A DNA stretch of 64,000 nt from a virus. The stretch is from the IMG/VR virus record IMGVR_UViG_3300037130_000236; one strand, given 5' to 3'. A model generated the notes under the pieces. It did no database searches, was not told the origin of the DNA, and saw nothing but the letters and a program-made list of their open reading frames with translations. The translations under genes and the position numbers were made by a program. This document shows positions 1 to 64,000 of this stretch, in pieces (positions within the stretch are counted from its first letter, which is position 1; every line of letters begins with the position of its first letter).

Positions 1-445
1 TATCGACCCACACATGATCCTCTGTCGCTCCCCGCGGTTCTACGGCGATGAAGTGGTCTGGCGTGATACTGGTGCAGGTCACTCGATGTCCGTCCCAGAT
101 GAACTGGCGGCCGACAAACATACGCTCACCCTCGAGGATGAAGGGCTTCCGACCGGCCCATTCTTCGTATGCCTGGCAGGCGGAGATGTTGCGAACGTCC
201 ACCGCGGCGCTGTAAAACCGCTCGTGTTCACAGCCAAACCAATAACCGCCCCGAAAGTCGTCCATGAGTTTCTTGAAGTCGCACTTCATAAATCTCATAC
301 CGCTGGTGATCGCAAGCACGACTGCCGAGTGCATGGAATGGTTTAGGCGTTGCCACGCATGTCCGGGTGTGGCCTCCTGATTCCTGTTCCAAACGTGCTT
401 GCACAGCACGTAAGCAGGGCTCTTGTATTTGGTGGGACGAAGCAT
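1..445 (-). CDS. Hypothetical protein, runs off the left edge
   Basis: Manual translation MLRPTKYKSPAYVLCKHVW... open to position 1; AAGGAG RBS before ATG at 445; absent from ORF track. Confidence 0.6.
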   Translation of the reverse strand, partial: MLRPTKYKSPAYVLCKHVWNRNQEATPGHAWQRLNHSMHSAVVLAITSGMRFMKCDFKKLMDDFRGGYWFGCEHERFYSAAVDVRNISACQAYEEWAGRKPFILEGERMFVGRQFIWDGHRVTCTSITPDHFIAVEPRGATEDHVWVD

Positions 446-519
446 GGGTCTCCTTGTCTGGCTACAACCAGATTGAACTGTGAGCTTGCAAATTGGGATA
501 AGGGAAACTGCTTAGGTCT

Positions 520-662
520 TGGGGGAGATGGCAGGATTTGAACCTGCAATTCCCGGGTCAGCTGCATTGCCCCGCAGCGTTACCGCTCTCGGTCACCATG
601 CGTGACCCAGGAAACCGGCGCAAGACCGGCGGGCTATCCGATACCACTGCCAATCATCTCCC
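520..662 (-). tRNA. tRNA-like RNA (143 nt) with 66-nt branched variable arm; identity unclear
   Basis: GGGAGATG/CATCTCCC acceptor (G-1:C73-type) + CCA; T arm GCAGG-TTCAAAT-CCTGC; anticodon-like arm GCCGG-TCTTGCG-CCGGT; insert closed by TTCCTGGGTCA/TGACCCGGGAA. Confidence 0.7.
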
Positions 663-666
663 ACAT

Positions 667-1011
667 CTATTCTGGCAGCTCTTGATCGATCAGCTCTGCC
701 AGCTCGATGTTCCGGGCGCTCGCCGCGCGCAGAAATGCTTTCGATGCGTCTTCCATCTCTAATGCGGCATCGTATTCCGCATCGCCAGAGTCGCCTTCCT
801 TGGCCACATCGAACCTCTTGATGGCCTTGATCAGGCTTTTCGCTTCGTCTAGCATGGAGGCTTCCTCATCATCTGAAGGGTGTGGCGGAACAAATACATG
901 GCCACAGTTTTGGCACGCTTGGCCGGCCACGGCCTCAAGAGGGATTTCCAGTCCACAGTCTGGGCAAACACCATCTTGATAACTGCGAATGATCGAAATG
1001 CTTTCCGACAT
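667..1011 (-). CDS. Zn-ribbon hypothetical protein
   Basis: CPDC...CQNC pairs; GGAG RBS before MSESIS (start trimmed from track ORF). Confidence 0.6.
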   Translation of the reverse strand: MSESISIIRSYQDGVCPDCGLEIPLEAVAGQACQNCGHVFVPPHPSDDEEASMLDEAKSLIKAIKRFDVAKEGDSGDAEYDAALEMEDASKAFLRAASARNIELAELIDQELPE

Positions 1012-1019
1012 ATGTGCTC

Positions 1020-1661
1020 CTACTGGGGATCCCAGCCGATCTGTTCGATCACATCGGTATCGTGATGCTCGTAACCGCGAAGCTCTGCCTGGCCGACCGT
1101 CACCGGGTCTTGTATGCCCATCGTGATTCGTTGGCACAGCCTGTGGGTCAAGACGATTCCGACAGCCACGCTCAGATTGAAGCAGTGGTAGGCCGGGATC
1201 TTGATGAACCGATGGCAGAGCGCGCGGTAGACCTGTGGAATGGAACCATCCTCGGGTCCGAAGAGGTAAACTCCCCGGTCGGGATGGATGAAGTCGTTCA
1301 GTGGTTCTGCGTTCTCTACGACCTCGATCGCCACCGGTGTAATCCCCGGTTCGAACAGGTCGAGAGGCTTATCGCTGGTGCCCCATTGAACATCGGCATA
1401 CCCGCGCATGCGTTCTTCCCGCGGCAGCCTGTCATAGTCATGGGGATTGACCCGCTTTCCTGTCCACAGCAGATTGTCGATTCCCGTGCAGGAACAGGTG
1501 CGCAGGACACCACCAACATTGCGGACGTATTTCGGGTTCACCAGAACGACGCCGCTGCCTTGCAGCGGCAGCCGGGCGCCGTGCTGTAGGCAACGCCTGA
1601 GTACCTTCTTGCTTTCAAACAGACATCCGCATTTCTCAGCTCTCAGTGCGTCAGTTGCCAT
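1020..1661 (-). CDS. SpoU/TrmH-family SPOUT RNA 2'-O-methyltransferase
   Basis: Motifs NVGGVLRT, YLFGPEDGSIP, IKIPAYHCFNLSVAVGIVL match the SPOUT knot pattern. Confidence 0.88.
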   Translation of the reverse strand: MATDALRAEKCGCLFESKKVLRRCLQHGARLPLQGSGVVLVNPKYVRNVGGVLRTCSCTGIDNLLWTGKRVNPHDYDRLPREERMRGYADVQWGTSDKPLDLFEPGITPVAIEVVENAEPLNDFIHPDRGVYLFGPEDGSIPQVYRALCHRFIKIPAYHCFNLSVAVGIVLTHRLCQRITMGIQDPVTVGQAELRGYEHHDTDVIEQIGWDPQ

Positions 1662-1667
1662 GATTCC

Positions 1668-2108
1668 TCAGTATTGTGCGAGTGTGATTGCCGTGACATT
1701 GAACCGGCGTTTGGCCTTGTCGTAGATGTCGTCCAGATCGAGATCGATGCGTTCGCCGGCGCTGTTGAAGGCCGTTGCATGCCCGTTGATGTAGCGCAGC
1801 TTTTCACTGCCTATTTGCTCAAAGACAACGATCTGATCGTCCTGAATCAGTTCTGCCAGCTCGGCTACAAGATCGACTTCATCATTGTCCTCGTCTGCAC
1901 CGAAATCGACCGTCGGCCAACCGCCGCTGTCGTTGACAGCGTCATCCGGCGCAACTCCAAACAGCTTTCTGGGATCTTTGCCGTCGGCCGGTTTCTCTTC
2001 CATTTCTTCCCAAACCTCCAGGCCGCGCTTGGCTGCCCACGCGCGGAAAGCAGCCTCATCCTTTACCGCAAAGTAGTTGCTGCGTGCACTGCCGTACCAG
2101 TTTGCCAT
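1668..2108 (-). CDS. Hypothetical acidic protein
   Basis: 146 aa ORF with GGAG RBS, in tandem with neighbours. Confidence 0.75.
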   Translation of the reverse strand: MANWYGSARSNYFAVKDEAAFRAWAAKRGLEVWEEMEEKPADGKDPRKLFGVAPDDAVNDSGGWPTVDFGADEDNDEVDLVAELAELIQDDQIVVFEQIGSEKLRYINGHATAFNSAGERIDLDLDDIYDKAKRRFNVTAITLAQY

Positions 2109-2182
2109 GTGGTTCTCTCCTAGTCGCGGTACCGTTTCATCCGGTCCACCACTTGTTCGCGCGTTTCACCTTGCGGCTGTAT

Positions 2183-2686
2183 TCACGCCGCAGTTTGTTC
2201 CAGCGCCACCACTCCAGAAATGCCTTGATCATTGCGCTCCCAACTCTTGTTCGCCATCAGGTCAAGCCAGTACATCCGCTCGGCCATCAGAATCCGGCCC
2301 AGCCAGTTCGTGCCTTGGCCATTGCAGACACCGTAGAAATAGTCATGCCAGGTGTTGCCCTCAACAAGATCGTGAGGGAAGGTATTCACCAGCTGAATGC
2401 GAATGTCCTTGTTCTGGGCGAACTTGGCATGAACCACCTCGGACATGACGATCAGACTGATCTCTTTCCAGTCCGGCCGCGTGAGATGCTTCAGCTCCTT
2501 CGAAAGCTTCTTGGCGCCTTTGCCATCCGTGCTCTCGTACTTGAGCCTGTATTCCTCGTCCCGCGGCAACAATTTGGCTGCCTGATACGCACTCTCGCTG
2601 TTTTGGTACAGGTGGCCGCTATGCCAGAGCGGCGCCTCATGGAAGTTCGACAACCAACGATATTCGCCCATGAATGAATCGATCAT
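2183..2686 (-). CDS. NADAR (YbiA-like) family protein
   Basis: WLSNF, SESAYQAAK, M..VVHAKFAQN, LVEGNTWHDYFYG, NWLGRILM motifs; start trimmed to MIDSF. Confidence 0.9.
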   Translation of the reverse strand: MIDSFMGEYRWLSNFHEAPLWHSGHLYQNSESAYQAAKLLPRDEEYRLKYESTDGKGAKKLSKELKHLTRPDWKEISLIVMSEVVHAKFAQNKDIRIQLVNTFPHDLVEGNTWHDYFYGVCNGQGTNWLGRILMAERMYWLDLMANKSWERNDQGISGVVALEQTAA

Positions 2687-2814
2687 CTTCAACCTTTCCG
2701 TCCCTGTGTCCCGATAGGAGCATCGCCAAACGTTCCCGTCAGAAACACAGGGCACGGGCGGTGAGACCGGATCGTTGGCGCGACCGGTACGCAGTCTCTT
2801 TCCGCAGCTTGAGG

Positions 2815-3057
2815 CTACCGAGGTTTAACCTCAGTGCCCGTCCAAACGTGTGTTGCGGGTTCGGGCTTCATGGTCTTGGGTAGCTGCCGGCCTTCCCAGT
2901 GAACTTCGCTGGGCTCAAAGGTTCGGCTGTATTCACACGCTGTTTCCGCGTCCTCGTCACCTTCGAGGGCTTTCTTGAAAGCCTCTTCGATGGTCTCGGC
3001 TTCCACTTCCTTGGTGGCCCAGTGAAGCTCGGGTACTTCGATCTCAAACCTTGCCAT
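2815..3057 (-). CDS. Hypothetical protein
   Basis: 80 aa ORF with GGAG RBS. Confidence 0.65.
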   Translation of the reverse strand: MARFEIEVPELHWATKEVEAETIEEAFKKALEGDEDAETACEYSRTFEPSEVHWEGRQLPKTMKPEPATHVWTGTEVKPR

Positions 3058-3177
3058 CGGTTCCTCCGTTGCAGGGTACTTCGTAGGCTTCGTGAAGGTC
3101 GTCGGCCATCATCAGGAAGCGGCGCGCGCCTTCGCGCAAGCAGGCTTCATCCAACAGGATGGGATACCAAAGTCATT

Positions 3178-3510
3178 TCACTTCACTCGCACCATCGTCG
3201 TTGTAGCGAGGGTGTCGTAGACGGTGTCCAGCATCTGTTTGGCTAAGGCTCGTCCATCCGGATCGGCCATCAGAGCCACAAACTCCGGACTCTCGTTCCA
3301 CAGGCTGAAGACCAGCGCTTTGAGGCCGGCGATGTCGCCACGGTCAATGAACTCCGAGCACCGCTCGCAGGCAGCCCAGACACGCGTGTAGTTGTGAGCG
3401 GGGCCGACTTCCGGCCCGGACTCCACAAACATGCGAACCAAGATGTCTTGGCCCGCGTCATAATGTCGTGTGGCTAAGCGCTGACTGCAGAAATCACAAT
3501 TGTCTGGCAT
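3178..3510 (-). CDS. Hypothetical protein with two CxxC pairs
   Basis: CDFC, CERC; AAGGAG RBS. Confidence 0.7.
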   Translation of the reverse strand: MPDNCDFCSQRLATRHYDAGQDILVRMFVESGPEVGPAHNYTRVWAACERCSEFIDRGDIAGLKALVFSLWNESPEFVALMADPDGRALAKQMLDTVYDTLATTTMVRVK

Positions 3511-3525
3511 CGTGCTCCTTCAAAT

Positions 3526-3615
3526 TGGCAGGGGCGACAGGATTTGAACCTGCAGTGAACTTGCGTTCCGTGGCTTTGGAGACCACTGTGCCGAACCGGA
3601 TTGCACATCACCCCT
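3526..3615 (-). tRNA. tRNA-Trp(CCA) with 16-nt long variable arm
   Basis: AGGGGTG/CGCCCCT + G73 + CCA; D stem GTGC/GCAC; anticodon arm GTGGT-CTCCAAA-GCCAC; variable hairpin GAAC-GCAA-GTTC; T arm GCAGG-TTCAAAT-CCTGT. Confidence 0.9.
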
Positions 3616-3964
3616 GTGCTGTCCACTCGTTGAGACACTGACGGCAGTTGTATTGTGCCGCGGTCTCGGTGGTCCGCATATCATTCTTGGTTGTCCGAAT
3701 GGTTATCTCGACTGAATCTACATTCCAGCTGAGGCATTTCGGACACTCCACATGTGTTGGTAACGGTCGAAGCATCGAGCCGCCAGGAAACTCCTTGCGC
3801 GCCTCGATCTCTTCAACCACACTCTTGACTTCTGCTTCGGTGAAGGGACGCCCCTTCACCCGAGCGGCCAGAACATCGTTCACTTTGAGCCAGAACGGGG
3901 CATCCCATCGTCCGTGGGAACTGAAGCTCACCCAGCTCATGGGAATCTCGCCTATTTGTGACAT
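3608..3964 (-). CDS. Hypothetical Zn-ribbon protein; stop codon overlaps tRNA-Trp 5' end
   Basis: CPKC...CRQC; TGA at 3608-3610 lies inside the tRNA's first 8 nt. Confidence 0.65.
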   Translation of the reverse strand: MSQIGEIPMSWVSFSSHGRWDAPFWLKVNDVLAARVKGRPFTEAEVKSVVEEIEARKEFPGGSMLRPLPTHVECPKCLSWNVDSVEITIRTTKNDMRTTETAAQYNCRQCLNEWTAQG

Positions 3965-4965
3965 TTGGCCTTCGTGTCCTTGGTCAGCTTCTTGAAGTTG
4001 TAGACCCAGATCTTCGACTCAACGGCATTCGGCGGCAGTGGGAAAGTGATCCCGGCCTTAGCCTCGACGTTGGTCAGCATCGTGTGGACACTCTCCAGGT
4101 CGTTGCCCAGATCGCCGGCCTGAGGAAACAGGAAGGCGACGTACTGGCCCGTCACGATATCGACCACGATCTTGTAGAAACCCGTGGGCACATCCACTTG
4201 GTCGGTGCCGATCTTCTTGTCCGTGGCCACGTCATAGACTGGCCCGGCATAGATCAGATAGGTATGACCGCTCTCGTAGGCGCCGGCGCGAACCGCCGTC
4301 TCGAGCAGCTTCCACAACCCTCGGTTCAAACCCGGGCGCTGAGGCGTCATATTGGAGAGCATGAAGCTCTCCCGTTCCACATCCGGATCCCAGCGCATGT
4401 CGCCGTCCGGAGCAATGTGGCCCATATCGAATCCGCTGCCCACATAGTCAGCCGGCTTGGCGCGACCGCCCTCCGGAAGGGTATCGTCGGCAGCAAAGGC
4501 ATTGCTGCGCACTTCGCAGCCAACCGCATGTTCAGGCGTCAGGGTGTAAGACACCCACTCCGGAAGCTTGGCCACCTCATCGCTGTATACCAGATAGGCT
4601 CGCCGGCAAATGTAGGCGTGCGTACTGTCAGCCGTGAGCAATTCTCCCCTGATGGTCAGAGGTGTCCCATAGGGAACGAACTGATGACAGGAGCTGAGGG
4701 GCTGTTCTGGAGGAGCTGAGTAGACAGTGGGTGCCAAGATCAGGGCGACCATGGCAACGGCCACAGCAAAGCCAAGTCCGCGGCAGAGTCTCTTGACTTG
4801 GCTGAGGGCACATGGAAAAGCCTTCTCATGTCCACACTCAATGCACCGCAGCTTGGTGCGCTCGGGGGTAACGGGCTTCATGATGCCGCCACACACCCAT
4901 GGGGTTGGGATAAACCCGAAGATCTTCACACGACAATCGCAAACGAATGCGCTTCCAAGTTGCAT
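3952..4965 (-). CDS. DNA/RNA non-specific endonuclease (EndoG/NucA-like) with Cys-rich N-terminus and TM/signal segment
   Basis: PEWVSY, R..F..D, DMGH (DRGH-like), SFMLSNMTPQ...LNRGLW, IYAGPVY, VPTGFYKIV. Confidence 0.9.
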   Translation of the reverse strand: MQLGSAFVCDCRVKIFGFIPTPWVCGGIMKPVTPERTKLRCIECGHEKAFPCALSQVKRLCRGLGFAVAVAMVALILAPTVYSAPPEQPLSSCHQFVPYGTPLTIRGELLTADSTHAYICRRAYLVYSDEVAKLPEWVSYTLTPEHAVGCEVRSNAFAADDTLPEGGRAKPADYVGSGFDMGHIAPDGDMRWDPDVERESFMLSNMTPQRPGLNRGLWKLLETAVRAGAYESGHTYLIYAGPVYDVATDKKIGTDQVDVPTGFYKIVVDIVTGQYVAFLFPQAGDLGNDLESVHTMLTNVEAKAGITFPLPPNAVESKIWVYNFKKLTKDTKAKCHK

Positions 4966-4990
4966 TTGGCACTCACTTTCTGGTTCAAAT

Positions 4991-5031
4991 CTCCCGCCGG
5001 GAAAGGGTTCACCGGGCTAACCCGGCGGGAG
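4991..5031. other. GC-rich hairpin upstream of nuclease gene
   Basis: CTCCCGCCGGG ... CCCGGCGGGAG 11-bp inverted repeat; no clear U-tract. Confidence 0.4.
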
Positions 5032-5066
5032 GGGTGGCGTTGTCCTTGATCTTGGACGACCTGAGC

Positions 5067-5414
5067 TTACGCACCAGGACGGGATTCACAACCCGTATTC
5101 ACGCCCGCTTGTGGCTCCGGCTGCACCGGAACAAATTTGCTTCCCGACTCTCTCATCGCCGCGAGAATACGAGCAGCCCGTTCTGTATCAAAGCTCTCGG
5201 GACGGCCGTCGTAGCAGCCTGGAATTCTCCCCGTGCTTGCCCGATAGCAACGGCTTCTGATCTCGTCGGCCAATTTACGATCCGCTTCAGTCGGCGTCAC
5301 ATCGCATTTGAGACAGCGGTCGTTGACAATCTGATTGCAGCCGCAGCGATCGCAGAACGCATACCCATCAGCTCGATAGTTGATACCGTTCTTTAACGCA
5401 TACTCGTCCTGCAT
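5067..5414 (-). CDS. Hypothetical Cys-rich protein
   Basis: CDRCGC...CLKC; GGAG RBS before MQDEY (start trimmed out of the tRNA-like gene). Confidence 0.6.
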   Translation of the reverse strand: MQDEYALKNGINYRADGYAFCDRCGCNQIVNDRCLKCDVTPTEADRKLADEIRSRCYRASTGRIPGCYDGRPESFDTERAARILAAMRESGSKFVPVQPEPQAGVNTGCESRPGA

Positions 5415-5428
5415 TGTTTCTCCATTCA

Positions 5429-5559
5429 TGGTGGGGCAAGGAGGACTTGAACCTCCATGCAACGCCGGTCATGCAGCCCGGCTGCGCCTATCCTGCAGGG
5501 TTGAGCACTGTTGCGCCGGATTATCGGTCCGGTGTGTCTACCAGTTTCACCATCGCCCC
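5429..5559 (-). tRNA. tRNA-like RNA (131 nt), GAT anticodon, Leu-like D arm, 59-nt branched variable arm
   Basis: GGGGCGA/TTGCCCC + A73 + CCA; D arm GTG-AAACTGGTAGA-CAC; CCGGA-CCGATAA-TCCGG; insert closed by GCAAC/GTTGC; T arm GGAGG-TTCAAGT-CCTCC. Confidence 0.75.
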
Positions 5560-5564
5560 ATTTG

Positions 5565-6000
5565 AGGAGCCGAGCCCAGAAGGCTTATTAGGCCAGCCCG
5601 GGCCCGGCTCCGAAGGTTCCGAAATTGGGTCACCTATCAAACCATCAGAGGGTTACACTGCGTTCGCCACCCACAATCGCCAGAATGCTGTGATTCACCG
5701 ATTAGCTCCATGCGCGCTATGAATTGACAGCTCACTTCCTGGGCCGTCCGAAGGCTTACCAGAGCGCGTACCACGGCTGGTTGGGGCATTCTCCCACCTC
5801 TGCTTCGTTGGTTCCGAAGAACCGATCTCGTGCCAGGGGACGGATTTGTCACCGTCATCTCTCCGGCGGATTAACGCGTCTCCGCAGGCCGCTCTACTTC
5901 TTGAGCTACTCCCGACTCAATACTTCAACCGGTGTGCTGTTACGCTAAAGAGTCCATGTCTCGCCTTACCAGGCCAGCCGCAGTTTGCGTAGCAAGAAAC
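5565..6000 (-). ncRNA. Candidate large structured ncRNA directly upstream of the tRNA-like gene
   Basis: No convincing ORF; 12-bp stem 5566-5577/5600-5611; GGTTC-TTCG-GAACC hairpin 5810-5823; further CCTTCGG loops; embedded D-arm-like TAGCTCAAGAAGTAGAGC. Confidence 0.5.
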
Positions 6001-6003
6001 GTG

Positions 6004-6138
6004 TCAACTGCGACCCGCGTGCCAATAGCGTTTGGCGTGAATGCAGCAATTCCCGGCGAGCAGCCGGCCTGCTTCATCTCTGCACCCCGAACTGCCACGC
6101 ATACCATTCCGATACGTCTCCGGCAGTCCCCGTGTCAC
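6004..6138 (-). CDS. Small hypothetical protein (44 aa)
   Basis: AAGGAG RBS + GTG; MTRGLPETYRNG...HAGRS; below track length cutoff. Confidence 0.4.
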   Translation of the reverse strand: MTRGLPETYRNGMRGSSGCRDEAGRLLAGNCCIHAKRYWHAGRS

Positions 6139-6194
6139 GACTCACTCCTTGGAGGATGGCTGCTATCAAGCCAACCTTCCGGTTGAAGAACTTG

Positions 6195-6425
6195 TTAGGC
6201 CGCGGCGGTCAGCGTGACCGAACTGATGGGGGTCGGCGCCGAAGCGGCGGGCTTGGCTGCCTTGGTTGCCTTGGCGGGCTTCGCAGCGGTCGCCGGCGCG
6301 TTGGCGGCGATCTTCTGGCTGGCGATCGCGGTAAAGAAGTTCAGCGCGGTCTGGGTTTGCTCGACGGTTGCGGTTGCAATGTATTCCACCAGGTACTGCT
6401 CAAAGCTCTTGGCTTTCTTTGCCAT
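6195..6425 (-). CDS. Small protein with Ala/Lys/Pro-rich (histone H1-like) tail
   Basis: MAKKAK... AAKPAKATKAAKPAA; GAGGA RBS. Confidence 0.65.
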   Translation of the reverse strand: MAKKAKSFEQYLVEYIATATVEQTQTALNFFTAIASQKIAANAPATAAKPAKATKAAKPAASAPTPISSVTLTAAA

Positions 6426-6429
6426 TCGA

Positions 6430-6760
6430 ATTCCTCTTTCGGTTGGGTTAATGATTGAGCCACACAGGACTGTTGTTCCTGTCTCTTTCACCGTGTTCAG
6501 GATCGAGACTGACGGGATCCATCCTGTGTGGTCCAGTCATGAGCGTTTTGTTCCGCCGGACTCGCTCCCACCGGTCTTAATGCCCGATCCGAGTGCTAGG
6601 TGAAGCCGTACAGCATGGCTTCACTGGCACTGCGTCGTAGGCATCTTTTGGGGCATCACGGTTGAACTCGTGACATCCTCCACCACCTGATGTGTTTCAT
6701 GGCATCAGGACCACTCCTTGGTTTTACTGGCCAAGAACAGGTCGCACCATCAGGGAAAAC
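6430..6760 (-). ncRNA. Candidate structured leader RNA
   Basis: Hairpins CCTGATG/CATCAGG, TCACG/CGTGA, GTGAAGCC/GGCTTCAC, CCACACAGGA/TCCTGTGTGG. Confidence 0.35.
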
Positions 6761-6762
6761 CC

Positions 6763-7023
6763 TTATGGCGTTTGATCTGCCGTCAGTTTGACAAGATCAG
6801 TTGAACTACCAAAGCTTCCATCGGCGTTTCCTTGCCTGAATCGACGCACAGCAGATTGGCCAATTACACGCAGAAGGTTTGCTGATATCCGCAACTCCAG
6901 GATTTCTCCTTGGAGCCTGCGGATTTCGGTTCCTAATCGTGTCATCATCTGTTCGTGACAATCTGCGCAAACAGCCCGTCGCATTCGTCTCGACGAGCAC
7001 TTTTGACATACGCACATGTTCAT
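6763..7023 (-). CDS. Hypothetical protein, N-terminal Cys cluster plus coiled coil
   Basis: MNMCVCQKC...CADC; start trimmed. Confidence 0.5.
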   Translation of the reverse strand: MNMCVCQKCSSRRMRRAVCADCHEQMMTRLGTEIRRLQGEILELRISANLLRVIGQSAVRRFRQGNADGSFGSSTDLVKLTADQTP

Positions 7024-7415
7024 TGCCCTTGAATTGCGTTTTCCTGTTTTGGACAGCTGGATGACCGGGATTGGTCCCGGCGAGCGAAGGTTCGGAACAT
7101 GGTCCCCGACCAATTCGCCGCCGCGGAAAGTAAAGACGGGCGCACACCTGATCAGGCATGGCGGAGAGCCATCTCACGCGACACTTGTCTGGAAGTATGC
7201 TGCGCCGAATGGAGGCTTTGCCTCTGCCGGTCGGATAGACGCGGCAGCAAGGCGAAACCAATCTGGAAGACGGAGGGGAGTTGAGGAAGGGGTACCTGAT
7301 AAATAGCGTTGAAATGGGGCAAATAATGGCATTCTAAGGTCGGTAGAGGCCCAGCCGGGCACGCTGCGGGTTCTGAATATTGAACATGCTTTTTGTAGCT
7401 TCTAATAAGTGCCGA

Positions 7416-7766
7416 CTAAGCCGCCTTGTCCAGGTGCCTGACGAGCATCCGCTCCACCGACGCCACAGACTGATAGCCCGTGACCGTCTCGGCACGGCTG
7501 CCGCTCTTGAACAGGATCAGGGTAGGAATACCCCTGACACCATAAGCAATGGTCTGGCCCTGTTCTGCATCCACGTCGTACTCGACAACCTTTAGGTTGG
7601 AGTGCTTTTCGGCAACGGTGTCAACTACAGCTTTCAGTTGCTTGCAAGGACCGCACCAGGCGGCGGCGAAGAACACCAGAACCGCACCTGGGTAGTTGGT
7701 TACGTCGGCGCACCAGTCCTTGTCCGACGTCGGCATAATCTTCGTGAGCGAAGTCTTCACTGACAT
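7416..7766 (-). CDS. trxA: Thioredoxin
   Basis: VLVFFAAAWCGPCK, YDVD, YGVRGIPTLILFK; AGGAG RBS before MSVKTS. Confidence 0.92.
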   Translation of the reverse strand: MSVKTSLTKIMPTSDKDWCADVTNYPGAVLVFFAAAWCGPCKQLKAVVDTVAEKHSNLKVVEYDVDAEQGQTIAYGVRGIPTLILFKSGSRAETVTGYQSVASVERMLVRHLDKAA

Positions 7767-7921
7767 TGCGTTTCTCCTGACTATGAGTTCAGAACAGTTC
7801 ACCCGGTCCTGCGCACTGCAGTCCTTGCTCCTGCCTTTCTCAAGGAGGATCTCGCGCGGATGGCGTGGGCCTTGCCGGCCAATAGGCCGAATCTGTCTAT
7901 AGGGTGAAACACCTAGCCGTT

Positions 7922-8347
7922 TCAGTCTTCGGCAGGATGAGCGACTTGGTTGCCGTCTTCTCCCACTGACTGCTGGGCGTCTTCGTCCTCGTCCTCGCCG
8001 TCTTCCGGCTCTCTGCCGGCGCCGGGGTCCATGTTGAAGTCACACGGCCGGCACTCGTGGCCAGTTAGTGCCTGGAAGCTCTCCTGGATGTTGTCCATGG
8101 TTGCGGCCAGGTTCTTTCCGTCGAGGTCGCTGATTCCCTGTTGGGTCAGCAGGCAGTCGTTGTAGACCGTTTCCATCGTGGTGAGCGCGTTGTCGACCAG
8201 TTTCAACTCAGGAACTGCTGCGAACAACGCCTCAGCCATGGAAGAACAGTCGGCGTGCATAAAGGATCCGATGAACTGCAGGATCTTCTCAGCCAGCTTG
8301 TCGGAAACGACAACCGGCTCCGGTGGGACGATTTCAAACATAGACAT
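7922..8347 (-). CDS. Hypothetical acidic protein
   Basis: 141 aa with D/E-rich C-terminus. Confidence 0.7.
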   Translation of the reverse strand: MSMFEIVPPEPVVVSDKLAEKILQFIGSFMHADCSSMAEALFAAVPELKLVDNALTTMETVYNDCLLTQQGISDLDGKNLAATMDNIQESFQALTGHECRPCDFNMDPGAGREPEDGEDEDEDAQQSVGEDGNQVAHPAED

Positions 8348-8364
8348 CGGGGCTTTCTCTTTCG

Positions 8365-8922
8365 TCAGGCGGCGATCGCATCCGTTTTCTTGCGGTCGAG
8401 ATAGAGCAAAGCGTTCGACAGCATGCAGCTGAACAGAACCGATTCCGCTCCTTTGTTGAACTGCATCACAGGGATGTTCAGAGCCTGGGCAATGCGGATT
8501 CCCTGTCCTGTTCCGCCACCACCATCTTCATTGGGAAAGGCAATCACCAAGTCGGCATGTTCGAGGATGCCGTAGTTTCTGGCGTGCAGTGAGCGTACCC
8601 CGGGTTTGAGGCGGCTTGCCGCCGGATGGTACTGGGTGACAGAGGCATACCAGTGAGGGTGCAGCCTTTCGGAAGCTACAACAATCTTCGCGCGGTCAGG
8701 AATGATCTCCCGGTTGTAGGAGGACCAGGGCAGATATACGTTCAGCTTCTCGGCAAGAGCGCCTTTCATGGCGGCCTCGTCGATGCCGTAGGCAGCGCCC
8801 GTGCTGATCGTGCAGTTGTGGTTGTGGCTCAACTCATAGGAAAGAAAGCGAGCCTTCCGTTCCTGCTGGTGGTCAGGGTTCCGGGTTCCGATGATGGCGA
8901 CAACTGGTTGTGCAAGAGACAA
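8365..8922 (-). CDS. SLOG-superfamily (DprA/YpsA-like) protein
   Basis: AIIGTR, STGAAYGIDEAA, YLPW, LHARN, ADLVIAF, GGGTGQGIRIA. Confidence 0.8.
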   Translation of the reverse strand: MSLAQPVVAIIGTRNPDHQQERKARFLSYELSHNHNCTISTGAAYGIDEAAMKGALAEKLNVYLPWSSYNREIIPDRAKIVVASERLHPHWYASVTQYHPAASRLKPGVRSLHARNYGILEHADLVIAFPNEDGGGGTGQGIRIAQALNIPVMQFNKGAESVLFSCMLSNALLYLDRKKTDAIAA

Positions 8923-8935
8923 GCGGAACTCCTTT

Positions 8936-9316
8936 TCAGGCGGCTTTGCGTCGGTCGAGGTAAGGCAGCCATTCCGTTGGAAAGATGATGTTCTGTGGCG
9001 CGCCCCGGAACATGGGAGCGATCTGGTGGTCCTTGTAGCCTGCCAACCCGCAGCCTATACGGGTCATTCGGAAGGTCAGGTCTGATCGAAGCTGGGCGAA
9101 TTCGAGGAAGTCGACAATCTTCTCCCGGATTATCTCCAGGGACAATGTCTTGGGTCGATCCGGCCAGGGAGTTGCATCCTTGGTTGGAAGAGCATAGGAC
9201 TGCCCTTGCAGTCCCTCGCCGCGGCCGTAGATCGCGCCCCAGCGTTTCTTGGCCTCAAGAGCAGCGCCGGCGCCGTGCCGGCCGGCGAGATTCGATCCAA
9301 AGACAAAGATCTCCAT
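8936..9316 (-). CDS. A1S_2505-like phage protein (macrodomain-related)
   Basis: IFVFGSNLAGRHGAGAA, G.GLQGQSYALPT, F.MTRIGCGLAGY. Confidence 0.8.
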   Translation of the reverse strand: MEIFVFGSNLAGRHGAGAALEAKKRWGAIYGRGEGLQGQSYALPTKDATPWPDRPKTLSLEIIREKIVDFLEFAQLRSDLTFRMTRIGCGLAGYKDHQIAPMFRGAPQNIIFPTEWLPYLDRRKAA

Positions 9317-9552
9317 CAGAAATCCTCTTCTTCGTCTTCCTCGTCGTCATCGAAGTCCGACTCTTCTTCGAGATGGATGTTGTACTGCGAGACGGCTTCC
9401 AGCGCATCCTCGTAATCCAGGTCGTACTCGTCGCTGACTTCTTCAACCAGGTCGGAGTCGTCCAGGCCCGGATCTACATCGAGCAGATCGTCGAAGAAGT
9501 CGAAGAGTTCCTTGGCGTCGATGCCAACGACTGAATCTCCTTCAATGAACAC
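9316..9552 (-). CDS. Extremely acidic small protein
   Basis: 35 of 78 residues D/E, one K, no R; overlaps start of downstream gene by 1 nt. Confidence 0.7.
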   Translation of the reverse strand: MFIEGDSVVGIDAKELFDFFDDLLDVDPGLDDSDLVEEVSDEYDLDYEDALEAVSQYNIHLEEESDFDDDEEDEEEDF

Positions 9553-9554
9553 GG

Positions 9555-9761
9555 CTACACCTCCCGGTGCGATTTGATGTAAGAGTCTGCTTTCTCAAAA
9601 GTCACCAGGCACTCGTCCTGAAGAACGAAGACCAGTGCGCGGTGTGCGGTGTTGGGTTCTCGGTCCAGGACCGCTTTCATTGTCGAGGCCAGATCCTGCT
9701 CGATTTCCTGCTCTGCCATGCTGATGTACCCAGCAGCGATCGTGGCGTGCGATGCGGACAT
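9555..9761 (-). CDS. Hypothetical protein
   Basis: 68 aa, tightly packed with neighbours. Confidence 0.6.
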   Translation of the reverse strand: MSASHATIAAGYISMAEQEIEQDLASTMKAVLDREPNTAHRALVFVLQDECLVTFEKADSYIKSHREV

Positions 9762-9762
9762 A

Positions 9763-10095
9763 TCAGTTCCCCCGGTAGAATGAGCGTAACCACTTCAGGT
9801 ACAAGGACCAAAGGGCCAGCGTGGCTAGCAGACCTACTGGAAAGAGAACCCAGACCAACAAGCACGTCAGAAAGATCATTCCGATGAATGTCGCCGGGCC
9901 AACAATCAACCCGGCAAGGAATGTCTGGATCGCCAGATTCTTCTGGTCGATCCGATTGATCTCTTCCTCTGTGAAGCCGGCCTGCCGGGCCAGTTGACGG
10001 CGTTGTTCTGCCTTAGCCAGACCTCGCACGATCCAGATAAAACCCAGGACCAGCACTATAAAGACGAAGGAACCCATAGCGCCCTCCGATAGCAT
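9763..10095 (-). CDS. Hypothetical membrane protein
   Basis: Three hydrophobic segments. Confidence 0.65.
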   Translation of the reverse strand: MLSEGAMGSFVFIVLVLGFIWIVRGLAKAEQRRQLARQAGFTEEEINRIDQKNLAIQTFLAGLIVGPATFIGMIFLTCLLVWVLFPVGLLATLALWSLYLKWLRSFYRGN

Positions 10096-10178
10096 TCCGT
10101 GTGTGATGCACCGTGAGTTACCTCTTCCATCCTGCGGCCGCGATCAACGCGTACTTGGTCCGCATCATTTGTTCTTGG

Positions 10179-10913
10179 TCACGAAGCTCTTGCGAGCTGG
10201 CCTTTTTGAATCTGATGGTGAACCACACGCCTGGTCCAGCCGAGGAATTCGTCCACAGTCAAAGTGCTTTTAGCGATGTTGCACACAGAGCAAGCTGAAA
10301 CACAGTTTCCTGACACATACCCGACGTCGCTGTTCAAGCGGTCGATACCGTTCATCGGATACATTTTCTTTGTCTTGTATTTCTTGCGCTTGAACGCCTG
10401 ACCTTCCTCCGGCGTAGCCCCACAGTAGTAACAGTCTCCAAAGATGAGCTTCTTAACTTCATGCTCTGTGAGGCTGAATCCAAGGCCTCGGTGCGCTGCC
10501 GACGTTGGTAGCACTGACATGGCCCGGACCATGCACTTGCTTTCGACAGATACTCCGCGGCACTTACAGGACTTCATCTTGCCGGCAATGAGGTCGAAGG
10601 TCTGGGCTACGACCATCTTGCCGCATACGCATTCACACTTCCAGCGAACCTGCCGAGTATTGGTGACACGCAGGAACCGGCGAACTGCCAGAAAGCCGAA
10701 GACCTGGCCGATCTTGACCTGAGCGCTCTCGTTACAACCACATGAGGTCTTCTTGCCCGCTACCAACGAATCTGAACGAACGTCGATCCTGTTGCCGCAG
10801 TTGCAAACGCAGTGATAGTAGCCATGATCACCTTTCGTGCAGCGACTGAGGGCTTTGAGGAGCCCGAACTGCTGTCCGCTCAGATTCACCAAACTAGGAA
10901 TTACCGCCTCCAA
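10179..10913 (-). CDS. HNH (homing-type) endonuclease
   Basis: Repeated G..FG.L...C.C.CG N-terminal modules; CYYCG, NGIDRLNSDVGY, NCVSACSVCNIAKS. Confidence 0.85.
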   Translation of the reverse strand: MEAVIPSLVNLSGQQFGLLKALSRCTKGDHGYYHCVCNCGNRIDVRSDSLVAGKKTSCGCNESAQVKIGQVFGFLAVRRFLRVTNTRQVRWKCECVCGKMVVAQTFDLIAGKMKSCKCRGVSVESKCMVRAMSVLPTSAAHRGLGFSLTEHEVKKLIFGDCYYCGATPEEGQAFKRKKYKTKKMYPMNGIDRLNSDVGYVSGNCVSACSVCNIAKSTLTVDEFLGWTRRVVHHQIQKGQLARAS

Positions 10914-12565
10914 CCAGCCGAACTGATGAGCTTGTACTTGATTCGCGTTGTCTCCTCCGGATCAGCTCCGGCCAAACTCTCCGCATACATGAGCAAGCCT
11001 GCTTCGGTTGGGCCTTTGCCTTCATGGAAATCCATGAAGACACCGGCCCGCGGTGCTCCGCGGTCGGTTATCTCTTGCACTCGAATCTTGACGACGGCTC
11101 CGACCACGTTCTCTCGGTGAGTCCAGATCCATTCACGCCTCTCATCCGTGATTGCGAATGAGCCGACCTCTCCGAGTGCTCCGTTTTCCGGATTCCGAAC
11201 AACCAGTCGCCCGACCGAATCGCTGTACTTGCCCGTACCCGGCAGCACTTCAACCAATTCCAGGTCAGCGAAGTCAACCTGTTTGACCTTGAACCACGTT
11301 CCGCCAGCGGGATCTCCGGCTGCTTTGACGACAACACCTTCGCCAAAAGGTAGCGGAAGAGAAACAATCTCGTTGTAGAAAGCAATTGGATCCTCCCCAC
11401 GTTTGCAGGCACGGACCATATTCCAGTTGCTGTTGAAGAACCTGATCTCATCTATGACCTTCTCAGCCAGGTACCGGCGCTGGACATAGGGCAAACCACT
11501 TACGTCCTTGCCCTTGTACTTGACCAAGTCCCAGCAGTGAGCGGTCGCTGGGCCACGAAGTCGCTGGATCTCCTGCGCGCGCTCAGGAAGCGCGTTCAAG
11601 ATGCCAGCCACGCGGCCAACGCCATCGGGATGGTAGAGTTCGACCTTGCCGACGGTTCCTTCCAGGTCGGGATAAGGCATCAGCTTGCGAGATGTGAAGA
11701 ACCGGGAGTGGTTGTGCAGATCCTCGAGCTGAGGAATCCGGTCGTAATAGGTCTCTCCTGTTGGCCGGTGCGAATGAAATACAGCACGGCCCTTGCCGAT
11801 GGTGAAGTTGGCAAGCGAGCCATCGAGCTTATGCTCGATGACCCACTGCTGTGAAGGTTGGGCGGGGACAATGACGTCCTTGACGCGGCGCTCGGCAAAG
11901 CCAATAGCAGCCTTCGTGTTATCCCGCCCGACTTGTTCCAGGAACTCTTTGGGCCTGAGAGAGTAGGAGGGTTTTTCCAACGCCAGGCCGTCGTCGTTCA
12001 TGGGAATTACGATCACGCCCTTCTCGGTCGTGATGAATGCGTACCGGCCTTTGTAATCGCCACGGGGAATGTTCAGTTCCCACTGCTCTGTGCCAGGAGG
12101 CACATCGGCGACAACCAGGTCGAAATGAGGGCCGGCTTTGTCAGCCTCATGGAAGTGGTAGTTCATCCGGGACAAGAACATCTTGGTCCCGATCTTCACG
12201 GCCACGGTCTCGTCGGCTAAGAGGGTCTTGGTTCCCTTGCCATAGCCGGACGCGATGACTCCGCTGAAACCATCAACAGTATGCGGTTCGTTCTCGATGG
12301 CGAGAACGCGCGAGCTGACTTTTGGCAGCCCTTTTGGGAGAGTGTATTTAGCACCTGATTGAACAGGTGCCAAGCCCCCAAGGATAGCTCCATCAACCGT
12401 TCTGACATTCCAGAGGTTCCTCGTAATCCAGCGGCTCGGGGTACGCCCAAGCGCGCGTGTGACTGCACTGCTGGTGCTGGGGAGAACAACGGCACTCAGC
12501 ACATCCAATGCGTTCTCCTGGCCCCAAAGAATGGCGGCACGGGCCAACGTTCTGATAAAGCCCAT
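10901..12565 (-). CDS. ATP-dependent DNA ligase with N-terminal LigD phosphoesterase-like region
   Basis: EHKLDG (motif I, K246), WDLV, EGVVVK, WFKVK, C-terminal OB-like region; N-terminal HEADKAGPHFDL and LAIENEPH...YGKG. Confidence 0.85.
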   Translation of the reverse strand: MGFIRTLARAAILWGQENALDVLSAVVLPSTSSAVTRALGRTPSRWITRNLWNVRTVDGAILGGLAPVQSGAKYTLPKGLPKVSSRVLAIENEPHTVDGFSGVIASGYGKGTKTLLADETVAVKIGTKMFLSRMNYHFHEADKAGPHFDLVVADVPPGTEQWELNIPRGDYKGRYAFITTEKGVIVIPMNDDGLALEKPSYSLRPKEFLEQVGRDNTKAAIGFAERRVKDVIVPAQPSQQWVIEHKLDGSLANFTIGKGRAVFHSHRPTGETYYDRIPQLEDLHNHSRFFTSRKLMPYPDLEGTVGKVELYHPDGVGRVAGILNALPERAQEIQRLRGPATAHCWDLVKYKGKDVSGLPYVQRRYLAEKVIDEIRFFNSNWNMVRACKRGEDPIAFYNEIVSLPLPFGEGVVVKAAGDPAGGTWFKVKQVDFADLELVEVLPGTGKYSDSVGRLVVRNPENGALGEVGSFAITDERREWIWTHRENVVGAVVKIRVQEITDRGAPRAGVFMDFHEGKGPTEAGLLMYAESLAGADPEETTRIKYKLISSAGWRR

Positions 12566-12577
12566 ACGCCCTCCGGT

Positions 12578-12820
12578 TTAGTAATCGTGCGTTCCGATGT
12601 CCATCAGGCCAATGCAGGGATCGGTGTTGTGATGGAAGATTGAATCTGCTTCCGGCGGTTCGCCGAGTTCCTTGTGAAGCGCCTTGGCCGCGGCAATCGC
12701 AGCCTCCGTCACCTGTGTTGCGTTCGGCTTCGAATCAAATTCCAGCGATTCCAGCTCAAGCACATCGGACTTTAAGCCATCGGGATGGACATCCAGAAGC
12801 TTGATGAAGAGGATGAACAT
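12578..12820 (-). CDS. Hypothetical protein
   Basis: AGGA RBS before MFILF; follows upstream stop. Confidence 0.55.
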   Translation of the reverse strand: MFILFIKLLDVHPDGLKSDVLELESLEFDSKPNATQVTEAAIAAAKALHKELGEPPEADSIFHHNTDPCIGLMDIGTHDY

Positions 12821-12822
12821 GG

Positions 12823-13068
12823 TCAGTCCTGCTCGATCTTGGAACGATTCCTCCAACGTGGAGGCACTTTGTCCGAATCTGAGCGAGATCCATCGAGATC
12901 GAGGATATGGACATACCGTTTGGTGTCGATGAAGCGACGATTGCCTGCGCCAGGAACATCAAAAGTTCCCTCGACTCGGATCGTTCCATCGTTCACATAG
13001 AGGACGCCCTTGACGAAAGCTCGGCACTCGGCGTCGGTGTTGAACTCGAAATACTTGTTTGCTGCCAT
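12823..13068 (-). CDS. Hypothetical protein
   Basis: GGAG RBS before MAANKY. Confidence 0.6.
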   Translation of the reverse strand: MAANKYFEFNTDAECRAFVKGVLYVNDGTIRVEGTFDVPGAGNRRFIDTKRYVHILDLDGSRSDSDKVPPRWRNRSKIEQD

Positions 13069-13150
13069 AGGTCTCCGGCAGAACAGGCGGGTCTGCAGTC
13101 TACAGACCCGCCGTTCTGAAGATCTCTCATTACCTTGTTGGGGCGGCATT

Positions 13151-13324
13151 TTAACCCACAGCTCCGCCGGTGGGCGCTGACCAATCCTGGAGACTAGCGC
13201 GGCCCTTTGCCGTGAACGGCGTTGTGGCAATGCAGCACGGTCGTGCTACTGGTTGCCGGGTTGTTGGTTCGCTAACAGTTGCTGCCAACAAGACCAAAGC
13301 GAAGAACCGCAGCCAGAAGAGCAT
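13151..13324 (-). CDS. Small protein with signal/TM segment (57 aa)
   Basis: AGGAGG RBS; MLFWLRFFALVLLAATV; manual translation. Confidence 0.45.
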   Translation of the reverse strand: MLFWLRFFALVLLAATVSEPTTRQPVARPCCIATTPFTAKGRASLQDWSAPTGGAVG

Positions 13325-13352
13325 GTTCCTCCTGCAGGTTTCGCAAACGTGA

Positions 13353-13610
13353 TTAGTTCGTGCCGAGAGCGATCGACACTTCGTACAAAGTGTCGCCTGC
13401 CCTGTTCAGCACCTGGCGGCCCACTTCATGCTGCTGTTCGTCAGTAGCATTAGGGTCAAAGGTTTCCCGCAGCTCCGCAACGATGAACTTGGCCAACGTA
13501 TCGCCGGCGATGGGAGTTGTGGGCTCTCCGGTTTTGTCGTCGAAATACTCGGAGAGATAGTTGTCCGGGTAGGCCGAATTGGCCTTGTTAAGCAGTTCGA
13601 CTAACTGCAT
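13353..13610 (-). CDS. Hypothetical phage protein
   Basis: 85 aa, GGAG RBS. Confidence 0.7.
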   Translation of the reverse strand: MQLVELLNKANSAYPDNYLSEYFDDKTGEPTTPIAGDTLAKFIVAELRETFDPNATDEQQHEVGRQVLNRAGDTLYEVSIALGTN

Positions 13611-13666
13611 GTTCCAGCTCCTTCAGTTCCCTGATTCTTTGGGGAGTAAACCAGTGGTCGAGATCA

Positions 13667-15047
13667 TTGCTGTCCAAAATAGCAGGAAGCTCTTCACGCT
13701 TGCCTGACGCGCAAAGTGGGCTGATCCCCGTTACTCTGGAGTGGGTTCCTGAGCAGAACCACAGCCAAAGAGAGAAGGATCAGCCATGACTCAAGTATGC
13801 AGTGTCTACTCGCAGCTTTTGCAACTTTTTCCACGCGGACAGTTCGCGCAGGCTGTCAAGCAGCATCAAGCCGAGTTCAACGCCAAGGGGTTCACCTGCT
13901 GGGAACAGTTCGTGGCCATGCTGTTTTGCCAGGTGGCGCATATGAACTCGCTACGCGAAGTCTGCCTGGGTCTGGCCGGATGCGAATCGCCGCTGAAGCA
14001 TCTGGGCATCAGCGCCGCGCCCAAGAAATCGACCTTAGCGTATGCCAACGCCAATCGCCCTTGGGAACTCTACCAGTCGATTTTCATGCAGTTGCTGGGA
14101 AAGTGTCAGGCCGAGACGGCGACCCGCAGTAGCCGCAAGTTCCGCTTCAAGAACAAGCTGATGAGCCTGGATGGCAGCATCATCGAGTTGTCGGCCACGA
14201 TGTTCGATTGGGCCAAGTATCGCCAGCGCAAGGGCGCCATCAAATTGCATCTGTTGTTGGACCACGACGGCTACCTGCCCTCGTTCGCGGTAGTGACGGA
14301 CGGCAAATATAGCGAACTGAAAGTGGCGCGAGGCTTGCATCTGGAAGCGGGTACGATCCTGGCCATTGATCGCGGCTACAACGATTACGTCTGGTTCGGG
14401 CAATTGACGCGGGACGGGGTCTTCTTCGTCACACGCATGAAGACCAACACGGTCTACACGACGGTCGAGGTGTGCGCGGTTCCAGAAAAGGGCAACGTGC
14501 TCAGCGACCAGATTGTCTCTCTGCCTTCCCTGGATAAGGATGGCGAGGCGCCGGTCCTGTTCCGGCGCATTGAATACTGGAACGCGGACAAGCAGGAGAT
14601 TCTGGTGTTCTTCACCAATCTTCTGCACTTGGCGGCCTCGACAGTAGCCGCGATCTATAAGGACCGTTGGCAGGTGGAACTGTTTTTTAAGGCCCTGAAG
14701 CAAACAGCAAAAGTGAAGTCGTTCCTGGGCACCAGCGCCAATGCGGTCAAGACGCAGATCTGGACGGCGCTGATCGCAATGCTGATCCTGAAGTACCTGC
14801 AGATGAAGTCCAGCTTTGGCTGGTCGCTTTCCAATCTGGCGGCCCTGCTGCGCCAGCAACTGTTCATCTTCAGGGACTTGTGGGCGTGGCTCAACAATCC
14901 GCTGGAGGGACCGCCAGCCGCACGGCAACTGGCCGAGCAGTTACCCATGCCGCTCATGTGGTAGCCACGAGTTGGACAGCAGAAGAAATGCAAGCATCCA
15001 CTTGAGCCCGTAGCACAGAACTTACACGCCGGCGAATTGGACAGCAG
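13667..15047 (+). mobile_element. IS4-family insertion sequence
   Basis: Left IR TTGCTGTCCAA 13667-13677; right IR TTGGACAGCAG at 14972-14982 and again at 15037-15047; no target duplication recognised. Confidence 0.8.
13786..14964 (+). CDS. IS4-family DDE transposase
   Basis: FTCWEQFVAMLF N-terminus; LDGS, IDRGY, YKDRWQVELFFKALKQ (YREK-like signature). Confidence 0.95.
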   Translation: MTQVCSVYSQLLQLFPRGQFAQAVKQHQAEFNAKGFTCWEQFVAMLFCQVAHMNSLREVCLGLAGCESPLKHLGISAAPKKSTLAYANANRPWELYQSIFMQLLGKCQAETATRSSRKFRFKNKLMSLDGSIIELSATMFDWAKYRQRKGAIKLHLLLDHDGYLPSFAVVTDGKYSELKVARGLHLEAGTILAIDRGYNDYVWFGQLTRDGVFFVTRMKTNTVYTTVEVCAVPEKGNVLSDQIVSLPSLDKDGEAPVLFRRIEYWNADKQEILVFFTNLLHLAASTVAAIYKDRWQVELFFKALKQTAKVKSFLGTSANAVKTQIWTALIAMLILKYLQMKSSFGWSLSNLAALLRQQLFIFRDLWAWLNNPLEGPPAARQLAEQLPMPLMW

Positions 15048-15143
15048 GATGCCGGAAACATAGAAGGTCCTCCAGCGCGAGTCATCGAAGAAACCTGACG
15101 CTATCGCCGGGAGAGGATACCTATGTCCAGTGAAATCAACCGC

Positions 15144-15350
15144 TCAATTCACAGAAAAAACTGTCTTGGACAAGAGTGGGTCGAGATAGCGATCGCCGAC
15201 AGAGTTCAGATGATTCAGCCGGTACTGTTCTTCTTGAGTCAGCTTGCCTGCAATGTTCTTGTCAATCAGCAGGCCGCGTTCGTGATTGAGAATCGGCCAC
15301 TCCTCGGCTGAGACCACATGTGGTCTCTTCTGCCAGCTGCGATATTTCAT
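15144..15350 (-). CDS. Hypothetical protein
   Basis: 68 aa, GGAG RBS. Confidence 0.5.
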   Translation of the reverse strand: MKYRSWQKRPHVVSAEEWPILNHERGLLIDKNIAGKLTQEEQYRLNHLNSVGDRYLDPLLSKTVFSVN

Positions 15351-15397
15351 AAGCTCCTTCAGCTCAGGGCCGTCGTCTAACGGCCCTGGCTGGTGGG

Positions 15398-15787
15398 TTA
15401 CAGTGTCTCGAGCAGCTTCTTCAGATCCTCTTCGGAAGCGCCTTCGAGCGCCTCGTCCTGTTTCCTGGCGAGAATCCCGAGAATCTTCTGCTTCTGGGCC
15501 TTCTTATTCGCGGCCTGCTCGGCCTCTTCGGCTTCGGTCTTCTTCACTGCGATAACGTGCTTGACGATCTCCAGCTTGAGCTGCAGGATCGTGTCGGCCT
15601 TGGTCGTGGTCAGCACGAAGCTCTCAGTCTCGGTTTCCCTGATCTGACGAGCAATGCCCTTGGCGATGTTGTCGAGGCTGGCGCCTCCGTTGCGAACGGT
15701 CAGCGGCAGATCAAACAAGTCCTCTACGGTGACGAGGCCCTTGGACGTATCGAACCGCAGCTTCAAACGTGCTGCTTTCTCGAACAT
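15398..15787 (-). CDS. Conserved phage coiled-coil protein
   Basis: MFEKAARLKLRF...VEDLFDLPL; charged helical C-terminus; partner of upstream gene. Confidence 0.8.
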   Translation of the reverse strand: MFEKAARLKLRFDTSKGLVTVEDLFDLPLTVRNGGASLDNIAKGIARQIRETETESFVLTTTKADTILQLKLEIVKHVIAVKKTEAEEAEQAANKKAQKQKILGILARKQDEALEGASEEDLKKLLETL

Positions 15788-15812
15788 GGATTCTTTCTCC
15801 TGGGTGAATTGG

Positions 15813-17840
15813 TTAGAAGGTGATCTTGAGGGTACGGGTGAAGCTGCCCTTCACGCGGCACAATATATAGTTCCGCTGTGTGGATGAAAAGCCGATGCCG
15901 CTCAGTTGGCGATCTGACTCCTCGGTCTTCATCTTCGAGCCAACAACCTCGAACACCTTGCGATGCACGTTGAGGCTGTCGGTCAGGAACTCGTTGAAGA
16001 ACCCGCGGGCCTTGCCATCATTGAGGCAGCCGTCGAGCATGAAGAAGTAATGCTTGTTGCCGACGGTCTTCTCATCCCAGTAGTTGGGCGAGAGCATGAG
16101 AACGGACACTTTGTGGAAGGTCTGGGTTGGAATACCCCAGAGATTCTTGGCCGCCTGCGATGAAGGAAGCGACTTGACGATCTCCAATCCGCCCTTGTGG
16201 GTGTAATTGAATTCCGCCACGACCGCAGCAGTGTTGGCAGGAACAGCCTTCGGATGAGCAAACGTGCGAACGACGCCATCGAATTCGATTTCAACTTCGA
16301 ACCCAACGTCCACGGTCTCCCGCTTGTTGTAGTTGTAAACGAATAGCCTGTAAAGGCCCTCGCGCATAGTCCTACGATCGGGATATGTGATGTTCTCGAC
16401 CGCGCTTCGGCTACCGCCAGATCCCACATTCATGTCCACATCGAGTTCACCACCCGCTCTTGACCGCCGGTTGCTGAAGCAGATCTCTTCGCCATTGATT
16501 GTCGTGCGAGATGCTCCAGGCTCGATGAGATGCAGATCGAGATCGTCATAGTTGAACCAGGACAGCGAACAGCGAAGGTCGCCGTCTACGGCGCCGCCGG
16601 CACGCTTGACACGTTCCTTGATGGAATCAGCAAGTTCTCCTGCATAGGACCAGGAGAAGTTGTTCGGCCATTTGAACATGGTCTTGGCCGTCGGATCGAC
16701 GGGAGAGATCAAGCTGAGCAGGTTGCCGGCGTGACGGTTCTCGAACATCACTTCCAACGACTCTGCCTTGGGCAGCACGTTGGCAAGGAAGTCCTCGATG
16801 GACACCGTCTCGATTTTGTCCAGGTTGGGTACCTTCTCGGGAACTGCGCTGGCCAGACCGTCGAAGACATTCATGGCCTTCTTGGCCTTGCGGTCCGCGA
16901 AGAGAATGTTGTTGATGGTAATGTCTTCGATGGTGGCGTAGCGACGATCCAGAGCAGAGGTGAACCCCAGCTCCTCGATCGTGGTACGCGCCTTCTCGAT
17001 CATTCCCTTGGTGATCAGAGCAGTCGGCCGTTTGTAGTTGGTGGGTGCGACCTTCGACTCGTACGAAGCTACGGCGGCATCCATTTCCCGGCCTTCGGAC
17101 AAGTCTGTGAGCAGCGATCCGATGACGTTGCCACGTATCCTTGATACCGCAGCCGGAACAGCCTTGGCATGCAACCAGGCGAACAGATCCTGCGCTTCCA
17201 CGCTGCGCACCTTGGCGAACTCCACCTTCAGCTTGCGGAAGCTGGTCAGTTCGAAAGTGTGCTCCTCACCGCGATACAACGAGTTCTGGCTGATCAGCTC
17301 AAGAATAGTGTCGATCGATTCCAGTGTGATCTCCTTGAGACCACGGAGAAGCACATCCTTGGTACTTCGGAAGTCCGACAGTTGTGGACCGATGGCATCG
17401 CCACGGACAACACAGGTTGTTGGAAGCGTGATGAAGAAGTGCTCCCAGGCCAGAACTTCCTTTGATTCAAGTTGCTGAAGGTTCCCATCCGTCCCTGCAG
17501 TGCGTTCGGTGTGAAGGAAGATGTTGTCGATCGGAGACAACTTGACCAGGGCGGACAGCGCATCAACTACCGGCTGGTAGGGACTGCCGACACGAACATC
17601 CCAGAGGCTCACGAGCTGTCCGTCAATGATGGCGACTATACCGCCTACTGCACGGATGAAGCTCTTGCAGCACTGGCAGTCATGCTCAGTCCGCTGTTTG
17701 TAGAGTGGGTTCGAGCCCGCCGGGAAGCTGCTGAGATAGACATCCCACAGCTGATCCTTGTCGACTTGCACCCGGTATAGTTGATACCCCTTCATGACAT
17801 CGAACTGCAGGGCAACCGCCTTCTTTAAGACACTGAACAT
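15813..17840 (-). CDS. Large phage protein with YfaP/DUF2135-like domain
   Basis: HDCQCCKSF N-terminal Cys motif; LRCSLSWFNYDDLDLH...LDVDMN...VENI. Confidence 0.8.
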   Translation of the reverse strand: MFSVLKKAVALQFDVMKGYQLYRVQVDKDQLWDVYLSSFPAGSNPLYKQRTEHDCQCCKSFIRAVGGIVAIIDGQLVSLWDVRVGSPYQPVVDALSALVKLSPIDNIFLHTERTAGTDGNLQQLESKEVLAWEHFFITLPTTCVVRGDAIGPQLSDFRSTKDVLLRGLKEITLESIDTILELISQNSLYRGEEHTFELTSFRKLKVEFAKVRSVEAQDLFAWLHAKAVPAAVSRIRGNVIGSLLTDLSEGREMDAAVASYESKVAPTNYKRPTALITKGMIEKARTTIEELGFTSALDRRYATIEDITINNILFADRKAKKAMNVFDGLASAVPEKVPNLDKIETVSIEDFLANVLPKAESLEVMFENRHAGNLLSLISPVDPTAKTMFKWPNNFSWSYAGELADSIKERVKRAGGAVDGDLRCSLSWFNYDDLDLHLIEPGASRTTINGEEICFSNRRSRAGGELDVDMNVGSGGSRSAVENITYPDRRTMREGLYRLFVYNYNKRETVDVGFEVEIEFDGVVRTFAHPKAVPANTAAVVAEFNYTHKGGLEIVKSLPSSQAAKNLWGIPTQTFHKVSVLMLSPNYWDEKTVGNKHYFFMLDGCLNDGKARGFFNEFLTDSLNVHRKVFEVVGSKMKTEESDRQLSGIGFSSTQRNYILCRVKGSFTRTLKITF

Positions 17841-17843
17841 TGG

Positions 17844-18344
17844 CTAGGCTCTTTCCTCGAACATGCTGTCGATAATGCCGCTGTCACCGTACTCCAATTC
17901 GGTGGTCAGCTTGGCAAGCTCGCTGGCTGTGAATGGACGGAACCGCGGCGTTGCCTCAGTTCCCGCGAACGATGCGTTCTGGATTCTGCGGCCCATCAGA
18001 CTTGCTTGTCCGACCAGAACACTGGGCACGTTGACCACTCCGCCGCCGATCAGCTTGCCGTCGACGCGGAAGGTGACGTACTTGATGAAGCGATCGGCCG
18101 AGTCCGTGTGGACCCGCAGGCCCACCCGGCCGCCGGGAATCTGCTTGCAGTCGTAGTCCCGCTCCCAGCCGTTGGCAATGCCACGGCGGACACGACGAAC
18201 CCAACTCTTGGCGTCGCGCAGCAGATACATGAAATTGCGTTGATCTTCCTTTGCCGCGCTGCGAATCTTCTCAGCCACGTCTGGAGTGATCCAGTCGCGG
18301 ATCGATTCGCGGACGGCGTCTGAAATGCCTTTACCCTGGCTCAT
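17844..18344 (-). CDS. Hypothetical protein
   Basis: GGAG RBS before MSQGKG. Confidence 0.65.
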   Translation of the reverse strand: MSQGKGISDAVRESIRDWITPDVAEKIRSAAKEDQRNFMYLLRDAKSWVRRVRRGIANGWERDYDCKQIPGGRVGLRVHTDSADRFIKYVTFRVDGKLIGGGVVNVPSVLVGQASLMGRRIQNASFAGTEATPRFRPFTASELAKLTTELEYGDSGIIDSMFEERA

Positions 18345-18360
18345 GAAGTCTCCATTTCGG

Positions 18361-18465
18361 CTATCTTCCGCCGATGTTGATTTTGATTGCGTCTGTGACA
18401 AATCCAAAGAAAAGGACAGCGGCCACAACGATGAAAGCTCCTAGAAATGCTTCGGGCCAGGTCAT
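18361..18465 (-). CDS. Micro membrane protein (34 aa)
   Basis: MTWPEAFLGAFIVVAAVLFFGF; overlaps upstream stop. Confidence 0.45.
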   Translation of the reverse strand: MTWPEAFLGAFIVVAAVLFFGFVTDAIKINIGGR

Positions 18466-18704
18466 TGGGCTGGCCTCGTTTCCCGGTAGAGATACCCGTA
18501 AACACACGCGAAGGTGAGAACGATCAGCAACACCAGCGCCAGGAAGAACGGCATGTTCGGGAAGATGAGCAGCACTCCGAAGTGCAGTGTGATGGCTGCC
18601 CCAATGCAGCCAATCAAGCACAGGAGGTGCTTGAATGCGGTCCCATGCCGTTTGAGGTTGATCCGCGAGGGCTTCTTCCTCGCTGTGTCAATATCGATTC
18701 TCAT
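18462..18704 (-). CDS. Small 2-TM membrane protein
   Basis: GAGGAG RBS; two hydrophobic helices. Confidence 0.6.
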   Translation of the reverse strand: MRIDIDTARKKPSRINLKRHGTAFKHLLCLIGCIGAAITLHFGVLLIFPNMPFFLALVLLIVLTFACVYGYLYRETRPAQ

Positions 18705-19028
18705 AGCCGAATACTCCTCGCTCTCTCAGCGGGCGGCGCCTTCCAACGCCGCCCACTTTGATGTCCAGCAATTCTCTGGCAGTCGGTAAGCTCAGGACAG
18801 CTTCAGGCAATCTGTGTGTCCTGAACCTGGCATACTCGCTGTAGGTCCCAGTCGTGCTGGATCTGCCGTTTTACGGGCGTCTTGTTAAAGCCGAGTCGAA
18901 CACCGGACACCCTCGAGGACTGAGGCGTGGCGCTGGGATCATTGCCACTGCATGATGTGTTCGTTGGTGCGTCTCAAGCTGTGTCTACAGTAGGATGGAT
19001 GGGCTGCAGGCTGAATAGAGGGAAGCTC

Positions 19029-19457
19029 CTATGCGGCCTTCGCTTCAGGCACCAGCATGGTTGAGTGGCGATCGGCATCTTCCTCGCGGGCACGCTTCCA
19101 GCAATGCAGGAAGCCGCCGTCGTGGGCGCCTGTCTTCAGATCGATGGCGAAGATGCCAAAGAAGATTAGCGCCTCCAGCGCGAAGCTGGAAAATATCCCG
19201 AACACAACGCCACTGAGCACACCGACAATGGTGCGAACCCAGGGCGTCTTGATGGGCCGGGTGACCCAGACGACAAGCCACACGATCAGGAGCGCCGGCA
19301 TGAGAGCTGCAACCAGAAACAGGATGAGCAGCTCGACCGCGGACTTCATGGCAACCCACAGGAATGCCTTCCGACGGTAGCGCCTTCGGTTGCGCCAGAA
19401 TAAACAACTGCCGACAATCGCAATCGCGGCGGCCCATAACATGACGATTGGTTTCAT
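19029..19457 (-). CDS. Membrane protein
   Basis: GGAGG RBS before MKPIV; several TM segments. Confidence 0.65.
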   Translation of the reverse strand: MKPIVMLWAAAIAIVGSCLFWRNRRRYRRKAFLWVAMKSAVELLILFLVAALMPALLIVWLVVWVTRPIKTPWVRTIVGVLSGVVFGIFSSFALEALIFFGIFAIDLKTGAHDGGFLHCWKRAREEDADRHSTMLVPEAKAA

Positions 19458-19600
19458 AGAGCCTCCGCTGGACGCAAGGCAGCCAGCTCCGAAACTTGAC
19501 GTTTCAGACGAGCGGAGCTGACCATGCACAGGCACACGGCTGCGCCGAGTGCAAGGATGAGCGTGAAAAGGAACGCGAATGCCTTCAACGAATACCTGAG

Positions 19601-20128
19601 TTAGCTCTGCTGGTTCCAGGCATCGAACGTCAGTTTGTCTATACCGGAGGACGGTTGAATGCACTGAATCATTGGACCTTCGTGATCGCAGGATGTGCAG
19701 CGAACAAACTGATAACCGTTGCGCGTGCTGATGCCCATTCCGACGATGCTGTGACAGACGGGGCACGGCACGTAGCGATTGCGGCCGTCTGTAATGTCGA
19801 AGTGGATCTCCTGCCAGAGCTTGTCGAGCACGTCACCATGGCAGCGGTGTGCCGGCCTGCAGAAGCAGCCGAGAATATCGTCGTCTGTGAACGTCCCGTC
19901 TGTGGATAGAGCTAGCAGGATCTGCAGCCGGCGCTTGGGCTCGACATGAGCCCACTTCGGATCGCCGCGCAGCCACTCCTCGTAGGAATCAACGGCTTCG
20001 TCGACCGATCCAACCTGAACGGATGCCTTGGTATTGCCGACAGGCAGGTGGGTAAACGGATTGCCGTAGATGCTGCCGCGGCCGATGTACTTGGTGGAGT
20101 GCTCTCGCTTGCAGTGAACTACTCGCAT
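19601..20128 (-). CDS. DUF4326-like protein fused to Lar-like Zn ribbon
   Basis: YIGRGSIYGNPF, LGCFC..HRCHGDVL; C-terminal PCPVC...VRCTSCDHEGP...AWN. Confidence 0.75.
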   Translation of the reverse strand: MRVVHCKREHSTKYIGRGSIYGNPFTHLPVGNTKASVQVGSVDEAVDSYEEWLRGDPKWAHVEPKRRLQILLALSTDGTFTDDDILGCFCRPAHRCHGDVLDKLWQEIHFDITDGRNRYVPCPVCHSIVGMGISTRNGYQFVRCTSCDHEGPMIQCIQPSSGIDKLTFDAWNQQS

Positions 20129-20571
20129 CAGTTCCTCCGTGGCAGCAGGATCATGGGCGAAGCCATGACCATGCGTACGGTTTCTCCGCTGCTATCAGTT
20201 GGCGGCAGCGGAGCGGCTGGTGGTATCCATCCAAACTTGCGCCTGTTACGACGCAGTTCTCTGTCAGCGCCGCAGTGCTTGCACAGGTCGTGCAGCTTCG
20301 CGCACTTGTCACAGAGAACATCGGTGCAGGTGCTGCCGTAGAGCACGTCTTTGTTGCAGATGGCACAGGGCCGCGTGGTCATTGCGGCCCCGCCGATGCC
20401 TGAGCCAAGGTAGTGGCAGATAGGACAGAGCAGCAGCTTCAGGCGTGCTGCGCGATCGTAGTCGTTCTCGAGATCCTTAGCGCGCTTCAGGTAGTCACGA
20501 GCATGACTGTTGTTCATGCTGGTTTGCCACTGAACGGCGTGTCGATCCAATTTCTTGGCTGCTTGATTCAC
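20128..20571 (-). CDS. Cys-rich hypothetical protein
   Basis: Four CxxC pairs. Confidence 0.65.
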   Translation of the reverse strand: MNQAAKKLDRHAVQWQTSMNNSHARDYLKRAKDLENDYDRAARLKLLLCPICHYLGSGIGGAAMTTRPCAICNKDVLYGSTCTDVLCDKCAKLHDLCKHCGADRELRRNRRKFGWIPPAAPLPPTDSSGETVRMVMASPMILLPRRN

Positions 20572-20589
20572 TTCAACTCCAGGCCGTGG

Positions 20590-20826
20590 CTATGCTGCGG
20601 CGGTTACTCCGGCTCCCGGATGTTCTTCACTGGCCTCTGGCTTGGAGCCAAAGAGATTGAACAGATAGTCACCGAGCGATTGCACGCGCCGGGCGATCTG
20701 GCTGGGTAGGGAGTGCAGGCGCTGCAGGTCACACTTCTTTTCGTCTTCCTTGCGGATGATCAGGTAGAGCCCGCCTGTGATGGCGACGATGGCAACAAAC
20801 AGCAGGAATCCAAAGATCAGCTTCAT
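20590..20826 (-). CDS. Small membrane-anchored protein
   Basis: GGAGG RBS; MKLIFGFLLFVAIVAITGGLYLII. Confidence 0.55.
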   Translation of the reverse strand: MKLIFGFLLFVAIVAITGGLYLIIRKEDEKKCDLQRLHSLPSQIARRVQSLGDYLFNLFGSKPEASEEHPGAGVTAAA

Positions 20827-20858
20827 GGTGCGTCCCTCCAGGACGGGTGCTACGCGGC

Positions 20859-21014
20859 TTACTGCCTTTTCGCCGGCTGTCTGAATGTACGGATGAGCTC
20901 GAACGTCGTGAATCCGAAGAACACGATGACGAACAAGGACAAAACGAATTGAGCAAGACGGGTCACTCCGATGAAGGCGAGTGACAGGATTGCAAGAATT
21001 GAGAGCTTGGTCAT
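20859..21014 (-). CDS. Small membrane protein (51 aa)
   Basis: MTKLSILAILSLAFIG...; ATGA overlap with upstream HNH gene; manual translation. Confidence 0.5.
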   Translation of the reverse strand: MTKLSILAILSLAFIGVTRLAQFVLSLFVIVFFGFTTFELIRTFRQPAKRQ

Positions 21015-21634
21015 GCTGCCTCTCTTTTGAGAACAGTTGAATGCAAATGGTGATGAACTCGAAGAACCCAGGCGATGAAATCGTCGCCTGATAGCGTGCT
21101 TTTGGCCTCATTGCATTTGCCACAGCACGATACGACATTGTCGGGCTCATAGCCGAGGTCATTGTTCCAGCGATCGATGCCGTTATAAACGAAAGCACCC
21201 GTGAAGGAGTTGGAAACTCCTGTGGTGAACTTCTGAGCTGGAACACAGCCACAGTAGTAGCAATCGCCGGCAAAGAGTTCGAGGCATTGGTTTTGGGACA
21301 AATTCCACAGGTAACCTCGGCTTTTAGCTTGCCGTTTGTAATGTGCGATCAGCTTGTTACGAGCCGCAATTCCCTCGCCAAGGCTGGCGGAAGGACGAGG
21401 TTTACCTCTAAGTGGGTTTCCCGACCTGTTAAGACAACCGCAGCTCTTCTTTTGTCCATTTACCAGCTGGCTTGTTGAAGCTGTGGTTGCGTTTCCACAG
21501 GAACATTTGCAATTCCAAAGCTGTTCGTTTCGCTTGTTCTTTCCGCCTTTGCAAATGACTTCCAGCTTGCCGATGAAATTGCCAACAAAGCCTTTTGTGG
21601 AAGAACGCGGTCGTCTTTTGGAGGGATAGGTCAC
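21011..21634 (-). CDS. HNH endonuclease, paralog of 10179-10913
   Basis: WNCKCSCGN, KSCGC, CYYCG, NGIDRWNNDLGY, VSCCGKCNEAKS; GTG start overlapping upstream TAG. Confidence 0.85.
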   Translation of the reverse strand: MTYPSKRRPRSSTKGFVGNFIGKLEVICKGGKNKRNEQLWNCKCSCGNATTASTSQLVNGQKKSCGCLNRSGNPLRGKPRPSASLGEGIAARNKLIAHYKRQAKSRGYLWNLSQNQCLELFAGDCYYCGCVPAQKFTTGVSNSFTGAFVYNGIDRWNNDLGYEPDNVVSCCGKCNEAKSTLSGDDFIAWVLRVHHHLHSTVLKREAA

Positions 21635-21996
21635 TATGCGGTTCCCTTCAATACGCTCTGAGTGTGTTCTTTGTTGAGCTTCATCCGCCGGAAAGGTAGG
21701 TAGACCCAAAGCATGAGCACATTCAGCAACGTATTGCCGAGCGCAAACATGACCGAATTGGCTTCGGTGATCCCGTGAATGCCGAAGTTGATGGTCTCCA
21801 GCCCGAGCAGGCTGATGCCCTTGTTCTTGTCGATCCACTTCAGGGTTGCGTCCTTGCGTTTGGTGGTCAGCAGCTTCTGAATCCAGGGAATCTTGTCTGC
21901 CTTCAGGAAGGCGCCCCAGGCGAAGATGCCGACACCGACACCGGCCGCGACGTTGCCGGTATTAGACGGGGTCAGAATCATCCGTGTTCTCCTCAC
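21634..21996 (-). CDS. Membrane protein
   Basis: GAGGAG RBS; hydrophobic segments. Confidence 0.65.
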   Translation of the reverse strand: MRRTRMILTPSNTGNVAAGVGVGIFAWGAFLKADKIPWIQKLLTTKRKDATLKWIDKNKGISLLGLETINFGIHGITEANSVMFALGNTLLNVLMLWVYLPFRRMKLNKEHTQSVLKGTA

Positions 21997-22065
21997 AGTG
22001 GCGAGCTTTGTACATGCAGAAGGCGTACACGGCTACGAAGAACAGCAGCAATGCGATCTTGAATC

Positions 22066-22395
22066 CTATAGGCACAGCTTTACCTCCGTGCAAATGGTCT
22101 GGCCTTTAGGCCAGACCCGTTTCAGGCCGAGCAGAATTGCGTATTCCATGGCTCGGGTATTCGCAAGCCAACGCAGGCCGGTGGTAATCCATCGGGCCAC
22201 GAGTGCCTGCGACTTCGTCGGTGTTCCCGCAGCTTTGCGGAGCCGCTCATCAAGGATCGGCAGACACGTCCGTGCGGGACGTCCGTAGACAAGGAGCTCT
22301 CGGGTCTTGCCCCGGTCGCGGAGCTTGCCGGCGATGAGGGCGGACCAGAATCCTGCTTCATACGACGGCAGGAGCCACAATAGCCAGATTGGCAT
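22066..22395 (-). CDS. Hypothetical protein
   Basis: AGGAAGGA RBS before MPIWLL. Confidence 0.5.
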   Translation of the reverse strand: MPIWLLWLLPSYEAGFWSALIAGKLRDRGKTRELLVYGRPARTCLPILDERLRKAAGTPTKSQALVARWITTGLRWLANTRAMEYAILLGLKRVWPKGQTICTEVKLCL

Positions 22396-22633
22396 GGGTT
22401 CCTTCCTGATGATGCCGGTTGAGATACGCTTGAATCTCTGCCAGGACCGCATGTTCCTCGGCCATGGTTGCAATTCGCATTTCATCGAAGTTGTAGAGAC
22501 GCACGGTGCCGTGCTTCAGGCAGGTGGTTGTTGTCACCACCTGTCCATGAAAGTTCTCGTGGGCGCGAGTAGTGGGCCAACTCCAATGGTCTCCTGTGCA
22601 CGAGCACTTGGGCCTGCGATGAAATCCGAACAC
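22358..22633 (-). CDS. Hypothetical protein
   Basis: 91 aa, AGGAG RBS with GTG start. Confidence 0.5.
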   Translation of the reverse strand: MFGFHRRPKCSCTGDHWSWPTTRAHENFHGQVVTTTTCLKHGTVRLYNFDEMRIATMAEEHAVLAEIQAYLNRHHQEGTHANLAIVAPAVV

Positions 22634-22642
22634 GTTCAGCTC

Positions 22643-23119
22643 CTAGTGAATGACATGGGTGAAGAGATGCATCACCCAGTTATGGCCGACATTGACGAGG
22701 CCAGACGCCGCGCCAATCAGGACAAGGGAAAGAATCCCTCCCAGGAAGGCAGCCAGCAGTTTGAGACTTGCAGGTGCCTGCTTGTCCGGAATGGTCAGGG
22801 CATACATCTCCCTGAGTGCGGGTGCTTCCGCTTCGATAACAGTCCGATCAACATTCCACTTCTTGCAGAAGGTGTCGATCTTGGCCGTGGCTTTGTCCCG
22901 CAGGGCAAAGTACGCAGGCGATCCTTTGGGTAGTCCCTTGGCCTGGTGGCCATTGGCTGTCTCGATGATTCGGGCCAGAGCCTTTTCAAGAGCTTCCTGG
23001 TCCCGATGCTGGCGCCAGGCGTTGAACGTGCTCATGCCCGTTCCGTGCCAGGAGCGAATCTTGAGGCCCGCCTGTTGTAACCAGGGCGTAGAAACCTCTG
23101 CGGTGATGACTGCGGCCAT
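22643..23119 (-). CDS. Hypothetical protein with C-terminal TM
   Basis: GAGGAG RBS before MAAVIT. Confidence 0.65.
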   Translation of the reverse strand: MAAVITAEVSTPWLQQAGLKIRSWHGTGMSTFNAWRQHRDQEALEKALARIIETANGHQAKGLPKGSPAYFALRDKATAKIDTFCKKWNVDRTVIEAEAPALREMYALTIPDKQAPASLKLLAAFLGGILSLVLIGAASGLVNVGHNWVMHLFTHVIH

Positions 23120-23140
23120 GCTGCTCCTCTTATGACTCCA

Positions 23141-23171
23141 CAATAAGAGCCCCGACCATTGGCCGGGGCTC
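23141..23171 (-). terminator. Probable intrinsic terminator
   Basis: GAGCCCCG/CGGGGCTC stem followed by TTATT. Confidence 0.5.
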
Positions 23172-23231
23172 AGGGGAACTACCTAGTGCAATCGGTATTT
23201 GTCATCCGCTCGATCAGAGCGAACTCGGCCA

Positions 23232-23891
23232 TCAGGCTGCCTCTTTACCGTACTCCCCGTCGGGAAAAGGATCTGTGTTGACCTGTTCGGCAGGAGCTTC
23301 TTCGACAGCTGGCGCTGCTTGGAACTCAGACGGAACTTGCTCGGCAGGAAGCTGGTTGCTGAGCACCTGATCGGGGTCAATGCCTGCATCGATCATCTGT
23401 TGACGGCGCATGGCTTGCTGTTCCTCCATCACGTACTTGCCGAGGCGTTCCGTGACATGGCGGTCGAATTCGACCTGACGAGCAGCTTCGTCCTCGATCT
23501 CGTGGAAGGGACAGCCGGCCGTGTCGAGCTTGACGACATCGGTAACGGCCCGCTTCAGTGCGAAGGTAAGCAGTCTGGACTGCTCGTTGAGCCCGTTGAT
23601 CTGGTTCAGGATGGTGAGGCTGACCGTTTCTTCAGCCTTGGGCTTGACAACCACCTTGGCATCCTTGAACTGATCGAGCGAGGCAATGTCGGCGCGAATG
23701 GTCTCGGCCGCGGCGCGCGCCGAACCCAGGTTGCCGATGGTCAGAGCCGGTGGCTGGAAGGTCTTCGTGGTATCACCCACGGTGACTTCGACCACAAACG
23801 ACCAGCGACGGATCTTGCGCTGGGCTTCCTTGCTCTTGGGTGCGAGGTTGTTTCTGTTCTTCTTGGGCGTTCTGGTTCTGGATACTGGCAC
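23232..23891 (-). CDS. Hypothetical protein, basic N-terminus and acidic C-terminus
   Basis: AGGAG RBS + GTG (VPVSRTR). Confidence 0.65.
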   Translation of the reverse strand: MPVSRTRTPKKNRNNLAPKSKEAQRKIRRWSFVVEVTVGDTTKTFQPPALTIGNLGSARAAAETIRADIASLDQFKDAKVVVKPKAEETVSLTILNQINGLNEQSRLLTFALKRAVTDVVKLDTAGCPFHEIEDEAARQVEFDRHVTERLGKYVMEEQQAMRRQQMIDAGIDPDQVLSNQLPAEQVPSEFQAAPAVEEAPAEQVNTDPFPDGEYGKEAA

Positions 23892-24143
23892 GCATTTCTC
23901 CTGAAGTTGTAACTTCAAGTCCAGTGTGCAGAAACTCATGAAAGTACCAAAGGCATGGCAGGCTGGCCTTACGACCAGCCTGTTCCGTCCATGCTGTAGT
24001 CTTTGGCTACAAGCGCATAATCCATCTCCTTCGGCAGGCTGCCTACGCCGCACACCGGCACGCTGTGGCCGAACAGGCGGTGTTCAACATCGTGAAACGC
24101 ACATGGTATTGCTTCAGAACATCCGTGATGCGTTAAGCGGGCG

Positions 24144-24411
24144 GTGCTCGGGACATCTTCGCTCCAATGAGAGGTGCATTCAGCGCGAATCGGTCGAATC
24201 ACGCCGGTGAATGGTTGAGTAGGCCATCAACCGGTGGAATCCTGCCGCTTGTCGGGACATCAATCGCTCCATTTAGCGATTAACGGAATCGTGAATTAAC
24301 CACTAGGGACATGTTTGCCTATACTAGAGCGGGAAATCCCGGACCAGAAAACAGGCAAAGTGTGTCGAAAGTATCAAGACTCGATCGGAACTCTAGGGAT
24401 GTCCCGACATC
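24144..24411. promoter_or_regulatory. Four operator-like 14-bp dyads, consensus GATGTC-CC-GACATC
   Basis: 24144-24157, 24248-24261, 24300-24313 (degenerate) and 24398-24411 (perfect). Confidence 0.6.
24318..24327 (+). promoter_or_regulatory. CCTATACTAG motif copy 1, antisense to local genes
   Basis: Identical 10-mer at 40635, 45634 and 54225. Confidence 0.45.
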
Positions 24412-24459
24412 TCACTTGCAAAAATCCGAACCTCGATGCGGAATTGAATCCGCAGGAGA

Positions 24460-24945
24460 TTAGGCTGCCGATGCCAACGCGTCGGCAATGGCTTCGACGG
24501 CGACCGGACCCGGGGTGGATGCCGGCGCCAGGACCGTAATGGTCTTGGCGCGCGCATGGAATCCGCGGCCACTGGAATTGCGATGCCACTCGCTGGTCAC
24601 ATAGACCAGATCGCCCTGCTTCAGCGCCAGGATCTGGGCATGCAGGGTGGGATCGGCGGTCTGAACGAACCGGTCCTTGTCGGGATTGATCTGGATCACA
24701 AGGCCGATGTACTGACGACCGAACTCGTCCTCGATGCCCTCGTCACGAACGGCGAGCACGGTGCCCTGCATCCGGATCTCGGTGTACACCTCGGTGCCCA
24801 CGGACAGACCCTGGCCGTCCAGGATCTCGCGGTTCTGTTTGGTCTGAAGTGCGAAGTTCTGCGCGGCACGAACGAACGGCTTAATCGCCACGGGCGGCGT
24901 GTTGCGCTGCTGATTGCGCTGGCGGCTAACAAAAGAGCTGGCCAT
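24460..24945 (-). CDS. Hypothetical protein, possible OB fold
   Basis: AAGGAGG RBS; beta-rich GDLVYVTSEW...FHARAKTITVL. Confidence 0.7.
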   Translation of the reverse strand: MASSFVSRQRNQQRNTPPVAIKPFVRAAQNFALQTKQNREILDGQGLSVGTEVYTEIRMQGTVLAVRDEGIEDEFGRQYIGLVIQINPDKDRFVQTADPTLHAQILALKQGDLVYVTSEWHRNSSGRGFHARAKTITVLAPASTPGPVAVEAIADALASAA

Positions 24946-25011
24946 TTGATTGCCCTCCTTTGGGCATTTGCGTTGTTGGTTGAGGTTGTGCATCGGCAAA
25001 GACCGAGGCAG

Positions 25012-25356
25012 TTACTGGTGAGCTTGAGGTCTCCGAGGAGCCGGAGCGATGGCGCCAACGAACACCATGTTGGAAGAGAACTGTCCAACTTGGCATTGGG
25101 CACAGGCATCGCCACGATATGGCTTGCCTTGGTTGTCCTCACCAGAACGGCAAACCACTTCGAGGTTGCCGAAAGATGGGCGGTAGCTGTGGCAGGCACG
25201 ACGCAGGAAGTCCCTGGTCTTGGCCACAATCACCTGGCGGTTCGGTTCGTCAGGCCTCATGTCGCCGGCAAAGATGACCAGCTTGGTGAGGTCAGACTCC
25301 GGACTGGTCAACTCCCTCGGGAGGACCGGACGGGGCAGACGGATTGTCCCTTGCAT
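25012..25356 (-). CDS. Hypothetical protein
   Basis: GAGGAGG RBS before MQGTIR. Confidence 0.6.
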   Translation of the reverse strand: MQGTIRLPRPVLPRELTSPESDLTKLVIFAGDMRPDEPNRQVIVAKTRDFLRRACHSYRPSFGNLEVVCRSGEDNQGKPYRGDACAQCQVGQFSSNMVFVGAIAPAPRRPQAHQ

Positions 25357-25669
25357 ACAACGCCTCCTCAGGCATGGGTGGAAGATGCGGAAACTGAGCA
25401 GCCCACTGTGTAAGCCGCATCTGCAGCTCACAAAGATCAGTGGTCTTGCCGGTGAATACCAGCTCGGCTGTGTGCAGCACAGGCGTCGATTCAAGGACAT
25501 TGACCCGGACATCGATGGGCAGGCCGGACGCACACTCGATCCGGCCCAGAGCCAATGGAAATCCAGGATGGTAGGCAACGATCAGCTTGCAGGCGCCGGT
25601 CGAGCCGGGATCAGCAAACAACAGCTTCTCGAAGTCATTGCACTCGAAGTCGTTGAAGTCGCTGGGCAT
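25292..25669 (-). CDS. Hypothetical protein
   Basis: Coupled to upstream stop; 65-nt overlap with downstream gene. Confidence 0.55.
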   Translation of the reverse strand: MPSDFNDFECNDFEKLLFADPGSTGACKLIVAYHPGFPLALGRIECASGLPIDVRVNVLESTPVLHTAELVFTGKTTDLCELQMRLTQWAAQFPHLPPMPEEALYARDNPSAPSGPPEGVDQSGV

Positions 25670-26127
25670 CAGGCAGCCTCAAGGAGCTGGATGCTTTCGG
25701 TCAGTGTTGCTCCCAGGATGTCTGAGGTGCTTTCAGGATGAGCAGCGGAGTTCTCGGCGAACACCGTCCAGAGCGTGAGGAACTGTTCCCGATGCTCCCA
25801 GACGTATTTGGCGATACGGTCAAGGACCGAGAAGCTCAGCAGCGTGTCGATCTCCCTGCGCGCGATGCGCATGCAGTCACCGAACTCACTGCTCGGATCG
25901 CTGATGAACAGTTGGTTGGCGTAGAGCTGGATCAGGTAGAAGGACAGCACTTGGCGTGCATCCTTGTTCAGGGTGACAGTGAAGACGACCTCACTGATGG
26001 CGACCAGCACTTGGTCATCCGAAGGGATTCCACCCTCGAACTTGGAAAAGGCAGCCTTGATCGCATCGGTGACAAGAATGCTGCCCTTAACCATGCTGGC
26101 AAAGGAATTGAGTAGACCAGTATTCAT
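25669..26127 (-). CDS. Hypothetical protein
   Basis: GGAGG RBS before MNTGLL. Confidence 0.65.
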   Translation of the reverse strand: MNTGLLNSFASMVKGSILVTDAIKAAFSKFEGGIPSDDQVLVAISEVVFTVTLNKDARQVLSFYLIQLYANQLFISDPSSEFGDCMRIARREIDTLLSFSVLDRIAKYVWEHREQFLTLWTVFAENSAAHPESTSDILGATLTESIQLLEAA

Positions 26128-26134
26128 GGTGAGT

Positions 26135-26400
26135 CCTCCAGACCCAACGGGTTGTTGTTGCGTGAAAGATCGCCGGGCAGTCAAGGAGATGAACCTGCCC
26201 GGCGCCCTCTGCAGTGGAGTGCGAGGGAATCTCTGTGGATTGAGCGGAGCAAGCTCGACGCTCCAAAGAGCGGTCAGATAACGCTCCGACCCAGCGGGCC
26301 TGTTTCTAGCGCGGGAGGTCTCCGCTTTTCAGGATGCACGCACCCTGCCCCAATTGCATTGTGGATGGGGTCGAGCAGTGAAGCACTACGGCAAACACCG
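26135..26400 (-). ncRNA. Candidate structured intergenic RNA
   Basis: About seven consecutive hairpins including CGCCGGGCAG/CTGCCCGGCG and GGTCGGA/TCTGACC. Confidence 0.35.
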
Positions 26401-26404
26401 TAGG

Positions 26405-26704
26405 TTAGAACTTCAACTTGTCCAGTCCAATGCAGCGGACTGAGTTGTGGTTGACTTCCGGTGCAACCCGGCGAAACTTGGGCTTGGCCGGTCGACCCAG
26501 AACCGCTTGCAGTGTCTTCTCCATCGCAGCACCCGGCCGCATGAGGCGGACGTTGCGCTCCATCAGAGCAGTGAATCCCGGAAGGTTCTGGTGAGCCATA
26601 CCGAGAGCAACCTTGGCAGACTCCGAACCCAGGTTGTACTGGGCCAGCAGTCCATGGAGGACCTGCCGACGGCCGGTCCTGTCGAGAGCTTGAACATCGA
26701 TCAT
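26405..26704 (-). CDS. Hypothetical protein
   Basis: 99 aa, GGAG RBS. Confidence 0.6.
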   Translation of the reverse strand: MIDVQALDRTGRRQVLHGLLAQYNLGSESAKVALGMAHQNLPGFTALMERNVRLMRPGAAMEKTLQAVLGRPAKPKFRRVAPEVNHNSVRCIGLDKLKF

Positions 26705-26750
26705 GGCGAACTCCGCATTGCGGTTGACGATGTTGAGGTTGGGCTGAGGG

Positions 26751-26945
26751 CTAGAACTTCCGGCCGATCAAGCCGGTCGAATAGGCGAGCGTGTCACCGG
26801 TATCAGAACCGTTGAGCAGAGCTTCTCTCGATGCCTGGAAAGTCCGGGGCATGAGAGTGCGGATCATCCGGTCTTCGTGAATGGCGTGCAGGCGGTCCTG
26901 TCCTAACGTGGAACCGCGACGAGTGCGAGCATGAGGCATGGGCAT
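26751..26945 (-). CDS. Hypothetical protein
   Basis: AGGAG RBS before MPMPHA. Confidence 0.5.
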   Translation of the reverse strand: MPMPHARTRRGSTLGQDRLHAIHEDRMIRTLMPRTFQASREALLNGSDTGDTLAYSTGLIGRKF

Positions 26946-27085
26946 AGACGAGGCTCTCCTTGAAGCCTGGTGGAAGTGGTTGAATTGTTGGGATTTGAAA
27001 CAGAGGGAGTTGGGAACCGCGGCATCAGAGAACAACAAGGTTCAATCTGCCACCTGAAAGTGAATGATGATCCCGGCCACGATAA

Positions 27086-27337
27086 CTACCGTGGCCAAGG
27101 TATGGGCTCAGCAGAATACATCCGCTCCAACTCGCCGACCTGAAAGGCCTGCTTGTTCTTGCGACGCTCCCACCAGAAAAAACCGGCGAAGATCAGAACG
27201 GCCAGGGCAACCTCGGCCATCAGTAAAGGAATCAAGTCACGGTGCTCCCAGACGAACAGGGAGAGAGACTGTGACGCATCGGAGAACCACGAAGGATCCT
27301 TCGGCGGATTGAGAATGATGACATCACCGTTGAGCAC
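27086..27337 (-). CDS. Small membrane protein
   Basis: AGGAG RBS; one TM. Confidence 0.55.
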   Translation of the reverse strand: MLNGDVIILNPPKDPSWFSDASQSLSLFVWEHRDLIPLLMAEVALAVLIFAGFFWWERRKNKQAFQVGELERMYSAEPIPWPR

Positions 27338-27346
27338 GGCAGTCTC

Positions 27347-27481
27347 CTAGCAGATGGCAGCCGATGCACCGGCAGCCTGCATGGCCTTGTTGCACTGGGC
27401 GTTAAAAATGGCAGCGAGAATCAGGGCAGTGATTACCCCGGCAATGACACGAGCAGCGATGTAACCAAGCATCTCCAGCAT
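27347..27481 (-). CDS. Micro membrane protein (44 aa)
   Basis: AAGGAG RBS before MLEMLGY. Confidence 0.45.
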   Translation of the reverse strand: MLEMLGYIAARVIAGVITALILAAIFNAQCNKAMQAAGASAAIC

Positions 27482-28095
27482 GAGCATTCTCCTTGAACAC
27501 ACAGGTTGTACCGAGTGGATGAGAGACAGGACGTAAAGTCCATAGAGGGAAGGCATTACAGCAAAGCGATGAGCCTGGTAGTGGAGTACCAGGCCCATGG
27601 GTGCCACAGATGGCACAAAGCTTGATCGAGCAGGATATAGCGACTCTGGTGTATAACCGGCTTTCCGCTTTCAGCAAAGCCGATGATGGGGTTTACACTC
27701 ACCCACCACTCCTGAACACAGCCAGAAGTGGATTTACACTAGGTCTCTCCGTCCTGCCTGACACCAACACATACACGCGCGCACGCGGGAGCTGGTTCTC
27801 AGGATTGCCCTTAAATAGCCAAACCACAATAGGCCGCGGTCAAGCTTCACCACCGTTCAATAGGCGGTAGTTTCAGCATGACTGGCTTTTATGGGCTTAA
27901 ATGAATCCGGCGCTCCAAAGCTCTTTAACGTGATCTGAGCATCGGGGACGTGGTACATGTGGGCATAAGCCACTGTAAGCATCTGAATGACAGACACTTA
28001 CCTGACTACCTCACCACTTCGCCTGACACGCCTCTACCCGAGGGCGAAGCCCCTCGGGACATAGCGGCTGTTCTGCGGCTGGTTGCCCAGCGGCG

Positions 28096-28135
28096 GGTAT
28101 TGACTGTTGGCATATCCATATATAGGTATTGACTG
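28096..28135. repeat. Direct repeat GGTATTGACTG x2 within a ~700 bp non-coding, hairpin-rich interval
   Basis: 28096-28106 and 28125-28135. Confidence 0.55.
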
Positions 28136-28314
28136 ACCCTGGGCTGAGCCCAATGAGGCAATCGATCCCATGTGTGGTTCCAACTTGCCGATTCCCAGGA
28201 CGAATCCTGGTCATCAGGATGGGCATGACCCATCAATGTCAGAATCGTTCCAGAGTGGAATGATCCTGACATTTCGGCCTTCAAGCAGGGCCGAACCGCC
28301 AAGTTGTTAATGGT

Positions 28315-31300
28315 TTAGAAGTCTGTGCTTTCGTCGAACTCGAAGTCCTCTGAAGCAATCTCTGCCACCAGGTTGGACTTGTAGTCCGAGTGCAGCTCAG
28401 GAGCTGAGTCATAGACGTGGATCACGCCCTTGGGCGACATCATGTAGCTGCCGTCCGGGATGGTTGGATCGGCTGTGCGGGACAGGAGCTTGTCATTGCT
28501 GCGGTGGTAGATATTGCCACCGAGAGCCTTGACTGCTACTGGCCTAACCAGCCGGCGCTTTGCATAGCCGTTGAGGTCGATGAATGCGACGCAACCGGTA
28601 AGGCCGAGATCCTCCTCGGCCGACAGGATGTCATCCAGGATGTAGTTCGGCACACCGTCACCGACGGATTGCGTGAACTTGTCCTCCCCAACGAGTGGGT
28701 CGGTGTTGCGGTTATAGACCGTGTTGAGCCAGTAAATTCCGAACTTGCGCCGAGTCTCCACAGACCATGGCCGCCCGGACACACTGAGAGTGGTGCCCGA
28801 TACGGAGAACTGGTTGGTGTAGAAATCAACTAGGCCTGGAGTGTGAACTTCCTCCATGCTGGTGACCTTGCCGGTGGCGTCCTTGACCAGGATGGTCTCG
28901 GTGAAGCCATTGGCAATACGGTCATAGACGTTGTCAGGCAGCACGCCGCCGTTGTCGGCCTTGGCTTCCTGGAACTGACGAATCCACCAGCTGCGAAGGT
29001 CTCTGACCATCGAGAGGATAGCTTCATCCTCCGGATAGGCATTGAGCAGCTTGGCTGCCAGTGGCCGCTTGATCATGTGTTCCACCTGACGGCTCTCTTC
29101 GAGCAACTGGTCACGACGCGTGTTCAGCAGATTGAGCGCCTTGCACAGCTTGGTTTCCACCAGAATGTAGTTGCCCATGTTCTTGCGATCACGGGGCATG
29201 CGGTTGGCGAAGGAGATCGGAAAGACCAATGTCTTCAGAGCTTCCTTAGCCTCAGCGAAGAGCGACATCACTGTCAGCTTGTCGCCTTTACGCATCTGGG
29301 TGTAATCGATGACCAGGTCCGAGTTGGACATGGCACGAGCACACATGAAGTCTGGCTTGGCGGCGTTGACAAGCGATGCCACATAGACAAACCAGTCCAG
29401 CGTAGGCTCATACTCGATCGGCACGATCTTCGCCAGTCCCTCAGGCAGCAGCTGAATCAGCTCATGCCTTTGCGGAGCGATGAAGTTGTCAGGCACGATG
29501 AACGTCTTGGCCTGCAGGCTCTCACCGATGGTGATCCGGTGTTCGCCAGACAACAGGGTGTCCAGCCAGCCGTTGTTGATGAAGGAACCCAGGGATTCCG
29601 AATACTCGGTGAACTCCCTGAGCTGCTGTGCGAAGCAGTTGAAGTTCCACTCATCGCCGATGCCCAGCCACTTCTCGCGGTTGGTCTTGGCGAATGCGGA
29701 TACCTCACGGACTTTGATGGTGAGTTTGGGTTGAACTGGATAGTCCATCGTCTGCCACTTGGCGATGAAGGCAGGGTCCTGGATGGCGAACAGATTGTCA
29801 TCCATATCCCCACCATTCAGCTTGCCCAGCAGATCGCCGGCGTTGGCGCCGAAGAAGCACCAGCCCTGTCCCTTGGACTCCAGGAGTTCAGGAACAAGGA
29901 TGTTGCAGACAAGAACCATCTCAGTTGAGTTGGTGTTGGGATTACGCCCAACGAGCACCGGGCCTTCCAGGAGATCCGGAATGCACACGGTAGGCAGCCC
30001 ATCCCGCTCGCCACCGAGAGTGTCGAGTGTGAAGTCGGGCATGCCGTTGGGCATCATGACCAGTGGATTGGGCCGAGCATAGACACGGATCGCACCCTTT
30101 AGTGGAATGCGGCCGCGGGTAATGTCCAGAGAATCCTGGAAGCCATGCTTGAAGATCCGCCGGTAGAGCACCGGCAGAGTCTTCGATTCATGCTGCAGCT
30201 TCATGGCACGCACCAGCGCCCATTCGGGCTTGGGCATATCCATGTCGCGGCGAGCAGCGTCCGACACATTCACCAGAGTGGCGAAGTAGTCAGTGATGGC
30301 ATCTTCGTCGTCGCCGAAGAGGATCTTGGCACGCTCGTCCATGACCTCAAGGCCATACCGTACGCAGAGGTCTTCTTCGAAGAACCCGGCATTGGTGATG
30401 GTCTGAAGATCGGTCATGAGTTCGTGCTTGCTGGTCTTCAACAGCAGCCCGATGTAGATGCGGTCGCCATGAAAGACGACCTCGTCCTTGGAGCCATAGA
30501 GATAGATGTCATAATCTGCCATCCTCTCGTTTGCTGCGTAAATACCTTTGCCGAGACCGAATGGTCCGACCAGGGTTGCAGCGCACCCGTCAAAGCCGGG
30601 TAAGTTGATGACGCCAGAGCCATCTAGGAAGCTGGTCTCCTGATCGTTGAGCAGCTTCATGTTGAAGTTGAGAATGGAGATGACTCTCCCATTCTTCAGC
30701 TTGGCCATGGTGACCTGGCCTGTCGGCACCGGATAGCTCGAGATGATCTCGGCTTCCAGCATGGACTGGTGAGCAGCCATGGTACGGCGCATCCGCTTGG
30801 GCGCCTTGGGATCAGAGGAGATGAACACTCCCAGATCCTTGAGGCGCTTGACGTTGGCCGAAGCTGACACCAGGACCATGGTCCCGGTGCCATTGACATC
30901 GGCATAGACGACGCGGAAGCGTTCGTCACCTTCAGTCCAGCCGTGACGGCAAAGGAACTTCGCCGTTTCAGCCATGTCCTTGCATCCATCCTTGCCGGAC
31001 GCTTCGAATGTGACGATGCCATACCTGGCACCTTCGGGCATCAGTGCATCGAGAACCTGCCGGGTCTCATGCTGCATGAAGTGCTCGTCCTTCTGATAGA
31101 GAACAGGCTTGCCGGGATACGGCCGGCGCACACGAGTGATGATCTCTACGTCCGTTGCGTCATAGAGAATGTGGAAAGCCATTCGGCTGTCGTGGTTCCA
31201 CAAGGGAACTTCGACATCAGTCGCTTCGCCGTCAGAGTAGATGAACTCCTCTGCCGTTTGCTCATCTTCGAGACGCAATGCCTTCACGTCTTCCTCCTTG

Positions 31301-31368
31301 AGATGATTGTGAATTGGGCTGTGGCTTAGAGCGATCAGTTCGCTCAACAGATTCTTGTCGTTAGACAT
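28315..31368 (-). CDS. Single-subunit two-barrel RNA polymerase, YonO/cellular-RdRP-like (~1017 aa)
   Basis: Ordered motifs K..KR, FLDGSGVI, GLGKG, TDLQT, GRIPLKG, VLVGRNP, GGDMDDNLFAIQDP; AAGGAG RBS before MSNDKN. Confidence 0.8.
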   Translation of the reverse strand: MSNDKNLLSELIALSHSPIHNHLKEEDVKALRLEDEQTAEEFIYSDGEATDVEVPLWNHDSRMAFHILYDATDVEIITRVRRPYPGKPVLYQKDEHFMQHETRQVLDALMPEGARYGIVTFEASGKDGCKDMAETAKFLCRHGWTEGDERFRVVYADVNGTGTMVLVSASANVKRLKDLGVFISSDPKAPKRMRRTMAAHQSMLEAEIISSYPVPTGQVTMAKLKNGRVISILNFNMKLLNDQETSFLDGSGVINLPGFDGCAATLVGPFGLGKGIYAANERMADYDIYLYGSKDEVVFHGDRIYIGLLLKTSKHELMTDLQTITNAGFFEEDLCVRYGLEVMDERAKILFGDDEDAITDYFATLVNVSDAARRDMDMPKPEWALVRAMKLQHESKTLPVLYRRIFKHGFQDSLDITRGRIPLKGAIRVYARPNPLVMMPNGMPDFTLDTLGGERDGLPTVCIPDLLEGPVLVGRNPNTNSTEMVLVCNILVPELLESKGQGWCFFGANAGDLLGKLNGGDMDDNLFAIQDPAFIAKWQTMDYPVQPKLTIKVREVSAFAKTNREKWLGIGDEWNFNCFAQQLREFTEYSESLGSFINNGWLDTLLSGEHRITIGESLQAKTFIVPDNFIAPQRHELIQLLPEGLAKIVPIEYEPTLDWFVYVASLVNAAKPDFMCARAMSNSDLVIDYTQMRKGDKLTVMSLFAEAKEALKTLVFPISFANRMPRDRKNMGNYILVETKLCKALNLLNTRRDQLLEESRQVEHMIKRPLAAKLLNAYPEDEAILSMVRDLRSWWIRQFQEAKADNGGVLPDNVYDRIANGFTETILVKDATGKVTSMEEVHTPGLVDFYTNQFSVSGTTLSVSGRPWSVETRRKFGIYWLNTVYNRNTDPLVGEDKFTQSVGDGVPNYILDDILSAEEDLGLTGCVAFIDLNGYAKRRLVRPVAVKALGGNIYHRSNDKLLSRTADPTIPDGSYMMSPKGVIHVYDSAPELHSDYKSNLVAEIASEDFEFDESTDF

Positions 31369-31502
31369 GGTGATTCTCCTTCCCCCTCCACGGGGTCGGT
31401 TGAGTACGAATGAGTTTTGCTGGGTCTTGTGCGCAGAAGCCGCGGGCATGGGCTTCCTGTTGCCAGTCAGTTCCCATGCCCTGTTTGCGTCGTTGAGTAG
31501 TC

Positions 31503-31775
31503 TTAGAGGGAGGCAGGCGTTGCGGCCGTCTTCTTGGCGAAGAGGCCAGTGAACCCAGTCCATGCCTGCTTGGCTGCCGGGATCGCACAGACCTGAGCGG
31601 TGCCAGCCGCACGGGCTGTCACATCGGTGGTGCGCTGCGTGGCATCGGCGGCATAGTGAATGCCTTTGGCAAGGTTGTCGCCGATGAAGTGAATGGCGAT
31701 GGAGCTGAATGCTCCGTTGACGATTTCGTTCAACATGGCACGCTGTTCAGGTGTGAGCTGTTTCTTCGTGGTCAT
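31503..31775 (-). CDS. Hypothetical protein
   Basis: AAGGAG RBS before MTTKK. Confidence 0.55.
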   Translation of the reverse strand: MTTKKQLTPEQRAMLNEIVNGAFSSIAIHFIGDNLAKGIHYAADATQRTTDVTARAAGTAQVCAIPAAKQAWTGFTGLFAKKTAATPASL

Positions 31776-31801
31776 TTCATTCTCCTTGAATGGCAGCAAG
31801 C

Positions 31802-31971
31802 GAATTAGGACCGGGTGGGCTAAAACCCAAATAGGCCAGCCTCCCTGTACTACTTGTTACCTGGTGTCTTCATCCCCATCACTTGCGGCGCCTCGCACGA
31901 AGCCCCATGAACGAGTCACATGACCAGTTGCTGCTCTGTTTATGAGTCGCTGAATTAGACCCGGGTGGGCT
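31802..31971. repeat. 20-bp direct repeats in divergent intergenic region
   Basis: GAATTAGGACCGGGTGGGCT 31802-31821 and GAATTAGACCCGGGTGGGCT 31952-31971. Confidence 0.65.
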
Positions 31972-32045
31972 GTCAGATAAATGTGGCAAATCTCTTACGC
32001 GAATCCTGAAACCTGCTCAGAACACAAGCAAAAAAGGCCCCACAC

Positions 32046-32525
32046 GTGGGCCTTTGGTACATCGAGGGTCGGAACCATGCTGGGAACATGGTCAAACCCA
32101 TCGATCCTTGGCCTGCACCAGGCCCGAACTCGCACATTTTCTTCAAGGTCACGGCAGTGAACCCCAACGACTACGGGATTCCTCCCACGACGTTCATCGT
32201 CGAGGCGCTCAATGAGGAGGTGGCCGTCGAGTGCATCAAGCGCGCGATCTGGGCTGGCATCCTCTTGCCACACAGCTACAATGGCGCTCTCAATCCATGG
32301 CCCGCATATTTCCAGAGCAATGCCCTGAGGTATCTGCTCGATGGGATGTTCGTTGCCGAGGAACTGGAGACTCTGCCGACGCTGCGGTTCTTTCCCGATC
32401 CGTGCATTCGGGATGAGTGGCTTCGCTACCAGCTCTCCTGGATGGCTCGTCTTGTCGAGGATATCCAGAAGTGGTGGGATGCCATGCTGGCACGGACCTT
32501 CTTCACTTCCTGGTTTGGAAGGTGA
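32046..32525 (+). CDS. Hypothetical protein
   Basis: First gene of rightward block; start uncertain. Confidence 0.6.
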   Translation: MGLWYIEGRNHAGNMVKPIDPWPAPGPNSHIFFKVTAVNPNDYGIPPTTFIVEALNEEVAVECIKRAIWAGILLPHSYNGALNPWPAYFQSNALRYLLDGMFVAEELETLPTLRFFPDPCIRDEWLRYQLSWMARLVEDIQKWWDAMLARTFFTSWFGR

Positions 32526-32656
32526 AGTTTCTTGTCGTCATCCTTGTCGTTGCGGCAGTAGTTCTGCTCTGTACTGGCCATGTCATCTTGGCCTGCGGGG
32601 CAATCATGCTTGCTGGCACCATGTCCCGGTTCATCATCCGAACCCCAACCCTTTGA
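32522..32656 (+). CDS. Micro membrane protein
   Basis: GTGA overlap; MKFLVVILVVAAVVLL. Confidence 0.45.
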   Translation: MKFLVVILVVAAVVLLCTGHVILACGAIMLAGTMSRFIIRTPTL

Positions 32657-32666
32657 AGGAGTTTCA

Positions 32667-33374
32667 ATGAGTTCCAGCCTCAATCACTACACAGCAAACG
32701 TTCAGGTGACGGATGCCGTCATGCACAACAAGACCCCGCTCAGCACTTCGACATTCACGGTTGCCGTCCTGGCCGCCAATGTGACCGATGCCAAGGCCCT
32801 GATCCAGGAGTTCTATGGCCGCACGGGGATGTCCTCCAAGATCATCGATGGGGTTCACACCCTGTATCGGGCTGCCACTCCCAACGTCCCTGGCGCCATC
32901 CGGACTGTCACGGTGACCAATGTCGTTCTGGTGACTTCCCCAACTGCTGCCGTTCCTGTTGCCGTTTCTACTTCGGCGCCGGCGACTGCTGCTGCTGTGC
33001 CTGTTGCCGCAGCCGCGACTTTGGTTGTTGCTGCCGCGGTCGCCGCAACACCTGCTCCAACTCCTCCGCCTCCTGCTTCAACAGCTACCAGCACTGCGAC
33101 GGCTGCCGCCGCGACGGAGACCGCATCTGTCATCGATGCGACTGCTTCGCCTGCAGCCACTACGGCAGTCACCGACACAACGACAGCCACTGTTGCCGCC
33201 ACGGTTCCTTCCACACCCGCACCGACCTCGAAGGCAGGTGGACGAGGACGCAAGACCATCACAGTGGATGCTTCTGCATCGACTGAGACGGCTGCCCCTG
33301 CTACAGCCGCTCCCGCTTCTTCCACCACGGCAAGTGAGCCGGCTTCCTCCACGACTGCGCCCGCAGCCAGCTAA
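32667..33374 (+). CDS. Protein with long Ala/Thr/Pro low-complexity tail
   Basis: AAGGAG RBS before MSSSLN. Confidence 0.7.
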   Translation: MSSSLNHYTANVQVTDAVMHNKTPLSTSTFTVAVLAANVTDAKALIQEFYGRTGMSSKIIDGVHTLYRAATPNVPGAIRTVTVTNVVLVTSPTAAVPVAVSTSAPATAAAVPVAAAATLVVAAAVAATPAPTPPPPASTATSTATAAAATETASVIDATASPAATTAVTDTTTATVAATVPSTPAPTSKAGGRGRKTITVDASASTETAAPATAAPASSTTASEPASSTTAPAAS

Positions 33375-33397
33375 GACGACACATTTTCGTGAAGGCC

Positions 33398-33435
33398 CTA
33401 CAAGCCCGCCGCCCTGGCGGGCTTCGTAGCTTTGG
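33398..33435 (+). terminator. Probable intrinsic terminator
   Basis: AAGCCCGCC/GGCGGGCTT stem, then CTTT. Confidence 0.5.
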
Positions 33436-33498
33436 TACATTCCCTTGCCTCCACATACTCGCAATTGACGGCCCAGCCAGGGCTGTAAGGAATGAAGC

Positions 33499-33705
33499 AT
33501 GTCGAAGGAAGCAATTCTGTTTGCCGTCACCGAGACCAAGGTTCGTGACAAGGCAGCCGGCCGCGTAGGCACGGTCACGTTTGAGAGCGCGAACGCCAAG
33601 GGCACCAGCAAGGTTGTCCTGGTGAGTCAGGAAGAGATCGTCGACGACTACCGGGTGGGTGAGTTCTATGAACTGACCCTCAACCAGGTTCAGGCGCCGA
33701 AGTAG
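33499..33705 (+). CDS. Small beta-rich hypothetical protein
   Basis: AAGGA RBS; 68 aa. Confidence 0.7.
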   Translation: MSKEAILFAVTETKVRDKAAGRVGTVTFESANAKGTSKVVLVSQEEIVDDYRVGEFYELTLNQVQAPK

Positions 33706-33761
33706 TCAGCTGTCTGCTGACATTGTCCCAATCATCAACCCGTTTTGAGAGGAATTCCGCA

Positions 33762-34013
33762 ATGGCATTTTGGGAAGTAACTGGCACCGTCGTGACCGAG
33801 GACAACAACGCAGTCACGTTTCGCACCTTTGTCCCCGCCGAGGAGCTGGTGGATACCGTCAACGAAGGTCTCGATGCGATCTTTGAGATCGAGAACCCCG
33901 AGGTCTACGACGAACCCGAGACCACGACCAACGGTTGCTTCGCCATGGCTCAGGGCCTTGCGGCGATTGAACCGCCTCCGGCCGTGAATGTTCACGTCGA
34001 GGTGCATGTCTAG
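33762..34013 (+). CDS. Small acidic hypothetical protein
   Basis: GAGGA RBS before MAFWEV. Confidence 0.7.
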   Translation: MAFWEVTGTVVTEDNNAVTFRTFVPAEELVDTVNEGLDAIFEIENPEVYDEPETTTNGCFAMAQGLAAIEPPPAVNVHVEVHV

Positions 34014-34015
34014 TC

Positions 34016-34237
34016 ATGCAGGCTCGAGTCAAACTCACACCGCGCATTATTGCCAGGTTGATTGTCGGCAAGCCCGTGACAGTCAACCTGCCGGCAGGCA
34101 CATCGTCACTTTCCCTCGTAACGGAAGGCAAGTTCCACGAATTCCTCCGTGCGTTTCATGCACCGGAAGAGTTTGATCCGGAGACCTCGCATACGGAAGT
34201 GATCGGCCTGTTCGACCTGATTTTTGGAAGGCACTAA
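34016..34237 (+). CDS. Hypothetical protein
   Basis: 73 aa, packed with neighbours. Confidence 0.5.
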   Translation: MQARVKLTPRIIARLIVGKPVTVNLPAGTSSLSLVTEGKFHEFLRAFHAPEEFDPETSHTEVIGLFDLIFGRH

Positions 34238-34281
34238 ACCACAACCGAGTCCCAGCAGTTGATCAGGAAAGGCATTCTGGA

Positions 34282-34620
34282 ATGAAGATCCAACCCATCA
34301 GCAACTACCTCATCATCAAGCTCGATCCGGCCGATGAGAACATCGGCAACAGCAAGTTGATTGCACCAGGCCAGCTCAATGAGGCCTACAACGTCCCCAA
34401 GCGGATGGGCACCGTCCGTGCAGTTGGCCGCGGCCTCGTCACTGCCGGCGGCGAGATCATCCCTCCGCAGTTGAAGGCCGGCGATCGCGTCTACGTCCTG
34501 CAGACCAAGGTCGAGATCACCGTCGAGTACGACGGCGAAGACTGCCTCGTCCTGTCGGACGAGTCGCACGTCATCGGCATCATCACCGAGGAGTCTTCAC
34601 TGATTCTGGGGGGCAAGTAA
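34282..34620 (+). CDS. groES: Co-chaperonin GroES/Cpn10
   Basis: IQPISNYLII, GTVRAVGRG, LKAGDRV, YDGEDCLVLSDESHVIGII. Confidence 0.9.
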   Translation: MKIQPISNYLIIKLDPADENIGNSKLIAPGQLNEAYNVPKRMGTVRAVGRGLVTAGGEIIPPQLKAGDRVYVLQTKVEITVEYDGEDCLVLSDESHVIGIITEESSLILGGK

Positions 34621-34630
34621 TGCCTCCCTT

Positions 34631-35155
34631 ATGACCATGTCTGCCGCTCAGCAAGAAGCGATCAATGAACTCTCCGCGATGTGTGAAGCGCGCGGCTGGC
34701 TCACCCCTCGTGATCAGATGGTTCACCTGTTCTCCCACCACCAGTGCGACATGATCTGTGAAGAGAATGGACTGCTGTGGAATAAGGCGTGTTCCTGCGG
34801 CACCACTATCGATGTACGCCGTGGTGGCTACATACAGCATCTGATTGCAATCCTGAACAAGGAGTCCGGACATGAAGCTGTTTCTTTTGACGTTCGAGGT
34901 CAAGTTCAAGCAGGACACAAATGTCCTGACTATCAAGGATCAGATGATTGTCCCCGAGAAGACCGAAGCCTCTGCCAAGAAGCGTTTTCTCGCAACGATC
35001 GAGAAGGTGGGGACGATACTTTTGCGCTTCAACGACTCGACCAGGATTCTTGCACCCATCCGCGATTTCGGCGGAGAGGTCTCTATTACAAGTTGCATAA
35101 AGCAGTAACGGACTTCCTCTGCGGCCTGCTCTGTACCTTTGGTACTTCCTACTAG
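34631..35155 (+). CDS. Hypothetical protein; 3' half overlaps next gene
   Basis: Plausible N-terminal ~80 aa; frame stays open across 34872-35108. Confidence 0.45.
   Translation: MTMSAAQQEAINELSAMCEARGWLTPRDQMVHLFSHHQCDMICEENGLLWNKACSCGTTIDVRRGGYIQHLIAILNKESGHEAVSFDVRGQVQAGHKCPDYQGSDDCPREDRSLCQEAFSRNDREGGDDTFALQRLDQDSCTHPRFRRRGLYYKLHKAVTDFLCGLLCTFGTSY
34872..35108 (+). CDS. Hypothetical protein
   Basis: AAGGAG RBS before MKLFLL. Confidence 0.55.
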   Translation: MKLFLLTFEVKFKQDTNVLTIKDQMIVPEKTEASAKKRFLATIEKVGTILLRFNDSTRILAPIRDFGGEVSITSCIKQ

Positions 35156-35172
35156 CCGTTCATTCTGGGCAC

Positions 35173-35457
35173 ATGGATGCCCAGAAAGAAGCATATAAGC
35201 TCCTCAAGGAACACGGCGAGCAGATCAGGCACAACAAGCATGAAGCCTGGCGTGTCAACGGCCACCTCATCACCATCACCAAAACCAGAACCGATGACCG
35301 CGGCTGGCTGAACAAGCTCTGCGAGATTCGCCGTTGTCTAAAGATGCCGGTGGAAGAAGCCTTCCGCCAGACTCGGTGCAACGGAAAGGGCCGGTTCACC
35401 GACGCTCCGGTGGCACAGCACTCTGTCAGTTGGGCTGGCCCGGCCGCGACGAGGTAA
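35173..35457 (+). CDS. Possible HicA-like (dsRBD-fold) protein
   Basis: KLLKEHG..IRHNKHEAW...LITI.KT.TD.RG..N...IRR pattern. Confidence 0.5.
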   Translation: MDAQKEAYKLLKEHGEQIRHNKHEAWRVNGHLITITKTRTDDRGWLNKLCEIRRCLKMPVEEAFRQTRCNGKGRFTDAPVAQHSVSWAGPAATR

Positions 35458-35462
35458 GCCAA

Positions 35463-35642
35463 ATGCTGACTGGCATCTCTCTCAACAAGATCGATCTCTT
35501 CGATACCACCGAACTCGACGCCGAGTTCAATGCCCACTGGGCCAAGAAGGAGCAACAACCCAATGCCACCTCGCAAGAACCAACCCAAGAAAGCCACGGC
35601 GAAGGCCAAGCCGGCGCCGGTCAAGCCGACGGCGAAAACTGA
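35463..35642 (+). CDS. Hypothetical protein
   Basis: GAGG RBS before MLTGIS. Confidence 0.45.
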   Translation: MLTGISLNKIDLFDTTELDAEFNAHWAKKEQQPNATSQEPTQESHGEGQAGAGQADGEN

Positions 35643-35976
35643 GCCCGCGGCGGCACCGGCAGTCGTAGCACCGCAGGCACCCAAGTTTACTGCCGGCGAT
35701 CTCGTACGGAAGGCCCTCCAGCTGCGCCAGCAGCATACCCTGAACGCTCCTGCTCCCACAACTGAGGTGCCAAAAGGATCCAAGCCCACGATCGTCGAGT
35801 TCAAGGTCGTCCTCAGCGACGGCACGGTTCTCCACGCCACAGGCAAGCATGCCGATGTCATGGTGCGCTTCAGCAACGAGTGCCAGGAGATCTGCCAAAC
35901 CCAGGGCTTGGCTGCCTACAACGGACCCCCTATGACCCGGTACACCGCCCAGGAGTGGGCAGCCAAGAACGCATAA
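35563..35976 (+). CDS. Hypothetical protein with Lys/Ala/Pro-rich N-terminus
   Basis: AAGGAG RBS before MPPRKN. Confidence 0.65.
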   Translation: MPPRKNQPKKATAKAKPAPVKPTAKTEPAAAPAVVAPQAPKFTAGDLVRKALQLRQQHTLNAPAPTTEVPKGSKPTIVEFKVVLSDGTVLHATGKHADVMVRFSNECQEICQTQGLAAYNGPPMTRYTAQEWAAKNA

Positions 35977-36786
35977 ACTTCGCTCATGTCAAACTCCGGT
36001 AGTAGAGCAGTTTCCGGCGTGTCCTGCACTCGACCGCAACTCGAGAATTGGGGTCTCTTCCACAACGCCCTCCTGCACCGCTCCCTGAGTGGGAAGGCGA
36101 AGATAACCGGCCAAACCTTTTTTGATGCTCCAATAGTGAATCAGCTCTGAGTAGCACGGCCAAGAGAGTCGTTGTATTATCTTTCAGCTGGATTCCTTTT
36201 TTCTTCAGACGGAGTGATTTCAGTCGGTGCAGGAACGTAGATATGCATTGGCCGCAAACTGGATGCCACCTGGAGGACGAGATCGCCTCCTGGCGCCCAT
36301 CCGTATCTGGAATCCATCGTGCGTTGCAGTAGGCGCGAATGAGAGCCGTGATTCTAGCTCGCCATCGGATTGTTGGGCCGGCGAAACATAGCCCGATTTA
36401 CCCTGCAACGCACAATATTTTACACACCGTCAGAATGGGCAGACATTGGCCGGTTATGGCGATTTCGCGCTAATTGAGAACCTCGAACGCTGATGTATGG
36501 GATGTAACCCTCATGCCTTGTATGAGATAAAGGATACATATATAAAGGCACAAAGCATCGGACCCCTTTAGTCTACGGCTTGCGCCGACAGACTTCACAG
36601 AGGTGGAGCCCGATGTGCTCTAACTGTTCTTGGGGAGCAACGACCTCAATAAAATTAAGCGGCACCGGCGGCTTCAAGCAGACCTGGGGGTCAGAGGCCG
36701 TCGGTGCCGTTGGGCGGTCTTTTCGCAGAACCGCCCATCCCTTGAATACATTTTGGCTCCTCACATGCGGGCTTCACGCCCGCTGC

Positions 36787-37743
36787 CTACGCCGCCGGAG
36801 CAGCGGGCAGGGCCGTCGCCACCCGGTTCTGCCCCTCACGCTTTGCCTTGTATAAAGCCCTGTCGGCTGCCAGGAGCAGGTCTGGAGGTGTCGTGATCGT
36901 TCCATCCGGCTGGGGCATTGTAGTGGCAACACCGATGCTTGCGGTCACCGACACCCAATCACCGGAATTCTTATTCGAGCGAAAGCGTAAGGTCTGGATG
37001 GCAGAGTGCACTTTTTCAGCGGCCCTGAACGCACCGAGCCCCTCTGTAGCGGGAAGGATGATTGCCATCTCATCCCCACCCCAGCGGCAGACAATATCTG
37101 AAGCGCGCACGGAGTCGCTGATGGCGGAAGCAACCGTGCACAGACAAACATCCCCGACAGGATGCCCGTACCGGTCATTGAACGGCTTGAAATGATCTAT
37201 ATCGAGTAGCAGCAGGGACAGTTGCGATTCCTCGCGGACCGTTCGTTTCCATTCCCTTCTAAGGCTTTGGTCGAAAGCGCGACGATTCCAGAGCCCGGTG
37301 AGAGCGTCCGTCATGGCCAGGGCGGACAGTTTCTCCTCCAGCACCTTGCGGCCGGTGATGTCCCGCATGGACAAAACGTAGACGCGGGGCTCGCCGTTCA
37401 CCGGATCGCGCACACACCGGGTATTGATGCTGGTCCAAACCGGGGTTTGGTCCTTCTTCAACAGCCGCACTCTCACGTGGGAATAGGCAGCGCCATCCTC
37501 GGCGCTGCCCGTGGCAATATCTTCGAGGACCGCAAGGTCCTCGGAAAATACGAACTCGTCGAAATCTTTGCCGATCATCTCGCCGGGGTCCCAGTTGAGA
37601 GTGTCGAGAGCAGAAGGGGACACGTAGCGAATCGCATGATCCGCGCCAACGCTGCACAGAATATCGGCGCAGTTCTCTGCCAGGAACTTGTAATCGATCT
37701 CGACCGCGCCGCTCGGCTCGTGTTGGTCTTCAGGAGGAATCAA
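36787..37743 (-). CDS. PAS-GGDEF diguanylate cyclase
   Basis: PAS (YVSPS..WDPGEMIGK...RDIT), TDALTGLWNRR, DIDHFKPFNDRYGHPVGD, RASD I-site, RWGGDEM, TASIG, ADRALYKAK; GAGGAG RBS + TTG. Confidence 0.9.
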   Translation of the reverse strand: MIPPEDQHEPSGAVEIDYKFLAENCADILCSVGADHAIRYVSPSALDTLNWDPGEMIGKDFDEFVFSEDLAVLEDIATGSAEDGAAYSHVRVRLLKKDQTPVWTSINTRCVRDPVNGEPRVYVLSMRDITGRKVLEEKLSALAMTDALTGLWNRRAFDQSLRREWKRTVREESQLSLLLLDIDHFKPFNDRYGHPVGDVCLCTVASAISDSVRASDIVCRWGGDEMAIILPATEGLGAFRAAEKVHSAIQTLRFRSNKNSGDWVSVTASIGVATTMPQPDGTITTPPDLLLAADRALYKAKREGQNRVATALPAAPAA

Positions 37744-38300
37744 CTCAACTCCTCGAACGAGGCCAGGGAAAAACGTTTGCGGTGCGCCCCCGCAAACGGC
37801 CCTTAAACCCGTGGTCGGGGAGTTGGAAAGCCGATACGACACGGCTCCTGTGACCTTTAGCCGCGAAGCCTGGACATACGTCACAGGCTCCCCGACCCAA
37901 AGGCAAGGGAGATCACACGTCTTGCGACGTGCCTTTGTCGTATTCGGGGTTTCCACACCCCAGGGCGGCGCGTGACCGCCCCAAAGTCATCATAACTTTG
38001 TTTTGCAGTCTTTTGGTAGAGTAAGAATCTGTTTTTCTCCAACCTGCCCCGGAATAGCCGAGAGCTTTTTGCCCGGCGAGGTTGAGCCACGCTGCCATCA
38101 TTCGGGGCAGGTAGGCACGCAATAAAGCATCGGCTTTCTAAGCCGGGCCGACTTCTTGCCTCATTGGGTTCATGAACCCCATAATCTTCTCACTGGCACC
38201 AACAGCTCGTAGCGCTCACTGAGAGATCTATCGATCTTCCGTTACAGGTTCCGGGCGTCTGGTCTGCACCTCGGAAGCAGACCCACTATCCAAACCCCTG

Positions 38301-38330
38301 GAACCCCGCCTTCGGACGGGGTTCTTTTTT
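38301..38330 (+). terminator. Intrinsic terminator
   Basis: GAACCCCG-CCTTCGGA-CGGGGTTC followed by TTTTTT. Confidence 0.75.
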
Positions 38331-38505
38331 GCCCGGGGAGGGAAGGGGGCCGGCGGAACTGGGGATGGGTGGGCGGATACTCAATGCTTGAGGTCTACTC
38401 ACAGATCTGTCCAGTAGGGTGAACCCCTTAGATTGGCATCTATTCTGACCCAAAAACCCTTTGAACCTTTGACACCTGCCGGTCGAGGTGCGATGCTTCT
38501 TAATA

Positions 38506-38610
38506 GTGAGTTTCACTCAATTGTTAATTGTAAGTAATACTTACTATTGAGTTTACACTTAAAAGAGAGTAGCTCTTATAGAGCTACTCTTATATTGAGT
38601 ATTACTCAAA
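38506..38610. repeat. AT-rich cluster of five dyad elements; possible replication origin or control site
   Basis: TGAG-TTTCA-CTCA, CAATT-GTT-AATTG, GTAAGTA-A-TACTTAC, AGAGTAGCTC-TTATA-GAGCTACTCT, TTGAGT-TATT-ACTCAA. Confidence 0.65.
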
Positions 38611-38712
38611 GCAGCAGGGTTGAACCGAGAATAGCCCTGCCCTCCCTTTGGTAGATCGCTCTCGAATCGCATTCTCAACATGAGGCCGGAAACCGGCCAC
38701 AGGAGAGTTCAT

Positions 38713-39060
38713 TTGAGCGCCCACCCCACCACAGCCATCGACATCGCCAAGCTGCTTGCAGCTGACAACGTGTCCACAGCGGACCGCATCTGGGCAGTTG
38801 ACTTTGAAGTCAAGATGCCGATTGAGCTGATCACCGAAGAAGATTTGCAGTGCCCTGATTGCGGCGTGGTTCATGACCCCAGCCTGGAGAATGCACGGGT
38901 GGTTGCCGACACCGTCACCGTCCTTGGCGGTCCTGATGCCCAGGTGTCAGTGGATCGAGTCCGTGAGTATGTCCTCAACCAGGAACCCGAAGCTGGCCTG
39001 CATATGACCGACTTCGTTCTCACTGGCGTCAAGCTGCTCGCTGCTGCGGAGGTGGTATAG
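38713..39060 (+). CDS. Hypothetical protein with CPDC motif
   Basis: AGGAG RBS + TTG. Confidence 0.65.
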   Translation: MSAHPTTAIDIAKLLAADNVSTADRIWAVDFEVKMPIELITEEDLQCPDCGVVHDPSLENARVVADTVTVLGGPDAQVSVDRVREYVLNQEPEAGLHMTDFVLTGVKLLAAAEVV

Positions 39061-39521
39061 TGCTCGATAACTCGGACAATCTCGCCGTCACCCAGCAGGG
39101 TGTTCATGCTGTGGAGACGCCTGCTGACCTGTTCAGCGATCCGCCATTCGGTCATCTTTTTGCAGAGCTGACCGATCTCGCTGCGGCAACGGCCGCCGGC
39201 TTCCGCACCGTCCTGGTGCCGCCGGACACGCCGCTGTTCTGCTTCTACTGCCACGATACCGAGGCGCCGGAGTACCGCCTGCGCCGCAAGGCCGGCAAGT
39301 ACGTCGCACTCTGCCACCGGCCTGGAACCATCGAAGGCTGCTGGGATCGTGATGTGGCTCCCATGTGCGAGTACAAGAACCACGAAGCTGTCCAGTGCGC
39401 CCAGGTCGCCGAGTGGGTGGTTGCATTCGGGAAGGACATGCTGATGCGAACCCACCGCTGTCTGATCCACGTTCCGCCGGCGCTTTCCGATGTTTCCGAG
39501 CACCGGGTCTTTCCTATCTAG
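39060..39521 (+). CDS. Cys/His-rich hypothetical protein
   Basis: CFYC, CH, C, C..., HRCLIH; GGAGG RBS + GTG. Confidence 0.65.
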   Translation: MLDNSDNLAVTQQGVHAVETPADLFSDPPFGHLFAELTDLAAATAAGFRTVLVPPDTPLFCFYCHDTEAPEYRLRRKAGKYVALCHRPGTIEGCWDRDVAPMCEYKNHEAVQCAQVAEWVVAFGKDMLMRTHRCLIHVPPALSDVSEHRVFPI

Positions 39522-39659
39522 GGTTGCTCTCTGTACGCCAGAGGCCCTTTCTCAGTTGTATCTCTCCCGTCTTTGTTCCCCATCCCAAGCCTCAGTACAA
39601 GACGGGAGGAATGGCGCGCGAGCGCAGACCTCCCGTTCCACAACCCTTAGGAAGAATCC

Positions 39660-40142
39660 GTGCCCCTCGATCAAACCGGCTATCGCAACACCTTCCCGCT
39701 CACCAAAGTCCTTGACCGCCTCTTTCTGGGCGGCTTCAAGGACGCTGAAGACCTCAGGTCCGGCAACCCACACAACATCACCCACATCTGCAACTGCACT
39801 ACTGAACCGCTCACGATTCCGTCCAGATGCGTCACCAGCATTATCCAGATGGACCAGCTCGACGGCCACGACTGGGATGTCCAGAAGCTCTACTCGGCTG
39901 TCGATTGGATCCGTCGCGCGCTGCTCGGCGGAGGCACCGTCCTGGCCCATTGCCATGCTGGCATCAGCCGGTCTCCGGTGCTGGTTGCGACCTATCTCTA
40001 CACCTGCGGCTTCGACTTCGACCGCGCGCTCGACCGCATCAAGGCCCAGCGCCCGATCGTGCAGCCTGCACCTGTCGTCCTGGTCAGTGCCAAGCGGGCC
40101 TTTGGTATCTCCCCGCTTGCCATCCACACTGCAGGCAGATGA
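39660..40142 (+). CDS. Dual-specificity protein phosphatase
   Basis: LFLGG, ITHICNC, catalytic HCHAGISRS (HCxxGxxRS). Confidence 0.9.
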   Translation: MPLDQTGYRNTFPLTKVLDRLFLGGFKDAEDLRSGNPHNITHICNCTTEPLTIPSRCVTSIIQMDQLDGHDWDVQKLYSAVDWIRRALLGGGTVLAHCHAGISRSPVLVATYLYTCGFDFDRALDRIKAQRPIVQPAPVVLVSAKRAFGISPLAIHTAGR

Positions 40143-40165
40143 ACCCGTCTCAAAGAAAGGCACCA

Positions 40166-40546
40166 ATGCGTAAAACACTGCTTTCAATTCTGTTCCTTCT
40201 GCTGCTGGCTGTTCCGGCGATCGCGCAGAAGCCTGCACCCGCGGCCGCGCCGGCTCAACCTTCAACGGCGCTGGTCAAGCCCAGCGAGGTCGAGGATCTC
40301 AAGATCGAGAATCTCAAGCTCAAGCTGAGCCTTTACACCCAGCACAAGGTGGACCTCCAGCGCGAGGAAGACTCGGTCAATCAGGACGGTGAGAAGCTGG
40401 CTGAGCAGATCATCGCCGATCATCCTGGCCACCATCTTGATTTCAAGACATTGACGATCGTTTCCGATGCCCCGACGGAGACTGCCAAGTCCGCCCCGGC
40501 CGCTACGCCTGCCTCCCCGGCCCCGGCAGATCCTCCCAAGAAGTAA
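40166..40546 (+). CDS. Secreted coiled-coil protein
   Basis: Signal peptide MRKTLLSILFLLLLAVPAIA-Q. Confidence 0.75.
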   Translation: MRKTLLSILFLLLLAVPAIAQKPAPAAAPAQPSTALVKPSEVEDLKIENLKLKLSLYTQHKVDLQREEDSVNQDGEKLAEQIIADHPGHHLDFKTLTIVSDAPTETAKSAPAATPASPAPADPPKK

Positions 40547-40634
40547 TCTGCACTGCCCCGAGTCGCCGGTTCCCGCCGGCGAGTTCCTCTCTGTAAGAGC
40601 CTTCCACTCAATGGACTAACTGCCCGCAATAATC

Positions 40635-40644
40635 CCTATACTAG
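40635..40644 (+). promoter_or_regulatory. CCTATACTAG candidate late promoter, copy 2
   Basis: Ends 10 nt before ATG 40655; within CCCTA-TAC-TAGGG. Confidence 0.55.
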
Positions 40645-40654
40645 GGAGGTATGT

Positions 40655-41374
40655 ATGGCAACTTCTGGTCTTATTCCGATTCCGGAAGACCTGGCCCTTT
40701 TCCCCGTCCCCACCGAGAATGTGAATGGCCTCCTCGCCACCAGCGAGGACCTCGGCCTCACTGTTGAGGAAAAGCAGGAACTCGACAACTACCAGTCTGC
40801 GCTGCGGATTCTTGGTCCGGCAGCCGGAGCTGTGCTCATGTGTCCCGGCAACCAGGAGAATGTAGCGGACGAGGACAAGTGTCCGTACTCGTCGAAGTGT
40901 CCCTTGCTCCGGATGCACAAGGCCCCCGCGGACAAGATGTGTCCCGTTGAACGCCTGATTGTCGAAGAGCGTTTCAACGCCTGGTGCAGAGAGCTTTCCA
41001 CCGACCCGGTCCTGGCGAAGGAATCTGACCGAGTCGCTATTTCCGATCTCTGCTGGATCGACCTGCAGATGCAGCGTTCGCTGCACATCCTGAGCAAAGG
41101 AGATGAAGCTCGCCTCACGGTGACCAATCCCAAGGATGTTCACCCGGAGACATTCCTTCCTATCTCCTGGGAGAAAGTCATCCACCCGAACGTCGAGCTT
41201 TTGGTAACACTGCAGACCCAGCGCAGAATGATCTTGAAAGATTGGATGCTGACTCCTGAGCAGAAGTGGAAGAGGGAGAAGGCGGAAGGCAAGGGGTCTG
41301 GGAAGGACATAGCCAGCAAGCAATCAGCACGGGCCGACAAGCTCAGAGCGATCAAGTCAAGCAACGAGGATTAG
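40655..41374 (+). CDS. Hypothetical protein with Cys cluster; possible terminase small subunit
   Basis: GGAGG RBS; CPG..CPY..CP..CP; helical C-terminus; function is inference only. Confidence 0.6.
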   Translation: MATSGLIPIPEDLALFPVPTENVNGLLATSEDLGLTVEEKQELDNYQSALRILGPAAGAVLMCPGNQENVADEDKCPYSSKCPLLRMHKAPADKMCPVERLIVEERFNAWCRELSTDPVLAKESDRVAISDLCWIDLQMQRSLHILSKGDEARLTVTNPKDVHPETFLPISWEKVIHPNVELLVTLQTQRRMILKDWMLTPEQKWKREKAEGKGSGKDIASKQSARADKLRAIKSSNED

Positions 41375-41465
41375 ACGGATCCCCACACGGAGATGGACCC
41401 AAATCCACCCGTACTCGCCGGGCCAACTGAAAGGTTGGCCCGGTGAATCCCCCCAAGAGGTAAGA

Positions 41466-43082
41466 ATGTCAGGACGCGGCAGGCCAAGAGCTAGCATTAC
41501 CAGGGAGCAGGTTGCAGCCGAACTCAAGGCTGGGTTGAACGTCAAACAGATCGCCAAGAAGTACAACTGCTCTCCTGACACAGTCGAGCGCAGGGCGAAC
41601 CCTACAGGCAGGAAAGACAAGCGTGTAGGGCATCATGGCGCTTCCGCCGCAAAGCCTTCCCCTTCTCCTGTCGACATTGGAACCTTCAAGACCACCGCCG
41701 AGGCAGAAGCTGAGGATCTGCCGAAATCGGATGCACAGCCCACCACTTCCGTCAATGGACGGCAGTGGCTGCTCTCCAAGGTGGTGGGCAACGACATCCG
41801 GCAACGGTACTGGTACAACAAGGACCAGGATCGCTACATCACGGTGATCCGTGGCGTGGGCGAGCCGATCGTGACCTCCGGCGCCGAGCACCGCGCCATC
41901 TGTGAAGCCTATTCCAACATGGTTGGGAAGAGTTCCACCCTGAATGAGATTGCGCGCGACTTCGGCATGCCCAGAGCCTGGCTGATCCAGTATCTGCACA
42001 TCCACGGCATCACCCACGACAAGGAGCCCTTCTCAGCCGAAGAGCTGATCGAGCGGACCACCGACGACCTGGTCGAAGATCTCTACAATATGAAGCGCCG
42101 TGCGGTCTTCACCGCCATGAACGAGAAGTCCTGGAAGGAGATCAAGAAACGGGCTGCCTTGTGGGACAATTTTGAGCATTCGGTATCACGGGTTGTCGAC
42201 GACTGGGCCAACCGCTTCGTTCCAGACTACCGCCCACAGTTGGTGAACATTGTGCGTGCGTCGAGGCCGTTCTCGGCCGTGGTCCTGCCGATGGACTTCC
42301 ACTATGGCAAGGGGTCCTGGTTCGACGAAGCCGGCCACAGCTACACACGGCAGAGTTGTAAGGATCTTCTGAGGTTCCACGCTGAGAACATCCTGAACAG
42401 CCTGGTGGTTCGCGGACGTCCGACTCGGATCGTTGTTCCCTTCGGCTCGGACTGGTTCCATGTGGACAATCAGTTCGGCAGCACCACGCGCGGCACGCCT
42501 CAGGACCTGGATGGCACACCCGAGATGATCCTGAGCGAGGGCCTCGAATTCAAAGTCGAGTTCTGCGACTGGCTTCGTCAAGTCGCACCGATCGTGCTTC
42601 TTCCTTGCCCCGGCAACCACGATCACCACTCTGACATTGCCTTGATGAAGTACCTGCAAGCCTGGTACCGCAATGACGATGATGTGGAGATCATCGACAG
42701 CCTGATGAGCCGCAACTACTACGTCTGCGACAACACGCTGATCGGCGCTACCCACGGCAACGACGTAAACCTTTCCGACCTGCCCACTCTGATGGCCAAC
42801 GAATGCCGCCAGGAATGGGCCCAGACCGCCCATCAGATATTTGTCACCGGACACACCCATAGCGAAGTGCTTGAGGACGACGGTGGCATCATGCACTACA
42901 CCTGCCCGTCGCTGTCGGCGGCAGATCGATGGCATGAAGGCCGCGGCTACAACCTCAACCGCCAGGCGATGGCTGCGATCATTCTCGATGAAGAGGATGG
43001 TCCCACCAACTTCGTCGTCTCAGCGCGCCAGAACCGGACCACCGTCGGCTTCAACATCAAGAACCGGTCGAGAGCGGCCTAA
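41466..43082 (+). CDS. Calcineurin-like metallophosphoesterase with N-terminal AT-hook/HTH-like region
   Basis: GRGRPR + HTH-like N-terminus; DFHYG, GSDWFH, GNHD, THG, GHTH. Confidence 0.85.
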   Translation: MSGRGRPRASITREQVAAELKAGLNVKQIAKKYNCSPDTVERRANPTGRKDKRVGHHGASAAKPSPSPVDIGTFKTTAEAEAEDLPKSDAQPTTSVNGRQWLLSKVVGNDIRQRYWYNKDQDRYITVIRGVGEPIVTSGAEHRAICEAYSNMVGKSSTLNEIARDFGMPRAWLIQYLHIHGITHDKEPFSAEELIERTTDDLVEDLYNMKRRAVFTAMNEKSWKEIKKRAALWDNFEHSVSRVVDDWANRFVPDYRPQLVNIVRASRPFSAVVLPMDFHYGKGSWFDEAGHSYTRQSCKDLLRFHAENILNSLVVRGRPTRIVVPFGSDWFHVDNQFGSTTRGTPQDLDGTPEMILSEGLEFKVEFCDWLRQVAPIVLLPCPGNHDHHSDIALMKYLQAWYRNDDDVEIIDSLMSRNYYVCDNTLIGATHGNDVNLSDLPTLMANECRQEWAQTAHQIFVTGHTHSEVLEDDGGIMHYTCPSLSAADRWHEGRGYNLNRQAMAAIILDEEDGPTNFVVSARQNRTTVGFNIKNRSRAA

Positions 43083-43159
43083 CCCACAATAGTTAGGAAC
43101 ACCAGCCGACAGCGCGCCTACCACCGGCGCGCTGTTGTCGCATTCGGTAGGACAGGACC

Positions 43160-43318
43160 ATGAAACCCTTCTCCACGCAGATCAAGAAGCCCGCACGAAA
43201 GGCCGCACTGACCGCGATGCCCACCCGTGTCATGAGGACAGGCGTGAGCCGGTCCGTGGTCGGCGGAGTAGCGCGCTCAGCCAGGACCGCCGGCGCCCGC
43301 AGGCTCCGCGGGGTTTGA
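43160..43318 (+). CDS. Small very basic protein (52 aa)
   Basis: AGGA RBS; MKPFSTQIKKPARKAA...RRLRGV; manual translation. Confidence 0.45.
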   Translation: MKPFSTQIKKPARKAALTAMPTRVMRTGVSRSVVGGVARSARTAGARRLRGV

Positions 43319-43697
43319 TTCCTACAAGAAGACGGCCGCGATGGCCCAGCCAAAACCAGCAGCGCGGCCCACGGCAGCCAAGAAGGCCAAAGCCGCATAA
43401 TCCTCAACTTCCAGGCCTTCCAAACGGGCCTGCCAGCGCAGACCCCGTTCTTTTTCGCCAGTCTGCCCGCCCTTTTTCTGTGCTGCCGCTTCGCGTCAGA
43501 CTTGGTTTGGCCCAGCCGACGGGCTTGAGTACCTTGCATGAGTGCCCCATCATTCAACGGTGAAGGGTATTGGAATCCCAGGCTCCGTGCACCTTTGCTC
43601 TGTGACCTCGGGTACATACTGCAATTTAGATCTCGTGGTACACACAGTGTAGGTTGCTAATCACCAACAGACACATTCAAAAGGAGGTTTCGTACAA

Positions 43698-44111
43698 ATG
43701 TCTCGATACGCTGACGTAACATTCAGGTGGTTGTTTGTTGCAGTTATCATCTCCATGATCGCCATTGAGCCTCGGGCCAATGCGATCCAGGCAACAACGA
43801 ATCAACCGAATCGTATGACTCAAAACACTGAACAGGCGATTATCAAAAAAACTGTACAACAAAAGTTAGGGCAATCGCCATTATTCAAAATCAATAAGAT
43901 TTCAGTGGCATCTGATTTTGCATTAGTGCTTTGGGTCCAAGGAGAAGGTGGGGGCGTAGTGTTGTTAAAAGAAACTTCTGGAACCTGGAATATCCTTGCC
44001 CATAGTGGCGGATGGTATGGGTTGAAAGACCTGAAGGAATATGGAGTGCCACAGGAGATTGCCGAACGGCTGCTAACCCAAGCTGATCCCAAATGGCGCA
44101 ATTACGAATGA
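43698..44111 (+). CDS. Exported hypothetical protein (AT-richer moron)
   Basis: AAGGAGG RBS; signal-like N-terminus; visibly lower GC. Confidence 0.7.
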   Translation: MSRYADVTFRWLFVAVIISMIAIEPRANAIQATTNQPNRMTQNTEQAIIKKTVQQKLGQSPLFKINKISVASDFALVLWVQGEGGGVVLLKETSGTWNILAHSGGWYGLKDLKEYGVPQEIAERLLTQADPKWRNYE

Positions 44112-44276
44112 ATCCAGCCGCATGCCTATCAGCCTGTGGCAAAAGTCGAGAAGCCCGAGGTTCGTGCTATCTCAAGTCCGAAAATCCGGACTTGGGGCAC
44201 CCAGGCTTCGTACTGAATCTCAGTCGCGGGACGTGAACCCGCCCGACGCCTATCGTCGCATGCGTCCTTCGTCATC

Positions 44277-44750
44277 TTACGGGGTGCATAGGTCGTTATA
44301 TGCGGCTGAGTTCTGAGCCTTCAGAAGCACTATGAGAGTCCAAATTCCGATTGCGGTTCCTATTGGAAACTCAGTTAGATTTACCAGGGCAATAATTGCC
44401 GCGATAATGGACGCAGTCCTGCCCCATTTTTGCAGGGTAAGTAGCCCGATTGCAGCAATTAAACCCGACAAAACAGAAGCCCAAGCCGCGAATATAACAA
44501 CGCCCGTGATGAAACGGATATTCTCGGGGGTCTCATCCCAATGCTTATAGCCAACCCAGAGGATGACGATGTTCAGTGCGACATTCGCCAACCAACAGAA
44601 AGCGAGAGCCCGGAGTTTCCTTCCAAGACCAATATGCAGTAGTGGAACAAATGGCTGTGAGGGAGTGCTAGCGGTATCCGTCGCCTTTCCGCAATTCGGG
44701 CAAAAACTTTGCGTTCCAATCAGGGGTTGACCGCATCCAGAGCAATACAT
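44277..44750 (-). CDS. Double Zn-ribbon membrane protein (moron)
   Basis: MYCSGCG...FCPNCG then 3-4 TM; FPIGTAIGIWTL. Confidence 0.75.
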   Translation of the reverse strand: MYCSGCGQPLIGTQSFCPNCGKATDTASTPSQPFVPLLHIGLGRKLRALAFCWLANVALNIVILWVGYKHWDETPENIRFITGVVIFAAWASVLSGLIAAIGLLTLQKWGRTASIIAAIIALVNLTEFPIGTAIGIWTLIVLLKAQNSAAYNDLCTP

Positions 44751-44782
44751 AGTGTCTCCTCATCCGCTACTAGTGGATTCCT

Positions 44783-45328
44783 TTACTTGGCATACTTTGC
44801 GCAGTCAATTTGCGGAGGACTGGGCACTTGATTGAGAGTTAGGTTGCTCCCAGATTGCCCCCTGTAATACCACGTTCCTTTTGACTTCATCATTGGAATT
44901 GCAGTCACTTGAGAATGGTTGCTAGTGTCCTGATATAACCCCCAACCATTCCCTGACCATTGTCTCTCGGTCGCGCCTTGCATGTACATCATTCCTTGCC
45001 ACTCGATGCCGTTCAGCTTATCGGCATCCGACAAAGCGTTTTCGATTACGCCAACGGAGCTACCGTTGTCTTCGACTAGTCCTCGACCGTTGTAGCCAGA
45101 AACTGAGGCCATTGTCAAATTGAAAAGCGAGCCGCCCCATGCGTAAGTCAAATACCGGTCGCCGCAGTGGGTACCAACCCTGTCGTAATACTGGCCGGCC
45201 GCGGCTTTGGCCTCTGTGCTTCCTGACTTGCAGCCGGAGGTGAAGGCAAGCGCACAGCAGAATAGCGACAAGGCCACCGCCAGACGCCAACTGGTCCGCC
45301 CAAAGTGGCGGGCATTCCACAGGATCAT
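44783..45328 (-). CDS. Putative lipoprotein (moron)
   Basis: Signal peptide ending FTSG-C. Confidence 0.7.
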   Translation of the reverse strand: MILWNARHFGRTSWRLAVALSLFCCALAFTSGCKSGSTEAKAAAGQYYDRVGTHCGDRYLTYAWGGSLFNLTMASVSGYNGRGLVEDNGSSVGVIENALSDADKLNGIEWQGMMYMQGATERQWSGNGWGLYQDTSNHSQVTAIPMMKSKGTWYYRGQSGSNLTLNQVPSPPQIDCAKYAK

Positions 45329-45633
45329 AAAATCTCCTTAACCGGGGGACGCTCCGAGTATATTACCCCCCGCGTATACAAGGCAATCTTGTGAAAGAAG
45401 CGGGTGCGTCGGCCAGCCGCATTCAGCCTGGTGGAAGACGACAGTTTATTCGGGTGGGGATCCTGTGTCGTCTTCATGGGCAGGAGTCCTGCCGCGCCAT
45501 CTACGAGGGAGTCGGTTGACGAGAACAGCCACTCATCCAGACACGTTTTGATCATGGTTGCTGCTTCGCAACGCCGGTAAAACGGCGTTTGCAGTGATTT
45601 GCAGAAGCCGGTTCGGGGATGCGTCAACAGAAC

Positions 45634-45643
45634 CCTATACTAG
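45634..45643 (+). promoter_or_regulatory. CCTATACTAG candidate late promoter, copy 3
   Basis: CCTATACTAGACAG shared with copy 4; 20 nt before GTG 45664. Confidence 0.55.
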
Positions 45644-45663
45644 ACAGCTTCCAGGAGTCCGAT

Positions 45664-45912
45664 GTGAACAATCCCTTCAATCCGATCATGAGCACACTGA
45701 GGGTAACGAACTGGCGAGCTGTCGGGTTTGCCGCAGCCTCTGGAGGTGCTCAGTTTGCTGCCGGCTCCGCAGCGGTAGGTGCCATCGTCGGACGAAAGAA
45801 CCACAAAGTCAGCGCCATGGGAAGAGGGGCACTGTATGGAGGTGCAGCCGGCACCGTGGGCGCAGCGGGCTTCTCTGTATGGGCCCAACGCGCTCTCCGG
45901 GCTGCAGCGTAA
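45664..45912 (+). CDS. Small Gly/Ala-rich glycine-zipper protein
   Basis: AGGAG RBS + GTG; MNNPFNPI...GALYGGAAG. Confidence 0.65.
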   Translation: MNNPFNPIMSTLRVTNWRAVGFAAASGGAQFAAGSAAVGAIVGRKNHKVSAMGRGALYGGAAGTVGAAGFSVWAQRALRAAA

Positions 45913-45933
45913 CCAAGAGATTCGGAAGGCCAT

Positions 45934-46608
45934 TTGCCCAGATTTGCTCCAGCAACACTCGCCGTCATGTCCGGCTCCGCAGTTCTTGGCGGGGCATTCG
46001 GCTTTTCGCGCGCCAGTGCCGCTGCTCAGGATGATCCTGCTCCTGAACGGCTTGGATTCTCGATTGTTCAAGGCGGGGCCACGGCCGCCGTGGCCGCCGG
46101 CGTCGGAGCGTTCGCGTGGAAGAGCCGTGACATCCTGGCTCCCGCAGCCTGGGGAACTGCCAGGGGCATCGGCGAGAGTGCCACCCGGTCCATGAGCCGT
46201 GCCTTTCAGACCAAGGGACTTACCGGGATGCTGAGTCACCCTCTCACCGTGGCCGGCTTCGGCACGGTTGCTGGGGGCCTGATCGGTTCCAAGTTGAGTG
46301 ACGACCCCGTCAGAGGAGCTGCCGCCGGCGCGGCCATCGGGGGCGTAACGACTCTGGCTGCCCGCGGAGCAACGAAACTCTGGGGCGGATCTCCCTGGTA
46401 TGCGAAGGCTGCCCTGGTGGCGGCCGCTGCCATTGGAGCAGGCACAGCGACGCATGCCTTTACGCACGAAGATTCCTATGCCGCCGAGGATCATGCCGTC
46501 AGTGACGGTTCCGGAGGCTACGAGACAGATCCCGGTGTCCGCCGGCGCATGGCTTCGATGAATGCCACAGGAGATGTGGTCTTTGGTCTCCATTCAAGGC
46601 GCCACTAA
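45934..46608 (+). CDS. Gly/Ala-rich glycine-zipper protein
   Basis: GAAAGAAIGG, several hydrophobic G-rich helices. Confidence 0.7.
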   Translation: MPRFAPATLAVMSGSAVLGGAFGFSRASAAAQDDPAPERLGFSIVQGGATAAVAAGVGAFAWKSRDILAPAAWGTARGIGESATRSMSRAFQTKGLTGMLSHPLTVAGFGTVAGGLIGSKLSDDPVRGAAAGAAIGGVTTLAARGATKLWGGSPWYAKAALVAAAAIGAGTATHAFTHEDSYAAEDHAVSDGSGGYETDPGVRRRMASMNATGDVVFGLHSRRH

Positions 46609-47138
46609 TGCCCATCGATCTCAATCAGGCTGCACAAACGAACTTCGGCAATGCCACCCAAAGTGTACGGATGGCGCCATCGAAGGCCTTCTGGCGCGGG
46701 GCGAGCGCCGGCACGTTTGGCGCTGCCTCTGGCGTCCTGATGGTGGCGCACGAAGCGGCGGCCGCCCAGCGCGGCGAAGTTGTCCCCACCACTTTGGGGC
46801 GTAGCGCGAGCCTGGTGACCTATCCAGCTTTGGCCGGGACGATTGCGGCCGGCACTTCAACTCTTGCAGCCGTGATGGGTCTCTCGATTCCTCTCGTGGG
46901 CCCTCTCGCTTGCATCGCAGCCCTCTACCCGGATGCGGTGCTTGGCAATTCGGTGAGTCGTGCAATACGCGGAGTGACCGACCTCGGCCGGCAGATCCGC
47001 CATCTGGAGTTTGGTGGGCACTACACCGACACCGAGACTGCTCAGCGCCTGCGTATGCAGGCTTTCTATGAGATGAGCGGCGCCACTTCGGCGGCCCGCC
47101 GTTACCTGGGCCAAGAGGCCTACTTCCTTCACCGGTAA
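46608..47138 (+). CDS. Gly/Ala-rich putative virion protein
   Basis: TAATG coupling; hydrophobic core. Confidence 0.7.
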   Translation: MPIDLNQAAQTNFGNATQSVRMAPSKAFWRGASAGTFGAASGVLMVAHEAAAAQRGEVVPTTLGRSASLVTYPALAGTIAAGTSTLAAVMGLSIPLVGPLACIAALYPDAVLGNSVSRAIRGVTDLGRQIRHLEFGGHYTDTETAQRLRMQAFYEMSGATSAARRYLGQEAYFLHR

Positions 47139-47148
47139 TGGAGACAAA

Positions 47149-47424
47149 GTGAACAACCCACTCAATGCTATTTGGAGTTCTCTCAGCTCGGCAGCCAAAT
47201 GGACGGCTGGCCGGGTGTCGCAACCTGGAATTGCAAGGAATGCTGCGATTGGTACGGGTATCGTCGCCGGTGCCGGCATTGCCGGAGGAGTCGGCGGTGC
47301 CTACAAGAACTGGTCCATTGGCGGGAATCAGGACAAGGCCCGGTCCGCCCGGATCGGCGCAACCCTCGGTGTCCTCGGAGCAGGTTCTGTGCTCGGAGTT
47401 CGTGCCCTTGCAAAGCGCGTTTAA
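47149..47424 (+). CDS. Small glycine-zipper protein, likely paralog of 45664-45912
   Basis: GGAG + GTG; MNNPLNAI...GTGIVAGAGIAGGVGG. Confidence 0.7.
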   Translation: MNNPLNAIWSSLSSAAKWTAGRVSQPGIARNAAIGTGIVAGAGIAGGVGGAYKNWSIGGNQDKARSARIGATLGVLGAGSVLGVRALAKRV

Positions 47425-47457
47425 CCCAACCTTCAACCTTCGGAAAGTGAGTGCCTC

Positions 47458-47910
47458 ATGGGATCTCCCGTCACCATTTCCAACCCGGCTCCCGGCTGTT
47501 CGTACCTGAACTACCCGCGTGCTGTGTTGAATACACCCCATCCTGTCTACGGCGGGAACCTTGCTGGCTTCGGCGTGGGGGATCTGCCCACCCAGTTCGA
47601 GTCAGGCCTTCCCGTGTTCACGGCCATCACGGCAAATGCAACTTCGGGGCTGATCGACGTTGCCGCCAACGCAATCGAGTTGGATGCGACCTTCAGCGAT
47701 CTGCACACCAGCTGCACGATCACGGTCTTCCTCGCGGACGGCGAAACAGTCGTCGCCACCTGGAACAACGTGTCGACTCTCAACAGCGGCAACCTGTATG
47801 CCGGCTTTGCCGAGCAGCGCAAGCTCATCGGCGGTGGTTCCCTGGTCTTTCAGGTCTCGAACTACGACGGCGCCGGCTCCATCACCCTCTCGGTTCGCCG
47901 CACCGGCTAA
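47458..47910 (+). CDS. Putative beta-rich structural protein
   Basis: 150 aa, low charge, late-region position. Confidence 0.65.
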   Translation: MGSPVTISNPAPGCSYLNYPRAVLNTPHPVYGGNLAGFGVGDLPTQFESGLPVFTAITANATSGLIDVAANAIELDATFSDLHTSCTITVFLADGETVVATWNNVSTLNSGNLYAGFAEQRKLIGGGSLVFQVSNYDGAGSITLSVRRTG

Positions 47911-48001
47911 GAGTTGGTGTTTACCCAGAGTAGGCACCCTACAAAGGCTTCGTCCGCTGAGCCAGCCTGGCAAATCAGCGGATCTCTCCAAGGAATCCCA
48001 C

Positions 48002-50110
48002 TTGAGTACCGGATTCGTTCCGTTGGCGGATCTGGTTGCCGGCCTCACGCCGGATGATCAGACCTTCTTTGCCAACACCATCAAACGAGATCACGAAGCT
48101 GCAGGCACCGACCAGGAGGGAATCCTGCGCCGGATCTTGGGCTGTAAGCAGTGCCAGGACTGTGTCGCAGGCTACAAGCAGAAGCATCCTGGTAAAGCAT
48201 TCGGAATCAAGTGCTTCGGTGTCTATGACACTCCCGATTACGAGGCGATGCAGGCTGACCTGCACGCCCGTGGTGATGACATGGAGCTGGACGAGATCCG
48301 TGAGATCTATGATCCGGCGTTCTGGTCCACCAGGTACATGGTTCTGCGCGACGATCAGGGCAACATCGAGCCTTGCGCGCCGCGCGTATACCAGGAAGAG
48401 GCGCTCCGCTGCACTTCCCCGCGCAAGGTCGACAGGTGGGGCCGTGGCCTGGGCAAGACCCTCTGCGGCGTCATCGAAGAACTCCACTTCATCAGCATCA
48501 ACAAGAACACCGAAGTCATGGTGGTGGCGCCTTCCCAGGCGCAAGCCCAGCTGTGGTGGGATGAGATCGTCTTCCAGATCGAGAACTCGCCGGCGCTCGG
48601 CGGCAACGACTTCCTGATCTCGAAGAAGCAGCAACCTTATTACTACATGCGATTCGGCAACGGATCGGTCATCAAGATCTTCACGGCCGGATCGAAGTCC
48701 GGCAAGGGCGCAGATTCCGTCCGTAGCCAATCCCCGCGGCGTATCCGGCTGGAGGAGCAGGACTACCTGGCGGACAAGGATTACCAGGCCATCATGCCGC
48801 TGATGCGCCGGTTCAAGAACATCACCTTCCACGGCTCCTCGACCCCAACCGGCCTGCGCGGGATGTTCTGGCAGATGTGCAACAAGCTGCCGGACTACAA
48901 AGAGTTCTTCCACCCGATCATGGATCACCCGAACTGGGGGACCGATCAGCTGAACGAGGAAGTCTGCCTGGCCGAGGCCCAGACCCTCGAGAAGTATCGT
49001 CACGAATGGCTGGCCGAGTTCGGCGACCCAACCGCCGGCGTGTTCAAGTCTGCCTTCGTTGACTGGGCCATGAAGCCCTACAGCCTCAAGACTCTCATCT
49101 ACGACGCAAACAAGCGTCATGTGATGGGAATCGACTGGAACGGCAAGGGCACCGGCACCCGGATTGTGGTCACCCAATACGACCCCACCACCCGCAAGCG
49201 GCGAGTGGTTCACCACGAGGCGATCGACGACGACAAGGCAACGACCAAGAAGTCCTTCAACAGGATCGTGGAGCTGAACAAGCTCTGGCATTGCGACTAT
49301 GTGTACGTCGATGCCGGCTTCGGCTTTGTTCAGGACGAACTCATCAAGGACATCGGCGTTCAGGCCGGCACATTTGATTCGGATACCGCGAAGCTGAAGT
49401 ACATCAACGTCATCGACTTCGGCGCCAAGCTGGAGACCAACGCTCTTGTTCCCAACCGGGACCCGGACTCGAAGTACCTGCCCAACCCCAAGGACGACAT
49501 TCTCAAACGGCGCACCAAGCCGTTCATGGTCGAGGGCGTGGTCATGGCCTTCGAGATGGAGCTGGTGGAGGTTTCGCGCGAGTATGCACTGCTCGAGGAA
49601 CAGCTTCGTGGCTTCCGGGTCAAGACCTGGACCAAGGGCGGAGCTGCCGACACCTACTCGACCGATGCCGACTCAGGCGATCACGATCTCGATGCTTTCA
49701 TGTTGTCGATGCTGGGAATCGAGCTGAACTACGGTCTCTGGCACACCAAGGAAACCGTCAGGCGTTTGGTACAAATCGCCCATGTGTCAGGCTGGGGATT
49801 GCCGTCCACTGTAATTAGCCAGCAGACGGCGTCGCCTGTCCAGACGCCAGGGGCGCCGGCCCCGGCTGCCACCGAGAGGATGCGTGAACTCAAACGCGAG
49901 ACCTCCGGTGTTCCTGCGCGAACCAAGCCAGAAAGCAACCTGCAGGAGCAGTACCGTTTGCTTCACATGGCGAGGCAGAGCTACACCGTGGTGCCTGTCA
50001 ACTCACCTGGGTCCGCCGGCAATGGTCGCGTTCCTTCCCGCACCAGCTTCTTTCAGAATTCAACCCGGCCCGGATTTGGCAGTGCCGGTCGTCGTTTTGG
50101 TGGTGGTTAA
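48002..50110 (+). CDS. terL: Terminase large subunit
   Basis: RWGRGLGKT (Walker A), IRLEEQDY (Walker B-like), GSSTPTG, GIDWN, VDAGFG, DHDLDA; AAGGA RBS + TTG. Confidence 0.9.
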   Translation: MSTGFVPLADLVAGLTPDDQTFFANTIKRDHEAAGTDQEGILRRILGCKQCQDCVAGYKQKHPGKAFGIKCFGVYDTPDYEAMQADLHARGDDMELDEIREIYDPAFWSTRYMVLRDDQGNIEPCAPRVYQEEALRCTSPRKVDRWGRGLGKTLCGVIEELHFISINKNTEVMVVAPSQAQAQLWWDEIVFQIENSPALGGNDFLISKKQQPYYYMRFGNGSVIKIFTAGSKSGKGADSVRSQSPRRIRLEEQDYLADKDYQAIMPLMRRFKNITFHGSSTPTGLRGMFWQMCNKLPDYKEFFHPIMDHPNWGTDQLNEEVCLAEAQTLEKYRHEWLAEFGDPTAGVFKSAFVDWAMKPYSLKTLIYDANKRHVMGIDWNGKGTGTRIVVTQYDPTTRKRRVVHHEAIDDDKATTKKSFNRIVELNKLWHCDYVYVDAGFGFVQDELIKDIGVQAGTFDSDTAKLKYINVIDFGAKLETNALVPNRDPDSKYLPNPKDDILKRRTKPFMVEGVVMAFEMELVEVSREYALLEEQLRGFRVKTWTKGGAADTYSTDADSGDHDLDAFMLSMLGIELNYGLWHTKETVRRLVQIAHVSGWGLPSTVISQQTASPVQTPGAPAPAATERMRELKRETSGVPARTKPESNLQEQYRLLHMARQSYTVVPVNSPGSAGNGRVPSRTSFFQNSTRPGFGSAGRRFGGG

Positions 50111-50529
50111 TGGCCAACGGAGATCCCCAGGACAACATTGCGGCGAGTGTGGCAGCTAGTTACGACATGCCGATCGCGGTCTCCGTCATTGAGAAGTTGT
50201 CCAAGTTCCCGTTCCTCCAGCAGTTGGGCTACAACGGCCAACTGAACTGGTTGAAGGGAGGATTCCTCGGGTTGCAGGACTTCTTCGACGAGATGACAAC
50301 CTATTCGAGCGCCGCCGACATCCTGCAGATTGCCTGGCAGCTCATCCAGTCCAGAGTGCCCCTCAACCTGGATGTGCAGAAGAACCTGTACACGACGGAT
50401 TCGATGGGAACGGTCGGCAATGCCTTCCAGCAACTGGTCGGTTTCCAACAGACCTTCGCCGTCAATCCCGACGACCTTTCCGATTCAACCGGCAGCGCAG
50501 TCGTTGCCAACAATCTTCCGAGTTCTTAA
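50110..50529 (+). CDS. Hypothetical late protein
   Basis: TAATG coupling to terL. Confidence 0.7.
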   Translation: MANGDPQDNIAASVAASYDMPIAVSVIEKLSKFPFLQQLGYNGQLNWLKGGFLGLQDFFDEMTTYSSAADILQIAWQLIQSRVPLNLDVQKNLYTTDSMGTVGNAFQQLVGFQQTFAVNPDDLSDSTGSAVVANNLPSS

Positions 50530-52169
50530 TGGCCTTCGAGTCGATCCAGTTCAAGTACACCCCTCCGCCCACCGTCTCGGCGTCGATTCCCGCCGCACAA
50601 GCTGCTGTGCCTGTGAGTCTGGCAACGGGTGGCAGCCTGGCGAATTCCGGGAATGCCACGGCGAGCGCATCGGCCGCCGGAAAGCTGATCGCCAGACTGG
50701 CAGACCTGCTGGACACCAATCAGTACCTGCAGCAGGTGATCCTTGCGATGAGCACGGGGCTGGGCATTGAGTTCGATCCTTCCGTGGATCCGGAGACCGC
50801 GCGGGCACTGCAAACGATCTATTCAAACCTGCCGGTGCCGACCTCGCTTACCGTCAGTATGTACAACCGGATGCTCGATGCCAAAATGACGGCATTGCAG
50901 ATCGAATCAGGTCTGGGAACCGGCACGGCCTACGAGACGAATCCGTTTCAGGCGTCGGCCGTCACTCAAATCAACCAGACCATCGAAAGCGGCCTGGTCA
51001 ACAGCGGACAATCCCAGTACCAGACCGCTCTGCTTCTGGGGCCGTTGAAAGGGGACGCGGTCCTCTTCAACAACATGACAGCCCAGCTGTCACAGTATCC
51101 GGTCATTGCATCGCCGGGAACGCCTTCGATCGCCACCAACAATCCGAATCAGATCTCGATTCTGGGGCAGGACGTATCGCCGGCGCTGGCGAGCACAATG
51201 AACAGCTCGCTCGACTCCTTCCAAAGCTCCTATGCGTCGGTCTTCCAACTGACTGCGGGTGTAGGAGTCGTCGCACAGGACGTCAATAATGTCCTGAACC
51301 AGTTCTTCCTGGAACCTCCCACCAATCTGGTGAGGATGATCCCGATGTTGCAGGCACTTCAAGGCTTCTCACAAGGGCCTCGTCTGGACTCGATCGTCAA
51401 CGGGATGACTGGCACGGTGTTCGTTCAACTCATCGCTGAAGCGGCCGGGATGGTCATCGTGGCCGACCGTTTCATGCAGACCGCGGTGCAGCCCCTCAAA
51501 GGCAGCACATCCAATATCGGCCAGATGGTCTCGCAGATCCAGGCGGCCGCAGCCATGGCCAACGTGGTGGTCAACGGGGCAAGACAGAGCTTCGTGAACA
51601 CCACCGGCGGACTCAAGGGTTGTTCGCTGGCCTACAACAGCGGCCTGCCAACAGCGCCGGTCAGTTCGTCTGCGCTGGTGCCGGCGAGCACCTTCCAGGT
51701 TCCCGGGGCGGGGCCAATGACTCCCGGCCTGATGACGTTGGCTACCCACCTCGATTGGGCAAACACGACAGTCAGCAACCGGGTCATGGTGCTTCAGGAA
51801 TCGTTCCAGAAGCTGTTGAATCGCCGGACTGGCGACATGAACACCCAGATGGACATCATCGCCAGCACTCAAGCCCTGAACACACTGACCCAACTGGCCA
51901 AGGCCGTGATGACTTACAACAGCAGCCAGCCTGCGGTAGGCGCCACAAACTCTGTCACTCAGACCGCGGCCGTGAGCCAGATCCTCAGCGGGATGAGTTC
52001 GACGACAGGCACTTCCTTCGTTGTCACCAACGGCCAGATGCAGGCCGTTTCTCCCACAGTCCCCGCACCGCCCAGCAACGTGCAAACGGTTCTGACCAAG
52101 GGCGGCGTGAACCTGATCGTCGCATCCTCGTCGACTGTACAAGCACCCACCATCGGAGCAGTGAGCTAA
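50529..52169 (+). CDS. Putative structural protein (S/T/Q/N-rich, 546 aa)
   Basis: TAATG coupling; between terL and portal. Confidence 0.7.
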   Translation: MAFESIQFKYTPPPTVSASIPAAQAAVPVSLATGGSLANSGNATASASAAGKLIARLADLLDTNQYLQQVILAMSTGLGIEFDPSVDPETARALQTIYSNLPVPTSLTVSMYNRMLDAKMTALQIESGLGTGTAYETNPFQASAVTQINQTIESGLVNSGQSQYQTALLLGPLKGDAVLFNNMTAQLSQYPVIASPGTPSIATNNPNQISILGQDVSPALASTMNSSLDSFQSSYASVFQLTAGVGVVAQDVNNVLNQFFLEPPTNLVRMIPMLQALQGFSQGPRLDSIVNGMTGTVFVQLIAEAAGMVIVADRFMQTAVQPLKGSTSNIGQMVSQIQAAAAMANVVVNGARQSFVNTTGGLKGCSLAYNSGLPTAPVSSSALVPASTFQVPGAGPMTPGLMTLATHLDWANTTVSNRVMVLQESFQKLLNRRTGDMNTQMDIIASTQALNTLTQLAKAVMTYNSSQPAVGATNSVTQTAAVSQILSGMSSTTGTSFVVTNGQMQAVSPTVPAPPSNVQTVLTKGGVNLIVASSSTVQAPTIGAVS

Positions 52170-54385
52170 TGCCACGCACACCAGACACCACTCTTCAGGA
52201 CAATGCAGCGGCCCGGCAGGAGCGGCTCATGGCCTTTGTTGACGGCACGTCCACCAAAGCCAAGCCCGGCAAAGCCGCGGTGATCCGCCGGACGATCGCC
52301 GGCCAGGTCATCGAGCCCAACATCAAAGGGCTGGGGCGCAGGACTGCCTCGTATACCGATAAAGGCTTTCAGCCTGTTGAACGGTCGACTGGTGAACGCA
52401 ACATCAGCGACAAGCTGATGGAAGGCATGAAGATCGAGGACGCCGGCAAGATGCTGAACGGCGACCTGAACAAGATCAAGCTCGACAAGGCAGCTGATTA
52501 CATCGGCACCTACTATATGTGGAACGGCATCCTGATGCCGGAGTATGACATGCGCGAACCGCACGCCATCTCTGACACCGAGGTCTACGTCAAGCAGGCC
52601 GTGGCCCGCAAGCTGGCGCTCGCCGCGCGCGCCGGCTACGAAATCATGAGCGACCGCGAGGAAGACGCTGATTACATCCAGACTCGCATCAATGCGTTTG
52701 AATTCGTCACCGAACGCAGCTTCGAGAGCTTCATCAAGGGCGTTCTGCGCAACCTGTTCCTGTGTTCCAACTGCTTCCTGCTCAAGATCCGCAAGGAAGA
52801 CGCTTCCCCGGTGAGCAAGAAGGAGGGCGGCAGAGTCCCAGTCGCTGCCTATGTGATCGTCCCCGCCCACACCATGCACCCTTATCTGGAGAAGGGGAAG
52901 ATCAGCAAGTGGCGCCGCATCTTCGACCACGGCATTCCGTGGATCGATTACCCGGTTGAGGACATCATCCACCTGAAGTGGGACGTCAAGCCAGGCCACA
53001 TCTTCGGAACGCCGCGCACCATCGCCGTCCGGGATGACATCTTCGCCCTGCGCCGGCTTGAAGAGAACATCGAACTCCTGTTCATCAACCACCTGTTCCC
53101 GTTGTTTCACGTTCAGGTAGGCAACGAGAAGGCTCCCTGCACCTACGGTCCGGGCGGTGAGTCCGAGATCGATATGGTGCGCTTCCAGATCGAGAACATG
53201 CCCAAGGAGGGCGTGTTCGTAACCGACGAGCGCGTCACCGTCACCGCCGTTGGCGCCAACGGCAAGTCTCTCGACTTCAAGGCCCTGGTGGAGCACTTCA
53301 AGTCCCGGGTCTACATCGGCCTGGGCATGAGCGCCATCGATATGGGCGAAGGCGCCGACGCCACCCGCGCCACAGCCGACAACATCTCGCAGAACTTGAA
53401 GGATTCAATCAAGGCCGACCTCGACGAGCTGGCCGATCAGATCCGGATGCTCATCTTCAAGGAATGGTTCCAGGAAGCCAACTACTCGACATCCGTGCAG
53501 AAGGGCGTGGCGCGCACCAAGCTGGCATTCCACGAACTCGATCTCGACAATCGGATCAAGGAAGAGACGCATGTGATGGCTCTCTTCAATTCCCACCTGC
53601 TCACCGAGACGGAAGCCCGCAAGCGAATGAACCTCAAGCCGATGAGCAAGACGGAGCAGAACGATACTCACTTCGCTCTCCATGTGCTTCGCCTCGAGCG
53701 CGAGATCCAGAAGTACAAAACCGCATCGGCCATCGAGATCGGCCAACAGGATGTGACGAACCAGAAGGCGTTGGCCGGAACCCAGATGAAGCTGATGGAA
53801 GCCCAGGCCAAGCTGTCCGAGGTCAAGGCCGGCCACGAACAACAGAGTCTTGAAGCACAGGCGAAACACCTGCCTGTCATTGCCAAGGCGAAGGTCGCCG
53901 TGGCCAATGCCAGCTCACGCCGGACCAGCAAGGGTACCGGCGCCGGTCACCCGCGCGGAGGCACGGCCAAGAAGACAACCCAGACCGCTGCGGCAACCGC
54001 CAATAAGATGCGCCCGACCAACCAGCATGGATCGAAGCTGGGCCCAGGCAAGAACAGTGACAGCCTCATGAGCGAAATCTATGAAGGCTTGGTGCAAGGT
54101 CGTGACCGACTGATTGCCGATGGTCTCAATGTGGATAAGAACTGGCGCAAAGCAAGCGGTCAGATCATCGATGAGATCGTTGCACGACTCAACCAGCGCG
54201 AAATCACCGATTCAGTTGGTGATTCCTATACTAGACAGGAACGAGCCGCCGGACTGACTTCATTGAAGTCCGTGATTGCTGAAACTTCTGATCCTGAGCT
54301 TCTTTCCGTGCTTCTTCGAGCGGAATTGGAAGACGAGGTAGATGATGCCGAACTTGAATATGCCATTGCCGGTCGTGCAGCTTAA
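52169..54385 (+). CDS. Portal protein
   Basis: DIIHLKW...IFGTP...DDIFALRRLEENI portal-like segment; position; start trimmed to TAATG overlap. Confidence 0.8.
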   Translation: MPRTPDTTLQDNAAARQERLMAFVDGTSTKAKPGKAAVIRRTIAGQVIEPNIKGLGRRTASYTDKGFQPVERSTGERNISDKLMEGMKIEDAGKMLNGDLNKIKLDKAADYIGTYYMWNGILMPEYDMREPHAISDTEVYVKQAVARKLALAARAGYEIMSDREEDADYIQTRINAFEFVTERSFESFIKGVLRNLFLCSNCFLLKIRKEDASPVSKKEGGRVPVAAYVIVPAHTMHPYLEKGKISKWRRIFDHGIPWIDYPVEDIIHLKWDVKPGHIFGTPRTIAVRDDIFALRRLEENIELLFINHLFPLFHVQVGNEKAPCTYGPGGESEIDMVRFQIENMPKEGVFVTDERVTVTAVGANGKSLDFKALVEHFKSRVYIGLGMSAIDMGEGADATRATADNISQNLKDSIKADLDELADQIRMLIFKEWFQEANYSTSVQKGVARTKLAFHELDLDNRIKEETHVMALFNSHLLTETEARKRMNLKPMSKTEQNDTHFALHVLRLEREIQKYKTASAIEIGQQDVTNQKALAGTQMKLMEAQAKLSEVKAGHEQQSLEAQAKHLPVIAKAKVAVANASSRRTSKGTGAGHPRGGTAKKTTQTAAATANKMRPTNQHGSKLGPGKNSDSLMSEIYEGLVQGRDRLIADGLNVDKNWRKASGQIIDEIVARLNQREITDSVGDSYTRQERAAGLTSLKSVIAETSDPELLSVLLRAELEDEVDDAELEYAIAGRAA
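54225..54234 (+). promoter_or_regulatory. CCTATACTAG candidate late promoter, copy 4
   Basis: Inside portal 3' end, upstream of protease-capsid operon. Confidence 0.55.
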
Positions 54386-54530
54386 CGGTCCTGGGATGCA
54401 GAACTCCAGAGTGACTCCGCTGCAACAGGCACTTGCGCAGGATGCGTCCGCTCTGTTCCAGAGCAACGCATCGATTCAGCCCATCCCGCAGGGAGGTCCC
54501 TTCCTGCTTGAGATTCCTCTCAATCGTTAG
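54342..54530 (+). CDS. Small hypothetical protein
   Basis: GAGG RBS; 62 aa. Confidence 0.45.
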   Translation: MMPNLNMPLPVVQLNGPGMQNSRVTPLQQALAQDASALFQSNASIQPIPQGGPFLLEIPLNR

Positions 54531-54570
54531 GTAGTGGGGCGCCGGACAGTACCTGTTACCCGGGCGACTA

Positions 54571-54584
54571 ACTAACAGTTGGTT
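54571..54584 (+). repeat. ACTAACAGTTGGTT copy 1
   Basis: Identical to 58843-58856; 16 nt before ATG 54601. Confidence 0.6.
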
Positions 54585-54600
54585 CCATACAAGGTAGGAC

Positions 54601-56994
54601 ATGCTGAGCGAACGCCGTTGGCTCAAGATCCACGACTTTCTGACGTTTCGTCCGAGCGCGGTTCTTGAGAACAAGAGATTCCTGTTCGAGTGCAAGGACT
54701 CGAAGTCCGAGACAGGCCACAGCCTGCTCGTTCGCGTGGACGCGACTCACGCCGGCATCGTAACTGGCAATCGCAAGTTCTACCGTCCCGATTGCATGCA
54801 GGACGCGGTTCAGACCTGGATTCCCAAAGGGGTCGCACCGCTTCCCGTTCTTCGCGGGCACGACAAAGAAGGCGACGTGCTGGGCCGGATTCGTGAGGCC
54901 AAGTACATCGACGACTCCTGGAAGTACGCCAGGGACTTTCCGGTTCTGAAGGACTCAGTCTTCTATAACCGTGATTCGAAGACCAGCGGTAAGTTCAACG
55001 TGTTCAAGACGGTGGACTGGATTCAGGACAACCTGGCCCGCGTGAAGGGCTACCAGGGAATCGGTCATATCGAACTGGGTTTGACTCTGACCAACCCTGA
55101 AGCGATTCAGAAGATACTCCGTGACGAGTATCTGTGCGTTTCGGCCGGTGCGATTACCGACTCGGCTACCTGCTCCATCTGCCACACCGACTGGGCGTCG
55201 GAGGACAAGTGCGAACACCGCCCCGGTGAGATCGTCGATGGACGCATGGCCTTCCTGATCTCGGGAAGGTTCAAGTACAAGGAACTCAGCTTCGTCAACT
55301 TTGGAGCCGACCCGTTTGCTCAGGTGAAGTCCTACGAGTTGAAGGACTCACTCGAGAAGATGTTCTTCCTTGGTCTGCCTCTCGATGACCAGCAGTTTGC
55401 TATCGATAGGGGCCTCAAACTGACCGACAGCCTGTACGAGTCGGACATCGTGATTGAATACGAGGAACCAAAGATGACGATTGATGTGGCCGTCGCACAA
55501 CAGACTCTCAAGAGTCCCGATTTGACGGCAGCGCAAGCATTCGATCTGCAGGATCAACTCACAGCCTGGGCGCCTGAGTCAGACGAAGAGAAGACCTCCC
55601 GGCGCAGTCTGCAGTCCACACTCACCGCCAAGATCCGCAAGAACGGTTGGAAGCGGAAAGAAACTGCCGATCCGGCCGCGATCGAGGATGCCGGCATGAG
55701 CGCCGATCTCGCAGCGGTTCCCGCGGTAGCGGATGGCGTGAACGATGCAACTTCCATTACGACAGCGGTTGCTGAGGCAACCGAGTGCGTGGACGGGATC
55801 TGCGATTGGACAGGGTTCACCCTGACCGACGAGGACCAGGTGTTCTTCGCCGACGAGCAGAAAGTCTACGACGCGCTTTGCACCGAGATGGATGCCGCGG
55901 GCACCGGCGGCGAACTCAAGGACGAACAGATCAAGGACGCCAAGCTGGATGCGGAAGCCCGCAAGAAACTGGGTGGCAAATCCTTCTGTGGCCCGAACCG
56001 CACCTTCCCCGTGGAAGACTGCGCGCATCACACCGCAGCCCTCCGGCTGCTGGGCCGGGCCAAGATCAGCGACGGCGCCAAGGAGAAGATCCGAGCCTGC
56101 GTTGAGAGAAAGGGCAAGACGTTGAAGTGTTCCGTTGCCTCCAAGACCGAAGACAAGATCAATACCACGGCCACCGAGGGCACCGAGATCAGTGACGAAC
56201 TGAAGGCCCTGGCTGTTCACGTCAAACTGATCGATTCGGTGGATGGCTACGATGCCGTCTCAGCCGAAGAAGCCTTGAAGGACGAAAAGCGGGCTCAGAT
56301 CAAGGAAATACTTGGCCATTACCATGCCCTGGATGTTCATCACAAAGGTTGTGAGCCTGATCTGCAGTACAAGATTGAGGATCTCCACAATGCTCTGGCC
56401 GAACGGTGGGGCAAGGACCGCTGGGTCGCATGGGCCAAGAAGTCGCTGGCCGAGCATATCAAGGATTCCCTGTTCGTTTCCAAGGACGAGCTGGCCGAGA
56501 AGGACGACGCCGTTCTGGGCCTGACCGATGAGCTGGCGACGATCAGAACCAGTGTCGCCACCAAGGACCGCCTGCTCGCCGCCGTCCTCCTGGATTCGAA
56601 GACGAGCCTGGCAACGACGCTGGTCATGCACAACTGCCTGCGGAAGAAGGACGGCTATGTCGGCCTCGATCCGAAGCAGATTCAGGACAAGATCGCCGAG
56701 TTTGCCAAGCGCCACATCCAGAGTCTGAAAGACGCTGTGACCGATCTTTTCACCGAGCTGCAGTGGAACACCGCGGCCGAACCGGGGAAAGCTGGCACCG
56801 ACCAGGGAACCACGGTAAACGACAACGCTCACGTAGATGAGGCTGATGGAACGGACCCCAGTCCGGCTCTGATCCCTGCGCTCACGGTGCAAGACGCCCA
56901 GAAGCTCGATCGCATGCTCACCTACATTCATGACGAAACGGACCGCCAGCGGTACATCGCCGACGTTCGTTACGGACGTGTGCAGCTCAGCTAA
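54601..56994 (+). CDS. Prohead maturation protease with scaffold-like C-terminus
   Basis: ATHAG..GN...Y, VLRGHD, VSAG, CSIC..CEH..G, ELSFVNFGADPFA; acidic/coiled-coil C-terminus. Confidence 0.8.
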   Translation: MLSERRWLKIHDFLTFRPSAVLENKRFLFECKDSKSETGHSLLVRVDATHAGIVTGNRKFYRPDCMQDAVQTWIPKGVAPLPVLRGHDKEGDVLGRIREAKYIDDSWKYARDFPVLKDSVFYNRDSKTSGKFNVFKTVDWIQDNLARVKGYQGIGHIELGLTLTNPEAIQKILRDEYLCVSAGAITDSATCSICHTDWASEDKCEHRPGEIVDGRMAFLISGRFKYKELSFVNFGADPFAQVKSYELKDSLEKMFFLGLPLDDQQFAIDRGLKLTDSLYESDIVIEYEEPKMTIDVAVAQQTLKSPDLTAAQAFDLQDQLTAWAPESDEEKTSRRSLQSTLTAKIRKNGWKRKETADPAAIEDAGMSADLAAVPAVADGVNDATSITTAVAEATECVDGICDWTGFTLTDEDQVFFADEQKVYDALCTEMDAAGTGGELKDEQIKDAKLDAEARKKLGGKSFCGPNRTFPVEDCAHHTAALRLLGRAKISDGAKEKIRACVERKGKTLKCSVASKTEDKINTTATEGTEISDELKALAVHVKLIDSVDGYDAVSAEEALKDEKRAQIKEILGHYHALDVHHKGCEPDLQYKIEDLHNALAERWGKDRWVAWAKKSLAEHIKDSLFVSKDELAEKDDAVLGLTDELATIRTSVATKDRLLAAVLLDSKTSLATTLVMHNCLRKKDGYVGLDPKQIQDKIAEFAKRHIQSLKDAVTDLFTELQWNTAAEPGKAGTDQGTTVNDNAHVDEADGTDPSPALIPALTVQDAQKLDRMLTYIHDETDRQRYIADVRYGRVQLS

Positions 56995-57027
56995 GCAACC
57001 AAGACTTAGGTTGCAGGAGAAACTATC

Positions 57028-58824
57028 ATGCCAGTCGATCTCAATAACCAGTACACCGGCAAACTGTTCGGGCAGGACCGTATTGGTCAGACGACCCCGG
57101 ACCTGGAGCTCTCTGAGCCCCTGAAGCCTTGGCTGCCTGTTCCGTATCCGGCGCCCTATCTGCCGGGTCTGCGTCAGGATCAAGGCCATCCGAAGTTGGC
57201 GTCTGTCGTGCTCAGCTCGCAGCATCTGATTGGGCAAGACAAGAGCGGCGCGCTCGTTCCTTCCGGCCTGCAATGCGGAAAGACTCCCGCCGGTTCCAAC
57301 GTGTGGTGCATCATTCAGTGGGGCGCAGGTTCGATCGATCAGTTCACCATCGACCCCCGCACCGGCAACGCCGTCACTCCTGGCGACCATTGTGTTCTGG
57401 CAGCTCCCGCCGACGCCGCGCCTGGCAACGTGACCCTGACCAACGGCACCGTGATTGCGGTCAGCTGGACCGACATCAACTGGGCCTGGAACTGCACTCT
57501 GTTCCCGAGCGTGACGACTGGCACGACCCTGTCCGGGTCCGCCACCAACGTTCCCCTGGTTCCGGTGCTCACGCCTTCCGCCGCTGCGACCGCGTCGACC
57601 CTGGTTTACACAGTCGCTGCGGCTGGTGACACTTTTGCAGGTCAGCTGACCTTCAAGGTCGGCGCGGCCGGCACACCTGTGACGGTTGAGTTCAACGGAA
57701 CACTGGCAGCGGCTGCAACAGCTGTTGCGGCTGCGGTTACTGCTCAGGCGCCTGCTTCTGCTGTGACTGCTGCGAATGCGGTTCTCACCGCGGCGAACAC
57801 CGCGCTGGCCACGGCCAACACCGCCGTGACGACTGCCAACACCGCTCTCACCGCCGCGAATGTGGTTGTTACCACGGCCGGCAACACAGTGACAGCGACG
57901 GACCTTGCCAACCAGTCTGCGGCTCTGGCGGCCTACAACACCGCTCTGGCCAACCTGGCGACTGCCCAGACCACCCAAGTTGCTGCACAGAACGCTTACA
58001 CCGCCGTGTTCAACCTGAACGCAGTGACCGTCGCGGCCACCACGACCACACTGACCCTCACGGGCGTGGTTGACGGCGCGCTCCTGGCCGGCACCAACTC
58101 CTTCGTCTTCACCAGCGACATCGACGACGTGGGCCATGTGGGCACGGCAGTCCCTTACTCGTATGGCACGGCCCGTCCGATCGGCGTTTGCACTCGGAAC
58201 GTCTTCCAGTACATCGGAGGCGTGAAGATCATCGACAAATCGCTCGCCGGCGGCATCCTGTACCGCCTCGAAGGCCTGAACCCCATCGGATTCCAGGTCA
58301 TGAACTACATGCACGAGATGGGCACGGCCATCCAGACCCAGTACGTGCTGAAGGTGCCGTGGATCGGGGCCACGCCGAACACGCTGCAGCAAGACGCAAC
58401 GACCGACGGCATTCAGGGCTACGTGCAGGGCTATGGACGCACCTTCGCCCACTTCACGGGCCTTCCCACCACCGGCGCAGGCGTGACCTTCTCGCAGTTC
58501 CAGAACGACCAGGGCAACTACACGGTGTTCAACCCGGCAGTCAACTCTCCGGTTGATCTGGTCGGTCGCATCATCGGCGTCGTGAACATGATCAACAAGA
58601 TCGGGTTCTCGAACCGCATCAAGACCCTGTGGGATCCGTCTCGCATGGTTGGCCCGATGACCGATCCGAATCCGGCGGCCATCATGATGGGCGGCTCGGC
58701 CACTGCCGGCCTGCCTTACGACCTGAACCTGACGACTGACGGCATCTACAAGGCCTCTCAGTTGCAGAAGACTCAGGCCCGGCCCGAGTACGGCACCTAC
58801 GTCCTGGTCCGCGTGCTCCTGTAA
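57028..58824 (+). CDS. Putative head decoration/fibre protein with internal Ala/Thr/Asn heptad repeats
   Basis: Between protease and capsid gene; TAANTAL/ATANTAV/TTANTAL/TAANVVV. Confidence 0.7.
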   Translation: MPVDLNNQYTGKLFGQDRIGQTTPDLELSEPLKPWLPVPYPAPYLPGLRQDQGHPKLASVVLSSQHLIGQDKSGALVPSGLQCGKTPAGSNVWCIIQWGAGSIDQFTIDPRTGNAVTPGDHCVLAAPADAAPGNVTLTNGTVIAVSWTDINWAWNCTLFPSVTTGTTLSGSATNVPLVPVLTPSAAATASTLVYTVAAAGDTFAGQLTFKVGAAGTPVTVEFNGTLAAAATAVAAAVTAQAPASAVTAANAVLTAANTALATANTAVTTANTALTAANVVVTTAGNTVTATDLANQSAALAAYNTALANLATAQTTQVAAQNAYTAVFNLNAVTVAATTTTLTLTGVVDGALLAGTNSFVFTSDIDDVGHVGTAVPYSYGTARPIGVCTRNVFQYIGGVKIIDKSLAGGILYRLEGLNPIGFQVMNYMHEMGTAIQTQYVLKVPWIGATPNTLQQDATTDGIQGYVQGYGRTFAHFTGLPTTGAGVTFSQFQNDQGNYTVFNPAVNSPVDLVGRIIGVVNMINKIGFSNRIKTLWDPSRMVGPMTDPNPAAIMMGGSATAGLPYDLNLTTDGIYKASQLQKTQARPEYGTYVLVRVLL

Positions 58825-58842
58825 TCCAGGCACACGCACCTT

Positions 58843-58856
58843 ACTAACAGTTGGTT
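58843..58856 (+). repeat. ACTAACAGTTGGTT copy 2
   Basis: Directly abuts GGAG RBS of 58866. Confidence 0.6.
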
Positions 58857-58865
58857 GGAGCCTCC

Positions 58866-59066
58866 ATGCCGCAGATCGTGATCACCCATGGGCAAGCGTA
58901 TGTCAAGGGCGACGGTCTGCGGTGCATGGCAAAACGCTCCGATGGCACAGGCCGCGTCTGCGACAAGCTTGTGGTCAAGAAGAACCCAGCAGGTGAGATC
59001 GCCGGAGCATTCCAGTGCCCCGATCGCCGGTGTCGCCAGCATATCCAAGTCGAGACCAGACGATAA
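58866..59066 (+). CDS. Small Zn-finger protein, Mu Com-like pattern
   Basis: RC...CDKLV...FQCP..RC..IQV. Confidence 0.6.
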   Translation: MPQIVITHGQAYVKGDGLRCMAKRSDGTGRVCDKLVVKKNPAGEIAGAFQCPDRRCRQHIQVETRR

Positions 59067-59143
59067 CTGCGGTCTCTGACGCACACCTTTACAATCCGCC
59101 GGCCCACGTTGGACCAAACCGCCCTGAGGAGGGTATTTTCCAC

Positions 59144-60469
59144 ATGTCAAAGACCAAGGTCACTCCCGAACAATTCAAGGCAGAACTTGAACTGCAGGAT
59201 CGGTTTGCGACAATCTTCCGCACGAACGGGTGGGACCCCGTCGCCGACAAGGTTGTCGACATCAACGATGCCCTGGACATCCAGAACGCTGCCTTCATGA
59301 TTCCGAAGGCGATGACGACCATCGTGCAGGAAGGCATCGAGCCGATGTTGATCGGCACCCACCTGCTTCAGAAGATCCAGTACAAGCCCGGCATGATGAC
59401 CGTATTCCCGGCCGTCGAGCCTCTGCGTGCAGAGGAAACCGGCGACGGCATGGATCTGCCGATCTACAACATCAACATCGGCGGCGCGCAGTCCTTCGGC
59501 GTGACCGTCAAGCGTCACGGCCTTCGCCTGAAGATCGCCAAGCGGTTCGTCGAGGAATCGGCCTACCCATGGATCAACTTCTGGCTGCGTCTGGCCGGCA
59601 ACGCTCTCGCGCGCCACAAGGAAGAGTACATCTTCGACTTCATCACGAAGCTCGGCACGTTGGTCTTCGACAACGATCCGAACTCCCGTCTGGCCAGCTC
59701 CCCGCTGCAGCCGATCAAGGGCGTCACGACCGGCCGCAACTACAAGGGCGTGCTGAACGGCTCCATGACAGTGGACGACGTGTTCGATATGTACGCGGCT
59801 GTGCTGCTCAACGGCTTCGTGCCCGACACGCTCCTGGTCCACCCCATGGCGTGGCTGATGTGGGTCAAGGATCCTGTCCTCCGTGAGTTTGCCATCCAGG
59901 CAGGCGGCGGCAGCTTCTTCGCCAACTTCACCGGCAACCCCGCGGTGCTTGGCAACAAGTTCTACAACAACGGCGGACTCGGCATCGGTCAAGGCCAGAC
60001 CGGGCAGTACACCAACGGTCAGCTCACCGGCGGCGAAGTGTCGCAGGCGACTTCTGGCAACTACCAGAACATGACGTCGGCCCCGATCCTGCCGAACTAC
60101 CTCGGCATTCCATTCCGGATCCTGGTCAGCCCGTTCGTGAACTTCGATCCCGAGCAGCGCACAACCGACATCATGATGTTCAACAGCCGCAACCTCGGCG
60201 CCCTGATTGTGGCTGAAGAGCCTCATGTCAAGAGCTGGGAAGACGGCCAGTACAACATCCAGAACATGTCGATCGAAGAGACCTACGGCTTCGGCATCCT
60301 CAACGAGGGCCAGGCCATCGCGGTCGCCCGCAACGTGAAGATCCGCCCGAACGAGTTCGTGATGCCCGCCCGCACCGTGTACAACCTGTCGGATTCGGAC
60401 AGCACCTACACCGATCTGGGCACGGCGCCGATCTTCGATCCGGCCAACCCGCTCAACGTCAACGCCTAA
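59144..60469 (+). CDS. Major capsid protein (HK97-like fold inferred)
   Basis: GAGGAGG RBS; 441 aa; PDTLLVHPMAW, ILVSPFV; followed by terminator; strongly biased codon usage. Confidence 0.85.
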   Translation: MSKTKVTPEQFKAELELQDRFATIFRTNGWDPVADKVVDINDALDIQNAAFMIPKAMTTIVQEGIEPMLIGTHLLQKIQYKPGMMTVFPAVEPLRAEETGDGMDLPIYNINIGGAQSFGVTVKRHGLRLKIAKRFVEESAYPWINFWLRLAGNALARHKEEYIFDFITKLGTLVFDNDPNSRLASSPLQPIKGVTTGRNYKGVLNGSMTVDDVFDMYAAVLLNGFVPDTLLVHPMAWLMWVKDPVLREFAIQAGGGSFFANFTGNPAVLGNKFYNNGGLGIGQGQTGQYTNGQLTGGEVSQATSGNYQNMTSAPILPNYLGIPFRILVSPFVNFDPEQRTTDIMMFNSRNLGALIVAEEPHVKSWEDGQYNIQNMSIEETYGFGILNEGQAIAVARNVKIRPNEFVMPARTVYNLSDSDSTYTDLGTAPIFDPANPLNVNA

Positions 60470-60495
60470 CCAACAGTCAGTTCTGTGCAACCATC

Positions 60496-60525
60496 GGGCG
60501 GCGGGCAACCGCCGCCCTTCGTGTA
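60496..60525 (+). terminator. Probable terminator after capsid gene
   Basis: GGGCGGCG-GGCAAC-CGCCGCCC then TTCGTGT. Confidence 0.5.
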
Positions 60526-60619
60526 GTGACCTGTAACCGTTTCTCAGCGAGGCCCGATGTACACGAGATTCAATCGGCCTAGACACAAACACCCACCGTA
60601 TGTAACCAAGGAGGTTTTC

Positions 60620-60856
60620 ATGGCAGCAATCGACGATCTTAACACAGCGGTCGCGGCGCTTCAGGCCGAGGATGTGCTGGTGCTGGCCGGACTTGCCAGT
60701 CTTCAAGCACAGGTCACCACGCTTAACACAACCATTGCCAACTCGCCGAACGTGGACCCCGCGATTGAGACCGCCGCGCAGGCGGTGCAGGCCGAGGTGG
60801 CCAAGTTCCAGGCCGCACTTGCACCCGCAGCTCCCGCCGTTCCCGCGGCCAGCTAA
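60620..60856 (+). CDS. Small Ala-rich coiled-coil protein
   Basis: AAGGAGG RBS before MAAIDD. Confidence 0.7.
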   Translation: MAAIDDLNTAVAALQAEDVLVLAGLASLQAQVTTLNTTIANSPNVDPAIETAAQAVQAEVAKFQAALAPAAPAVPAAS

Positions 60857-60954
60857 CCAAATCATGTCCAGGCGGAGACTGCCGTCTTCCGCCTGGCCGA
60901 CCCTGAGTCTTTGGTAGATCTCCGCCTTTATCGACACTCGGAAGTGGAGATCCT

Positions 60955-61563
60955 ATGTCCAGTCTGATCGTGATGCCCGGCAGCGAAGAGTTCAAGAAAA
61001 CGCTGGCCTCGATAGCAAAGGCGCCGCGCCGCCGGAAGCTTGTACAACCTGTCGACCTCGTAGGTCACACCTTGATGCTGAACACCGCCCTGGTCAAGAC
61101 CTTCCAGTGTGGCGGCTTCGTCCTGGGCCCGAACAGGCCCATCGGTATTGTGGACGAACAGTCTCAGCAGATTCCGATTCGCAAGGCATTGGAAGAGAAG
61201 AAGCTGATTGACGTCACCGGCAAGGACATGGCCACCAAAGGGTTCAAGGGAACCGGTGGCCAGACCTCGGCAATCACCGAAGAAGACACCGGCAAGAAGG
61301 TATTCGTCGGCCGCGATCGCCGCGGCAACCTCTACATCGCAACTCCCAGATCCAAGACTGAAGCCAAGCGGTTCGAGCGCGAAATCCGGACGACTGGCAC
61401 GCTCAAGAGCGTTGACTTCGAGACCGAGACCACAGGTCTCTGCGCCATTACCGAAGAGGTAGTGGAATCCAGCGAACAGCCTGTCAAGAAGCCCGCGAAG
61501 AAGGTCAAGAAGAATGTCCGCACCCGTCGTACTTCAGGCAACGCCGTCCGATCAAGAAACTGA
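60955..61563 (+). CDS. Hypothetical basic protein
   Basis: GGAG RBS; 202 aa. Confidence 0.7.
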   Translation: MSSLIVMPGSEEFKKTLASIAKAPRRRKLVQPVDLVGHTLMLNTALVKTFQCGGFVLGPNRPIGIVDEQSQQIPIRKALEEKKLIDVTGKDMATKGFKGTGGQTSAITEEDTGKKVFVGRDRRGNLYIATPRSKTEAKRFEREIRTTGTLKSVDFETETTGLCAITEEVVESSEQPVKKPAKKVKKNVRTRRTSGNAVRSRN

Positions 61564-62218
61564 TGTGGTTCTTGGCCAGGCGATCATCGTCGCTTTCGAC
61601 CAGGCGCTCGACACCTCGACGCTGAACGATAGCACGTTCTCGTTGACGTTCCCCGCTCCAACTCAAGTTCTCACATCGGGCCAGCTCGTTGCTGGCGAGG
61701 CCGCCCCTTCAACATTCAATGTTGAAGGGGTCTGGTCGTTTGCAGACGACACCACGGGTCGCACGATTGCGACCTTCACACCCACCAGACACTTCCAGGA
61801 GAACACGCTCTACACGGCGATGCTGCTGGGCGCTGATGCGTCCCTTTCGACCGAAGACGTGATGAACCCCGCCGGCGAATCGATGAATGTCAGCTACCAG
61901 TGGACATTCACCACCGGCATTTTGAACCTGCTGACACCTCCACCTGTTTCTCCTCTTCTGGATGCATTTCCAGCCCTTCAGCTCGATCAGATCAAGGTCA
62001 TTCCAAGACGGCGGATTGGCCAGGATTTGAGTCAGTCGTTCGACATTCTGTTTCCAGATGACATCGATCCGACCTCATTCTCGGTCGAGGACCTTTACAT
62101 GAGCATCGAGCCTCTCCTCGGGGATCCTACTGTATCTGTGCCGCAAGCTCTGCAGTATGCAGCCGTCATCACCGGTAACAAAATCCAGATCACGGTCACA
62201 GGTTGGCCGTCAAGTTAG
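61514..62218 (+). CDS. Ig-like (Big_5/SbsA-type) virion protein
   Basis: V...TP....DV......VAFDQALD..T....F.L...ATFTP....NTLYT. Confidence 0.75.
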   Translation: MSAPVVLQATPSDQETDVVLGQAIIVAFDQALDTSTLNDSTFSLTFPAPTQVLTSGQLVAGEAAPSTFNVEGVWSFADDTTGRTIATFTPTRHFQENTLYTAMLLGADASLSTEDVMNPAGESMNVSYQWTFTTGILNLLTPPPVSPLLDAFPALQLDQIKVIPRRRIGQDLSQSFDILFPDDIDPTSFSVEDLYMSIEPLLGDPTVSVPQALQYAAVITGNKIQITVTGWPSS

Positions 62219-62226
62219 GAAATGAC

Positions 62227-62679
62227 ATGTCACAACTTACACCGCACTTCGCAGACACTGAACCCGGACTGACTGTCCTGGCAGGCGCTGACTCGCACGT
62301 CATCGAGAACGTGACCTTCCTCTGCGAGAAGGTCCTCGAACCCATTCACGACAAGTTCGGAACTGTCCGCGTTCATGACAGCTACCGCGATCCTGGCCAC
62401 AACGCCCAGGTCGGCGGCAAGACAGCTTCCTTCCACCTTTGCATCGGCGGCCACGCCGCCGTCGATGTCGATGCGCCCGCAGTCTCCATGCAGGGTCTCT
62501 TCGACTGGCTGCGTCTCGAAAGCAAGCTTCCCTTCGACAAGGTCATCCTCGAGAAGAACAAGGCTGAAGTTCCGGCCTGCGTTCACATTCAGATCGACCG
62601 CCTCAATCCACCCAGACGCCAGGCATTCATCGGCCACACCGGCGCCGCAACCGTGTACACCCCAGTGGAAGTCAACTAG
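62227..62679 (+). CDS. Peptidase M15A-family endolysin
   Basis: LTPHF, VLEPI, SYR.P.HN..VGG...SFH...AAVD. Confidence 0.85.
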   Translation: MSQLTPHFADTEPGLTVLAGADSHVIENVTFLCEKVLEPIHDKFGTVRVHDSYRDPGHNAQVGGKTASFHLCIGGHAAVDVDAPAVSMQGLFDWLRLESKLPFDKVILEKNKAEVPACVHIQIDRLNPPRRQAFIGHTGAATVYTPVEVN

Positions 62680-62688
62680 GAGACCTTC

Positions 62689-62919
62689 ATGGCATACAGG
62701 ATCGATCTGACAACCCGGAACGCTTCCATTGCGATCGTTCTCGGTTTGGACGTTCTCTTCTTCGCCGCCGCGATCGGGGCTTCCGTTCAACCTGCATTTG
62801 CAGACTTGAGCACGAAGCTCTGGGGCCTGTTTGCAGGCACCAACGGCGCGCTGATGCTCGCTCTGAACGCGAGCGGCAACACCCCAACACCCCCAACACC
62901 AGCAGTGGCAGGCGCGTAA
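62689..62919 (+). CDS. Putative holin (2 TM)
   Basis: AGGAG RBS; two hydrophobic helices next to endolysin. Confidence 0.55.
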   Translation: MAYRIDLTTRNASIAIVLGLDVLFFAAAIGASVQPAFADLSTKLWGLFAGTNGALMLALNASGNTPTPPTPAVAGA

Positions 62920-63773
62920 TGAGACGCTTTCATCCTCGCTTTCAAGAACGAGCACTGAGATCCCGCCGGAAGTTCAAGCTTCCGGCGTGGTTCCTGCCTT
63001 TTGTGAAGGTTGCCGTCTTCGCGGTTCCGTTTGCGTTCCTTTGTGTTTGTCTCGGTCTGGCCGGCCTCGAAGCTCGCAAGGCAACCATTGGCTTGGAAGC
63101 CACTGACGCAGCGGCCAAGAACTTCATCGTTGACACCCAACAGCAGGTACATGTTGTGGGCAACAACACTAACCACCTCATTGTTGAGGCAGGTCTCACC
63201 GCAAAGGAAGCGCGCCTGGCCGCTACTTCCCAACGCCAGTTCTGGGATAACGAAGTTCCTGTCCTGGCTGCCCGCGCGAACGGAACCTTTGACCGCACCG
63301 ATGCGCTGCTTGCCTCCTTCCGCAAGACCTCAGACGGTCTCGACGCCGATCTGACCACCATTACGAACGACATTACTGACACGACAACCACGCTCAAACC
63401 AGCCTTGGTCGCCACCGCCGCCGCCGCCACATCCGCATCGAACATGGCCCAGCAGGCCAGCAAGGATCTTGCCGATCCCAACATTCCGGCAACTCTGAAG
63501 AACATCAATGACGGTACTCATCAAATTGCTCTCACATCTGGTTCCGTTGCTCACACTGCTGACAATCTGGATCGCAAGGTCGACAAGATGCTTCACCCAG
63601 GATTCTGGGGAGCCGTCAAGGCCTACACCGTGTTCGGGGCCCAGCTCGCCACCGACGCAATCGAGATGCACTACTACCTGTTCTCAGTCGCCCCAGGTGC
63701 AACCGTCCAGACCGTCAAAGCAGCTGTCACGCACATCGCCAAACCCCTCACTCACCGGCCAGCAGCCAAGTAG
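62919..63773 (+). CDS. N-terminally anchored coiled-coil protein, possible inner spanin
   Basis: Basic N-terminus, one TM, long helical T/A-rich region; follows holin. Confidence 0.5.
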   Translation: MRRFHPRFQERALRSRRKFKLPAWFLPFVKVAVFAVPFAFLCVCLGLAGLEARKATIGLEATDAAAKNFIVDTQQQVHVVGNNTNHLIVEAGLTAKEARLAATSQRQFWDNEVPVLAARANGTFDRTDALLASFRKTSDGLDADLTTITNDITDTTTTLKPALVATAAAATSASNMAQQASKDLADPNIPATLKNINDGTHQIALTSGSVAHTADNLDRKVDKMLHPGFWGAVKAYTVFGAQLATDAIEMHYYLFSVAPGATVQTVKAAVTHIAKPLTHRPAAK

Positions 63774-63825
63774 CTTTGGTAGTTCGGACCAACGCGCCAC
63801 ACTCACGATAGGAGATACACCCGTT

Positions 63826-64000
63826 ATGAACATTTCATTCAAGTCCCTCGGACACGCCTTCGCCACCGCATTCAAATGGGTGGCCAACAATGCGCCCGCC
63901 GACATTGCCAAGATCGAAGCCACCAAGACCGTTGTGGATGAGGTTCTTCCCGAAGTCCCGACATACGGTGGGGTTGCAACCTCTCTGGCCGATCTCGGCT
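63826..64000 (+). CDS. Hypothetical protein, runs off the right edge
   Basis: AGGAG RBS; MNISFKSLGHAFATAF... Confidence 0.6.
   Translation, partial: MNISFKSLGHAFATAFKWVANNAPADIAKIEATKTVVDEVLPEVPTYGGVATSLADLG

Follow-up and report, generated by a model that had tools for sequence, protein, structure and literature searches.

The aspartate triad DxDxD, usually DxDGD, has been treated as the sole invariant sequence feature of two-barrel polymerases and has been used as a filter in searches for them (PMC2919709; PMC10770324); it is called invariant in the first of these sources, and the description of Supplementary Data 4 of the second gives [RK]xPx{20,100}DxDxD as the screen for new two-barrel polymerases. 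The locus described here raises the question of whether a protein that keeps the three aspartates in a shorter loop belongs with these enzymes, and what it might do for the phage that carries it. The gene lies in a 64,000-nucleotide stretch of viral DNA (IMG/VR record IMGVR_UViG_3300037130_000236, hereafter the window), and an earlier note, made from the sequence alone, had read its product as a divergent YonO-like single-subunit RNA polymerase with a compressed catalytic loop. The two-barrel polymerase fold is already known; what appears to be new, judged from the alignments, is a DxDD loop variant that departs from the signature called invariant.

The gene, its catalytic loop and conserved motifs

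The longest reading frame at this position extends from 28315 to 31563 on the minus strand (ORF listing and translation). Within it the gene occupies 28315..31368 (minus strand) and encodes 1,017 aa, in agreement with the earlier note; ATG 31368 is likely the true start, since a Shine-Dalgarno sequence, AGGAG (31376..31380, minus strand, read from the sequence), stands 7 nt upstream and the equivalent Met is the first residue in 15 homologs. This AGGAG is invariant across five related prophages. The segment singled out previously, GGDMDDNLFAIQDP, corresponds exactly to residues 519–532 (29773–29814).

Conservation was examined by aligning 88 full-length relatives, which share 17–79% identity; D521, D523, D524, K191, G250, K274, P477, G594 and D688 are invariant among them. 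The shortened metal-binding loop D521-M-D523-D524 is encoded at 29797..29808 (minus strand); the position aligned with it reads DxDD in every full-length representative, for the most part within G[GA]DxDD, and DxDGD occurs in none of the full-length family members listed. Since the Asp triad and other residues are invariant in all 88 relatives, the loop is not a chance match. The ordered barrel motifs that had been proposed are also found: the first-barrel acidic residue and Lys-Gly, D249-G250 and K274-G275 (30544..30624, minus strand; conservation and alignment), are followed by the second-barrel RxP segment R475-N-P477-N-T-N-S-T-E483 (29920..29946, minus strand) and the loop. Residue 249 is Asp in 73 and Glu in 11 of the 88 sequences, G275 is kept in 87 and R475 in 86. 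D249 and K274 occupy the places of the first-barrel acidic residue (QDE-1 D709, Rpb2 D837) and lysine (QDE-1 K743), and R475 and P477 sit 46 residues ahead of D521, within the 40–50 residues that define the RxP element of the superfamily.

Alignment with known polymerases places D249-G250 on the DG of QDE-1 and of YonO, the RxP segment on RSPAHFPSD (QDE-1) and RSPHLFREH (YonO), and the loop on GGDYDGD (QDE-1), GGDLDGD (RDR2) and DNDGD (YonO). The Gly is the unmatched residue in all three loop alignments, being treated as an insertion by HMMER in QDE-1 and RDR2 and facing a gap in hhalign in YonO. For this reason a one-residue deletion that keeps the three Asp, as the earlier note had suggested, is favoured over the ungapped reading DxDxN, which is not a conserved pattern because position 525 varies among Ser, Asn, Arg, Ala and Thr in the 88-relative alignment. 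The protein does not carry DxDxD as such; the three Asp are retained with their spacing one residue off. A literature search found no characterised two-barrel enzyme with DxDD.

One canonical residue is absent. No conserved basic residue was found in the 88 relatives 5–8 positions before K274, where QDE-1 R738, YonO R266 and Rpb2 K979 have their equivalents; position 263 is Arg or Lys in 47 of the 88 and Ala in the window protein. K191, R195 and K294 show little or no variation and may stand in for the missing first-barrel residue.

Fold and family relations

The AF2 model of the 1,017-aa protein (pLDDT 80.2, pTM 0.70) has plant RDR2 and Neurospora QDE-1 as its top Foldseek matches in the PDB (E ~1e-13, probability 1.0); gp62 and gp64, from the Thermus phages P74-26 and P23-45 respectively, come next. 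The VIA comparison gives Z of 15–17 for RDR2 (16.9 over 607 residues), 14.0 for QDE-1 (644 residues), 12.8 for P74-26 gp62, 12.6 for P23-45 gp64 and 9.6–9.9 for gp96, and an exhaustive Foldseek-free structure search of 48,161 chains returned Z of at least 8 only for RDR2, QDE-1, gp62, gp64 and gp96-type polymerases. The global alignments with RDR2, QDE-1, gp62 and gp64 (Z 12.6–16.9) run over residues ~57–980, so that the model aligns across both barrels of two-barrel polymerases, as the polymerase reading of the earlier note demands. Isolated DPBB domains match residues 422–532 (Z ~8); the first barrel is recognised solely from the global alignments together with the DG and KG motifs. In the ESM Atlas and BFVD, the structural neighbours are phage and bacterial 'RdRP'-type proteins.

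Similarity in sequence is fainter and emerges mainly from profiles. The Pfam RdRP family (PF05183) matches the window protein in the loop region only, at 14.5 bits (E 0.014) and below the gathering cut-off of 23.8, and it matches six of 48 relatives at E <= 0.01 (best 1.5e-10), while the family profile itself recovers QDE-1 (E 3.8e-4) and RDR2 (E 5.6e-4). With a five-member YonO family, hhalign gives a probability of 96.1% (E 2.8e-9, 441 columns); a 15-sequence alignment had no match to YonO alone, and the relation is seen only with broader profiles on both sides. No match was found by tblastn in 50,697 phage records, in PHROGs, or in PDB sequences with the single protein as query, and there is no pairwise similarity to YonO.

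Of the three proteins named for comparison in the earlier note, QDE-1 is thus a strong match, the YonO family is reached at the profile level, and crAss phi14:2 gp66 (6VR4) is matched with a VIA Z of 7.1 over 549 residues. On the model and the profile matches taken together, the DxDD family is one of single-chain two-barrel polymerase homologs. The YonO-like label stands in part: the protein is related to the YonO and QDE-1 types, but it has neither the detectable similarity nor the DNDGD loop of a YonO-family member, and its sequence makes it a sister family of YonO instead. The family comprises 16 close homologs and 192 representative clusters; it carries no annotation, the window protein being below the Pfam threshold, PHROGs having no entry for it, and the name being 'hypothetical' wherever a source name was seen.

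Carrier phages and the region upstream

The carrier is a large provirus, ~180–214 kb, of Acidobacteriaceae (soil and peat Acidobacteria), and related records are IMG/VR proviruses of 124–214 kb and prophages in Acidobacteriaceae MAGs; comparisons of the window's genome drew on five related phage records (G001–G005). The window also encodes terminase, portal, protease and major head genes. The polymerase gene belongs to a leftward block, otherwise made up of small unknown genes, that runs opposite to the head and packaging module. The family profile matched one of 401 sampled Acidobacteriota genomes, from which it follows that the gene is sporadic, prophage-borne and outside the host core. To our knowledge, Acidobacteria, which are abundant in soil and peat, have almost no studied phages.

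A tail-module protein of ~1,650–1,750 aa co-occurs with the polymerase in four of these records (G001, G003, G004 and G005), even in a phage whose polymerase is only 41% identical. Its motifs R621-H-P623 and D657-A-D659-G-D661 (RHP...DADGD) are invariant, and no relation by sequence was found to PDB sequences, Pfam, the DxDD family or P23-45 gp96, hhalign included. The motif and the position of the gene suggest that it may be a second, virion-borne polymerase.

Directly upstream of the polymerase gene, in the same operon, lies a 90-aa ORF (31503..31775, minus strand) with 57 homolog clusters at 63–99% identity and no Pfam or PHROG family. The 134-nt leader between the two (31369..31502, minus strand) is conserved: it shares ~90% of its DNA sequence with prophages in which the polymerase has only ~49% identity. 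A hairpin with one compensatory pair is predicted in it, and CCTCCCTC, at the stop of the small ORF, is predicted to be able to pair with the polymerase Shine-Dalgarno sequence; in both cases there is too little variation for a test of pairing.

Some 30 nt before the 90-aa ORF there is a conserved non-coding block, ACCAGGTAA..AGTAGTAC ... GCCCACCCGGTCCTAATT (31803..31885, minus strand), a possible promoter or operator through which the polymerase operon would be controlled. The 3' half is repeated at 31953–31969, so that the window has two copies where 0.02 would be expected. In G002–G005 the block occurs upstream of the polymerase operon only, save for one match with two mismatches in G004 that is probably due to chance, and it is kept in loci whose polymerase is 41–51% identical; in the phage at 41%, the first ORF after the block has no detectable relation to the 90-aa ORF. 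RNAalifold found no supported structure in the block, and an Rfam search around the polymerase gene gave nothing above chance-level matches. Further upstream, a terminator-like hairpin and T-run (32033..32055, minus strand), a consensus match only, would close the preceding leftward unit.

A repeated promoter motif was sought in the window as direct repeats, over-represented 8–10-mers and AT-rich islands, and none was found; comparison of all pairs at a minimum of 12 of 14 positions in ~20 kb of presumed intergenic DNA likewise gave no motif, in a search that would miss motifs of 4–8 nt and that was built on crude gene calls. A sigma-70 scan of the window stayed at background level.

Proposed role and comparison with known systems

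This large temperate phage of Acidobacteriaceae probably makes, in the DxDD protein, an active single-chain two-barrel RNA polymerase that depends on Mg, and most likely one that serves as its own non-virion DNA-dependent transcriptase. Catalysis would take place between the two double-psi beta-barrels, where two metal ions would be held by D521, D523 and D524 of the second barrel and D249 of the first, as the alignments suggest; K274 would be a ligand of the incoming NTP and of the RNA 3' end, probably together with K191, R195 and K294, with R475-x-P477 lining the hybrid site. Deletion of the Gly leaves the loop one residue short of DxDGD. Right-hand polymerases chelate metal with adjacent aspartates in their GDD and YxDD motifs, and by analogy the adjacent pair at this turn may still be able to do so. 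The fold, the homology, the unchanging residues and the phage setting come from the data; we infer activity, a DNA template and a relay with a virion-borne second polymerase as in P23-45, and DNA is an assumption, since the closest solved structures belong to enzymes that also copy RNA. The role in late transcription proposed in the earlier note found no support. Against an active polymerase count the absence of the basic residue five positions before Lys-Gly and of a repeated promoter motif in the window.

A bolder version of this account, tentative and in our view rather doubtful, is that DxDD marks an old, separate lineage of working phage RNA polymerases missed by motif screens; in these Acidobacteria jumbo prophages it would act as the second stage of a relay after a tail-delivered polymerase with the canonical DxDGD, which would read the single-copy conserved upstream block. 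Among prokaryotic proteins, the same lineage might be the nearest relative of the RNAi polymerases of eukaryotes, and it may copy RNA as they do, an idea that arises because the DxDD fold is nearer to QDE-1 and RDR2 than any solved phage enzyme is.

Somewhat less likely still is an RNA-templated or dual-template enzyme like QDE-1, whose substrates, to be copied or extended, would be phage or host RNAs such as the putative tRNA-like RNAs ~25 kb away. The top structural neighbours, RDR2 and QDE-1, do use RNA templates, and both activities are described for QDE-1 in PMC9508822; yet the characterised phage members of the clade, YonO (PMC5467207), P23-45 gp64 and gp96 (PMC10770324) and crAss gp66 (bioRxiv 2020.03.07.982082), are DNA-dependent, no sequence feature marks the choice of template, and the structured RNAs do not adjoin the polymerase gene. 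It is improbable that catalysis has been lost and that the polymerase fold now serves nucleic-acid binding or a structural or regulatory role, with the broken DxDxD as the trace of lost activity. The missing literal motif and canonical basic residue would fit such a loss, but dead enzymes lose catalytic residues, and here 88 very divergent sequences keep, with few or no exceptions, the three Asp, RxP, Lys-Gly and the acidic residue of the first barrel. A two-barrel DNA polymerase or primase with PolD-like chemistry, serving phage replication, is very improbable and was rejected, since no PolD chain is among the best 50 matches of either VIA search, even though PMC7708050 and PMC6355029 describe a two-barrel core in archaeal PolD and a change of loop could go with a change of substrate.

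With this family, the large temperate phages of Acidobacteria gain a candidate enzyme for transcription. The 192 clusters that have the three Asp without the spacer imply that the active-site loop tolerates another geometry and that DxDxD screens under-count phage polymerases, and the family would be a natural system in which to examine how metals A and B are held.

Among known systems, the eukaryotic cellular RdRPs QDE-1 and RDR2 (PF05183; 2J7N, 7Y7P-T, 7W82, 7EU1) are the best structural match, with ~600–645 residues over both barrels at Z 14–17 and the same order DG ... KG ... RxP ... GGDxD(G)D ... DP; the spacings G-G-D1 and D3+7 = D-P are identical in QDE-1. The window protein differs from them in its DxDD loop, the missing basic residue five positions before Lys-Gly, ~12% identity and its phage origin. 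YonO of SPbeta, the single-chain DNA-dependent RNA polymerase of a temperate Bacillus phage (PMC5467207), is similar in size and nearly co-linear in numbering (D249-G250, RxP, loop, IGxxxN helix), and both genes are carried by large temperate phages; YonO, however, has a DNDGD loop and R266, and its gene lies upstream of structural genes, whereas the DxDD gene is the first in a run of small unknown genes. The crAss-like phi14:2 gp66 (6VR4) falls in the same clade as the window protein, that of the phage and RNAi polymerases, and its DFDID loop provides the known precedent for a fourth residue other than Gly. That loop still has five residues, however, and gp66 is a protein of 2,180 aa carried in the virion.

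The layout here resembles that of the Thermus phage P23-45, in which gp64 (like P74-26 gp62) is a non-virion RNA polymerase and gp96 a virion RNA polymerase fused to the tape measure (PMC10770324; 8F72, 8F5M, 8H2M). At 616 aa and with DYDGD, gp64 is unlike the window protein, and the giant protein here has no detectable sequence relation to gp96. Both layouts nevertheless combine a leftward small-gene block that includes a polymerase with a rightward terminase-portal-head-tail module, both include a giant tail-module protein with an RxP...DxDGD motif, and gp64, which acts early, has a gene position in the leftward block that resembles that of the DxDD gene.

The polymerase gene and its catalytic loop

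The polymerase is encoded by the single long ORF of its region, which extends over 28315–31563 (-) according to ORF listing and translation. ATG 31368 is likely the true start of the gene, as the earlier note had it, since AGGAG lies 7 nt upstream and the equivalent Met is the first residue in 15 of 15 aligned homologs. The product from this start comprises 1,017 aa, and the catalytic segment GGDMDDNLFAIQDP, previously placed at 29773–29814, lies exactly there and corresponds to residues 519–532. The protein matches the Pfam RdRP family (PF05183) below threshold and over the loop region only (14.5 bits, cut-off 23.8) and has no match in PHROGs, PDB sequences or 50,697 phage records; its relatives are called "hypothetical" or "uncharacterized" wherever the source gives a name. 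Neighbours in the ESM Atlas are Acidobacteriota clusters without names and one phage cluster (PF05183 in 39% of members). The C-terminal tail (28315–28350, -) is acidic and aromatic (EDFEFDESTDF); about half of the DxDD family, the nearer members, share it, and distant members lack it. It recalls the acidic tails with which SSB-type proteins dock onto partner proteins.

A word-indexed search returned 16 relatives of the polymerase (33–99% identity), and a profile recovered 192 of 1.84 billion representatives at E ≤ 1e-3, 87 of them at E ≤ 1e-30. DxDD occurs at the aligned position in every full-length representative, mostly as G[GA]DxDD and usually followed by hydrophobic residues and then D-P, while DxDGD was found in none of them. 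Across an alignment of 88 sequences with identity down to 17%, K191, G250, K274, P477, D521, D523, D524, G594 and D688 are invariant and the residues conserved at ≥ 90% include R195, G275, K294, D320, Q322, R420, R475, G519, Y543, P544, N598, I687 and R723; D249 is slightly under 90% (D in 73 sequences, E in 11). Residue 525, where an ungapped DxDxD reading would put the third Asp, is variable, which speaks against that reading and makes D-x-D-D the conserved triad. The Gly of DxDGD is left unmatched in all alignments to the eukaryotic RdRPs QDE-1 and RDR2 and to YonO, the SPbeta RNAP. Both results bear out the proposal of a one-residue deletion that keeps three Asp. Two spacings are unchanged relative to QDE-1: GG to the first Asp, and the last Asp to D-P (+7).

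Homology, predicted fold and probable activity

A profile of 48 family members matches QDE-1 (E 3.8e-4) and RDR2 (E 5.6e-4) in the PDB, and 6 of the 48 match Pfam RdRP themselves at E ≤ 0.01, the strongest at 1.5e-10. The YonO family profile (built from phage-record sequences of YonO and four of its relatives; YonO loop DNDGD), whose invariants over the five sequences include D249-G250, R266...K271-G272, R492-x-P494 and D535-x-D537-G-D539, aligns to the DxDD profile in hhalign with 96.1% probability (E 2.8e-9, 441 columns) and almost co-linear numbering. Six of the eight canonical residues have a conserved counterpart at the canonical position in the DxDD family, and the third Asp is displaced by one residue. 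Compared with the YonO family, the 88-sequence alignment has no counterpart of the basic residue that stands five positions ahead of Lys-Gly; candidates to take its place are K191, to which an invariant Lys corresponds in the YonO family, R195 and K294.

An AlphaFold2 model built on a 15-sequence alignment (pLDDT 80.2, pTM 0.70; 82–90 around the loop) was compared with known structures. Foldseek against the PDB placed RDR2 and QDE-1 at the top (E ~1e-13, probability 1.0), next the non-virion RNAPs P74-26 gp62 and P23-45 gp64, and further down, with weak E-values, multisubunit beta' chains, the P23-45 virion RNAP gp96 and the crAss-like phage virion RNAP gp66. VIA re-alignment gave Z 16.9 for RDR2 (607 residues), 14.0 for QDE-1 (644 residues), 12.8 for gp62, 12.6 for gp64 and 9.6 for gp96. 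An exhaustive, Foldseek-independent search of 48,161 representative chains yielded Z ≥ 8 for five only (RDR2, QDE-1, gp62 and two gp96 crystals) and Z 7.1 over 549 residues for crAss gp66. Isolated DPBB domains align to residues 422–532 at Z ~8 (VIA), and the first barrel is supported through global alignments and motifs. The predicted structure therefore does not show the lack of two DPBB domains that would have refuted the earlier note. Fold matches and profile homology thus support the earlier identification of a two-barrel polymerase, and the DxDD enzyme is a variant of an already known two-barrel enzyme kind.

Shape searches of BFVD and the ESM Atlas brought up proteins of uncultured phages, in some cases named RNA-dependent RNA polymerase, along with P23-45 gp64 and eukaryotic RdRPs. 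The enzyme is probably an active DNA-dependent RNAP of the non-virion type, acting early or middle; an RNA-templated or dual-template enzyme is considered unlikely. Activity is favoured mainly because every catalytic-type residue is invariant over very deep divergence, and the same invariance speaks against an inactive polymerase fold, for which there is little room. A DNA polymerase or primase is the least probable reading and is hardly to be expected.

The RNAPs studied before crAss gp66 all have Gly at the fourth loop position, which is Ile or Val in gp66 (Drobysheva et al., bioRxiv 2020.03.07.982082). According to the supplement description, Chaban et al. (PMC10770324) screened viral genomes with [RK]xPx{20,100}DxDxD, a pattern that the DxDD family fails. 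No two-barrel enzyme with a DxDD loop was found described in the literature searched, the coverage of which is incomplete, and this absence is not proof.

The upstream region of the polymerase operon

The ~560 nt preceding the polymerase start (31369–31925, -) show ~90% DNA identity to prophages with ~49% polymerase protein identity, a contrast which means that recombination had its boundary at the start codon or else that the region is under strong constraint. Within it are a 90-aa ORF of no known family (31775–31503, -; 57 homolog clusters, 63–99% identity), the last codons of which could pair with the polymerase SD, and a 134-nt leader with a predicted hairpin. A conserved non-coding block ending GCCCACCCGGTCCTAATT lies ~30 nt before the small ORF and is retained even in relatives with 41–51% polymerase identity; it is a candidate promoter or operator of the polymerase operon, and no supported RNA structure was found for it. 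Part of the block is duplicated within the window: the motif GCCCACCCGG(G/T)(T/C)CTAATTC (17–19 nt) occurs at 31803–31819 and 31953–31969 (-), two copies at a distance of 150 nt against an expectation of 0.02. In related phage genomes motif and block occur only upstream of the polymerase operon, apart from one additional 2-mismatch match in the phage record G004 that is probably due to chance. The sequence to the left of the motif looks like a tRNA T-loop (GGTTCGAGCC in the phage with 41% polymerase identity); no tRNA or Rfam family was called there.

The phage genome and a second polymerase candidate

The window is phage DNA and encodes a terminase large subunit (47660–50110), a portal (51620–54385), a protein with a weak head-maturation-protease match (54601–56994), a major head protein (59015–60469) and, elsewhere, an Endonuclease_NS-family nuclease, a DNA-ligase OB domain protein, a SpoU methylase and GroES. 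A 675-aa protein (15813–17840, -) aligns with PHROG 1735 (unknown function) over the full length (E 1e-267) and is therefore a widespread phage protein without annotation. The DDE transposase (DUF4372 and DDE_Tnp_1) at 13786–14964 (+), on the opposite strand inside a leftward phage gene block, probably marks the insertion of an IS element into the prophage. A PAS-GGDEF diguanylate cyclase (36787–37956, -) and a dual-specificity phosphatase (39660–40142, +), possibly host-signalling morons, sit between the polymerase block and the packaging genes. The ~1-kb stretch directly downstream of the polymerase gene, in which no ORF was found to be conserved in relatives, contains GGTATTGACTG twice, 22 nt apart, flanking an AT-rich core (28107–28150, +).

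Near-identical polymerase copies occur in IMG/VR proviruses of 124–178 kb, and the 41%-identity relative in a 214-kb provirus estimated to be 99% complete. All genome matches are Acidobacteriaceae or Terracidiphilus MAGs from bog, fen and soil; the DxDD family was found in 1 of 401 Acidobacteriota genomes sampled. The nearest Acidobacteriaceae MAG compared, G001, has two copies (G001:C4:3184994-3188045 and G001:C4:484604-486250), one 98% identical and split near residue 135–138 (frameshift or long-read indel), the second 77% identical and covering residues 1–540 only; together they suggest that this genome contains two related prophages.

A giant protein of ~1,650–1,750 aa carrying RHPINA...DADGD, found in G001 by peptide motif, is encoded in the tail module outside the window, ~47 kb to the right (L007:14342-17767 in G001; also L026 and L027), downstream of a weak, sub-threshold tail-sheath domain match. 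In G001 it is divided between two ORFs, of 590 aa and 1,141 aa, and it accompanies the DxDD gene in four related records (G001 and three viral records, one of them the 41%-identity phage); R621, P623, D657, D659, G660 and D661 are kept in its eight homologs. The giant protein is a candidate virion RNA polymerase, and a relay in which it would precede the DxDD enzyme is purely hypothetical, since sequence comparisons by several methods gave no link between the giant protein and known RNAPs.

The polymerase gene occupies the second place in a leftward unit of small genes of no assigned function, which is syntenic in relatives with 41–53% polymerase identity and opposes the rightward structural module. 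P23-45 gp64 has the same arrangement, a leftward small-gene unit opposite a rightward structural module; its loop is DYDGD, unlike the DxDD of the window polymerase.
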